A DNA stretch of 64,000 nt from Nemertoderma westbladi (GCA_032718475.1 JAUCBJ010000147.1:1-64000); one strand, 5' to 3'. Counted from the first letter of the stretch, positions 1 to 64,000 are shown. Numbers and translations are program-made. Notes: a model not told the origin generated them from the sequence alone.

Positions 1-1100
1 GGAGTCACTGGGTTGTCTACAGTTCCCCAGTCTACCGTTAGAGGGCTAAATGTCTGAGAGTTAACATCTTCTCCAACTTTGTTATTTACAATCCGTTTTG
101 ACTGAAACTTGGTAGGCATCTACTACAGCATAGGCTGTATCTTTACTGAGTCGCAGAGTCGTCTACAATTCCCCAGTCTACCGCTAGAGGGCGATATGTC
201 TGCAAGTTAACGTCTTCTCCAACTTTGTTATTTATAATCCATTTAGACTGAACTTGGTAGGCATCTACTACAGCATAGGCTATATCTTTACTGAGTCGCG
301 CAGAGTTGTCTACAGTACCCGCGTCTGCCGCTAGAGGGCGAAATGTATGAAAGTTAACATCTTCTCCAACTTTGTTATTTACAATCCTTTTAGACTGAAA
401 CTTGGTAGGCATCTACTATAGCATAGGCTATATCTTTGCGGAGTAGTAGAGTCGTCTACAGTTCCACAGTCAGCCGCAAGAGGGCGAATTGTCTGATAGT
501 GAAAACCTCATCCCATTTGGTTCTTTTTAATCCTTTTGAGCTGAAACTTGGCAGGTATCTACTACACCCTAGGCTCTATCTTTACGGAGTTGCAGAGTCC
601 TATACACTTCCCCAGTCTACCGCTAGAGGGTGAAATGTCTGAAAGTTAACATCTTCTCCAACTTTGTTATTTACAAACGGTTTAGACTGAAACTTGGTAG
701 GCATCTACTACAGCATAGACTCTACCTTTACGGAGTCGCAGAGTTGTATACAGTTCCCCTATCTGCTGCTAGAGGGCGAATTGTCTGATAGTGAACACCT
801 CATCCCAATTGGTTCTTTTTAATCCCTTTGAGCTGAAACTTGGCAGGAATCTACTACAGCATATTCTGTATCTTTACGGAGTCCCAGTCTACCGCTAGAA
901 GTCTGAATGTGAACATCTACACCAATTTTGTTATTTACAATCTGTTTAAGCTGAAACTTGAAAGGCAGGCATTTTACTTCAGCATAAACCCCATCTTTAC
1001 CAAACTGCAGCGCCGTCTGCATTTCACCAGTCCGCAGGTAGAGGGTGGATCTGAAAGTGATCATTTTCTGGAAATTTTGTTATTTACAATCTGACTAAAG
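1..1100. repeat. ~146-147 bp diverged tandem repeat (about 7 units, cut by window start)
   Basis: Recurring unit GGAGTCGCAGAGTTGTCTACAGTTCCCCAGTCTACCGCTAGAGGGCG...GAAACTTGGTAGGCATCTACTACAGCATAGGC starting at ~1, 147, 293, 439, 586, 731, 877. Confidence 0.85.
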
Positions 1101-1212
1101 TTGAAACTTGACAGTTATCTCTTATGGGGGTGGTGTTTTATTTAATGATGGTGTCTGTTCCGTATGCAGGTCTCAAATCTCCCACACATATTCATATATC
1201 ATCTGCACGAGC

Positions 1213-1252
1213 ACTAGAAAGCTGTGGCCCGAAGGGCCACAGGCTTTCTAGT
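1213..1252 (+). mobile_element. Helitron-like 3' terminus (GC-rich hairpin ending CTAG|T)
   Basis: ACTAGAAAGC-TGTGGCCC-GAA-GGGCCACA-G-GCTTTCTAGT: palindrome ending in CTAG followed by T, the canonical Helitron 3' end; lies just downstream of the 147-bp array. Confidence 0.55.
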
Positions 1253-1623
1253 ATGTGTAGAATTTCTAAACTTTGTTATTCTAATCTTTGATTGAAACCA
1301 CAAACCAGTCTAGCCAATTAAATTTGTATTTCCCCGAGTTTTATAATCGACCGTGTTTACAAAGGTCAGGAAAAATAGGATTACATAAAAGACAATTAAA
1401 CTTTTATTTTTCATATATTATATATAGGCCTACTATTATTTACTTTTCTAAAATCGTTCGAAGGGGAACAACATTGTTGGTATCAGGCACCATACAGTAG
1501 AAATTTCAATGATATCAAACAGTTTAAATTTTTTTGTTTTAATGTGATATCTCAAAGATGTGAAGTTTATCAGTTTTTATTGATACGATCCAGTTATTTT
1601 TCCGAAGAATTCTTCTTGCGCAA

Positions 1624-2345
1624 CTAATCACTACTATCACTACTCAATGTTTCCTGTAATCCATAAGGCCCCCTTGGGCGTTGTGACTCTTGTATCGGAG
1701 GAAATCGTGCTTTTACGGTATTCGATTTGCGAATTTGGGCGGATTGTTGGGGCTCAGCATAACAATATTTTGGATCGAACACCTTTGCCGGATCAATGCG
1801 ATGTGGGATGGAATACTGGCTCTCGTGGCGTAGGGGTTCCGTAAAAGAGCTTGGGTTCCACGGTGGATCTAGGGAAAGATTTCTTTCAAATCGTCTGGAA
1901 ATGTCAGATAAGTTAGATGGACCTGGGTGACTTGTGGCCACAACCTCATTATAATAATAAGGAATATGTATTTCACCTGATGACACTGAGATACTTTGGG
2001 TCTTAATTTCCCGTACAATTTAGGGTAGGTGGATAGCAAAATGTCAAAGAATTCGAAGAAGTTCTCATCAGGACGTCCAAGTAACGCTATAATGAGATTA
2101 GTAATCGTGGTAGCTGTGGTTCTTCTACCCATTGGTGGTCCTTGTATTCTTTCTAGCTGATGACGGGTAAATATATTTTGAGAATACATCCTTTGTAGTA
2201 CTTTGTCTGGATCAAATTCTTCATTGTTAGAAAAGTCAATGAATGTCGCTATACATGTTTGTAAAATTTGTTGCAATTTTTTCTTCATTTCTCAATGTAA
2301 TAAGAGTTCAGTTCCTACGACGGGTGGTTTCTTCGGTGCTTCAAT
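1624..2345 (-). pseudogene. CARD (death-fold) domain protein with Ser/Pro-rich tail, disrupted by a frameshift (~2010) and an upstream in-frame stop
   Basis: ORF 1869-2288 shows a CARD-like helix pattern (DPDKVLQRMYSQNIFTRHQLERI...NLIIALLGRPDENFFEFFDILLSTYPKLY); adding one base in the run at 2010-2012 joins it to ORF 1624-1986 (YGEIKTQSISVSSGEIH...). In-frame TGA at 2292-2294 just upstream of the Met. Confidence 0.55.
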
Positions 2346-2664
2346 TGTAACTTTTTTTACTTATACAGTAGTACTGTTTGTGTACCTACCAGCCTACGTG
2401 CTATTGCTATTGACTGTACACACCACCCCCTAATAAACCAACTTTTTCAATATTTGCTCCCATCATCCCTAAGTATTTTTTTATTTCAATAATTTCTACG
2501 AACTTTGGCATTGTTTCTTACTGCTGCTGGTGTCAAGTAAATTTTTTCAGATAAATTTCAGATTCGGACAGCATTATCATTAGCTTTAGCATCTTAATCT
2601 GCGAATTCAAATATGAAAACCACTATCGATTCGCCGATAATTGCCAATTACAGTAGAAATATTA

Positions 2665-2757
2665 AAATGTCTTATTTTATGACGTAAATCCGTGTATTTA
2701 CTGGGGCTCCGTACTAAATAGGCCTACATGGATTTACGTCAGAAAATAAGACATTTT
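2665..2757. repeat. Short inverted repeat (~33 bp arms)
   Basis: AAAATGTCTTATTTTATGACGTAAATCCGTGTA ... TACATGGATTTACGTCAGAAAATAAGACATTTT. Confidence 0.7.
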
Positions 2758-3326
2758 ATTTTAAAAATTCATTTACTTTATCCGCAAAAATCCGGACATA
2801 AAAGACTTTTATTCTTGAATTGTTACTTTTTTCGCTCGAATTTAGACCAAAATCGGGTGAAAAAGGATTGTATTGACTTTTTTCCCGGCGAAAAAATTAA
2901 AATAATATATTTTTGGTGGAATTTCTTAAATTTTATTAAATGTGCTCAAAGAGCATTGACGTACGAAAGGTTTGCACGTATTTTATGCAAAATCCATGCA
3001 CGCACTCAAAAGTTATTGCAACTTTAGTGTCTGCGCGGCGTACTCCAAAACGGAACTCAATATCCAATATTGGTTTATCTTGTTAAGCGGCTCTCTAATT
3101 ACGTAATAAATATTCGAGAACAACACTAAATTATTTAACGTTGAGTAAAGCAGCATCAGGAATTGAATAGTACTGTAGGCCTACAGTAATTTGAATTGCA
3201 GTAACTATGAAAGCAATATAGTATAATACTATAGTTCAATTTATTTTGTACCACTATATCTCTGTCAGTCTGTACGTTTTATTAAAGAATTTAGCAACAA
3301 AAAAGTACCAATTTAAAAATAAAATT

Positions 3327-3466
3327 AATTACATGGGGAAAAAAACGTAGAACATTTTTTTTTTCAATATTCTCTCAATATTTTTCAAATTAACCTCGCT
3401 GACGCTCGGTAAATAAAATTCCTCGAGAATAGTGAAAAAAAAGTTCTACTTTTTTCCCATGTAATA
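3327..3466. mobile_element. MITE-like foldback
   Basis: ATTACATGGGGAAAAAAACGTAGAAC...TTCAATATTCTC vs GAGAATAGTGAAAAAAAAGTTCTAC...CCCATGTAAT imperfect inverted arms. Confidence 0.55.
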
Positions 3467-4502
3467 AATAATTATTTTGTTCGCATATGCGGACAAAAAA
3501 GTAATTATCCAATCAAAATTCCAAAAATGCTGTTTTAAATTAATTATACAATCAACGATCTAGAAGATTTTTCTGTTGATTTCGCATTATTTATTCTAGA
3601 TAAGTAATTACGATGGTAATTATTAATAAATTTAGCAATAAAAAGTTTAGTTGTAGGATCTTTTGAACAAGTAGCTAGTTTAATTAAATTTTTGGTATGA
3701 TTATTTGATATTTGATTAACGTTCTGGAATATCACCTTCACTAATCATTAGTCATTAAGTAGTATTATTAGTAATATAATATTATAATATAATAATTAAT
3801 AATATTTATTAGTCATATTATTACTCAGTATTAATTATCCGGTATTACTTATACTACACAGTATAACTAATTAATAGTAGCTAGTATTATTTAATTACAC
3901 AATGGCGCAGAATTGACAACAAATTTGCGATAACTTTGTTACTTCTAATTCAAAAGGGAATATTTTAAAGAAATATTAAATGGTATCTACTAGGGTGTGC
4001 TCAATGTACCTTCAATTTCCAATAATTGTATTTAGTATTATTCATAATTAATATTAGAATATTCTAAATATGGGTTGATTTTGGGCAAAACGCCGTTTTT
4101 GCGTAGAAAAGGTGAATTTTTAAAAGAAAACAACATCTTCTACAAAAATAAATCATTGTTGTCCTCTTTTTAATCCACATTTCATCGAAATAGTAGAATG
4201 GAATTTATTCCTCGGCTACGCGTCGGGAACAAATGTGGAACAAACGGGAACAAATGTGCACATTCTACTATTCCTAAAAATACCGGACAAAAATATAGTA
4301 CCGATACTTTCTTTTTGTAAAATAAATAGTTATTAATTGTTTGGAATACATTTTTTGTCGTAGCACAACTTAATATCTTCATACTAAGTTACTTAATTTT
4401 TAGTTATTTTTTATATTTTTTAATAAATTAATTAAGTTTTAAAATGTTTTAACTTTGGTGTTTTTTTAAGTGCTATTTTATTTAAAGTTTTTTTTTACCT
4501 CA

Positions 4503-4593
4503 GGCCGACTAATATGTAGGCCCACTAATATGTAGGCCCACTAATATATAGGCCCACTAATATGTAGGCCCACTAATATGTAGGCCCACTAAT
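4503..4593. repeat. 16-bp minisatellite (GTAGGCCCACTAATAT) x5-6
   Basis: Direct reading of tandem copies. Confidence 0.9.
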
Positions 4594-5037
4594 ACCGGTA
4601 GGTCAAACCAATGATTTATTTGAATTTAGAACTGTACGAGCGTCAAGATCATTATTGTATAGTGCCCTATATAAATTTGATATTTTTTATTATTATTAGG
4701 CGTCCTAAAAAAAAAAACTTAAAAAAAATATTATGATATTCATAAACATTTCCCTAAACTCTTCTCACGATTATCACAGCGCAGCGAGAAATAAAAATGG
4801 TTGGGAATGAATCCAGTAAATTGCTAAACAATGAGGGGCCACTCAAGAATAACAATTATAAATATATTAAAATATCATTAAATAAATAGCACCCGTAACA
4901 AGACCAGAGTTACAGACCTGAGAGTATCCCGCAACATTTTGCTGACCCCCTGATACGAGGAATTTTTGTTTCAGACACAAGATACAGGCCTACACCATAA
5001 AATGTGCCCCGTGAGGATGGCTCAACAGTAGGCCTAC

Positions 5038-5807
5038 TTGGACGGATCCAAAAATTGGATGTTGGACGGATCCAAGAATTGGATGTTGGACGGATCCAAG
5101 AATTGGATGTTGGACGTATACAATAGTTGGATGTTGGACGGATCAAATAATTGGATGTTGGACGGATCAAATAATTGGATGTTGGACGTATACAATAGTT
5201 GGATGTTGGACGGATCCAAGAATTGTATGTTGGACGTATACAATAGTTGGATGTTGGACGGATCAAATAATTGGATGTTGGACGGATCAAATAATTGGAT
5301 GTTGGACGTATACAATAGTTGGATGTTGGACGGATCCAAGAATTGTATGTTGGACGTATACAATAGTTGGATGTTGGACGGATCAAATAATTGGATGTTG
5401 GACGGATCAAATAATTGGATGTTGGACGTATACAATAGTTGGATGTTGGACGGATCAAATAATTGGATGTTGGACGGATCAAATAATTGGATGTTGGACG
5501 TATACAATAGTTGGATGTTGGACGGATCAAATAATTGGATGTTGGACGTATACAATAGTTGGATGTTGGACGGATCAAATAATTGGATGTTGGACGGATC
5601 AAATAATTGGATGTTGGACGTATACAATAGTTGGATGTTGGACGGATCAAATAATTGGATGTTGGACGGATCAAATAATTGGATGTTAGACGTATACAAT
5701 AGTTGGATGTTGGACGGATCAAATAATTGGATGTTGGACGTATACAATAGTTGGATGTTGGACGGATCAAATAATTGGATGTTGGACGATATCCAAGAAT
5801 TGGATGT
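5038..5807. repeat. 24-bp minisatellite with three interspersed variants (~32 units)
   Basis: TTGGATGTTGGAC followed by GGATCAAATAA / GTATACAATAG / GGATCCAAGAA. Confidence 0.95.
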
Positions 5808-6298
5808 CCTTATTTCTCACACGTGTTTCCGTGTTTGTTTGTTTGTACACACAACTTCTTGCACTTAATGTTAATGGAATTGGATGAAACTTTGATGATA
5901 GGTTCATTATCGGACCTAGTTGCGAGGGACCTGTTGGTTGCCTTGCAGGTTGCATAGGTTGCATAGCAACCTGTTTGGTTGCATAGGTTGCATAGCAACC
6001 TGTTGGGTTGCTATGCAACAGTGAAATTTATTCTAGATCATAACTAGATCTATATATATACTATTCTATACAAGGCTGCCTAATAACGAAAAACGAAAGA
6101 AACATTGGGCAAAGCTGTACAATTATTGTATGTAAAATAATCACTGTTTGTAGGAAATGTATCTTATTCTCACACAATTCTAAACGAAATAAAGCAAATT
6201 TTGCAGAAAGCATGTCCAATAGATGCTCCCTAGGCAACCAACAGCTCCCTCGCAACCAAAACCTTGCATACACAACTAGGTCCGAGGTCCGATGCTAG
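5808..6298 (+). mobile_element. Non-autonomous Helentron/DINE-like element (putative)
   Basis: (GTTT)n microsatellite near 5' end, internal GGTTGCATAGCAACC palindromic repeats, inverted pair TAGTTGCGAGGGACCTGTTGGTTGCCT (~5918) / TAGGCAACCAACAGCTCCCTCGCAAC (~6231), ends ...GATGCTAG. Confidence 0.4.
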
Positions 6299-6499
6299 CT
6301 ATATTTATTTCAAAAATATTTACATTTATATTATATTATAATTATAATATATTATTATATTTATATTTATTGCAAAAATTGAAAATGAGGGTATGAGGTT
6401 ATCACCTGAGACGATACTTAGCATCGTCTATTCATTCGCTGCAAACGACTCGTATCGCCGACGCGAGGCAATCCTAATATAAGAGAGAGGAGGAGAATC

Positions 6500-7515
6500 A
6501 AAGAAACGTATTTCTCAGGAAACTATAGCTGACTGGTATAATTATATTCGAGAAATAGTCGCAATTAGATTTCTAAAAGAGCAGGAGGAACTAGGTCCAA
6601 TAGGTGGAGAAGGGGAGACAGTCCAGGTCGATGAGAGTGTAAGTTCGGGAAACGAAAATTTAATAACGGATGGGCACTGGGTCATGGGTGGGAATGATCG
6701 AAGACAATTCAGAGGATATCCGCCTAATAACTTGTCCAAACAACAAACGAAGTGCAATCGAGCTGGCACCAATAATTCAAAGATATATTAAACCGGGAAC
6801 TACCATCATAACCGACATGTGGAAGGCTTACGATGACCTTGGAACATTGGGCTATACTCATAAAGTAGTCAACCATAGAGTGACAAAATAAACCCATTTA
6901 TAGCCAAAGACGGTACTCACACAAACAGAATAGAGGGCAGAGGCTTAATGGAGGCCTGCAAAGGACTATTTCAGAATATTGAAAATTAGAAGAGTCTGCG
7001 AGGATTGTGAACAAGAGCTGAATATGGTTGGTGATGAGTTGCGTGCTAAAACAGAAGTCGTAAATAAAGAGCCTGAATGTGGTTGGTGATGAGTTGCGTG
7101 CTAAAACAGAAGTCGTAAATAAAGAGCCTGAATGTGGTTGGTGATGAGTTGCGTGCTAAAACAGGAGTCGTAAATAAAGAGCCTGAATGTAGTTGGTGAT
7201 GAGTTGCGCGCTAAAACAGGAGTCGTAAATAAAGAGGAGCCTGAATGTAGTTGGTGATGAGTTGCGCGCTAAAACAGGAGTCGTAAATAAAGAGGAGCCT
7301 GAATGTAGTTGGTGATGAGTTGCGAGCTAAAACAGGAGTCGTAAATAAAGAGGAGCCTGAATGTGGTTGGTGATGAGTTGCGTGCTAAAACAGGAGTTGA
7401 AAATTTCCTGAAAATCTTAACGAATACTTGTGGAGACGTCAGATACGTAAGGGAAAATTGAATGGATTCAATGAATTATTAAAAGGCAATTAAATGCAAA
7501 TATCCAATGGATTAA
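6500..7515 (+). pseudogene. Merlin/ISXO2 (IS1016-like) DDE transposase remnant, frameshifted
   Basis: Translated motifs ETIADWYNYIRE...IGGEGETVQVDES..GKRK, IIQRYIKPGTTIITDMWKAYDDL..LGYTHKVVNH, DGTHTNRIE, and C-terminal EYLWRR...FNELLK typical of eukaryotic Merlin transposases. Confidence 0.85.
7014..7398. repeat. 52-55 bp tandem repeat (~7 units) expanded within the Merlin transposase 3' region
   Basis: GAGCCTGAATGTGGTTGGTGATGAGTTGCGTGCTAAAACAGGAGTCGTAAATAAA repeated. Confidence 0.9.
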
Positions 7516-7820
7516 CAAACTTTTTCATTTCATTTCACTTTCACAAAACTCTTTCATTCATATCAATTTAAATGTATTATATTTGTTTTAACATAATTTA
7601 TATTGTATATTATTTTAAATATACTAACGATTTTAAAATCTCAAAAAAAAAATATTTTATTTACTTGCTATTTTAAATTAAAAAACTAGCTATACGTTCT
7701 AGAACATAATATTTTTTACTTTATTTATGTTCTAGAATAGTATATTTTACTTGTCTATTGTTCTAGAACTCTTCAACGTTGCCATAGTAACAATAATGAC
7801 ATACGTTTTTTTTCTTTTTT

Positions 7821-8286
7821 TATATTGGTGAATGTTCTGGATCATTAGCAGATATTTTTTTAATGGTAGTTAGTGTTTTTTTTTAAATATCAAGCTAGTA
7901 TTTTTTGTATTACCTAGCTATTATTTTTTCAAATTAAAAAAAAAATTTTAATTTTATATACCGGTTACTGAAATTTATTAAAATAACTAATGTAAATGTA
8001 CTATCTACTAAAAGGCACTATAAATTGTTTTTTTTAATAGCTAGCTAGTACGGTACCGGTAGGTATATTTTGAAATTATAAAAACATATAAAAACAAAAA
8101 AAAAAAACGAAAAAAACACTAGCTACCTTTATAAATAATATCTACTAATGTTCTAGAGCACTTACCAACAACAAAAATCCGAAAAAAATTAATATTTTGA
8201 TAATTTTAAAAAATACTAGCTAATAAAAAAAACACTAGCTACCATAAACAAATATCTAGTAATGTTCCAGAACATTCACCAATATC
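7821..8286. mobile_element. AT-rich foldback/MITE
   Basis: ATATTGGTGAATGTTCTGGATCATTAGCAGATATTT..ATGGTAGTTAGTGTTTT vs AAAACACTAGCTACCAT..AAATATCTAGTAATGTTCCAGAACATTCACCAATAT. Confidence 0.65.
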
Positions 8287-8379
8287 AATACAGACAACAA
8301 TAACACCAATAAAATCACAAAGGATCTTACAAATTTGCTGTATATACTTTACTAATACCGGTTATACATACTATAGGCC

Positions 8380-8477
8380 TACTAGTACCCACAAGATAGC
8401 ATGTAAAAAGCTATACTAGTACCCACAAGATAGCATGTACAAAGCTATACTAGTACCCACAAGATAGCATGTACAAA
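8380..8477. repeat. 34-bp tandem repeat (TACTAGTACCCACAAGATAGCATGTAMAAAGCTA) x3; continues at 12085-12127 beyond an insertion
   Basis: Same unit resumes immediately after the element at 8478-12084. Confidence 0.85.
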
Positions 8478-9335
8478 TAGTCGAGTAGACGCTTGGTACA
8501 TTTTACTGACGAACCGTTCTCCGGCGTATGACTGCAATTTTATTTGCTCATGATGTTGTTCCACATTATAACAATACATTTTCGCTATAAAGACTTTGGG
8601 AAAGGTTGAGCAATTTTTTTATTGCCGTTTGTTTGGAGGATAAAATCATAACAAAATTACCAAAAAAATGTTAATCTCTGTAGAGAATGTGTTAGCAACA
8701 ACATTAAACATTCTAGAATATTATGTTTTTATGATTCAAAACATTGCAGTAATAAGTTACATTTAGGCAATGAAAATGACCTTAAAGAGAGTTGGAGGCG
8801 ACGAGTGCTTTGACTAAAATAATTAAAAAATATTGTGATTAATAGTGACATTTAGTTTTGAGAAAGATTGCCTTATCTGGATCTACCACCTTATGTAAGG
8901 CGATAGATCCAAAAAATCCAAAAGTTTGAAACGCTAGAAAAATGCAGCGATAGCAATATGAGAAAGGCCATTTGCGAAACAAGATTGCCACGATACGAAG
9001 AATTAGCTGGAAATGATTTGGGAGATGGTGAGCTTGAAGACCTAACTATTTTGGGAACCCGATTCTATCGAAGTTGTTACGTCAATTTTAAAGGTAATAT
9101 ACTTAATGTACACCACCATTTAATATATAGAATATTGTATAATACTTATATTTAAAAAGATTTGTATTTTCGCTTTACAATTGTTGTTGGAAAAGAATTT
9201 TAAAACGTCTCCATCACCACGGCCCTATCAAGCATTATTTATCATTTTATAATACTTTTTATGTAGCTATTTTTAAGTTTTGATACATATAAATGTTCTG
9301 GAACATATTGCCGTTACCCAACATTTATACAATTA

Positions 9336-9405
9336 TTACATTACATTACATTACATTACATTACATTACATTACATTACATTACATTACATTACATTACA
9401 TTACA
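9336..9405. repeat. (TTACA)n microsatellite
   Basis: Direct reading. Confidence 0.95.
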
Positions 9406-9559
9406 TATAATACAATTATATTATTGTATTTTTTTTTTAATATTTCAGATTTTATTTATTTATTTTAAAATATGGCAGATTTTTTTTGTTATGATAGAAA
9501 TATTTTTTCAACCTTATTTGTTTATAACATAGGCCTATATAAAAAAAAATGTGAATAAA

Positions 9560-10800
9560 ACGCAACATAAAAGAGCAACATTCTCTATGTGAGGCCTAAT
9601 CCTATATAGAATTATTTTATTGTATATTTTGGCAGCTACCACAAGCAGACAGATCCCACGATAGTTTGTTGGTATGCCGAGGTCTCCTTTCTTGGGGAGA
9701 GGCTTTAGTTGACCTTTAGTCCAAATTGGTGGTGGCTTTTCCCCTTTTAACATCCGGTTGCAAACATTCAATAATGGTCTATTTAGCACTCCGGTTTTCC
9801 ATACCTCCGCTGGGATTTCATCTAATCCACTCGCTTTATTATTGGACATGCTTTTAATGCTTCTTTGGAGTTCGGCAGGTGCCTAGTTGTTTAGCTTTCT
9901 CAAGTGTTGATGTTTTCGGCTGTTGGTTGTTCAGTTTTTACTTTGGAGTAGGAGTATCTTAACATCTTCTCTCTTGCGATTTTGAACTTCTACTGTGTGT
10001 AAGCTTCCTTTACTGCATTATTGTCAGTTCTGAGTTTCTCCCAGTCATAGTTGATTCGCTTGCTTGTCCTGAGTTTACTGGCTCTCAAACTGAGTCTGAG
10101 CTCTGCAGTCTGGTCTGGTCCGAACAAATTAGGTTGAACGAGCTGACTACTGTATGCCTCGCAGTTAAATGTCCATCCTTACTCTTTTAGAATGAGGTGT
10201 TTGTTTGTAGGTATCAATGACTTTATAAGCCCTTTCAAATCTTTTAGTCCTTGACTGCTTGTTCTGTCTCTGATGCATTATTGGTTGGATTGTAGCAACA
10301 CATTGCTGTTGTCTTGTGATTCCCACCAAAAATGTTGTAATTATAATAGTTTATGATCCTGGAATTTTTTTATTCGATGGGGTTTAGTGTCAGAAGTGTA
10401 AATGGACTTAGGAGAATTCATACTCAACCAATTGAAACTTTGACCGAATTGCTTTCTGCTGAATTTGCAGACTGGAAGTGGATGGACGTTATAAACGTCC
10501 ATTTCAAATGTCATTCATTATACTTGATGGCAATGTCTCATGACTAATCTGATATTCTTGAATACAAATGATGTCGATGTAATATTCCATTGCCAGAGCT
10601 GCAATAATGTTTGCTAAGCAGTTTTAGAGTGCGTGCGTTCATTGTAGCAATATTTAGTGTCTTTCTAAGTTTCAACAGGTTGGTTCTCATTCTGCTCGAC
10701 CTTCTTTCATTCACTGGGGTCGATAAAATGAGTACCTGTTGAATTACTGGGAACAAACCTTGGGATACGAGTAGCACCAGTCATACCTTCAGGTAGCAGC
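9560..10800 (-). mobile_element. Internally deleted RTE-type LINE (APE endonuclease + RT fragments), nested in the TIR element
   Basis: KASGLDEIPAEVWK...WTKGQLKPLPKKGDL...NYRGICLL...KIYNKIILYRI (RT N-term); LNIATMNARTL (APE start); NCEAYSS...AELRLSLRA (APE end). Confidence 0.85.
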
Positions 10801-12424
10801 TACTGAAGAGGGAGACAGAAGCATATTCCAGTGGCACGTTATTCTAACCAAAATGATAAACGAAAGTCAACAGAACAGGTTACAGTTTTATTTTTGGGAG
10901 TAACCAGCTGTTATTTGCGTCGATTTTTCCCTGGAGAGGGATGAATTTAGATTGCGACTAAAGGCCCTCCCTATCTTTGAGGAGATGCCTTCTTTTTTTA
11001 CTATTGTATGTATAATGCAGATATTGATATATTATTCGAATTCCTAGAACTTTTAATTCCTGTAAAGCTAACCTAGCATTGCTAATTATCTTGCACAAAA
11101 TATAATGAAAGTATTATTTATTTCAGATGTAAAATTTAGAATTAAAGGAAACTGCAGCAGTCAAGAAGAATATAAGAAGAGCGGGCTCGCAAGTATTATT
11201 CTGGAGAGCGGCTGTAGATAATATGCAGCCGGCAGCCGCCACTATAGCCTACAAACTTTGGTTGGATGTGGCAGCAATTTGTAAATTGGGCTTTCAATTT
11301 TTATTGCAAGTGTGCGAACAAGGACTGTGATAACGTGTTGTTATTAAATATATTATCAAACATTCAACTAAAAGTAATTACTGCAAATGCAGAAGTTGTT
11401 TCATCGACATTCTTTCACCTTTCATTTCACAGTCCACTGGTAATACCGGACATCACCTTACAGAAAGAACATCTCAGTTTGGGTAACCACTGCTACAGTA
11501 CTTCGAAAAGGATAAACCTGCGCCATTCTGTCCATAAATGCGTCGGCCACAAAGTCCACATTCAAATTAACATATTTCCAACATATTTTCCACCAGTTCT
11601 TGAGGATACATGTCTAGCGAGAGTTAGGGTGCTGACAGCATATTATATTCCTGACAGACAGGTATGTCGGTGCATTACTTGGCCACAGTGATGAGCTCCA
11701 AATTGCACACCGAGCCTTGTATGTATTACAACTTCACCACCAGTAACAGTGTTTGCCATAACACTGCAATGTTACAAAATTTGTAACTCATAACTGCAAA
11801 CATAATCCTTATTCCTTACATTTTTATTTTCTCAAGCTTGGTTTCTCCTTATTTATGATTGATCAGTGTCTAAATAGATAAATATACCCCTGTGTGTTAA
11901 TTCATTATTGTTGCTATGTAAAACATCTGTCGTTAAGATAAATAGTGTTCTAGAAAAAATTGCTCAATGCGGACTATGTGAAATATAACATAATTTCAAA
12001 TGGTTTATACAAGTTAACACTTTCAGCAAAAAAAACTGCAGTCATACCCAATTTGAACGGTGGTCGGTACTGTCTACTTGACTAAAAGCTATACTAGTAC
12101 CCACAAGATAGCATGTAAAAAGCTATAAGTCATTTTTTCTAACCAAAATAATAAACGAACACTTTTTAACAATTGAGGGAAAGGAGCTGGTTACATTAGC
12201 GCCAGGATTTTCTAAACAAAACAATATTGCTAGAGTAGGCCTTTGCAGGCTGTAGGCATGGTATAATACAGTATATATCACAATATAGTCGTGGTAAATT
12301 ACAACAGAAATCGAGACAGCCGGAAGTACTTAATGCTGCGCAGTACCGAAACTATACTCTTTGCTCTGGTTCCGCGTCATTACCTAAGACTCAGCATCAG
12401 CACCACATAACCAAAGTCCGCAAG

Positions 12425-12637
12425 GGGTGTAAACGCAACGCCGACAACCGACTACCGACAACCAACGCCGACAACCATTAAAGCTAATTAATGTTATTTA
12501 TTAATTGAGGGAAAGGAACAGGTTACAGTGGAAGGTTATTCTAACCAAAACAATAAACGAGAGTCACGAACTCAGGTTCGTGATATTTTCATATTTACTG
12601 TTGTCGGCAGTGGTTGTCGGCGTAGCGTTTACACCCG
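12425..12637. mobile_element. MITE with GGGTGTAAACGC...GCGTTTACACCC TIRs (also 26877-27089)
   Basis: GGGTGTAAACGCAACGCCGACAACC vs GGTTGTCGGCGTAGCGTTTACACCC. Confidence 0.65.
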
Positions 12638-14285
12638 TCCGCACGCCTATAATGACGCGTTACCTATACATACTATACTGTAATACCGATAACGGTACTA
12701 CTAAAAACAGGACAACAGTAGTAGGAACTGGTATCGGGACATAATGAGTAAAAAAGCAAAAAAAGGTGTTACTGTATAATGAGTAAAAAAAAAGGGGTCA
12801 TAAAAAAATATTTTTATAATTTATTAAACAATAATTGTACAGACGGTAGGTACTTTGCCCAATGTTTCGTTTTTCATTCCTAAACTAACTGCCTTGGATA
12901 GGCGTGTGATTTATTACAGCACATTGATAGCAATAATGGATCCGTCCATTGCAAACTTGGGGCAAACTTGTAACTTTTATTTGTATCCTAGCTATTGTAT
13001 ATTTACTGTTTCGAGTTTTAATTTCCATGGACATCCGACCCGACACCCCGTCGCCGCCGCCAGCTGCTCGTGCTCGACAAGTTCTAACGAATTCTGAAAG
13101 TATTTAAAGCAGTCGAATAGGGTTGGCAGGTTGGTGCGCGAAAAAATTGTTAGGCTAGAAACAATTGGCACAGAAATTTTGTTGAGAACTAACCCTATTC
13201 GCAATTCTTTCCATTGCTAAAAGTATCATCAATATTTACATAACAACCTGGTTTATTGGATAATGTAAACTTTTATTCGGCCCAGATGGTCAGGAATTAC
13301 GCTTTAAGTTTGACGAATTATTTCCTGTGCGTTTTCTCTTCCAGAGCCAGAACTACAGTACTCAAGCCCAAGGCAATGTATTAAACCACAACACCATCAT
13401 TAATAGAAACGCAAATAGTACAGTATAATAAACACCCCATAAACAAGCGTAGAGTGATTATTGTTATTATTGTTATATTGTTATTATAAAACTTTTATAA
13501 TTTATTGTATTGTTCAGGATGTGGACATAAATGGGCATAATATTTCCCATTCTGTATGCCTAACTGTGCTTCTTTGCAGATTATCGTGCGTGTGTGCTGT
13601 GCAGTTTTACTGCCCCACAATGCCTAATCTAAAATCACATACCGGTACGGCAGTACGGCGGTACCCAGGTACCGCGGTGCCATGCTGCCATGCATACGGC
13701 TGTATGGATAATTCTCCATACCATAGGCTGATAGGAGTCTATTTATTACTGTATTACAGTATTAGGCCTACTGTATTAGCTGATTCTGTGATTAGGGCAA
13801 CATACTGCAGTACTGACATACGCAAATCCGCTCTATAGCAGATTTTGACCCCTTCATCTGTATACAGTAATAATAAACAAAAGTCATTAGGCCTAGAACT
13901 GCCATACAGGTTAGGCCTACAGTTTTATTTTAGAAAGTAATCATCTGTTATACAGTTATATGTTATAGGCTGATAGGCCTACTATAATTAGGCAGTTAGG
14001 TACCGGTAGATTTTCCTCTAGACTTCTAGTGGCTAGAGAGGGATGCATTGTTTGATTGTGTCAAAAATCCGGAATAATAATTAAAAATAGGCCTCTATCA
14101 TGGAATAGGCCTACTCCATGCCTCTATACAATAATAATGTATTCCGGAATTATTACCAACAATAGTTTCTAGGCCTACTCCATGTCAGCCTGTACTCTAC
14201 ATTCTGACAATACATACCGGTAGCAGCATCTGAGCGTAGAGTTAAAGATTTATAGCCCCTTTATAAGCATATTTATAATCGGATA

Positions 14286-17200
14286 ATGGCGCCAGAATAT
14301 CCGTTTAAAGCGGAATACGCTAAAAGCGGTAGAGCTTCTTGCAAAGGGTGCAAGGAAGGAATCGGTCAAGGAGTCCTGAGGTTGGCTATCATGGTCCAGT
14401 CGCCATTCTTCGACGGCCGCCAGGCGAACTGGTACCATCAAAAGTGCTTCTTTAAGAAGCAGAAGCCCAAACACCACACCGTAATCGAGGGGTTTGCAAA
14501 TCTCCGCTGGGATGACCAAGAAAAAATAAAAGAGAGCATAGGAGATACGGGCGTTCCAGAACCTCAAGCGTCCACAATTAAGAAAGGCAAAGCGAAAAGT
14601 AAAACAAAGGAGGTTAAAACTGATTCCAACGGGATGGTAGTTGCGTTTCTAACAGAGTTTCATGTGGAATATTCAAAGTCAAGTCGGGCTTTATGTCGGG
14701 TGTGTGACAACCCCATCATAAAGAAGGAGGTTAGAATGTCCAAGAAGGAAGCGGATGCGCGTTATGGGATGCTCGATGCTTGGCATCATGTCGAGTGTTT
14801 CGCGGAGAATTTAGACGAACTCGGATTCACCTACAATATAGCGGATGTGGATGGTTTCACGGCTTTAACAGAAGACGATCGTAATAAATTGCTTTCTGTT
14901 CTGCCGTCTACAAATAAAGTCGTAGTTGGGTCTAAACGAAAGCCAACTGTGGAAAAGGATATACCGATAGTGAAAAAACCAAAACCAGCACTTTCTGCAA
15001 TGGATAAAAAGTTAAAAGAACAGAGCAGTTTATTGTGGGGTATCAAAGATGCCTTACAAGCCGCCCTTTCTGGCCCTCAGATGAAGAGTTTACTGGCCCA
15101 TAATAGTCAGTATGTGCCTGTGACTGGACAGGCGGCTGACGCCTGTGTCGATATGCTCGCATTCGGACCTCTGGAGCCTTGTGGTCAGTGCACCACAGAC
15201 GGTCTGGTCAGTCTGCTAGATGGGGCGGATGGGTATAAATGTCATGGGCAAATCTCAGAATGGACCAAATGTTTCTACAGGACGCAGAGTCCTGCAAGAA
15301 GATCCAACTTCTCTATCCCCAAGGGTCTGCGTTTCTGCGAATATTTGAAGGACTTTAAGTTTAAGAAGAGAGAGCGGTTGTTCCCTGTGGGGGTTGGATT
15401 GACGACTAACGAAGCACCGGTGCGATCCTCTTCAAGCGTTCCCGCTCCCGAGACCGGGAAACCGCTACGTGGCTGCGCAATATCTATCCTGGGGAAACTC
15501 ACAAAAACCAAAGCCACTGTGAAACAGTCCGTGGAGAATCTTGGAGGGCGACTTCAGGATAAAATAGACGGAAGTCTCGTGGGAATACTCTCTAGCGAAG
15601 CCGAGTTGGAGAAAATGTCCCGCAAGATGAAAGCCGCCAAAGAGTTCGAAGTTAATATCATTTCTATCGACTTTCTGGAAGCTGTGGAAAAGAAGGAAGA
15701 TGCCGAAACTGTAGCTAACCTGGTAGAGAAGCACACGATTAGCGAATGGAAGTCAGACCCCACGTCGAAAATAAAGAAGGTTGAAGTTAAGAGCTTATTA
15801 AAAAAGCAGAAGAGTAGAGAAGAGAAGATGTTTAAGAGTTCAGTGAAGTCGTTGAAGGTAACGGTGAAGGGTGGGGCTGCGGTGGACCCTGAGTCGGGAC
15901 TGGAAGACAATGGACAGGTACTGAAGGACATGAACGGGCTACACACCGCCGTGCTGGGGAAGGTAGACTTAGTACAGGGTCAAAACAGTTACTACAAACT
16001 TCAGGTGATAGAGAAGGAACGGGGAGGACCCAAGTGGAATGTGTTCCGTTCCTGGGGACGGGTTGGAACTACGATAGGCGGCTCGAGGGTCGACACTTTT
16101 GGCTCGAAACTCGAGGCCAAACAGTTCTTCCAGGAGCATTACTTAGAGAAGTCGGGTAATAATTGGGCGGATCGGGATAATTTCGTGAAGAAACCGCGGT
16201 GTTTCTTCCCGTTGGACATCGATTACTCCACGCAAGAGGATGACAACGAGTCATCTGCGCGACTACGGGACTCTGGGAGCGAGTCCAAGCTGGCAAAACC
16301 CATCCAGGACATCGTGAAAATGATATTCGATATCGAGACAATGAAGAAAACCTTGGTTGAGTTTGAGATAGACCTTGAAAAAATGCCACTGGGTAAATTG
16401 TCCAAAAAGCATATTGAGGGCGCTTACGTTGTGCTGACGGAGTTGCAAGGGATACTCACTGACGATAACCCGGGAGGAAGACAAGTGAAACTCATCGACG
16501 CTTCCAATCGCTTCTACACGCTGATTCCGCACTCATTCGGCCTCGAGCAAATCCCCTTGTTGGACACAGAGGAATCGATAAAAGAGAAAACTGCAATGCT
16601 GGATAACCTCCTGGAGATGGAGGTCGCTTATAGTCTACTGAAAGGTACTAAGGTGGAGGCCGGCACTGACCCAATGGATGCTCATTATAATAAGTTGAAG
16701 TGCGAGATGGGAGTTGTAGATAAAGAGAGTGAAACTTTCAGTATGATCAAGGAATTCATCACCAACACTCATGCCAAGACACACTCCGGATACACGTTGG
16801 AGTTATTAGACGCTTTTGAGATTCAGCGCCAAGGCGAGGCACAGCGTTTCAAGCCGTTTAAGGACCTCCCTAATCGCAAGCTGTTGTGGCACGGCTCTCG
16901 CGTTACCAATTACGCCGGTATCCTATCGCAAGGCCTCCGTATCGCTCCTCCCGAGGCTCCATCCACCGGATACATGTTCGGTAAGGGGATCTACTTCGCC
17001 GATATGGTGTCCAAATCGGCCAACTACTGCTCCACTTCCCCTTCCGCTAACACCGCTCTCATGTTGTTATGCGATGTAGCGCTCGGTAATATGATGGAGA
17101 AGACGCAGGCCCATTACGTCGACAAGCTGCCCAAAGGGAAACACTCGATGAAGGGTTGTGGGAGAACCTGCCCCGATCCCAAACAGGATAGGGTCATAGA

Positions 17201-17357
17201 CGGAGGTGTAGTCGTCCCCATGGGAACGTCTTTCAATACAGGTACCACGAACTCTAGTCTACTGTACAACGAGTATATTGTCTACGATGTCGGCCAAGTG
17301 TCCATGAAGTACCTCCTGAAACTAAAGTTCAACTATAAAAATTTGTACGGATTTTAA
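14286..17357 (+). CDS. PARP1: Poly(ADP-ribose) polymerase 1, single-exon CDS, copy 1
   Basis: 1023 aa: ZnF1 (EYAKSGRASCKGC..WYHQKC), ZnF2, Zn3, BRCT, WGR (RSWGRVG), helical domain, catalytic H-Y-E (HGS, GIYFA, YNEY). Confidence 0.98.
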   Translation: MAPEYPFKAEYAKSGRASCKGCKEGIGQGVLRLAIMVQSPFFDGRQANWYHQKCFFKKQKPKHHTVIEGFANLRWDDQEKIKESIGDTGVPEPQASTIKKGKAKSKTKEVKTDSNGMVVAFLTEFHVEYSKSSRALCRVCDNPIIKKEVRMSKKEADARYGMLDAWHHVECFAENLDELGFTYNIADVDGFTALTEDDRNKLLSVLPSTNKVVVGSKRKPTVEKDIPIVKKPKPALSAMDKKLKEQSSLLWGIKDALQAALSGPQMKSLLAHNSQYVPVTGQAADACVDMLAFGPLEPCGQCTTDGLVSLLDGADGYKCHGQISEWTKCFYRTQSPARRSNFSIPKGLRFCEYLKDFKFKKRERLFPVGVGLTTNEAPVRSSSSVPAPETGKPLRGCAISILGKLTKTKATVKQSVENLGGRLQDKIDGSLVGILSSEAELEKMSRKMKAAKEFEVNIISIDFLEAVEKKEDAETVANLVEKHTISEWKSDPTSKIKKVEVKSLLKKQKSREEKMFKSSVKSLKVTVKGGAAVDPESGLEDNGQVLKDMNGLHTAVLGKVDLVQGQNSYYKLQVIEKERGGPKWNVFRSWGRVGTTIGGSRVDTFGSKLEAKQFFQEHYLEKSGNNWADRDNFVKKPRCFFPLDIDYSTQEDDNESSARLRDSGSESKLAKPIQDIVKMIFDIETMKKTLVEFEIDLEKMPLGKLSKKHIEGAYVVLTELQGILTDDNPGGRQVKLIDASNRFYTLIPHSFGLEQIPLLDTEESIKEKTAMLDNLLEMEVAYSLLKGTKVEAGTDPMDAHYNKLKCEMGVVDKESETFSMIKEFITNTHAKTHSGYTLELLDAFEIQRQGEAQRFKPFKDLPNRKLLWHGSRVTNYAGILSQGLRIAPPEAPSTGYMFGKGIYFADMVSKSANYCSTSPSANTALMLLCDVALGNMMEKTQAHYVDKLPKGKHSMKGCGRTCPDPKQDRVIDGGVVVPMGTSFNTGTTNSSLLYNEYIVYDVGQVSMKYLLKLKFNYKNLYGF

Positions 17358-19822
17358 TTCTCTGGAAATATAGTTTCTTGAAGGGCGTCGAAACTCATAT
17401 AACCTACGACCACACACTTACTCCCCGACTGTCTCCATTAACCGGGAGGTTAAATACAGGTTTAGCAGTTTTAAACTTACTTGTCCGGGAATCGTGCTTC
17501 CTTTACTTTAAACCTGTGGTCAATCAGTCGAACTTTGTATAGTAAATATGAACTTGTAACGATTTGCCTCGGTATTTTAATACCCCGGTAATACAAAGAT
17601 TCTACGAATTAATCATAATGAAACTGTGATTGACCGATTGTTTGAAATCGGCAGAACTCCTTAAAAACTAAATAGTACCGGTACATTATTTTAAATAAGA
17701 TATTATTATACCTATCTCTATAATCTATACAGCCTATATATCTCGTACATTATACCTATATTATCGATCATAATATGATTTACTAACTTTAAAAATATAT
17801 TTAAATGTTTCAATAATTAGTGCGGGTGGGGGGGGGGGGGGTGGTCATTGCTCGCTATGGATATAACCTACGTAAAATAGACTGAGAAGACCTGTGTAAT
17901 ATTGTTTCTAATCTATATGCATTGTATTAAGGTTTTAATTACGAATTCAGTTTTTCATCAGCAATCGTTTCCAAATGTTACAATTTATGATTAAATCTTA
18001 ACTTTACTTTTGCAATGTGAAGAAAATTGGCCTAATTAGAGACGATATTTTTTTGGAAAAAAAGTTTATCTAGAACAAAGTAAATATTATTCGGAAAGCT
18101 CAGAGTCTGCGGAATTCAATTTATAGTATCATCGGAGCTTAATAAAATGTTATTAAACACTGCCTAACTTTCTGTTAACAACTTCCTGTAAATAAACAAT
18201 AATTATTCCAACAGATTTTCTAATAATCGCATCGCGTGAGACATTTCCTTGCCTAATTTTTGTTGGGCACAGCTTTGCAAAGTCGGCAATGATGTCCAAG
18301 TGGATCGAACTGGTGACCTCCGGGTTGGAAATCTGACGCAATAACCATTCAGCTAGCGGTTCAGGTAAAAGATAGACCTGGAAATACTACCTGATACCTT
18401 GTATGTCCGCGTTTTACCTCCTCATGGCCTTACACCTGTTTTTCCTTGCCTGTAGCTATAACGAGAATGCGGTTACAAATAGAGGCCATTTTTTGGTATT
18501 CATGATACTACCAATACCAAAACCACATTGCAATGGCGGCGCAGGAGCACTTAGTGAGAAGTGCGACCGAGTTATCATAAAAAAAAGAAGCAAAGACAAT
18601 TTCGGAACTGTTAATCGTTAATCGGAGCAGTTTAGTACGGTACGGCTATTCCAGATTTATTAATGGTGATTGAATTGTTCGTTTTAATGTAGTGTTAATG
18701 TAATAGAACAATGAAAATCAGTATGTTATTGTTTGCCATATTTTTTGGTATTATTTTTATTAATGTAGGCCTATATACTCTTTCTTGTAATAACTTTTCT
18801 CTGCTGACTACGCTAAATTTTAGTAAGGTTGTTCCTATAAGCTTTGTATTCCGATAGTTTTGGCGGCCGTTTGACTTTGCCATTAATATATAATATTAGT
18901 ATATTATAATATTAAAATATAATATTAATTTCTATAATAATTTATAATTAGTATAAAAGCCGTTAACATTCCAGGGTGTACTTTTATAGGTCCGCCATAT
19001 GTTTCAAGTAGTCTGTATGATGTACTGTACTGTTGGTAACAGTCACATAAAAATCCAGGTTATATGGTTACGAGATCCCAGTTCCGGTTTATAGTTAGTT
19101 TTTAATTACTTGTAGTCAGTATCAGCTAGTGTTACATAAGAGAGCAACTTAATGAATTATTCTAATTCCAGACTTAACAAGCACCAGATGCAATACCTAT
19201 CATAGTATTTAATGGACACTTTAGCAAACTACACAGTAAACAGTTTACATAACACAATACTTGCGCGATTGTTGCGCGAGTGTTATTGCCTCTTAAACTG
19301 CTGCAAGTGCCGTACAATCGATAATTCCTTTCTATCGTAGTGGCGTAAAACATAGCAGAACACAACTGTCTCTGACCAATATATTCACGAAATCACTTAA
19401 TAGATAGACTAGCATTTTGTTTTTATGACTACAACAGTGTATACATACAGTACTAATATATTAATTCGTAATTTTCTCTTCTTTTATTTTAATTGTCGTA
19501 ATTTTATTACTATCTTCTTTAAATTCGCTATTTTAACGGGCGACCATGTATGTTAATAAATTTCTTATTGTGTTCCATTCGATATTTTATCATATACTTT
19601 GTTATCACATCGTACACAACACACAGCCCACCACGTAAAATTACTAATATTTATATTATGTGTATTTCAGGGTTATCATTCAGTACTGTATTTACATTGT
19701 TTGTGCTCGAGGGTATTTCTTTTATTATTTGTGTAACAACGGTGTACATGTATAATGTATAGCTCTGATGCATGTGTACTGTAAACTATATACATTTGGT
19801 TAATACGCAGTAGATAAATGAG

Positions 19823-20613
19823 ATGGGAGACGAAAATTCGAAACCGATAATTAATGTGACTGTGGAATGTGAAGGAGAGAACACAGTTCTTTGTAAACCA
19901 GGTAGAGTGGTCAATTCTACAACAGTAGCAGTGGAATTATTAATCATAACACCTTGCATCATAATACTTTACAACACCTTGCATCTCCCGCTACTAAATT
20001 TATATTCGGTTGTTTCAATAAATTTCAAAACACGGGAGTTGAACACCGCCTTGAATTGATTCCTAATGTAGGCCTAGGCCTATCATAATTTGAAAATGAA
20101 TTATTAACGGTGCCGCGGAGAGGAAAAAATTCAACTTTAGAACTCAGCTATTCTTCGACAGTTTTCAGATATTGAGATTTTTCCACATTCTTTCTATAAA
20201 ACATGCAGGAACCACATGAATGGTGCCTGAATCGTCCATCTGAACGAAACCCAATATAATGTAAAATAACCATCTGAGTATCAATAACACCAACTAATAG
20301 CGTTGGCCTATATCGCTGTTTGTTTTACAGGTGGCCCCTTATCAATAAGGGGGGAGATAAAGGTATCCGGGAAGCAGTACCGTAGAACCGACATCAGTAA
20401 GCTAACAGTAACATTACACCAAATTACACGAATAACATTCACCGACCCTCCCAGCGGTGTCAAGTACGGGGCCAATGGATACCATATAACCAAGGGAATT
20501 CTCCAGTTAACAGAGGCGGGTAAATGGGACCCTCACAACACAACTATTGGCTACCTGGTTGTCTTGGAAAACGTTACAATGCCTAGTCACGAGGATTCTA
20601 ATTCTAGAATTAG
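19823..20613 (+). pseudogene. Duplicated 5' coding exons (19823-19901, 20331-20613) of the arrestin-like gene, without own terminal exon
   Basis: Identical to exons 34608-34686 and 35116-35398; GT-AG sites, phase 1 join; the duplicate ends at 24986 before any copy of the last exon. Confidence 0.65.
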
Positions 20614-20869
20614 GTAAGTATGACAATTAAATGACTTACTGAAGTTAATAGCCTACCATATTATATAAAGTTACGAACTGTTGTACATAACAATGATTAC
20701 CATAAGAAAATATTATAATTCAGTAAATTAGTGAAAAATAATACATATTTAGGGCCCTTGCCCTACAATACAATAAGTACTTCGGCCTAATTATATTTGA
20801 TTTAATGACAAGCTGCTAATATTAAAAAATCTTAACAAACTGTAGATGCAAGCGCAACAAATTATATCG

Positions 20870-23800
20870 GAATCTAATAGACCAGTGTTCAGGTGCCATC
20901 TGTCAGCTGATCGGATCTGAATCTACTGGATCAGTGTTCAGGTGCCATCTGTCAGCTGATCGGATCTTAATCTACTGGATCAGTGTTCAGGTGCCATCTG
21001 TCAGCTGATCGGATCTGAATCTACTGGATCAGTGTTCAGGTGCCATCTGTCAGTTGATCGGATCGGAATCTACTGGATCAGTGTTCAGGTGCCATCTGTC
21101 AGCTGATCGGATCTGAATCTACTGGATCAGTGTTCAGGTGCCATCTGTCAGCTGATCGGATCTGAATCTACTGGATCAGTGTTCAGGTGCCATCTGTCAG
21201 TTGATCGGATCGGAATCTACTGGATCAGTGTTCAGGTGCCACCTGTCAGCTGATCGGATCTGAATCTACTGGATCAGTGTTCAGGTGCCATCTGTCAGCT
21301 GATCGGATCTGAATATACTGGGTCAGTGTTCAGGTGCCATCTGTCAGCTGATATGATCTGAATCTACTGGATCAGTGTTCAGGTGCCATCTGTCAGCTGA
21401 TCGGATCTGAATCTACTGGATCAGTGTTCAGGTGTCAGCTGATCGGATCGGAATCTACTGGATCAGTGTTCAGGTGCCATCTGTCAGCTGATCGGTTCTG
21501 AAGCTATTGGATCAGTGTTTAGGTGCCATCTGTCAGATGATCGGATCTGAATCTACTGGATCAGTGTTCAGGTGCCACCTGTCAGCTGATCGGATCTGAA
21601 TCTACTGGATCAGTGTTCAGGTGCCATCTGTCAGCTGATCGGATCTGAATCTACTGGATCAGTTTTCAGGTGCCATCTGTCAGCTGATCGGATCTGAATC
21701 TACTGGATCAGAGTTCAGGTGTCATCTGTCAGCGGATCGGATCTGAATCTACTGGATCAGTGTTCAGGTGCCATCTGTCAGCTGATAGGATCTGAATCTA
21801 CTGGATCAGTGTTCAGGTGCCATCTGTCAGCTGATAGGATCTGAATCTACTGGATCAGTGTTCAGGTGCCATCTGTCAGCTGATCGGATCTGAATCTACT
21901 GGATCAGTGTTCAGGTGCCATCTGTCAGCTGATCGGATCTGAATCTACTGGATCAGTGTTCAGGTGCCATCTGTCAGCTGATAGGATGTGAATCTACATG
22001 ATCAGTGTTCAGGTGCCATCTGTCAGCTGCTCGGATCTGAATCTACTGGATGAGTGTTCAGGTGTCAGCTGATCGGATCTGAATCTACTGGATCAGTGTT
22101 AAGGTGTCTGCTGATCGGATCGGAATCCACTGGATCAATGTTCTGGTGCCATCTGTCAGCTGATCGGATCTGAATCTACTGGATCAGTGTTTAGGTGCCA
22201 TCTGTCAGCTGATCGGATCTGAATCTACTGGATCAGTGTTCAGGTGCCATCTGTCAGCTGATCGGATCTGAATCTACTGGATCAGTGTTCAGGTGCCATC
22301 TGTCAGTTGATCGGATCGGAATCTACTGGATCAGTGTTCAGGTGCCATCTGTCAGTTGATCGGATCGGAATCTACTGGATCAGTGTTCAGGTGCCACCTG
22401 TCAGCTGATCGGATCTGAATCTACTGGATCAGTGTTCAGGTGCCACCTGTCAGCTGATCGGATCTGAATCTACTGGATCAGTGTTCAGGTGCCATCTGTC
22501 AGCTGATCGGATCTGAATCTACTGGATCAGTTTTCAGGTGCCATCTGTCAGCTGATCGGATCTGAATCTACTTGATCAGTGTTCAGGTGCCATCTGTCAG
22601 CTGATCGGATCTGAATCTACTGGATCAGTGTTCAGGTGCCATCTGTCAGCTGATAGGATCTGAATCTACTGGATCAGTGTTCAGGTGCCATCTGTCAGCT
22701 GATAGGATCTGAATCTACTGGATCAGTGTTCAGGTGCCATCTGTCAGCTGATCGGATCTGAATCTACTGGATCAGTGTTCAGGTGCCATCTGTCAGCTGA
22801 TCGGATCTGAATCTACTGGATCAGTGTTCAGGTGCCATCTGTCAGCTGATAGGATCTGAATCTACTGGATCAGTGTTCAGGTGCCATCTGTCAGCTGCTC
22901 GGATCTGAATCTACTGGATGAGTGTTCAGGTGTCAGCTGATCGGATCTGAATCTACTGGATCAGTGTTCAGGTGTCAGCTGATCGGATCGGAATCCACTG
23001 GATCAATGTTCAGGTGCCATCTGTCAGCTGATCGGATCTGAATCTACTGGATCAGTGTTCAGGTGCCATCTGTCAGCTGATAGGATCTGAATCTACTGGA
23101 TCAGTGTTCAGGTGCCATCTGTCAGCTGATAGGATCTGAATCTACTGGATCAGTGTTCAGGTGCCATCTGTCAGCTGATCGGATCTGAATCTACTGGATC
23201 AGTGTTCAGGTGCCATCTGTCAGCTGATCGGATCTGAATCTACTGGATCAGTGTTCAGGTGCCATCTGTCAGCTGATAGGATCTGAATCTACTGGATCAG
23301 TGTTCAGGTGCCATCTGTCAGCTGCTCGGATCTGAATCTACTGGATGAGTGTTCAGGTGTCAGCTGATCGGATCTGAATCTACTGGATCAGTGTTCAGGT
23401 GTCAGCTGATCGGATCGGAATCCACTGGATCAATGTTCAGGTGCCATCTGTCAGCTGATCGGATCTGAATCTACTGGATCAGTGTTCAGGTGCCATCTGT
23501 CAGCTGATCGGATCTGAATCTACTGGATCAGTGTTCAGGTGCCATCTGTCAGCTGATCGGATCTGACTCTACTGGATCAGTGTTCAGGTGCCATCTGTCA
23601 GCGGATAGGATCTGCATCTACTGGATCAGTGTTCAGGTGCCATCTGTCAGCTGATCGGATCTGAATCTACTGGATCAGCGTTCAGGTACCATCTGTCAGC
23701 TGATCGGATCTGAATCTACTGGAGCAGTGTTCAGGTACCATCTGTCAGCTGATAGGATCTGAATCTACTGGATCAGTGTTCAGGTGTCAGCTGATCGGAT

Positions 23801-23945
23801 CTGAATCTACTGTATCAGTGTTCAGGTACCATCTGTCAGCTGATCGGATCTGAATCTACTGGATCAGTGTTCAGGTGCCATTTGTCGGCTGATCGGATCT
23901 GAATCTACTCGATCAGTGTTCAGGTGCCATCTGTCAGCTGATCGG
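20870..23945. repeat. 49-bp satellite array (~63 units) with 42-bp deletion variants and higher-order blocks, copy 1
   Basis: GGATCAGTGTTCAGGTGCCATCTGTCAGCTGATCGGATCTGAATCTACT tandem. Confidence 0.97.
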
Positions 23946-24053
23946 TATATTTTACCCCAACCAAGAGGGGTTTCTCAAGAAGTTAAAACTAGATGAGCGA
24001 CAATAGTACGGAATTCCCAATTGAGGCATGTGTTGGGGGTCGGTGGGGGGAGG

Positions 24054-24091
24054 CATGGAATTCTATATAGAGATCTATATAGCATTCCATG
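24054..24091. mobile_element. 38-bp palindromic mini-insertion with 8-bp TSD (hAT-like); also 38839-38876
   Basis: GGGGGAGG-[CATGGAATTCTATATAGAGATCTATATAGCATTCCATG]-GGGGGAGG. Confidence 0.6.
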
Positions 24092-24810
24092 GGGGGAGGC
24101 TTACTCTTCTTCACATCATTGGGAAGTACATGTAGCATCGCAAACTTGCGCAAATCACGTCCTGCTTCTTAATAATGTGGTCTGAATAACGCATCAACCC
24201 ATTATTAACAAACAGAAAGTGATAGATGCAAGTGTTAAAGCTTTTGCGGCAAAAATGTGTCGTTTTTGTGCAATGGGCGAACTACTCTAAACTTGGCATT
24301 GTCTTGAGGGACTGGGGAATTTATAAATTTACGCCCTCTAGCGTTTATTTTGGTACAGAGCTCTGGTCAGCAACTCCAAGCAAAAAACAGCTGCTCTAGT
24401 GATGAGCTCGCCAGCTATTGGTCAGTAATTTATCTTTATCCCGTAAGCTCTGTGTTATTTTCCGGCCAATCAGCACAATCCACATCCTTAGAACCCCTGG
24501 ACCCTGGTTTTCCCTAGAAAAGATGTCGCAATCCAGCAAATTCTTCAGTTTCTGATACTCTGACATTCTGAATTTGCCCGAGACCATCTGTGGCCAGACT
24601 GCCAGAGTGTTATGAAATCGTTCATTGCTGATGTCAGTTTTCCATTTTTTGGAAAATCGAGTCTTCTAACTGACTATCTGATATCTGTCGATGAGTCAAT
24701 TTGTCTGTCGGTCTGTCTGTACGTCAAAATAAATATATTATTTCGCACAAAATAGCTAAATATTTCTCTATGGGAGTTTTCGTCGTCGGGAATTTCATTT
24801 CCGATGTCGA

Positions 24811-24986
24811 TTATTGCGGTGTAGGCTACTTTGTATTATTCGATTGATCGCTACTATATAATCTCTAACAACTATATTTACTTTCGGGGAAATATTAACA
24901 GTTCCTTTGGGACGTGGCGCTTTAAGTATAAAACAGAGTTATGACTTACACTAATCACAACAAGATAGCTATGGAATCTCGTAAAT
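24811..24986 (-). mobile_element. Truncated fragment of the Bel/Pao LTR at the duplication junction
   Basis: Identical to 39596-39771; breaks off at ...ATCTCGTAAAT|GTCTCATG. Confidence 0.9.
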
Positions 24987-27949
24987 GTCTCATGACTAAT
25001 CTGATATTCTTGAATACAAATGATGTCGATGTAATATTCCATTGCCAGAGCTGCAATAATGTTTGCTAAGCAGTTTTAGAGTGCGTGCGTTCATTGTAGC
25101 AATATTTAGTGTCTTTCTAAGTTTCAACAGGTTGGTTCTCATTCTGCTCGACCTTCTTTCATTCACTGGGGTCGATAAAATGAGTACCTGTTGAATTACT
25201 GGGAACAAACCTTGGGATACGAGTAGCACCAGTCATACCTTCAGGTAGCAGCTACTGAAGAGGGAGACAGAAGCATATTCCAGTGGCACGTTATTCTAAC
25301 CAAAATGATAAACGAAAGTCAACAGAACAGGTTACAGTTTTATTTTTGGGAGTAACCAGCTGTTATTTGCGTCGATTTTTCCCTGGAGAGGGATGAATTT
25401 AGATTGCGACTAAAGGCCCTCCCTATCTTTGAGGAGATGCCTTCTTTTTTTACTATTGTATGTATAATGCAGATATTGATATATTATTCGAATTCCTAGA
25501 ACTTTTAATTCCTGTAAAGCTAACCTAGCATTGCTAATTATCTTGCACAAAATATAATGAAAGTATTATTTATTTCAGATGTAAAATTTAGAATTAAAGG
25601 AAACTGCAGCAGTCAAGAAGAATATAAGAAGAGCGGGCTCGCAAGTATTATTCTGGAGAGCGGCTGTAGATAATATGCAGCCGGCAGCCGCCACTATAGC
25701 CTACAAACTTTGGTTGGATGTGGCAGCAATTTGTAAATTGGGCTTTCAATTTTTATTGCAAGTGTGCGAACAAGGACTGTGATAACGTGTTGTTATTAAA
25801 TATATTATCAAACATTCAACTAAAAGTAATTACTGCAAATGCAGAAGTTGTTTCATCGACATTCTTTCACCTTTCATTTCACAGTCCACTGGTAATACCG
25901 GACATCACCTTACAGAAAGAACATCTCAGTTTGGGTAACCACTGCTACAGTACTTCGAAAAGGATAAACCTGCGCCATTCTGTCCATAAATGCGTCGGCC
26001 ACAAAGTCCACATTCAAATTAACATATTTCCAACATATTTTCCACCAGTTCTTGAGGATACATGTCTAGCGAGAGTTAGGGTGCTGACAGCATATTATAT
26101 TCCTGACAGACAGGTATGTCGGTGCATTACTTGGCCACAGTGATGAGCTCCAAATTGCACACCGAGCCTTGTATGTATTACAACTTCACCACCAGTAACA
26201 GTGTTTGCCATAACACTGCAATGTTACAAAATTTGTAACTCATAACTGCAAACATAATCCTTATTCCTTACATTTTTATTTTCTCAAGCTTGGTTTCTCC
26301 TTATTTATGATTGATCAGTGTCTAAATAGATAAATATACCCCTGTGTGTTAATTCATTATTGTTGCTATGTAAAACATCTGTCGTTAAGATAAATAGTGT
26401 TCTAGAAAAAATTGCTCAATGCGGACTATGTGAAATATAACATAATTTCAAATGGTTTATACAAGTTAACACTTTCAGCAAAAAAAACTGCAGTCATACC
26501 CAATTTGAACGGTGGTCGGTACTGTCTACTTGACTAAAAGCTATACTAGTACCCACAAGATAGCATGTAAAAAGCTATAAGTCATTTTTTCTAACCAAAA
26601 TAATAAACGAACACTTTTTAACAATTGAGGGAAAGGAGCTGGTTACATTAGCGCCAGGATTTTCTAAACAAAACAATATTGCTAGAGTAGGCCTTTGCAG
26701 GCTGTAGGCATGGTATAATACAGTATATATCACAATATAGTCGTGGTAAATTACAACAGAAATCGAGACAGCCGGAAGTACTTAATGCTGCGCAGTACCG
26801 AAACTATACTCTTTGCTCTGGTTCCGCGTCATTACCTAAGACTCAGCATCAGCACCACATAACCAAAGTCCGCAAGGGGTGTAAACGCAACGCCGACAAC
26901 CGACTACCGACAACCAACGCCGACAACCATTAAAGCTAATTAATGTTATTTATTAATTGAGGGAAAGGAACAGGTTACAGTGGAAGGTTATTCTAACCAA
27001 AACAATAAACGAGAGTCACGAACTCAGGTTCGTGATATTTTCATATTTACTGTTGTCGGCAGTGGTTGTCGGCGTAGCGTTTACACCCGTCCGCACGCCT
27101 ATAATGACGCGTTACCTATACATACTATACTGTAATACCGATAACGGTACTACTAAAAACAGGACAACAGTAGTAGGAACTGGTATCGGGACATAATGAG
27201 TAAAAAAGCAAAAAAAGGTGTTACTGTATAATGAGTAAAAAAAAAGGGGTCATAAAAAAATATTTTTATAATTTATTAAACAATAATTGTACAGACGGTA
27301 GGTACTTTGCCCAATGTTTCGTTTTTCATTCCTAAACTAACTGCCTTGGATAGGCGTGTGATTTATTACAGCACATTGATAGCAATAATGGATCCGTCCA
27401 TTGCAAACTTGGGGCAAACTTGTAACTTTTATTTGTATCCTAGCTATTGTATATTTACTGTTTCGAGTTTTAATTTCCATGGACATCCGACCCGACACCC
27501 CGTCGCCGCCGCCAGCTGCTCGTGCTCGACAAGTTCTAACGAATTCTGAAAGTATTTAAAGCAGTCGAATAGGGTTGGCAGGTTGGTGCGCGAAAAAATT
27601 GTTAGGCTAGAAACAATTGGCACAGAAATTTTGTTGAGAACTAACCCTATTCGCAATTCTTTCCATTGCTAAAAGTATCATCAATATTTACATAACAACC
27701 TGGTTTATTGGATAATGTAAACTTTTATTCGGCCCAGATGGTCAGGAATTACGCTTTAAGTTTGACGAATTATTTCCTGTGCGTTTTCTCTTCCAGAGCC
27801 AGAACTACAGTACTCAAGCCCAAGGCAATGTATTAAACCACAACACCATCATTAATAGAAACGCAAATAGTACAGTATAATAAACACCCCATAAACAAGC
27901 GTAGAGTGATTATTGTTATTATTGTTATATTGTTATTATAAAACTTTTA

Positions 27950-28283
27950 TTAGCAAGTCGTAGGACTTGATTACTGTAAGAATTGTTGGCTGATTGACTG
28001 GCTGGCTGGCTGGCTGACTGGCTGGCTGGCTGGCTGGCTGATCTACAGCCAAAACTACTCTAACGATTTTGATGAAATTTTCACAGCGGCTAGATACCGC
28101 GATTCTAAGGTCCCTGGTATGTTCCGCTATTTCGTCCATGAGCCGTGGGCTCGAAAAATAGACATAAACGAAAAAACGCCATAGGCGCAATGGTAAAATA
28201 ACACCAATGACAGCTTGTTGATGGAATTTACATTTGATTGATGACTTCCGACTTGCTTAACGGCGTCTTGACGCCGTCTCTAG
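27950..28283 (+). mobile_element. 334-bp non-autonomous Helitron/Helentron (DINE/HINE-like) insertion present only in copy 2
   Basis: Empty site CTTTTA|TAATTT in copy 1 (~13497); no TSD; subterminal IR AGCAAGTCG/CGACTTGCT, (GGCT)n microsatellite, 3' hairpin ACGGCGTC-TT-GACGCCGT, CTAG end. Confidence 0.88.
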
Positions 28284-29071
28284 TAATTTATTGTATTGTT
28301 CAGGATGTGGACATAAATGGGCATAATATTTCCCATTCTGTATGCCTAACTGTGCTTCTTTGCAGATTATCGTGCGTGTGTGCTGTGCAGTTTTACTGCC
28401 CCACAATGCCTAATCTAAAATCACATACCGGTACGGCAGTACGGCGGTACCCAGGTACCGCGGTGCCATGCTGCCATGCATACGGCTGTATGGATAATTC
28501 TCCATACCATAGGCTGATAGGAGTCTATTTATTACTGTATTACAGTATTAGGCCTACTGTATTAGCTGATTCTGTGATTAGGGCAACATACTGCAGTACT
28601 GACATACGCAAATCCGCTCTATAGCAGATTTTGACCCCTTCATCTGTATACAGTAATAATAAACAAAAGTCATTAGGCCTAGAACTGCCATACAGGTTAG
28701 GCCTACAGTTTTATTTTAGAAAGTAATCATCTGTTATACAGTTATATGTTATAGGCTGATAGGCCTACTATAATTAGGCAGTTAGGTACCGGTAGATTTT
28801 CCTCTAGACTTCTAGTGGCTAGAGAGGGATGCATTGTTTGATTGTGTCAAAAATCCGGAATAATAATTAAAAATAGGCCTCTATCATGGAATAGGCCTAC
28901 TCCATGCCTCTATACAATAATAATGTATTCCGGAATTATTACCAACAATAGTTTCTAGGCCTACTCCATGTCAGCCTGTACTCTACATTCTGACAATACA
29001 TACCGGTAGCAGCATCTGAGCGTAGAGTTAAAGATTTATAGCCCCTTTATAAGCATATTTATAATCGGATA

Positions 29072-32000
29072 ATGGCGCCAGAATATCCGTTTAAAGCGGA
29101 ATACGCTAAAAGCGGTAGAGCTTCTTGCAAAGGGTGCAAGGAAGGAATCGGTCAAGGAGTCCTGAGGTTGGCTATCATGGTCCAGTCGCCATTCTTCGAC
29201 GGCCGCCAGGCGAACTGGTACCATCAAAAGTGCTTCTTTAAGAAGCAGAAGCCCAAACACCACACCGTAATCGAGGGGTTTGCAAATCTCCGCTGGGATG
29301 ACCAAGAAAAAATAAAAGAGAGCATAGGAGATACGGGCGTTCCAGAACCTCAAGCGTCCACAATTAAGAAAGGCAAAGCGAAAAGTAAAACAAAGGAGGT
29401 TAAAACTGATTCCAACGGGATGGTAGTTGCGTTTCTAACAGAGTTTCATGTGGAATATTCAAAGTCAAGTCGGGCTTTATGTCGGGTGTGTGACAACCCC
29501 ATCATAAAGAAGGAGGTTAGAATGTCCAAGAAGGAAGCGGATGCGCGTTATGGGATGCTCGATGCTTGGCATCATGTCGAGTGTTTCGCGGAGAATTTAG
29601 ACGAACTCGGATTCACCTACAATATAGCGGATGTGGATGGTTTCACGGCTTTAACAGAAGACGATCGTAATAAATTGCTTTCTGTTCTGCCGTCTACAAA
29701 TAAAGTCGTAGTTGGGTCTAAACGAAAGCCAACTGTGGAAAAGGATATACCGATAGTGAAAAAACCAAAACCAGCACTTTCTGCAATGGATAAAAAGTTA
29801 AAAGAACAGAGCAGTTTATTGTGGGGTATCAAAGATGCCTTACAAGCCGCCCTTTCTGGCCCTCAGATGAAGAGTTTACTGGCCCATAATAGTCAGTATG
29901 TGCCTGTGACTGGACAGGCGGCTGACGCCTGTGTCGATATGCTCGCATTCGGACCTCTGGAGCCTTGTGGTCAGTGCACCACAGACGGTCTGGTCAGTCT
30001 GCTAGATGGGGCGGATGGGTATAAATGTCATGGGCAAATCTCAGAATGGACCAAATGTTTCTACAGGACGCAGAGTCCTGCAAGAAGATCCAACTTCTCT
30101 ATCCCCAAGGGTCTGCGTTTCTGCGAATATTTGAAGGACTTTAAGTTTAAGAAGAGAGAGCGGTTGTTCCCTGTGGGGGTTGGATTGACGACTAACGAAG
30201 CACCGGTGCGATCCTCTTCAAGCGTTCCCGCTCCCGAGACCGGGAAACCGCTACGTGGCTGCGCAATATCTATCCTGGGGAAACTCACAAAAACCAAAGC
30301 CACTGTGAAACAGTCCGTGGAGAATCTTGGAGGGCGACTTCAGGATAAAATAGACGGAAGTCTCGTGGGAATACTCTCTAGCGAAGCCGAGTTGGAGAAA
30401 ATGTCCCGCAAGATGAAAGCCGCCAAAGAGTTCGAAGTTAATATCATTTCTATCGACTTTCTGGAAGCTGTGGAAAAGAAGGAAGATGCCGAAACTGTAG
30501 CTAACCTGGTAGAGAAGCACACGATTAGCGAATGGAAGTCAGACCCCACGTCGAAAATAAAGAAGGTTGAAGTTAAGAGCTTATTAAAAAAGCAGAAGAG
30601 TAGAGAAGAGAAGATGTTTAAGAGTTCAGTGAAGTCGTTGAAGGTAACGGTGAAGGGTGGGGCTGCGGTGGACCCTGAGTCGGGACTGGAAGACAATGGA
30701 CAGGTACTGAAGGACATGAACGGGCTACACACCGCCGTGCTGGGGAAGGTAGACTTAGTACAGGGTCAAAACAGTTACTACAAACTTCAGGTGATAGAGA
30801 AGGAACGGGGAGGACCCAAGTGGAATGTGTTCCGTTCCTGGGGACGGGTTGGAACTACGATAGGCGGCTCGAGGGTCGACACTTTTGGCTCGAAACTCGA
30901 GGCCAAACAGTTCTTCCAGGAGCATTACTTAGAGAAGTCGGGTAATAATTGGGCGGATCGGGATAATTTCGTGAAGAAACCGCGGTGTTTCTTCCCGTTG
31001 GACATCGATTACTCCACGCAAGAGGATGACAACGAGTCATCTGCGCGACTACGGGACTCTGGGAGCGAGTCCAAGCTGGCAAAACCCATCCAGGACATCG
31101 TGAAAATGATATTCGATATCGAGACAATGAAGAAAACCTTGGTTGAGTTTGAGATAGACCTTGAAAAAATGCCACTGGGTAAATTGTCCAAAAAGCATAT
31201 TGAGGGCGCTTACGTTGTGCTGACGGAGTTGCAAGGGATACTCACTGACGATAACCCGGGAGGAAGACAAGTGAAACTCATCGACGCTTCCAATCGCTTC
31301 TACACGCTGATTCCGCACTCATTCGGCCTCGAGCAAATCCCCTTGTTGGACACAGAGGAATCGATAAAAGAGAAAACTGCAATGCTGGATAACCTCCTGG
31401 AGATGGAGGTCGCTTATAGTCTACTGAAAGGTACTAAGGTGGAGGCCGGCACTGACCCAATGGATGCTCATTATAATAAGTTGAAGTGCGAGATGGGAGT
31501 TGTAGATAAAGAGAGTGAAACTTTCAGTATGATCAAGGAATTCATCACCAACACTCATGCCAAGACACACTCCGGATACACGTTGGAGTTATTAGACGCT
31601 TTTGAGATTCAGCGCCAAGGCGAGGCACAGCGTTTCAAGCCGTTTAAGGACCTCCCTAATCGCAAGCTGTTGTGGCACGGCTCTCGCGTTACCAATTACG
31701 CCGGTATCCTATCGCAAGGCCTCCGTATCGCTCCTCCCGAGGCTCCATCCACCGGATACATGTTCGGTAAGGGGATCTACTTCGCCGATATGGTGTCCAA
31801 ATCGGCCAACTACTGCTCCACTTCCCCTTCCGCTAACACCGCTCTCATGTTGTTATGCGATGTAGCGCTCGGTAATATGATGGAGAAGACGCAGGCCCAT
31901 TACGTCGACAAGCTGCCCAAAGGGAAACACTCGATGAAGGGTTGTGGGAGAACCTGCCCCGATCCCAAACAGGATAGGGTCATAGACGGAGGTGTAGTCG

Positions 32001-32143
32001 TCCCCATGGGAACGTCTTTCAATACAGGTACCACGAACTCTAGTCTACTGTACAACGAGTATATTGTCTACGATGTCGGCCAAGTGTCCATGAAGTACCT
32101 CCTGAAACTAAAGTTCAACTATAAAAATTTGTACGGATTTTAA
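29072..32143 (+). CDS. PARP1: Poly(ADP-ribose) polymerase 1, single-exon CDS, copy 2
   Basis: Translation identical to 14286-17357. Confidence 0.98.
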   Translation: MAPEYPFKAEYAKSGRASCKGCKEGIGQGVLRLAIMVQSPFFDGRQANWYHQKCFFKKQKPKHHTVIEGFANLRWDDQEKIKESIGDTGVPEPQASTIKKGKAKSKTKEVKTDSNGMVVAFLTEFHVEYSKSSRALCRVCDNPIIKKEVRMSKKEADARYGMLDAWHHVECFAENLDELGFTYNIADVDGFTALTEDDRNKLLSVLPSTNKVVVGSKRKPTVEKDIPIVKKPKPALSAMDKKLKEQSSLLWGIKDALQAALSGPQMKSLLAHNSQYVPVTGQAADACVDMLAFGPLEPCGQCTTDGLVSLLDGADGYKCHGQISEWTKCFYRTQSPARRSNFSIPKGLRFCEYLKDFKFKKRERLFPVGVGLTTNEAPVRSSSSVPAPETGKPLRGCAISILGKLTKTKATVKQSVENLGGRLQDKIDGSLVGILSSEAELEKMSRKMKAAKEFEVNIISIDFLEAVEKKEDAETVANLVEKHTISEWKSDPTSKIKKVEVKSLLKKQKSREEKMFKSSVKSLKVTVKGGAAVDPESGLEDNGQVLKDMNGLHTAVLGKVDLVQGQNSYYKLQVIEKERGGPKWNVFRSWGRVGTTIGGSRVDTFGSKLEAKQFFQEHYLEKSGNNWADRDNFVKKPRCFFPLDIDYSTQEDDNESSARLRDSGSESKLAKPIQDIVKMIFDIETMKKTLVEFEIDLEKMPLGKLSKKHIEGAYVVLTELQGILTDDNPGGRQVKLIDASNRFYTLIPHSFGLEQIPLLDTEESIKEKTAMLDNLLEMEVAYSLLKGTKVEAGTDPMDAHYNKLKCEMGVVDKESETFSMIKEFITNTHAKTHSGYTLELLDAFEIQRQGEAQRFKPFKDLPNRKLLWHGSRVTNYAGILSQGLRIAPPEAPSTGYMFGKGIYFADMVSKSANYCSTSPSANTALMLLCDVALGNMMEKTQAHYVDKLPKGKHSMKGCGRTCPDPKQDRVIDGGVVVPMGTSFNTGTTNSSLLYNEYIVYDVGQVSMKYLLKLKFNYKNLYGF

Positions 32144-34607
32144 TTCTCTGGAAATATAGTTTCTTGAAGGGCGTCGAAACTCATATAACCTACGACCACA
32201 CACTTACTCCCCGACTGTCTCCATTAACCGGGAGGTTAAATACAGGTTTAGCAGTTTTAAACTTACTTGTCCGGGAATCGTGCTTCCTTTACTTTAATCC
32301 TGTGGTCAATCAGTCGAACTTTGTATAGTAAATATGAACTTGTAACGATTTGCCTCGGTATTTTAATACCCCGGTAATACAAAGATTCTACGAATTAATC
32401 ATAATGAAACTGTGATTGACCGATTGTTTGAAATCGGCAGAACTCCTTAAAAACTAAATAGTACCGGTACATTATTTTAAATAAGATATTATTATACCTA
32501 TCTCTATAATCTATACAGCCTATATATCTCGTACATTATACCTATATTATCGATCATAATATGATTTACTAACTTTAAAAATATATTTAAATGTTTCAAT
32601 AATTAGTGCGGGTGGGGGGGGGGGGGTGGTCATTGCTCGCTATGGATATAACCTACGTAAAATAGACTGAGAAGACCTGTGTAATATTGTTTCTAATCTA
32701 TATGCATTGTATTAAGGTTTTAATTACGAATTCAGTTTTTCATCAGCAATCGTTTCCAAATGTTACAATTTATGATTAAATCTTAACTTTACTTTTGCAA
32801 TGTGAAGAAAATTGGCCTAATTAGAGACGATATTTTTTTGGAAAAAAAGTTTATCTAGAACAAAGTAAATATTATTCGGAAAGCTCAGAGTCTGCGGAAT
32901 TCAATTTATAGTATCATCGGAGCTTAATAAAATGTTATTAAACACTGCCTAACTTTCTGTTAACAACTTCCTGTAAATAAACAATAATTATTCCAACAGA
33001 TTTTCTAATAATCGCATCGCGTGAGACATTTCCTTGCCTAATTTTTGTTGGGCACAGCTTTGCAAAGTCGGCAATGATGTCCAAGTGGATCGAACTGGTG
33101 ACCTCCGGGTTGGAAATCTGACGCAATAACCATTCAGCTAGCGGTTCAGGTAAAAGATAGACCTGGAAATACTACCTGATACCTTGTATGTCCGCGTTTT
33201 ACCTCCTCATGGCCTTACACCTGTTTTTCCTTGCCTGTAGCTATAACGAGAATGCGGTTACAAATAGAGGCCATTTTTTGGTATTCATGATACTACCAAT
33301 ACCAAAACCACATTGCAATGGCGGCGCAGGAGCACTTAGTGAGAAGTGCGACCGAGTTATCATAAAAAAAAGAAGCAAAGACAATTTCGGAACTGTTAAT
33401 CGTTAATCGGAGCAGTTTAGTACGGTACGGCTATTCCAGATTTATTAATGGTGATTGAATTGTTCGTTTTAATGTAGTGTTAATGTAATAGAACAATGAA
33501 AATCAGTATGTTATTGTTTGCCATATTTTTTGGTATTATTTTTATTAATGTAGGCCTATATACTCTTTCTTGTAATAACTTTTCTCTGCTGACTACGCTA
33601 AATTTTAGTAAGGTTGTTCCTATAAGCTTTGTATTCCGATAGTTTTGGCGGCCGTTTGACTTTGCCATTAATATATAATATTAGTATATTATAATATTAA
33701 AATATAATATTAATTTCTATAATAATTTATAATTAGTATAAAAGCCGTTAACATTCCAGGGTGTACTTTTATAGGTCCGCCATATGTTTCAAGTAGTCTG
33801 TATGATGTACTGTACTGTTGGTAACAGTCACATAAAAATCCAGGTTATATGGTTACGAGATCCCAGTTCCGGTTTATAGTTAGTTTTTAATTACTTGTAG
33901 TCAGTATCAGCTAGTGTTACATAAGAGAGCAACTTAATGAATTATTCTAATTCCAGACTTAACAAGCACCAGATGCAATACCTATCATAGTATTTAATGG
34001 ACACTTTAGCAAACTACACAGTAAACAGTTTACATAACACAATACTTGCGCGATTGTTGCGCGAGTGTTATTGCCTCTTAAACTGCTGCAAGTGCCGTAC
34101 AATCGATAATTCCTTTCTATCGTAGTGGCGTAAAACATAGCAGAACACAACTGTCTCTGACCAATATATTCACGAAATCACTTAATAGATAGACTAGCAT
34201 TTTGTTTTTATGACTACAACAGTGTATACATACAGTACTAATATATTAATTCGTAATTTTCTCTTCTTTTATTTTAATTGTCGTAATTTTATTACTATCT
34301 TCTTTAAATTCGCTATTTTAACGGGCGACCATGTATGTTAATAAATTTCTTATTGTGTTCCATTCGATATTTTATCATATACTTTGTTATCACATCGTAC
34401 ACAACACACAGCCCACCACGTAAAATTACTAATATTTATATTATGTGTATTTCAGGGTTATCATTCAGTACTGTATTTACATTGTTTGTGCTCGAGGGTA
34501 TTTCTTTTATTATTTGTGTAACAACGGTGTACATGTATAATGTATAGCTCTGATGCATGTGTACTGTAAACTATATACATTTGGTTAATACGCAGTAGAT
34601 AAATGAG

Positions 34608-37600
34608 ATGGGAGACGAAAATTCGAAACCGATAATTAATGTGACTGTGGAATGTGAAGGAGAGAACACAGTTCTTTGTAAACCAGGTAGAGTGGTCAAT
34701 TCTACAACAGTAGCAGTGGAATTATTAATCATAACACCTTGCATCATAATACTTTACAACACCTTGCATCTCCCGCTACTAAATTTATATTCGGTTGTTT
34801 CAATAAATTTCAAAACACGGGAGTTGAACACCGCCTTGAATTGATTCCTAATGTAGGCCTAGGCCTATCATAATTTGAAAATGAATTATTAACGGTGCCG
34901 CGGAGAGGAAAAAATTCAACTTTAGAACTCAGCTATTCTTCGACAGTTTTCAGATATTGAGATTTTTCCACATTCTTTCTATAAAACATGCAGGAACCAC
35001 ATGAATGGTGCCTGAATCGTCCATCTGAACGAAACCCAATATAATGTAAAATAACCATCTGAGTATCAATAACACCAACTAATAGCGTTGGCCTATATCG
35101 CTGTTTGTTTTACAGGTGGCCCCTTATCAATAAGGGGGGAGATAAAGGTATCCGGGAAGCAGTACCGTAGAACCGACATCAGTAAGCTAACAGTAACATT
35201 ACACCAAATTACACGAATAACATTCACCGACCCTCCCAGCGGTGTCAAGTACGGGGCCAATGGATACCATATAACCAAGGGAATTCTCCAGTTAACAGAG
35301 GCGGGTAAATGGGACCCTCACAACACAACTATTGGCTACCTGGTTGTCTTGGAAAACGTTACAATGCCTAGTCACGAGGATTCTAATTCTAGAATTAGGT
35401 AAGTATGACAATTAAATGACTTACTGAAGTTAATAGCCTACCATATTATATAAAGTTACGAACTGTTGTACATAACAATGATTACCATAAGAAAATATTA
35501 TAATTCAGTAAATTAGTGAAAAATAATACATATTTAGGGCCCTTGCCCTACAATACAATAAGTACTTCGGCCTAATTATATTTGATTTAATGACAAGCTG
35601 CTAATATTAAAAAATCTTAACAAACTGTAGATGCAAGCGCAACAAATTATATCGGAATCTAATAGACCAGTGTTCAGGTGCCATCTGTCAGCTGATCGGA
35701 TCTGAATCTACTGGATCAGTGTTCAGGTGCCATCTGTCAGCTGATCGGATCTTAATCTACTGGATCAGTGTTCAGGTGCCATCTGTCAGCTGATCGGATC
35801 TGAATCTACTGGATCAGTGTTCAGGTGCCATCTGTCAGTTGATCGGATCGGAATCTACTGGATCAGTGTTCAGGTGCCATCTGTCAGCTGATCGGATCTG
35901 AATCTACTGGATCAGTGTTCAGGTGCCATCTGTCAGCTGATCGGATCTGAATCTACTGGATCAGTGTTCAGGTGCCATCTGTCAGTTGATCGGATCGGAA
36001 TCTACTGGATCAGTGTTCAGGTGCCACCTGTCAGCTGATCGGATCTGAATCTACTGGATCAGTGTTCAGGTGCCATCTGTCAGCTGATCGGATCTGAATA
36101 TACTGGGTCAGTGTTCAGGTGCCATCTGTCAGCTGATATGATCTGAATCTACTGGATCAGTGTTCAGGTGCCATCTGTCAGCTGATCGGATCTGAATCTA
36201 CTGGATCAGTGTTCAGGTGTCAGCTGATCGGATCGGAATCTACTGGATCAGTGTTCAGGTGCCATCTGTCAGCTGATCGGTTCTGAAGCTATTGGATCAG
36301 TGTTTAGGTGCCATCTGTCAGATGATCGGATCTGAATCTACTGGATCAGTGTTCAGGTGCCACCTGTCAGCTGATCGGATCTGAATCTACTGGATCAGTG
36401 TTCAGGTGCCATCTGTCAGCTGATCGGATCTGAATCTACTGGATCAGTTTTCAGGTGCCATCTGTCAGCTGATCGGATCTGAATCTACTGGATCAGAGTT
36501 CAGGTGTCATCTGTCAGCGGATCGGATCTGAATCTACTGGATCAGTGTTCAGGTGCCATCTGTCAGCTGATAGGATCTGAATCTACTGGATCAGTGTTCA
36601 GGTGCCATCTGTCAGCTGATAGGATCTGAATCTACTGGATCAGTGTTCAGGTGCCATCTGTCAGCTGATCGGATCTGAATCTACTGGATCAGTGTTCAGG
36701 TGCCATCTGTCAGCTGATCGGATCTGAATCTACTGGATCAGTGTTCAGGTGCCATCTGTCAGCTGATAGGATCTGAATCTACATGATCAGTGTTCAGGTG
36801 CCATCTGTCAGCTGCTCGGATCTGAATCTACTGGATGAGTGTTCAGGTGTCAGCTGATCGGATCTGAATCTACTGGATCAGTGTTAAGGTGTCTGCTGAT
36901 CGGATCGGAATCCACTGGATCAATGTTCTGGTGCCATCTGTCAGCTGATCGGATCTGAATCTACTGGATCAGTGTTTAGGTGCCATCTGTCAGCTGATCG
37001 GATCTGAATCTACTGGATCAGTGTTCAGGTGCCATCTGTCAGCTGATCGGATCTGAATCTACTGGATCAGTGTTCAGGTGCCATCTGTCAGTTGATCGGA
37101 TCGGAATCTACTGGATCAGTGTTCAGGTGCCATCTGTCAGTTGATCGGATCGGAATCTACTGGATCAGTGTTCAGGTGCCACCTGTCAGCTGATCGGATC
37201 TGAATCTACTGGATCAGTGTTCAGGTGCCACCTGTCAGCTGATCGGATCTGAATCTACTGGATCAGTGTTCAGGTGCCATCTGTCAGCTGATCGGATCTG
37301 AATCTACTGGATCAGTTTTCAGGTGCCATCTGTCAGCTGATCGGATCTGAATCTACTTGATCAGTGTTCAGGTGCCATCTGTCAGCTGATCGGATCTGAA
37401 TCTACTGGATCAGTGTTCAGGTGCCATCTGTCAGCTGATAGGATCTGAATCTACTGGATCAGTGTTCAGGTGCCATCTGTCAGCTGATAGGATCTGAATC
37501 TACTGGATCAGTGTTCAGGTGCCATCTGTCAGCTGATCGGATCTGAATCTACTGGATCAGTGTTCAGGTGCCATCTGTCAGCTGATCGGATCTGAATCTA

Positions 37601-40600
37601 CTGGATCAGTGTTCAGGTGCCATCTGTCAGCTGATAGGATCTGAATCTACTGGATCAGTGTTCAGGTGCCATCTGTCAGCTGCTCGGATCTGAATCTACT
37701 GGATGAGTGTTCAGGTGTCAGCTGATCGGATCTGAATCTACTGGATCAGTGTTCAGGTGTCAGCTGATCGGATCGGAATCCACTGGATCAATGTTCAGGT
37801 GCCATCTGTCAGCTGATCGGATCTGAATCTACTGGATCAGTGTTCAGGTGCCATCTGTCAGCTGATAGGATCTGAATCTACTGGATCAGTGTTCAGGTGC
37901 CATCTGTCAGCTGATAGGATCTGAATCTACTGGATCAGTGTTCAGGTGCCATCTGTCAGCTGATCGGATCTGAATCTACTGGATCAGTGTTCAGGTGCCA
38001 TCTGTCAGCTGATCGGATCTGAATCTACTGGATCAGTGTTCAGGTGCCATCTGTCAGCTGATAGGATCTGAATCTACTGGATCAGTGTTCAGGTGCCATC
38101 TGTCAGCTGCTCGGATCTGAATCTACTGGATGAGTGTTCAGGTGTCAGCTGATCGGATCTGAATCTACTGGATCAGTGTTCAGGTGTCAGCTGATCGGAT
38201 CGGAATCCACTGGATCAATGTTCAGGTGCCATCTGTCAGCTGATCGGATCTGAATCTACTGGATCAGTGTTCAGGTGCCATCTGTCAGCTGATCGGATCT
38301 GAATCTACTGGATCAGTGTTCAGGTGCCATCTGTCAGCTGATCGGATCTGACTCTACTGGATCAGTGTTCAGGTGCCATCTGTCAGCGGATAGGATCTGC
38401 ATCTACTGGATCAGTGTTCAGGTGCCATCTGTCAGCTGATCGGATCTGAATCTACTGGATCAGCGTTCAGGTACCATCTGTCAGCTGATCGGATCTGAAT
38501 CTACTGGAGCAGTGTTCAGGTACCATCTGTCAGCTGATAGGATCTGAATCTACTGGATCAGTGTTCAGGTGTCAGCTGATCGGATCTGAATCTACTGTAT
38601 CAGTGTTCAGGTACCATCTGTCAGCTGATCGGATCTGAATCTACTGGATCAGTGTTCAGGTGCCATTTGTCGGCTGATCGGATCTGAATCTACTCGATCA
38701 GTGTTCAGGTGCCATCTGTCAGCTGATCGGTATATTTTACCCCAACCAAGAGGGGTTTCTCAAGAAGTTAAAACTAGATGAGCGACAATAGTACGGAATT
38801 CCCAATTGAGGCATGTGTTGGGGGTCGGTGGGGGGAGGCATGGAATTCTATATAGAGATCTATATAGCATTCCATGGGGGGAGGCTTACTCTTCTTCACA
38901 TCATTGGGAAGTACATGTAGCATCGCAAACTTGCGCAAATCACGTCCTGCTTCTTAATAATGTGGTCTGAATAACGCATCAACCCATTATTAACAAACAG
39001 AAAGTGATAGATGCAAGTGTTAAAGCTTTTGCGGCAAAAATGTGTCGTTTTTGTGCAATGGGCGAACTACTCTAAACTTGGCATTGTCTTGAGGGACTGG
39101 GGAATTTATAAATTTACGCCCTCTAGCGTTTATTTTGGTACAGAGCTCTGGTCAGCAACTCCAAGCAAAAAACAGCTGCTCTAGTGATGAGCTCGCCAGC
39201 TATTGGTCAGTAATTTATCTTTATCCCGTAAGCTCTGTGTTATTTTCCGGCCAATCAGCACAATCCACATCCTTAGAACCCCTGGACCCTGGTTTTCCCT
39301 AGAAAAGATGTCGCAATCCAGCAAATTCTTCAGTTTCTGATACTCTGACATTCTGAATTTGCCCGAGACCATCTGTGGCCAGACTGCCAGAGTGTTATGA
39401 AATCGTTCATTGCTGATGTCAGTTTTCCATTTTTTGGAAAATCGAGTCTTCTAACTGACTATCTGATATCTGTCGATGAGTCAATTTGTCTGTCGGTCTG
39501 TCTGTACGTCAAAATAAATATATTATTTCGCACAAAATAGCTAAATATTTCTCTATGGGAGTTTTCGTCGTCGGGAATTTCATTTCCGATGTCGATTATT
39601 GCGGTGTAGGCTACTTTGTATTATTCGATTGATCGCTACTATATAATCTCTAACAACTATATTTACTTTCGGGGAAATATTAACAGTTCCTTTGGGACGT
39701 GGCGCTTTAAGTATAAAACAGAGTTATGACTTACACTAATCACAACAAGATAGCTATGGAATCTCGTAAATAGCGCATTCTTTAGGAGATGCTTTATTAA
39801 CCTTCACACGACTTCACACTACTTCACACTAATTCACACTAATTTGCCGACCGTCACTGATTTTGATCATATATAAGGAGGATTGCAACTGACACACGTA
39901 GGGATTATGAAATAGCATTTAATTCACACAAAAACCACTATTTTTTGAGTCACAGTTGCTACCGGTAGACCCTTCCTCCGCTTACCTCAGTAATCAAGAA
40001 AGTCGAGGGGTTTACGGTTATTTATCAGTATTCTCCAAATATAACATCCATTAATATAAACAGCAATTAACACAATATAAAACAGCATTAAAACAGTGCG
40101 GTGAACAGTCAGTATGTGTTCATGAAGTTTTAGTACAGATGACAAGTGTATGACCGTGATTATTGTGGTGTGTCCAGTTTGTTAATAGATTTACGTCCTC
40201 ATAACTCCAGCCATCAGATTTCCTTGGGCTAAAGTCTGAAACGTCCGTACTTAGTACAGAATTCTGAGAGGAATCTAATTCTCAGAAAAACGATAACTGC
40301 GTATGCGCTAGTTTCCTCAGGTAGGTCTCTACTGGCATAACTGGGAAGATTGCTCTGATTGGCTGAATAAGCTCAAACAAAGAGATCTCCACGTACACAA
40401 AGAATCAGCTGACAGATTTCGTCATCTTGGTTCTAATTTCTGTCCGACGCGTAGTTGTACAATTTTAGGGCTATTTTAGAGTATTCTGCGCATTGCGTAA
40501 AAATGACTTGTTATGTCCGCAAAAGCTTTTACACCGCTCCCAGAAAATGGGATTTAAGTCTATAAAATATAAAAAATCACAGTTTCTAAAATACAAAAAT

Positions 40601-43600
40601 ACTCTAAACTATTAGTCCTTCTTTCATGAACGGCGTTTATGAAGTTTTTTGAGACTAGTAAGAGTCTTTTTCTCTTTGGGGCGAGCCACTTTACTAGGAG
40701 GGCTATAACTCCTGGGGGAAGGGTGCAATACGATTGCATCAGAAGGTTTTGGATTACGGTCGGTGTATCCGCCGGTCGAGGTACCCGGTTGATCGATATC
40801 AACATCGGTGGAACGAGGGCGAACAACCTTTAGAGCTCGTTTCAGGATGGCAGCTCTTACTGGTCCTTGATGGGTCGTTTGCACGACAGCGGTAGGTTGA
40901 CCGTGTGTAGTGAGAAATTTCCTCGGTTTGATTGTTCTCTCTAATTCGCGTTCTCTGGCTTTATATTCATATGGTCGTCTATGAACTTCTTGTAACTCCT
41001 GATGTGAGTTTATGAACAAGTCACCGTATTCTTTCTTCCTCAAACAATACATATAAATTCCAATGGACTAATGGATTTATTAAATCCATCGAGATTATAT
41101 GGAGGTATTACGTCCTTTTCTATTCTTGAAACATTATAAGGTTTTCTGAATGAGTTTACTTTAACCAATTGATCTAAATGTTTCTGTAGTTGTTCTAGTT
41201 CAACAAGATCGAGGGGATTTATCAATGGTTGAAACTTTAAACTGTGTGTAGGATCTTCCGGTTTCACCATATAATATTGAGTTAAATTGACATAATAGGG
41301 GTGATCTTTGATCCCGTAAAATGAGTTAGGTAAAGGTCTAGCGCGTAGGTTGACCTCGTGTACCATACGACGGACAAGATCCGCTCGATTGTCCGGAGGT
41401 TCAATGAGTATACCGTCGACACGAGCACCCTCGATTGGTGGACGTTGTAACATAGGAGCGTCAGCGATAAGATCTCTAGATCTTAAGTTGATATCAACTG
41501 GTTGGGGTTGTGCTGTGGCGAAGAGTTTATCTCCGAAATGGGGAACCATCGAAGGATGAATGATGGTTTTGGAATAGAGATCAGTCATAAGGATTTGAGC
41601 TTCCGTCTGGGCTAAAGCTGCTTCTTCTCTCTCATCCATTTCGATATGTTTCTCCTCGAGCTGATTCTCCTCCGCTTGTCGTTGAAAGCGTTCGTCTAAG
41701 AACTCTTGTAGAGAGTATGTTCGTCCAAGTTCGATATCTTCCTCAAGATTCTGGATTTCCTGATCGAACTGGGGTAAAGCCAATTCTTTTACAGCTTGGA
41801 CTTGTTGTTGCAATTTACGTTTGTCTAAACAATAGTAGGTTCCTTTTCTGATCTTTTGCCGAATAGCGTCTAGCGCGTTTCGTACAACGCTTTCCTCCAC
41901 CTTGGTGACAGGTTGTATCGGAGTTAAAACCAGGACGATTATACGGGTTGAACGGAGATATTAGATGTCCGCGTCCCAATCCGGCTAGGTAGGAGGGGCG
42001 AATATCTAGAGAGCCCACAACCGGAGTCCACTGACTAATTGTTCGGGTAACACTAGGTCTTTGAACAATGAGTACAACTCAGGAGGATCCGTCATACTAT
42101 TAGGATCAAGAGTCTGAGGTCGCACCAGGGAATGAGGAGGTCTGACCGAGTATTCTGGAACTCTGATCATAGGTTTATTTAAGGATCGTTTGAGTCGAGT
42201 GAGCGTAGGTGATAGGTCGAACAAGTTACGCTCAAAACTCCCGTAAGTATGGTGAGTAAAACTGTGTTTAGCGCAACGTCTCCGCGGATGTTTATGTCTT
42301 TCCATTTGTTGATTGGGTCTAGGGCATTCATCGCAGTAATACCAAAGACGCACATCTTGTAAGGGAAACGCTGGTGATCTTTCTCCAGTTTTACAATATT
42401 CCTCCATCTGTTCATAGCTATCCGGTACAACAGGTAGCGGTTGATCGGCGGTAAGATACATCATAGTAAAATAGAGTCGTTTGAGTTCTACCATAGGGTT
42501 ATGATGTATACCTTGAGGATATCGAGTTTCTAGATTTTGTTGACTAGCTACATTGAGATAAGTTTCTCTCAAGAATTCTAAATATTCGTTGAAGTCACTA
42601 CGTTTATCCGGTTCTTCAACATCTTCTCTTTCGAGTCGGGTTCAAATAGAATTTTCATGTTCAATTCTCAGTTTATCATTCCGACTCCGCTGGGCATGAT
42701 ATTTAAATAGAATCATTTCCCTTTCGGTGTCCACATCGTCTGTATCGTGTAAATTGATAGGATGACCAGTAGTTAAGAAGTCCATATACGTACCATTACG
42801 ATGCGTATAGCGAGCGGTGAATTTTCTATAGTCCAATTTACGCTTGAGCTGTTTCTTTGACATTGGCGGTTCGATATAACAGCCATCGTCTTCCGTCGTG
42901 TGTTGACTAGCGTCGCCACTTATCAAACTATCAACAAACACTTGCAGTGGTAGGGTATATCGCTCCCTGATACCAAGATCATCTTCTATCAACTCAGTCA
43001 TAGCTGCTATATGAGTTTATCGATATTATTGTTAATAATAATAAGGCTAGTGGGTGTCATTGCCTCCCCTCTATGCCCCCGGACAGCCCTGAGATCCTCA
43101 GCGCTGATGTACTGTAGTCGCTGTGCCTCTCGCCAACGTAGTAGCTACACAACGACAACAATAACCAGCGCGAGTCACTACACTGTCCGTCCCAAGGGCT
43201 TGGATATACTGGAGGTACTTGCTACAGATGCAGGGTAACTTTCACAACTGTGACTCTCTACTGTAAACACACTTTAGTAGTAACATTCACTTATAAATAC
43301 ACAAATTCCACATTCCTGCCACAATTTGTACAAATTAGGGCCATTTGTCCTTTAGTCAAATGCCTTCCAGAATGCCACGTTATTATTATGTATCCCTAGA
43401 TACTAGCAAGGTGCTATTTATTCCGCATGCTATTCAATGGGGCAAGCTTTCTATTGTTCTTTTAACTCACTTCTAATTCCAGCGTGGTTGTTACTATGGT
43501 GACATTATGCAAAGCTAGTGGTAGAATTAGGGTATTTCTCATGCATACAGATCTGGGATGCTATTTAATAGTGACTCTTTAATTGTCAATATTCCCCTTA

Positions 43601-46600
43601 TACATGATTTTATGAATTTTATCGGCTATCGTCTGTACACTGGAGATTCTCTCACACTGATATACTTAATAGGGTGAATCTCCGCTCCCATGATCTATTA
43701 ATTAACGGAATTTTGGGAATGTTTATAAATTGTATAAAATGACAATTTGTTAAATTCATGAGAGGATATGAATTTAAAATTTTATTCCCGTGAATTTTAT
43801 TATTTGATATTAAAATAGACACAATTTTATTCCAGAACATGTCTGGGAACTAGGATCCTTAATTCCAGAATTTTGTCTTTTAAGAGTATCGGTAAGTACT
43901 ACGATATCTTAATCGACTAAAATTTTAGAGGATCTAAAGGTTTAACAGATTTGTTTATAATTTTTAGATTTAATTTGTTAGCATTTCCTCTATTTTAACA
44001 TTTGTTATAACAAACGTTGTAAATATTTATCAAATATTTAATATTTAGGATGGGCACCGATTTATTCCAGAACATGTCTGGGGACGTTAACCACTGATTC
44101 TAGAACTTTGTCGTTCAAGTATATTGGTGGGTGCCACGATATCTTAATCGACTAGAATTTCTGATGGTCAAAGTGTTTAACAGATTTATTTTGTGTTTCA
44201 ACGCTACTGTTAAATGGACATCTTTCTACTATATATATTATTTAAGATACGGTATGAGAGCAATATTGCAAGAAGCAATGTCAGTGAGAAGAGGCAAGTC
44301 ATTTCCAAGGTCTACCCAGAGCTTGGTTTAGCCGAGAAACGAGGATCTGAACTTTGCATTCCTAATACTCTACTTACCAATAATACTTAAGTATAGTAGG
44401 GGCGGTATATTGTACTGTAATAAGTACTGACATTTCATCTTACTGTAGTCACGTATTTATAGTAGGATACGGACAGTAAGGAAAGAGAAAATGAAATTAT
44501 TTCTCGAAGTTAAACAAAATATATTATACTAAGTAATTAAGTAATAAAACATGAATATATTGCACTAATCTACTGAATAATCATTAAAATATTATTCTAC
44601 TAAATAAAATTAAAGAAAACGATTATAATAATAGAAATTACATAGTAATACATACATAAATATAAAAATAAAAATAAAATAATGTAATCACACACCCACT
44701 CCGAACGTTATTACATTGGGGAGTCCCTAGATGTTTGTTGGATTAGGGAGGTGGTCGTGGGAAGAGTCTCTTGCCTTCCATAGTTACCGGACAACTCTCG
44801 GTCTCTTTCCAGTAAACATAAACGACCAACCGGGCGATTAAGTTGTTGCGTTTCGAACACAATTCCAAGTTTCTTAAAGTTACGTCGCATGACGACGAGT
44901 TCTACCGATCGCACTAAACCATCATCGGATATATGAGTCTCGATGATACGACCTGTCTGCCACCTCTTATGTGGAAGATCTGCGGGAGCATGGCTACAGG
45001 TTTCTTTTGTAGGAAATGTGCGGGTGTTAGCGCTTCTAGGGAGTCGGGACTAGATGAGACTGGCATAAGCGGTCTCTCGTTGAGATAGGCGGTGATTTCT
45101 TCCATTAACGTCCGCAAAGGTTCGTCGGTGAGATACGTGCGGCATGGCACTATAAAGTGAAATGCGGTCTTTACGCTACGTATGAGTCTCTCCCAACTTC
45201 CTCCCCACCAAGGGGCGTCGGCGGCGTTGAAGGTCCAGCTAGATGCTGTTACTCTTAGCTGATCGTCCACCTGTCTTTGGTTCCAACCCCTTACGTAAGC
45301 TTATTAGTTCGTTATTGGCGCCAATGAAATTAGTTCCGTTGTCAGATCTCATAGTGTTGCTAGTCCCAAAACGAGCGATTTGTCGGCGTAAACTCAGTAT
45401 GAAGCTGTTGGTAGATAGATCGTTCACCATATCTAGATGGATTGCTCTACAAGTCATACAGACAAAGATGACGCACCATCGCTTGACTATAGTCCTAGCA
45501 CGATATACTTCAATAGGGCCAAATAAATCCACACCAGTATTAGTAAAGGGTGGTTCATAACAGCTTACTCTTTCCCTAGGTAATTCTGCCTCTCGCTGTG
45601 TTAAAGGCCTACTAAATGCTTTCCTACAGGGTATACAGTTCCTAAGAACTTGGTTTAGAGCTCTACGGGGCTTATGGAAATAATAGCGAGTTCGAATTTC
45701 GCTAAGAACTCGTTCTCTACCAGCGTGGTAAATTTTACTATGAACATCTACAATCATCTTGATTTGTATTTCAAGATTTATAATGAGTATGGGAAACTTA
45801 GTGTCAAAGGATAATGGAGCATTGGTTAATCTCCCTCCGACACGTATTAACAAATCTATCATTGTGCTAGAGAAACGATCCCTTAAGCGCATCTGTGGAT
45901 TTCTTAACAACAGGAAATACTTATCGGAATCCTCGTAACATTGCAGGAGTCTCAGTATCTGCTTGTTGGTATCATCATGTTCTTGGTAACTGATCTTCTC
46001 AGTCAGAAACCTATCAGGCACTCTATAAGTGGGAAGGTCTTTAGTAGCATGGACCTTTTCAGCTACTACTGGAGCGGTATCATTAGCGCTCTTCGTCCTG
46101 GAATAGTGATGATGGAAACATCTTTTCAGATACACAATGGCCTTGCAGAGCCGATTCGAGGAGCTATAATGATCTATCGCTCTTTGTAGGAGAGGAGAGA
46201 GTCCTCGCGAGATGTCTGGTGTTCCAGATTTCCAGTCTCTTTCCCTGATTTCTATAACGGATTTATTTATAGTTCGGGTAACATCCATGGGTGAGTTTAG
46301 ATCCACAGTGGCGTCACCGGCGGCGTGTAGTACAGACAGATCTATTGCTGGCTTAAACAGCTTTGATTTACTCGTCCTGGTTTTTGGTTTGACTTTCTCC
46401 GCTCCCTTAGCTTGTCTGATCTCCGCCATGGTGAGATGAGGGGGCCATTCCTCCTCTTCTTTACCCAGGAAGTCGGGTCCACCTAACCAGTCTGGAGTAT
46501 CTATCAATTCTTGAGGAGTTGCTCCTCTGGAAGCGATGTCAGCTGGATTATTCGTCCTAGGGCAATGTCTTGATTGATCTATATTAGAGCGACTGAGTAT

Positions 46601-49600
46601 AATGGCTACTCTGTTGGTAACAAAGATGCTGAACTGACAGACTTCATTAGTTATATACTCCAGAACGAGTAAAGCATCAGTCCAATAGACAGTTTTCTCT
46701 AGTGGATAGTCGATCTGTTCCGTTACATTCTGGCTGATGGGTGTAGCGTATAGAGCCGCCTTTAACTCCGCTCTGGGAACTCGTAGTTTGTTGTTTATTA
46801 GGGCCTTAGAGGCGACTAATGAAACCTTAATTCCATTGGGAGTTTCAACCCTCAGGTAGGCTACTATACCTATTCCAATATCGCTGGCGTATCCAAAAAC
46901 ATGGAGTTGATAGGAATACGTGGGGAGAACGTGACCGAAATACGAGCGGGAAATCTTAAAGTTCTCGATAGATGGTAAAGAATTTTCCCATTTCATCCAC
47001 TTCTTTAGCAGTTCTCCCTTGAGTGGATCATCCCACGAGTGGTTTTCAAGCCACATTTGTTGTACTAAGCTCCGAGCAACTAGTATGACTGGGCTAATGA
47101 ATCCCAACGGATCGAAATAAGTGCTCAGGATACTTAGACAAATCCGTTTAGTTCTAACTGGATTATCTCATTGCTTCAATTGAAAGAATAGAATATCTCT
47201 CTCCATGTCCCATTTTAATCCAAGAGTCTTGGTTTCTGGAAGATTGTCCTTAATGAGGTCAAGGTCTTTAACACCTCGGTCTTCTACTGGGATCGATTCC
47301 AGGAACTCACGGGAGTTACTAGTGAATTTGGTTAGGCGAAATCCACCTCGTTGTAAGCACTCTACCATTCCCTTGGCAACATCGATTGCTTCTTCCACCG
47401 ATGGGAGAGACTTTAAATTGTCGTCCATGTAAATATCCCGTTTGATGTTGTCGATAACCGCTTTAGAGAAGGCGTCTCTATTGTCATCGGCAGTGGTACG
47501 CACTACCGAACAAGCGTTCGAGGGGCTCGAGATGATCCCGAAAGCCTGGATTGTCATCCAGTACTTTACCGGTTTTCAGTTGAGGTCTCTTTCAGACCAC
47601 CACAGAAATCGTAGGCTGTCTCGATCCCTAGCTAACGCTTTAACTTGTAGAAACATGCCTTCAATGTCCAAAGCGAAGGCGATCGAATATTGCCGCAGTC
47701 GTAGTAATATTCCCAACAAAGATTGGAGTAAGTTGGGTCCCGGCAACAGTTCCGAATTTAGGGATTGTCCCATATAAAGGGCAGAGCCGTCAAACACTAC
47801 CCGGACTTCGTTTGGTTTACCGGGCTTGGGAACGTAATGATGTGTCAAATAATACGTTCTCTCCGTTATGGATGTTTCTTCCGGAACTCGCTCCGCGTAT
47901 CCCTTGTCTATAAACTTCTTTAATTGAGTTTTATACATTTCCTTGGCTCGATCGTTGGCCGTCAAACGCCGATGCAGTTGGGCGATTATTTTTTCCGCTA
48001 AAGGTCGGTTATTCACGAAACTGGGTTCTCTCTGTCTGAACGGCAGACCAATTCCATAACGACCTTCATCTTTCAGATAACGGGTGGTCGTTTCCTGAAT
48101 CTGCTTGGCTCTCTCTTCCTCGACGGATAACGCTTTGTCGTAGGAATTAGGCTCTACGGCTTCTTGAGTAAAGAATCGTACGGCGTATTCATCGCATACC
48201 TTACTATTGTACCGCTCTACCACTTCACTTAGTTCGTCGTCATAAGTCAATTGTTCGCTATTTTGACTGATAAAGTTACACAAGTTAACTTGGTTTAACC
48301 AAGTTTGATTCTCAGTGAGGAGTTCAATGGTATTTTCCTCGTCATATAAATTATGTATATCATCGTTATCTGAGGAGTATAAGGGTTTCCTCAGCTGGGA
48401 TTTCTTCTTCACTTATATCTTCCTCCCATTCATTTACCTGATGGACTTGCTCGCTCGGGAGTCTTTCTTGTAAAGTGCTGTGGGAAGGTCCAGTGAAGTA
48501 CCAACCTACTCTTGTTCTTCCCGCGTAAGTCTGGCGTGGTCGCGGTCGAGCAGGCCATTTTTCTATTGTCTCAAGCGCCTTGTGCGCATTTTGGCCGAGT
48601 AATATCTGTACCCCTGGACAGTCGGTACTGAATCTAGGTATTTTGTATTGCTGGGTAAAATGATCTTCATCCCAGTTGTAAGGCTCCACTTGGCTCCACT
48701 TGGCCAAAGTTCTTTATCGCCACCATCTTAACTGACCTTACACTATTTTCACCTAGTTCATCCTGGGGAGTGGACAACGAACCCACGTAGTAATCAGTTG
48801 CTACCGTGGATTTCCAAACTTGCATAATTCCGGAAAGGTTCAGTTTGGTTCGGAACTTTGGTTGACCAACAAAGATATCTTCGGCTAGGTCTTTGTCTAT
48901 AAAGGTGCCTGTACTGCCAGAGTCAAGGAGGGCATTCATTATTAAGCTCTTCCCTCATTCCATGTACCCTCAGTTGCACCACGGGAAACTCTCGGATACC
49001 GACAGATGATGTTGGCGATTTCCATGAGAGCTGTCAATCCGGAATAGACAGCCAGGGTTCTTCTCCCTCCGTTTCGGTCTCATATGTAAGTGCTCGATAT
49101 ACGGTTGTGTTGATCATATAACAGGATTCATTTTCGTCTGAAAATTCATCAGTGTAGAATCCTTCCATCTCCAAACTGTGGTCAGTATCGTATTGTTCAA
49201 TCGTGTAGTTCGGGCTCACTTACCTGACTCGTCCGGGTCTTATCAAATTCGGTGTGCAACAAAATATGATGTTTCGCGCCGCACTTAGCACACTTCGCGT
49301 CTGAGTAACAGGTTCTTCGTTGATGTGCTCGCCTGAGGCAGTTATAGAGCACAACCATTTATCCCACATGACATCACGTCTATCCTTTAATGTTTTCTTT
49401 AAGAATTCTTCACACCCACTCAAGCGATGTTGCCCATCGCACAATACACACTTAGGTTTGATGTTACTTACCTTAACCTGCGTCGTATTTTGTACGCTAG
49501 CTCTTTCTTCGGGCTTCCTTCCATGAATTCTCTTAGGAGACGTAGTGGGAGTTGTTACCTGTTCTCTCTTGCCACTGGTTCGAGACTTAGATTTACTTAC

Positions 49601-52600
49601 ATCTTTCCTGATTTTGTTTACGTAATAAGATCTCTCGGTGTCCTTGCCACTATTCTCGTCATAAGACGTTTGGCTTTCGTAATCATCTGTATAATACACT
49701 GGTGTTACCTTTCTCCTAGTAACGGGTTTTTCACTTACCTTACTTTCCGGTGTCTTCTCTCTAGACTGTTTTAGGAGCTGAAATCTTACCTCTCCGTTTA
49801 AGAACGACATGAGGTCAGCCATGGTGGGGTCTCTATGTTGTTGGTCCATCAGATAAAGAACCTTTTTGTCCCAGCGAGTACCTACTCCACCCTTTGGCAA
49901 AGTTGATGCTATGGCTCCTACAACCATAGAACTCTGGTATTCCTGAGACTTACCCAACCAGTCTAGATGTCTACAGATCTCCTGAATCTCATCAGAAAAC
50001 TCTATAATCCCGCTGCTAAGAAACTTTTGGGGCGCTACTAATTTCGCATACAGATATCTAGCTATGTTAGTCATATTACCATACCTAATGTTTAGCGTAT
50101 CCCAAACTTGTCTCAATCCGTCGGGATGTCCAATAAACTTTAACGCCATTAACTTGGGAAGTCCTTCCAAGCACTCGATGAGGAATCGTAGTTTCTCTCC
50201 GCTGGATAGTACGGAGTTCTGTATGTTATCTTTGTAATATTCATTAAAAGGTAACCATTTCATCTCATCTCCATTAAACTTGACGACCTCTCCCACCTTT
50301 ACCGCTTGACGGGCTTCCATTCTAGCCATCTGACGTGTAAAGCTTTCTTGAGCCATCGTATTATATAATATCGAATTATCGGTATATAAATTTCTCGGAT
50401 TATTATCAGATCTGTATGGGATATCATTATCAACAGGCTTATTAATACCCTTAATAGGGTTTACTATCGGAGTTTCTACTTCGCTAGCAGTATAGATGCG
50501 TGTAGGCTCCACACCTTGCGCATGAAATACTTCAGACCTAACGGGCTGACACATTGTTACAGAGGGTGGTGTTATATCCATTTGTATATTCACTAATTTA
50601 TCGCGCTCGAGAGCGATATTTTGCTGTACTTCTTGCAGCTCTAACCTACTCTCTCTCACTGTTCCCTTTAACAGCTGAACAGTCCCTTCCAATTCTCGGA
50701 CTTGTTTGAAAGACCTGACCTTATTGTCTTCTAGTTGTCCGAGTAACTGCTCCATCCCCCGTCGTCCCTCGTCCATCCACTCAACCACGGAGGCGGGAGT
50801 CGCCAACGTCGTAGCTGGATAGCACATCGGGACGACGGGAGACAATCTATTTATTATTTCTTGCTCGGCATCCATGACAGTCTGAGATTCTGGCAGTTGT
50901 CTACTGGGCACAGGTAGTTTGGTACTGTGTAAAGGGAATTTAGAGTTAGGTTCTTGGAGCAAAGGGATCTCTATCAAGGGAGTGGGTTCGCTAACAGGTC
51001 TAATTATTTCTGGCTCATCTACTATAGTAGGTAGTCTTTCTACTCTTATAATTTGGGCTGTTGGCTCTCGATTACTTAAGTCTACACTAGCTAGCTCCCT
51101 TCTCACCGCAGGGGGTAAGTTAGGCAACTTATTTAGCTATGTTATCCTATTACCATACCTGATGTTTAGCGTATCCCAAACTTGTCTCAATCCGTCGGGA
51201 TGTCCAATAAACTTTAACGCCATTAACTTGGGAGGTCCTTCCAAGCACTCGATGAGGAATCGTAGTTTCTCTCCGCTGGATAGTATGGAGTTCTGTATGT
51301 TATTTTTGTAATATTCATTAAAAGGTAACCATTTCATCTCATCTCCATTGAACTTGATGACCTCTCCCACCTTTAGCGCTTGATGGGCTTCCGTTCTAGC
51401 CATCTGATGTGTAAAACTTTCTTGAGCCATCGTATTATTTAATATCGAATTATCGGTATATAAATTTCTCGGATTATTATCACATCTGTATGGGATATCA
51501 TTATCAACAGGCTTATTAATACCCTTAATAGGGTTTACTATCGGAGTTTCTACTTTGCTAGCAGTATAGATGCGTGTAGGCTCCACACCTTGCGCATGAA
51601 ATACTTTAGACCTAACGGGCTGACACATTGTTACAGAGGGTGGTGTTATACCCATTTGTATTCACTAATTTATCGCGCTCGAGAGCGATATTTTGCTGTA
51701 CTTCTTGCAGCTCTAACCTACTCTCTCTCACTGTTCCCTTTAACAGCTGAACAGTCCCTTCCAATTCTCAGACTTGTTTGGAAGACCTGACCTTATTGTC
51801 TTCTAGTTGTCCGAGTAACTGCTCCATCCCCCGTCGTCCCTCGTCCATCCACTCAACCACGGAGGTGGGAGTCACCAACGTCGTAGCTGGATAGCACATC
51901 GGGACGACGGGAGACAATCTATTTATTATTTCTTGCTCGGCAGTTGTCTACTGGGCACAGGTAGTTTGGTACTGTGTAAAGGGAATTTAGAGTTAGGTTC
52001 TTGGAGCAAAGGGATCTCTATCAAGGGAGTGGGTTCGCTAACAGGTCTAATTATTTCTGGCTCATCTACTATAGTAGGTAGTCTTTCTACTCTTATAATT
52101 TGGGCTGTTGGCTCTCGATTACTTAAGTCTACACTAGCTAGCTCCCTTCTCACTGCAGGGGGTATACTGCCTACACACTAAATTACTTTCAGGAAAGTAC
52201 TGTACTCTAAACCCTAAATTAGGTACAAGTACGTATACAACATATAAATAGCAGTTAAATATACGTGAACAGCCAAAAGAACCACGGTATCTGCTGGAGT
52301 GACCGGAGCACAAAATCACCAGTCTGTCCTACGCCAAGCAGTCCTGAAGTAGTACCGGGGTTAATTTAACTATAACAGTATGCATAACAAGTATAATTAC
52401 TGTAAGGAATGAACTTGGGGAGATGTAGGTTGCAAATACTTGCATAAACTCTGAATAATAAATATTACGCTACCCGTACAGACTATTCAAACAAAACACA
52501 GACCAAATGCTGGCAGACTACTGTCAAGCCTAAATAAACTACAGTATATGCAATCTCCGAAATGGTTAGTTAGTAAGTGTTCTAACTACGTAGTACGACT

Positions 52601-55102
52601 TATTCTTTCGTGGGGGATTTACCTTACAACCACTGGATGCCTCCACCTTCCTAACTAGCACTTTATCGGACAGACACTCTACATACACTGCCATCGCCTC
52701 AGACCTAACAACGGTTAGACAACAATCTGGCCTACAAATTATTTATACAATCTGAGCAGGCTTACACGCCTTCTGCTCAATATTACACTTACCGATAAAT
52801 ATAACTGACAGAAATAAGTAAACTATACAAAGGAGTAAGGGGTGATCAATCCCTAATCCCCTAACAGCCTACAATATACAATATTTCACAATCAAATAAT
52901 ACTGGGTAAGTACCGGTTCGGGTTACTAGGCCTACAGTCTACTGTCCGACCAGTACGTTTCGGTTTTATCGCCTACTGAGCAATAAAGAGTCTAAAATCT
53001 ATTAATGTTCGTGCTTTTAGACCTTTAGCAGTTTAACCTGCCAATTTTAAATGTCCTTTTAATTATGAATCGACTTTGCTCGTACCAATTACCTGGTGTA
53101 CTGAATTTACATCTGCCAAAGCCAGTCCGTGCGTGGCATATGACCCACGGTGTGGGAGACTGGATTCGGGTTCCAGAGGAAGTTATTGCGATGTGTAGGC
53201 TACTTTGTATTATTCGATTGATCGCTACTATATAATCTCTGACAACTATATTTACTTTCGGGGAAATATTAACAGTTCCTTTGGGACGTGGCACTTTAAG
53301 TATAAAACAGAGTTATGACTTACACTAATCACAACTAGATGGCTATGGAATCTCGTAAATAGCGCATTCTTTAGGAGATGCTTTATTAACCTTCACACGA
53401 CTTCACACTAATTTACACTAATTCACAGTAATTTGCCGACCGTCACTGATTTTGATCATATATAAGGAGGATTGCAACTGACACACGTAGGGATTATGAA
53501 ATAGCATTTAATTCACACAAAAACCACTATAATTTGAGTCACAGTTGCTACCGGTAGACCCTTCCTCCGCTTACCTCAGTAATCAAGAAAGTCGAGGGGT
53601 TTACGGTTATTTATCAGTATTCTCCAAATATAACATCCATTAATATAAACAGCAATTAACACAATATAAAACAGCATTAAAACAGTGCGGTGAACAGTCA
53701 GTATGTGTTCATGAAGTTTTAGTACAGATGACAAGTGTATGACAGTGATTATTGTGGTGTGTCCAGTTTGTTAATAGATTTACGTCCTTATAACTCCAGC
53801 CATCAGATGTTCTTGGGCCAAAGTCTGAAACGTCTCTACTTAGTACAGAATTCTGAGAGGAATCTAATTCTCAGAAAAACGATAACTGCGTATGCGCTAG
53901 TTTCCTCAGGTAGGTCTCTATTGGCATAACTGGGAAGATTGCTCTGATTGGCTGAATAAGCTCAAACAAAGAGATCTCCACGTACACAAAGAATCAGCTG
54001 ACAGATTTCGTCATCTTGGTTCTAATTTCTGTCCGACGCGTAGTTGAACAATTTTAGGGCTATTTTAGAGTATTCTGCGCATTGCGTAAAAATGACTTGT
54101 TATGTCCGCAAAAGCTTTTACAAGTTCCACAAAATATGAAAACTTACAACATAAATTTTGTAACATGAACATTGTTGCATTCTGACAGACAGACCAAAAA
54201 GAGACAGACGGACAGACAGTCATAACTCGAAAAGTAAAAGAGATCTCTCTAAACCGTTTTCAGATTTGAAATCCTCATTAAATTCTACTCTCGGTGAAAT
54301 TAAAAAAAAATATCGAAAATTTTAACCCCCCCCCCCCCCCCCCCCTTAAATATATAATGATACTGTATCCAACACGTAGATAATAAATATTCCGTAGACA
54401 TTAATATTAATATACACTATTAATAGACAATTTCTGTAGGCCTACATATTGTTTGATTGTATTATTAAAATTCTATTATTATCCAGATATGTTTTACACA
54501 CAGAGGCCTGTTGTAGCCGCCAGCAACACAGTCGCAAGGGTCCACCTATTACAGTTAGCACCCCCATTAACGTACAGTTCCAGCAACCCCCAAGTATACT
54601 GGTGGACCAATCAGAAAGCGACACAGAATCCTCAGACCTCCCAGTCTACAAGGCGAAATACCTGCAGATATCTGGGTTCCCTGCATATCTGTGTCCTGGA
54701 ATACGAGTGTCTGTGCTAATCCGAGATGATGCACCAAAGGACCGCAAGATGGCGCGAGACGTAGATACAAATAAAGAACGCAAGATGGCGCCTCTAGTCC
54801 GGAGCGTGAATCTTGTTCAGAAGAGAAAATACCGCGGTGTGAGTGAGGGAACATTCAGGGAAAAAGAGAAATTATCACTGAAATCGAAAGGGGTAGCTCT
54901 TCTAGGTAACCACTCGTTTGGGGAACTTATAAGCGGATGGCGTCTGGATTTGCCTTTGAATTTAACTAGCACCTTCTCCGACATCGAACACATGTTGGAT
55001 ATATCCTATGCAATAGTAATTACAACGTTATTGGATGAAATCATTAATATCCCGGTTTATATGTTTTATGGAAGCAGTGCTAATACGGGTGGTTCTTCGT
55101 AG
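34608..55102 (+). CDS. Spliced alpha-arrestin/arrestin-domain-like protein, ~325 aa; coding exons 34608-34686, 35116-35398, 54487-55102
   Basis: GT-AG boundaries with matching phases (1, then 2); 79+283+616=978 nt open frame; motifs PG..IRGEIKV, MPSHEDSNSRIRYVLHTEA, VSTPINV, LDLPLNLTSTF...LDISYAIVI...NIPVYM resemble arrestin N/C domains. Confidence 0.68.
35655..38730. repeat. 49-bp satellite array, copy 2 (intronic)
   Basis: Same variant order as 20870-23945. Confidence 0.97.
39596..40533 (-). repeat. 3' LTR
   Basis: Direct repeat of 53183-54122 (roughly 20 differences by eye); minus strand starts TGTAAAAGC preceded by purine-rich GGGAGCGG (PPT). Confidence 0.9.
40624..43001 (-). pseudogene. 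Extra ORF of unknown function inside the Bel/Pao element (~790 codons; 1 in-frame stop, ~3 frameshifts)
   Basis: ORFs 42642-43001 and 42006-42572 are in the same frame across one TGA; 41815-42018, 41040-41900 and 40624-41052 overlap successively; coding-like composition ending ~90 bp before the PPT. Confidence 0.7.
44711..49000 (-). pseudogene. pol: Bel/Pao pro-pol (protease, RT, RNase H, integrase), multiple frameshifts/stops
   Basis: Fragments 48667-48939, 48366-48707, 47576-48412, 47168-47557, 45239-47107, 44914-45270, 44711-44914 (RPVGRLCLLE end motif). Confidence 0.93.
49034..52163 (-). pseudogene. gag: Bel/Pao gag with ~1.05-kb internal tandem duplication
   Basis: KFNGDEMKWLPF...EKLRFLIECLEG...WDTLNIRYGN (DUF1759-like), CVLCDGQHRLSGC knuckle; ~50058-51116 repeated at ~51134-52163. 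Confidence 0.88.
53183..54122 (-). repeat. 5' LTR
   Basis: Direct repeat of 39596-40533, ends ...GCTTTTACA on plus strand. Confidence 0.9.
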
Positions 55103-57081
55103 CTTAATAATTAATTGTTGTGCTTTTTATCTGCTTATACTGTATTATTGTGGGAATTTTGTACAATACCAGATATTTCGTAATAGATACCACGTTGTCT
55201 CGTAATAAATTCATGTATTATTCACTGATTATGCTGCTTTCTTAAATGAGAAGGTTACAGGGACATATTATTTTAACCAAAACATACGAGTCAATAACAC
55301 ATGTTACAGTTTAAAAATGTAATGTAGGCCTAATGTAATAGAAATAGAAATATAATAATAAGGTAAATAGAAATACAACTACTGAATTAGTAGGACCTAA
55401 AGACGCGTTACCATGTACTGAAGGTCTACCGTAGAGTATATACAGATTCAATGGGAAAAGGAAGTAATTGGTGAACCACATGTACCACAAACGGTCCTGT
55501 GTATTCTATTGACACAACGGAATTCTCACCAATCCTAAAAACAAATCTCACCTGCCGGATAAAGTTCTACCTTCTACATTATGTTTACATCCTGCTCTAC
55601 TTTTACACATACTGAGTTCCAGAACATTTTCGAATATTAATTATTATTGTTTAATTCTTTATTTAATTATTATATAATAATATAATTTCTATAATATCTG
55701 CTTTTCTCTTATACGCTTGCACGGAAGTCATACAGGGACGGCTACACTCACATAATTAGACCCATTAACAAGTCCCAGTTCACCAAAACTGAAACAAATT
55801 ATTAATATTTTATAAATAATTATAGTCTACAACAGGGATTTTTTCAAAATGTTCACTGTGAAAAGTTTCTAAACGGTCTGAAAAAGTTTAGAAAATCTAA
55901 ATTTTGTTTAGGAAACCAAATTAATATGCCCAATAGCAATTAATAGTAGGCAATGCAATACTACTGTTGTATTGCTCGTTTTCTACTTTATTCAACCGTA
56001 CCTACATATTAAACTAATTGGCCAGCTATCGCGTTAAATACGGCTTTGGTAAACTAAGGCCATTTATTGGGAAGGAGTACTCCACATCATTGGTGATGGT
56101 CACTGTAGAAAGAAAAGACAACGAAAACAAATACAATTTGAGATAAATACTTTGAAAGTTTTTGTTGTTGAAATTCAATTAAAATACTTATGTTTTTCTT
56201 CTTCCTTTAAGAACTGGAGGGAAATTTGATTCAAATTATTATCACCTTTAAATTAACTTTTCTACTTCAGTAACAATGGATTCTGTTGTCAGATTATTGG
56301 TAATTTTAATATATCATACAGTCATAATTATTACTAAAACGGCTTTCTAAATAAAAATAAACCCCAGATTAGGCGCATGTAGATGGATTTCTATTACAAA
56401 TAGCAATTTTTCATTCACCCACTCGTTGAATGCCTAAGGTTCCCGGTAGGATTACCACCCGGTCTCACTTGGTCCCTTTCTACTTGCTCTAAAAAGACTT
56501 TAAATTACGGGAATGTCAATGAAACACCCCTAGACTGTAATGATTGTATACATTCTATGTCAATCTACCTAGAAACAAAATACCACAAATGAGTTAATTT
56601 GATATTAAAGGAGTTGGTGGAGCTGATGGTGATGAATCAGATTTAGATATTCAAGGGTTCGATTTTGTTGAACAAACAAACAAAAATTAAATATGGCTAA
56701 TATCTGAATGTTAAATTATGATTTATAAGTTGTTATATTTCAATCTCTGTAAAGTAAAATTATACTTTTAAAATTTGTTATATTCAAGTTTTAGTTTTAC
56801 AAAATTTAGAAATCACTATTTTTATTTATAAATTTCACTGAACATATTTAAGAAGAAAAAAACCTGCTACAAAATATAACTAAATGAAATGGCCAGCATG
56901 TCATCGGCCATAAATAATATAATTTGGGGATTAAACCCTGGCTGAATTATATTTATAAAAGTTCTCATTAATCAGAAATAACAAAAAATCGCAATAAATT
57001 CATTAATAAAATCCTAAAACTGCAGCGAAACTACAAACTCTTACGGATTATAAATAAGGTGATAGTTAAATACTGGTTTAA

Positions 57082-58827
57082 TTAAATTAAACGAGATATA
57101 AGATTATTTCCGTTGGTAATATTAGTAGCGGCGACAATAAATTCGGTAGATTTACCGCGTTGGGACAGAAATCTCAAGGCGGCAATCTCGGCGTAAGTAA
57201 CGCCGCCAATAAAGAAAACCAAAGTCTTGGATACGGGCCCGTCGCTCGGCTGTACGCCCTTGGGTAACGTCTGCTTGCAGTGCACCGTGGGTCCCGGTAT
57301 ATGACGTAACACCTCTTCCGCCGGGGGCGCCCCCTCGGGGAATAGAACCTGCAGTAACCTACAGGACAACGGCGCGTAACCGCTGAACACGTAGGATATA
57401 TCGGCGGGGTTCTGCTCATTAATATCATCGACGTTGAGTTTAAGATACCGACGAAGGTACGCGAAGGTCTTACTGCTTTGCTGCTCGACTAGCAGACCAG
57501 CTGTCTCTAGTCTCTCCAACGCTAACTGATGCCGGTAGCCGTAGCCCTGCACCACCCCGGACCTGTAGGCCTCCAATACTTTCGGTTTCAAGCCGTTACC
57601 GCAGCAACTCTGCACGCACATCAACCGGAGTACTTTAACCAGCGGGTCCCCCCTTCCGATGCAGTCGTCCACGAACTCATTCACACGATCCAACTCGATC
57701 CCGTTGATGAACTCCTGCTGACAGCGGAGTCCTTCTAGGAACTCAACCGAGTCGACTTTCTCTTTGAGTAACTCAGTTACCGATGTGTGCATCGCTAACG
57801 CAGCCTTGGCCGCCTGTATGTGCGGGAGTTTAGACACGAACTGTTTGTACTCGCCTATAGATCTCGCCGATTTGCTTTCCTCCACCTGGGACGTCAACCC
57901 CTTCGCTTTGGCGCTCAGACTCGGTCCCACAGCGTGGAAGTTCTTATCTCTCAACTCCCCAAACATTTCGTCGGAATCGTTAAGGATTAGTTTCTTATTA
58001 GGTGGCGTCTCGTCCGGACGGATTCGATCCTTCTCCTGTTTGGTTAGGAATTTCTCCGGGGGCAGCGTCACCGTGGTGCAGTGGAGGCCGTACAGCTCGT
58101 CAATTAATCCCTCGTAGGTTAGTTGAGTAGCGAGCGGCGTAACCAGATCGGTTGAGCGGTCGATCAGCACGAGATTGTCGATATCCGGGGCGATCGGTGA
58201 CGTAAGATCCGCGGACATTCGCTCCACCATCGCGGCAACTCTTTGCGACAATTCGCCCTTCCCGTACACAACCGGGATTACTCCGTACAACCCCTGTATC
58301 GTTTCTATCGCTTTAGCAACGGAGTGAAGTATCGAATAATCAGCGTCTACAAATAGCCGTTTAAACGAATCGTTTATTTCCATAGAAAGTAAATCGGTAT
58401 CGATAGGAAGAATATCCAGAGGAAACTCGTGGACTTTCAGTTTATTTACGACTCCTAAATCTTCTAGTCGCTTCTCGCAGATTAAACTTCGTCTCGGGAG
58501 GAAAACCAGATGGAATTCTACGTCGGGTTTGGCGCCCTGAAGGTTATCGGCGATGTTGTCCATGTTTGAGAGGTTGGCGCGAGAAATAAAGACGACGTTC
58601 GGCGAGGTGATTGCGGGTAGAGGGCCGGCCACCAACGGATACATCTTGGTGATTCCCCGTTCCTGTAGCAACGAGTACTCTGCTACCAGACCTATGGGAC
58701 CCGGTAGGGAGTTGTCCCATACAACCGTTTTGCCCCCTTCGATCCGTAGCAGGCACTCGATTAAATCTCGACGCGCCTGGTTGCGAAGGAGGCCTAGTTT
58801 AAGGCTGCCGGACTGCAGGTGATTCAT
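57082..58827 (-). CDS. VPS33A: Vacuolar protein sorting 33A (Sec1/Munc18 family), single-exon CDS, 581 aa from ATG 58827
   Basis: MNHLQSG..LLR..ARRDL..GKTVVWD..GPIGLVAEYSLL; LIDRSTDLVTPLATQLTYEGLIDE; DISYVFSGYAPLS; VFFIGGVTYAEIAALRFL. Confidence 0.95.
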   Translation of the reverse strand: MNHLQSGSLKLGLLRNQARRDLIECLLRIEGGKTVVWDNSLPGPIGLVAEYSLLQERGITKMYPLVAGPLPAITSPNVVFISRANLSNMDNIADNLQGAKPDVEFHLVFLPRRSLICEKRLEDLGVVNKLKVHEFPLDILPIDTDLLSMEINDSFKRLFVDADYSILHSVAKAIETIQGLYGVIPVVYGKGELSQRVAAMVERMSADLTSPIAPDIDNLVLIDRSTDLVTPLATQLTYEGLIDELYGLHCTTVTLPPEKFLTKQEKDRIRPDETPPNKKLILNDSDEMFGELRDKNFHAVGPSLSAKAKGLTSQVEESKSARSIGEYKQFVSKLPHIQAAKAALAMHTSVTELLKEKVDSVEFLEGLRCQQEFINGIELDRVNEFVDDCIGRGDPLVKVLRLMCVQSCCGNGLKPKVLEAYRSGVVQGYGYRHQLALERLETAGLLVEQQSSKTFAYLRRYLKLNVDDINEQNPADISYVFSGYAPLSCRLLQVLFPEGAPPAEEVLRHIPGPTVHCKQTLPKGVQPSDGPVSKTLVFFIGGVTYAEIAALRFLSQRGKSTEFIVAATNITNGNNLISRLI

Positions 58828-59219
58828 GATTCGTGTGATTGTCGACTCAGATACCACCAACCAGTGAAGTACCGGTAGTGTAGTACGGTACGGTAACACA
58901 ACACTATTATTATTACATCAACACTACTAGTCTGTTAGTAGCCTATTCAACTATTATTAACGTAAACTCATTAGCATTATATTATAATCAGCGCAGCGCA
59001 AGTGTCCCATTTGGTAACTTTATGCCTTTACAGCTTTATCAGTGAACACTTTATCACAATCACTAGACCTACCTTACTCCTTAGTGTACTAGGCTACATT
59101 TTAGTGGGATATTTGATGTAGTCCTATTCAGCTCCACCTCATATGCCTTGCTTGATATTACTTTTTAATTTTTAATAATATTTACCACAAATCATCGCAA
59201 GTAAAATTGGCATCTTTAG

Positions 59220-59680
59220 CTATAAACGTTGCGGCAACAGCCGAGAGCGCAGTAAGAGACAGCCGACCTCAGAGAGCTGTGGACACCAAATCTCAGGATG
59301 GCACATTTACAAGAATGGTACATCGGCATCGGATTCACTGTGGCAAGTAATGCACACATCTCCAACCAGACACAGAGACACTACATAACATTTGGAGGTA
59401 TCTCGTTGGTACCACCAAGACTGACACACTAGAACAAAGCCGCCTCCGCTTTGCAGAACATTGTTTTCGCCGTGAGGACCAGCCTGTGCACGATCTTGTG
59501 CTTTGGCAGCCCCATGGAGAAAATAAGCATGGTGGAACGACAGCCCATGACTTTTGCGAGACGCCTCTTAAAAGACACTGGCCTTGAAGATGCGGATAAT
59601 CTCGCGAAAGTCAGGGGAATAGGGAGTTGTGGCGGTGCAACGTCGTTGACAAGCCGGCATAGCCTTCTTAATACACGCTG
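59220..59680 (+). mobile_element. 3' fragment of RTE-type LINE
   Basis: Frameshifted DGTFTRM...SRLRFAEHCFRREDQPVHDLVLWQPHG...TFARRLLKDTGLE, typical RTE ORF C-terminus. Confidence 0.7.
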
Positions 59681-61220
59681 CATTGGGTTTGCCAAGTGTG
59701 GATTGCAGGGTGGGGTGGTGACAAAATGTTTTTGTTAAGCTGGCATAGCATCTTAATGTGCAGTACTTGTGCCAGTCAATGTTATAGTAGTAGTAGTAGT
59801 AGCATTTCGCAAAAGGGCATTTCATCGTTACAGACACACTGACACACAGACACATTTAATTAATAACTTTACAAATGAATCACATTTAGCTATGGTGGCT
59901 GATGGATTAATGGTATATCTTTACTTTGAATCATAAAAACGAGATATATCCCTTTTGATTTCTATAATTACAAACTCACATGCAAAATGGACAAGGAAAA
60001 TTACCCAATAATTGTTAAATCCGTCGCTTCATATCTCACATAAGATCGAGGGTTCGATCCCTGCATGGGGGCTAGGCCAGGCCTCGTTTTCGTTTCGGCC
60101 TTCTCTTGCTCAATAGTATAGTGAAAATCTTGGCGAACTTCGAGGGTATCATACTAAACAATCTTGGTCAGGGATTTCTGTCATCCGTAATAGATGATGT
60201 TTGGGTCTCTGGGCACCAAAGAGGAGAGTATTAGCCATTATTAACAGACACGACTAAACTGGCGTAATGCAGACTGCAGACTGGTAAATTAGGATGATGT
60301 ATGATGAATACGTTCGAATGTCCATACGGCAGACTTCCGATGGACACTTGTCAGACTAAAGGAGTTGAATACTTTCAGTTTACTTAGTGAATAAAGTATA
60401 CAAAGCAGAAAGATTCATACCTAACCTACCGCATGGTGAATCCGTAACGAAAAATGTGAGTCCGTAACGCTGTTCTTAAAACGTTTGATGGGCAATAGAG
60501 AACAGACCTAACACATGGATTTAATTGGTTGTACGACCTTTCGTTGCGCGTTACGGACTCACATAATTCTGTACTCCTTTACTCTCCAAAAATGAATTTC
60601 TTTCTTTATAATTTCTTTCTTTCTTGATTTATTTCTGCCAAAAAATTTATCACCATCCGGAATAAATTTAGTTACCTACTTTACTTACTAGCCGAACTAG
60701 TAGAAAATACCTGACAAGTATTATGTCTTTAATTTGCAATTTAAACATTAAAATAATAATAAAAACATACAATTAATTATATTTAATTATTGTCAATTAA
60801 ATATTTCAATGCAATTTAAATTTAAAAATAACATTAGGACTAGGCAAAGTTAAAGTTTATAGCAACATAATTTAAGAAGCTTCCCCAATATTCGTATGGC
60901 ATATCTATTACGTTTGTTTATTTTTTATCATATGTATCGATATGAAAGAAAGAAGTATAAAACTGATCGCATCTTATAGTTGCTTATTATTCGCACCAAA
61001 TGCTATGAAAGTGTTTGTTTCGTTAATAATATCAATAATGGTTTGACTAGTTCAACTCACCGTGGTTGTTACCATGAAGCCGGAATTTTCGATTTTGCCT
61101 TTAATTTTTTTTTATAAGCGTTTTAAAAAAGTGTCTTTTGCGAAATTGCACATCTCCTATCATCGCCATTCTTCAAATTAACCTCGCTTTATAGATATTA
61201 TTAAAAAGCTGGCGTTCCAA

Positions 61221-61570
61221 GGATTCCAAATATGTAACTATGTTTGAATTTCATTGAGAAACAGCTGAGAAATAGGCGTTCAAAGATTGCAAGAATTATC
61301 GTTCGCTGCAGGCCATTTATTCTATTTAATAAATACACGATATTCTGGAACATTTTGTTTATGTATGAATAGCAACGCAATAGATATATTGGATAGGAAT
61401 ACCGCTATTGCCTACCAACTCATAAAATAAATAACACGTTCTAGAATTTTGTGTATTTATTAAATAGAATAAATTGCCTGCAGCGAACGATAATTCTTGC
61501 AATCTTTGAACGCCTAGCCTATATCAGCTGTTTCTCAACGAAATTCAGATATTGTTACATATTTGGTATC
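61221..61570. mobile_element. Foldback/MITE with ~150-bp inverted arms
   Basis: TAGGCGTTCAAAGATTGCAAGAATTATCGTTCGCTGCAGGC..ATTTATTCTATTTAATAAATACAC vs its reverse complement at ~61450-61517. Confidence 0.8.
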
Positions 61571-62707
61571 CGTGTTATCAGAAAATGACACTATATTAAG
61601 GGTCATGGTGTATATTGAGTTCGTTTATTTCAGCAAACTTTATGGGTAGGAGGCAGTAATCGCCATGTATTTATATCCTTATACCGCATATATCTAACGG
61701 CTCCACCCACAGAGTCTGATGTGAAAAAGGAGAAAGAGCCGGTTTTTCACGATTAGTTTAAGTTATATTGTAGTGAAACTTGTACGCACGTTGGGTTGGT
61801 ACAGGTACATATAAATACAAATATATAATGAATTAACCGAAGCATCTCAATGTACGGCACCTTTCACTTGATGAGTGTTACCCACTCCGACGCCGCTGGA
61901 TATGATGTTTAGGTTAACTTCACAAAATAATAATATTATTCTGAAAATTAGAAAACCTCAAAAAATATAAAAAAGCATTAGTAAGTAAATACTGGTCCGG
62001 TATTGATAGCCACTTGAAAATTTACCAATTTGTATGTATCTGCAATAATAAGAAAAACTACCAAACCAATCAGTTAAACTATAAATTAATTGTTAATGAG
62101 ATAAACATGGTAGGACACTGCGACACTGGTATCAGCAGGTAGAAAGCTTTTTTAAAAGGTAAACACCGCATCCAAACAAATATATAATATTTTTTGTATA
62201 TATAGCGGTAGCCAACCGCTACCAGTTCCGGTACAGATTAAATTACCGGTACCGTTAAAGATAATATAATATAAGATGAATTGTGTCTAAAAGGTTCTAA
62301 ATAAACAAACCAAACTGATTATGTGTCAAGTAACCCAAAGGCTCATTGAATAACACTTGAAGAATATATGAACAATAGGAGTAGTGGCATGATTGAAGGT
62401 TGTACTACATATAAACTCCAACAGTTAAATTTTATTAACAATTAATTCCCAAATACCAAAAAAAACAACTGTTTGCAACAGAATAAAGATTCTTTACTTC
62501 GTGTTAGGTAGCGTGGTTGGCTGTCGGAATATTTAGAAGTAGCTGGAAATTTATAATATAGGCTTAACACTCACACAATGACGACAATGTATAAAACAAT
62601 GCAGAATAAACGTGCCTCGATATCTACATATCGAATTATCTCCAACGCAACTAAGAGACTACATGGACTAACGGAACGGTATCTGTAGGCCCTGTCCTAT
62701 AAATAAT

Positions 62708-63118
62708 CTACGTAGAAGCTGAGGGCGCAAGTTTAGGTTTATCGAAAACGTTAGGCATTTCCCAGTTGGGCGACGCGTCCCCGGTAAATTCCGGTTCCCG
62801 GAACTCGAATGTCGGAACCTGATTGACGTCACCGTGCTTGTCTCCGTATATAGTAGCGAGTTTGGTTCGTTCAGCCTTCATCATGGCCTCCCACTCGGGC
62901 CCTGCCTCCACCATAGCGCCCCCAGCTGCCTCGCTCTTCTTCGCGTAATCTTGTAGCTTTGCAACGAAAAGGCGTTGGATTGGATCGAGGACGAAGGCCT
63001 TCTTTACGGCGCTTTGAAAGGCGGCCGATGTGAGGCTGAGTTGTCGGGATGACCGTGATAGTAAGGAACCCGTGCGGCCAGCAGAACGGCCGGAAAAAGA
63101 TACTGGCGGTCGGTTCAT
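62708..63118 (-). CDS. ATP5PF: Mitochondrial ATP synthase peripheral stalk subunit F6, single-exon CDS
   Basis: Arg/Ser-rich presequence, then LDPIQRLFVAKLQDY..GGAMVEAGPE..KLATIYG..VPTFEFREP. Confidence 0.92.
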   Translation of the reverse strand: MNRPPVSFSGRSAGRTGSLLSRSSRQLSLTSAAFQSAVKKAFVLDPIQRLFVAKLQDYAKKSEAAGGAMVEAGPEWEAMMKAERTKLATIYGDKHGDVNQVPTFEFREPEFTGDASPNWEMPNVFDKPKLAPSAST

Positions 63119-64000
63119 TGTGCAAAACTTCAGTATTTATGAATAATAAAGCAGCCTGTACCAGTAGTACAGCAGTAGTAGAACTAGTAGTAGTCTAGGT
63201 TCGATAAATCGGTAATAATACTTTACTGAATTATGTAGCGGTCTAGCGGTAGCGGTACTGCTTTACTGTATTAGCACAGACACAGACCAAAGCTGTAGTA
63301 GTGGAGGGGAATGAGAAGTACGGATGAAAGGCGGGACCTAATGAATCCAGTAATTACAGATTAGGTTAGAATTTAATATAGTTATTGGGGAGGGGATGGA
63401 ATGTAACCCAGTAACCGCAAGCATGTCAATGTCACATTGGATCCTCTATAACAATGGTACCGGTACATGAATGGATACATTCGATCTTGTTTAATTGAAA
63501 TTAGTAGCCCGAATGTAACATAGACCTACATTTATGTCAGATGTGTTTTGATTTCAGGGATCAACCAATGAAAAGCTTTCGTTTATTTGCAAGAAAATAG
63601 GCCTAAAGCTGTAAAGATAACGTTCCCCTGTCCAGCTGTCAGCCTGTCCCCCTGTCTCACTCATTTATTGCTCGGTATCAAAGACAAATCTAACCCTGTA
63701 ACCAAAACAATACGCGAAAGTCAACCTCCTCTGCTCCTGTCAACAGTTTAATTTTTGAAAGTATTCAGCAGTTATTTGCGCCGATCTTCCCCTGTACAGC
63801 TGTATGCTTCGATTGCGTTAATCTGTCAATTGCTTCCAAGCTCCATCTCCATCTGAAACAAGACTGCAAGAGGATAGCAGCCCTTTGGCCTCGGGCAGTC
63901 GGGCCAGGCCAGTTACACTAAGCAGCTAAGTCCGAAAGTCCACAAAATTTCTTAGATTAGAGCCGCATGACCTTTGTGCCTGACCAACATAACGCTATAC

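Follow-up and report, generated by a model that had tools for sequence, protein, structure and literature searches.

A large orphan accessory gene in the envelope position of a Bel/Pao retrotransposon from Nemertoderma westbladi

Extra genes of Bel/Pao and other LTR elements

The ICTV profile describes the Belpaoviridae as elements of 4.2-10 kb whose genes number one to three (gag, pol and an env-like gene) and whose replication is poorly understood (PMC8742986). In four sources, the third genes of Bel/Pao elements are env-like, being F-like in roo and a Chuviridae-like gB in mosquito elements, with nematode Tas, Cer7 and Atlas as further carriers (PMC8742986, PMC13524379, PMC554778, PMC9094657). 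Excerpts from three papers mention env alone as a Bel/Pao extra gene (PMC3118150, PMC554778, PMC2774666), and a passage of another mentions overlapping ORFs in C. elegans elements (PMC9094657). No non-env third gene of a Bel/Pao element is described in the open-access literature found. In Gypsy-type elements, by contrast, extra genes other than env are well documented (PMC5408684, PMC7264820, bioRxiv 10.1101/2025.03.14.642691), and CERV of the C. elegans Ty3/gypsy element Cer1 appears in the available part of its account as an orphan nuclear protein that is required for genomic RNA export and has no homolog outside its host group (PMC10309623).

How does the locus studied here compare with these systems? 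The window, which is the whole 64,000-nt stretch of DNA analysed, contains on its minus strand an LTR element (54122-39604; 14,519 nt, ~14.5 kb) with an extra ORF of ~790 codons, hereafter ORF3, at 40624-43001 on the same strand. Like env-bearing Bel/Pao elements, it shows an LTR-gag-pol layout, PR-RT-RH-IN order, the Pfam markers, LTRs of 0.2-1.2 kb and a sense-oriented third gene ahead of the 3' LTR. Unlike the Bel/Pao envs, the ORF3 product has no anchor, signal segment, disulfide set or viral glycoprotein match, and its gene lies behind a 1.7-kb spacer. The element also exceeds the ICTV range of 4.2-10 kb, at 14.5 kb or, minus a gag duplicate, ~13.4 kb (PMC8742986).

Judged by the excerpted description, CERV resembles the ORF3 product as a large orphan extra protein of an animal LTR element with a candidate NLS, a Cys-rich finger and a coiled-coil segment, but it has 517 aa, is encoded by five exons sharing frame with gag, belongs to a Gypsy element and has been tested experimentally, whereas a role for ORF3 is proposed here from its anatomy (PMC10309623). 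The ORF3s of bdelloid Juno and Vesta are likewise sense, non-env genes in the env position (GDSL esterase, DEDDy exonuclease, coiled-coil), although in the passages available these elements are not Bel/Pao and their ORF3s are short or known enzymes, in contrast to the ~790 codons without a Pfam match found here (PMC5408684). Grande GENE23 and the plant aORF-3R genes also occupy a long 3' internal region, and GENE23 is nuclear with its own promoter, but the excerpts place them in plant Gypsy elements and in antisense orientation (PMC7264820). The sORF1 and sORF2 of the Drosophila MDG1 group are also non-env accessory ORFs of animal LTR elements that evolve under purifying selection; they differ, in the text available, by their 70-110 aa, their position upstream of gag and the FAST-like nature of sORF2, whereas ORF3 is large, hydrophilic and downstream of pol (bioRxiv 10.1101/2025.03.14.642691).

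The analysis below confirms ORF3 as a real, conserved orphan accessory gene whose function we infer. That a very abundant family has such a gene shows that accessory genes are acquired in the Bel/Pao group too, just as in Gypsy elements and retroviruses, and ORF3 offers a handle on unspliced-RNA export or silencing evasion by animal LTR elements; with many copies present, its evolution is directly measurable. The case is also a warning that third ORFs are not to be called 'env' by position. An extra ORF has reportedly been found in C. elegans Cer7.

The host element and its extra reading frame

The Bel/Pao identity proposed in the original prediction is borne out by the sequence of the LTRs, gene order, Pfam markers and pol homologs. 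The 5' LTR (53193-54122, minus strand) starts with TG and has a 3' end fuzzy by ~10 nt; comparison with it delimits the 3' LTR (39604-40533, minus strand), the two agreeing at 912 of 930 bases (98%) with 9 transitions and 9 transversions. Their length of ~930 nt is inside the Bel/Pao range, and each contains a 10-nt repeat in four copies. The gag gene (49223-51136, minus strand; DUF1759, E=1.2e-10) encodes Cys/His knuckles interrupted near 49345 by a frameshift, across which a triple Cys/His box can be read in a three-frame reading; a triple box in Gag is a feature named for Bel/Pao in the text available of PMC554778. The broken pol (44714-49222, minus strand) holds a protease (DSG), a reverse transcriptase (YMDD), a Peptidase_A17/RNase H region, an integrase and DUF5641, with Pfam E-values of 1.7e-35 for Peptidase_A17, 2e-7 for Integrase_H2C2, 1.7e-6 for DUF5641 and, below the cut-off, 0.0023 for Asp_protease_2. 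Pfam returned no RT domain on the broken pol pieces, although the YMDD motif is readable. The resulting order of DUF1759, Asp_protease_2, YMDD, Peptidase_A17, Integrase_H2C2 and DUF5641 corresponds to gag followed by pol as PR-RT-RH-IN. Among 44 pol homologs, 39 carry PF05380 (the Pao peptidase family). The nearest relatives are 25-41% identical, from which an undescribed Bel/Pao lineage is plausible, and a search of metagenome contigs with pol gave no matching locus.

Other structural marks are sparse. An 8-nt purine-rich tract, GGGAGCGG (40534-40541, minus strand), abuts the 3' LTR and contains one pyrimidine, as compared with a Bel/Pao polypurine tract of ~10 nt. No 18-nt primer-binding site for tRNA-Arg or tRNA-Gly was identified and no TGG directly follows the LTR; neither a target-site duplication of 5-6 nt at the element ends, nor a tRNA gene within the 64-kb window, nor an Rfam match in 39500-54200 was found. 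The 5' part of gag is present as a tandem duplicate (51130-52164, minus strand; DUF1759, E=1.7e-5) that is 95% identical to 50055-51117 over 1063 columns. This 1.07-kb duplication (50055-52164) is thus more diverged than the LTR pair.

The distance from the end of pol to the 3' LTR, put at ~4.1 kb in the original prediction, measures 4177 nt. Within it, coordinates, strand and motifs proved to be as first described: the main frame of ORF3 runs from an ATG at 43001 to 41043 on the minus strand (653 codons) with 4 stops, at 42644, 42008, 41987 and 41963, as against 37-51 stops in the remaining five frames of the same stretch and a mean of 31 (minimum 19) in the best frame of 2000 shuffles. A last piece in a different frame (40627-41067, minus strand) encodes 147 residues that are basic (net charge +17), Pro/Ser/Thr-rich and end in KKLHKRRS. 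Codon-position composition is similar to that of gag and pol, and codon usage of ORF3 correlates with that of gag and pol at 0.43-0.47, compared with 0.62 between gag and pol.

In this copy ORF3 is interrupted by one stop (42644) and by frameshifts near 42027, 41950 and 41075-41020. The rationale for counting a single nonsense change is that a stop-free frame (42078-41815) spans the clustered stops at 42008, 41987 and 41963 and that copies vary in length near 42027; the three most likely mark an out-of-frame stretch between two frameshifts. The ~790 joined codons first proposed stand as a total span of 791, of which ~25 residues around the cluster are therefore probably not real. The reading frame between ~41075 and 41020 is uncertain, so that the basic tail is joined to the main frame by inference, and a fall in summed contig depth of ~tenfold or more over 40901-41234 makes this join the weakest part of the model. 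By eye, ORF3 has 4-5 breaks per 791 codons and gag-pol 9-10 per 2140, a difference that is not significant (p 0.55-1.0) and agrees with the claim that both had decayed about equally.

Presence across the family and selection

Contigs of public DNA runs from one organism (4 runs from 3 studies) were compared with 40400-45400. All 30 bins of this segment are covered in all four runs, by 29,740, 18,420, 9,185 and 369 contig pieces that are mostly 90-99% alike. Summed depth is not equal to copy number, but so many distinct variants among the contigs imply many copies. No single contig covers the whole element, and linkage to pol elsewhere therefore depends on overlapping short pieces. The share of pieces continuing into unlike flanks is 0, 0, 0 and 0.1 in the four runs, and no joint among the 15 listed of 102 removes the whole segment. 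These observations confirm that ORF3 belongs to the family and refute a one-off nested insertion.

Could ORF3 nevertheless be a passenger, that is, a captured host gene or the gene of a nested element, whose conservation serves itself or the host? Gene capture by LTR elements is on record in PMC5408684, the 1.7-kb spacer between pol and ORF3 would suit such an origin, and a host paralogue could be missed, given that 0 of 3 host proteins were matched exactly in the protein collection. Against this, ORF3 has no terminal repeats or target duplication around it, the contigs stay within like sequence, no joint among those listed (15 of 102) drops the whole segment, and selection acts among the element copies; we consider this origin decidedly unlikely.

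The evidence for selection comes from 53 distinct single-site differences listed in ORF3, of which 47 were kept after 6 in frame-doubtful stretches had been dropped. Synonymous changes make up 27 of the 47, compared with 30% expected (p=7e-5), for a rough omega of 0.31 that is below one, as had been predicted for a functional gene; the figure is approximate, since these differences are the best-supported subset (40 of 1,199; 40 of 157) rather than aligned copies, and they include this copy's own neutral decay. Read in the two shifted frames, the same differences give omega of 1.2-1.6. By half, the N-terminal part is less constrained (13 of 26 synonymous) than the C-terminal part (14 of 20). 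ORF3 is thus under purifying selection. The 12 length differences with the best support (from a total of 95) all lie outside ORF3 and pol (taking ORF3 by itself, p=4e-4); 11 of them lie in the spacer, the AT-richness of which may inflate the contrast with ORF3.

In three runs, 98-99% of contig depth lacks the stop at 42644. Between 40990 and 42700 just two length differences pass a 35% threshold; they lie near 42027 and 41073, each coinciding with a break of this copy. The first accounts for 38% of depth in one run and for 0.4% and 0% in others, so part of the family may share the break, and in two runs 13 and 8 contigs, respectively, have loose ends at this point. Deletions inside ORF3 make up 13 of the 15 listed joints (of 102), representing ~9 distinct events at no more than a few percent of depth each, which is the expectation for a product that can be supplied in trans; together with the fall in depth over 40901-41234, they argue that not every copy in the family is intact. 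These deletions, together with the 4-5 breaks, are what a neutral relic or compositional accident would predict, yet 4 stops stand against a shuffle minimum of 19, the synonymous excess is significant, and decay does not exceed that of pol. Such an explanation is largely refuted already, and we give it almost no credence. We regard ORF3, with high confidence, as a functional, non-env accessory gene.

The ORF3 product and its possible role

Homology was sought with the main frame of ORF3, its stops read through as X. A word-index search of a 5.8-billion collection scored 7,997 candidates of 359-1143 aa and 1,180 of 30-358 aa with 0 matches; phmmer against 1.84 billion representatives gave 0 at E<=0.001, and metagenome and viral contigs held 0 loci for ORF3. 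The best PDB sequence hit had E=1, and the four natural ORF3 pieces found nothing below E=0.17 in Pfam or E=0.09 in PHROGs. Neither gag, nor pol, nor the rest of the window is similar to ORF3, and an env or another element's ORF, a match with which would have spoken against the original prediction, did not appear in the sequence searches. By these searches the product is an orphan without a detected relative.

The sequence nonetheless has recognizable parts. An NLS-like basic motif, KKQLKRK, occupies residues 49-55 (42837-42857, minus strand), with a putative nuclear function, and a second NLS-like motif lies at the end of the basic tail. A C-x2-C-x16-C-x2-H motif at residues 223-246 (42264-42335, minus strand) is predicted to form a single zinc site; it arises in 0.045% of 20,000 shuffles, a rate for a pattern chosen after sighting, and 0 of its 4 ligand codons are among the listed copy differences. 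The Cys/His cluster noted at the outset is therefore present, but the 'HH' that closed it differs in most other copies. An acidic, Q/E-rich helical segment at residues 367-476 (41574-41903, minus strand; net charge -10 in residues 401-450) is modelled as four helices with pLDDT ~50-80, the sole part with moderate confidence. Single-sequence fold models are otherwise poor, with a mean pLDDT of 37 for ORF3 and 41 for its Cys/His half. The best VIA-align match, Z 7.8, falls on residues 365-428, which form a generic three-helix stretch, and none reaches Z>=8; every TM-score from a viral Foldseek search with the pLDDT-37 model was <=0.12.

As predicted, hydropathy reveals neither a membrane helix nor a signal peptide. 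The best Kyte-Doolittle 19-mer scores 1.32 in the main frame (in a partly out-of-frame stretch), 0.19 in the last piece and 0.48 in the alternative frame, and by hydropathy no hydrophobic run precedes residue 19 at the N-terminus. With Cys content at 0.8%, the sequence sets the product apart from the known envs. An envelope or fusogen that has diverged strongly, or a part of one that obtains signal peptide and anchor from another exon, would fit the env position, the R-x-K-R site at residues 269-272 and the four N-x-S/T sequons, and the top viral fold match of the model is paramyxovirus F0 (E=2.3e-4). That match carries no weight, however, because its TM-score is 0.06 and its rmsd 40 A with a model of mean pLDDT 37. 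The basic site is not followed by a hydrophobic fusion peptide, and the known Bel/Pao envs, which the excerpts describe as F-like, gB-like or phlebovirus G-like, have anchors and disulfides (PMC13524379, PMC9094657). An envelope origin is therefore very unlikely.

What might such a protein do? As the likeliest of the readings considered, we hypothesize, tentatively and by analogy with CERV and Rev, that it is a soluble nuclear trans-acting regulator of the element's own RNA. The ORF3 product would enter the nucleus through its basic motifs, bind zinc at one C2-CH site and oligomerise through the acidic helices, and it would aid export or accumulation of the genomic RNA, which is long and resembles an intron, in the way that CERV serves Cer1 and Rev serves lentiviruses. 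The NLS-like motifs, Cys motif, candidate coiled coil and want of an outside homolog parallel the anatomy of CERV. Library-wide sequence searches and the fold search, the latter with poor models, revealed no link to CERV, Rev or another regulator, and charged proteins often contain basic motifs and leucine patterns.

An anti-silencing or counter-defence factor, which would bind element DNA or a host chromatin or small-RNA protein and hold the family in a de-repressed state, would account equally well for a soluble protein with a zinc motif and a basic tail. In favour of this, the abundance of the family is very high, orphan status is in line with fast arms-race evolution, and VANC21 of the DNA transposon VANDAL21 provides a precedent in the available text of PMC8616336. 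On the other hand, no homology was found, the element contains no cognate short tandem target motif beyond the 10-nt four-copy LTR repeat, and copy differences show constraint rather than an amino-acid excess; this role seems to us somewhat unlikely. A cytoplasmic scaffold, RNA chaperone or transport adaptor associated with Gag or particles would draw on the modelled acidic helical segment, on a predicted disordered basic tail that could bind RNA and on the gag-like composition. The two NLS-like motifs, the lack of similarity to gag, pol or the rest of the window, and the absence of any late-domain motif in the ORF3 product speak against it, and we judge it unlikely.

ORF3 would have to be expressed from its own message, since it starts 1.7 kb behind the pol stop. 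The intervening spacer (43002-44710, minus strand; ~1.7 kb) is non-coding, with stops in all frames, and AT-rich in 44700-43400, GC being 25-37% in 300-nt bins from 44900 to 43401. It contains a 157-nt direct repeat pair (43801-43956 and 44035-44191; 76% alike), the sole repeat within the pol-to-LTR segment. The ORF3 message could be spliced from a 5'-leader donor to an acceptor at 43261 or arise from an internal promoter in the spacer. Candidate signals on the minus strand are a TATA box (44461) and splice donor (44377) in 44372-44461, a branch point and acceptor at 43261-43277 and a further donor at 52792 in the 5' leader; each of these occurs at chance frequency (TATAAA, 3 seen vs 2.6 expected; GTAAGT, 1 vs 0.71; branch point with acceptor, 1 vs 0.39-0.55). 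The 260-nt leader (43260-43002) is ATG-poor, with 1 ATG vs 4.3 expected, and that one sits at 43059-43060, where other copies differ. A sigma-70 promoter scan, a bacterial model irrelevant to a eukaryote, gave chance-level results. Towards the 3' end of gag (49954-49224, minus strand) there is a cluster of five donor-like GGTAAG[T/A] sites, where 1.3 would be expected across all of gag-pol (nominal p=0.011); these might permit a spliced Gag-ORF3 fusion resembling that of CERV, or they may stem from codon use. An antisense stop-free stretch of 94 codons with a hydrophobic run (42954-43238, plus strand) overlaps the ORF3 start and is probably an ATT-rich repeat by-product.

More speculatively, and with slightly less assurance than for the RNA-level nuclear role, a Bel/Pao lineage may have independently turned into a 'complex' retroelement, in which a new family of large zinc-binding nuclear regulators replaces env and, translated from a separate message that is spliced or internally promoted, drives genomic RNA export or defeats host silencing, which would explain the very high abundance. 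Were this true, Belpaoviridae would have in ORF3 their first Rev/Tas-like regulator, and it would represent a protein family absent from current databases.

The rest of the window

The element overlaps the end of a near-perfect ~14.5-kb tandem duplication (10532-39771; 100% over 2967 nt and 99.97% over 11,489 nt), which is either a very recent event or an assembly artefact. It ends at 39771 inside the 3' LTR, leaving a 176-nt LTR piece at 24811-24986. A 60-nt stretch present at 39017-39076 and 24232-24291 (plus strand) is 77% complementary to the LTR start and may be an oppositely oriented LTR from a related family, and 49-nt satellite arrays of 64 copies each lie at 20866-23945 and 35651-38730. 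Two identical intronless ORFs of 1033 codons (14256-17357 and 29042-32143, plus strand) are, from their motifs, presumably PARP1-like; further intronless ORFs on the minus strand at 57082-58917 and 62708-63136 we take to be VPS33-like and ATP synthase coupling factor 6-like, respectively, and together these suggest an intron-poor animal genome. A tandem array of 24-nt units at 5038-5807 is open in several frames, and a long palindrome at 61218-61574 (83% over 361 nt) is MITE-like. Two overlapping ORF pieces lie at 1624-2291 on the minus strand, the first of which we assume, as an impression, to be CARD/death-fold-like.
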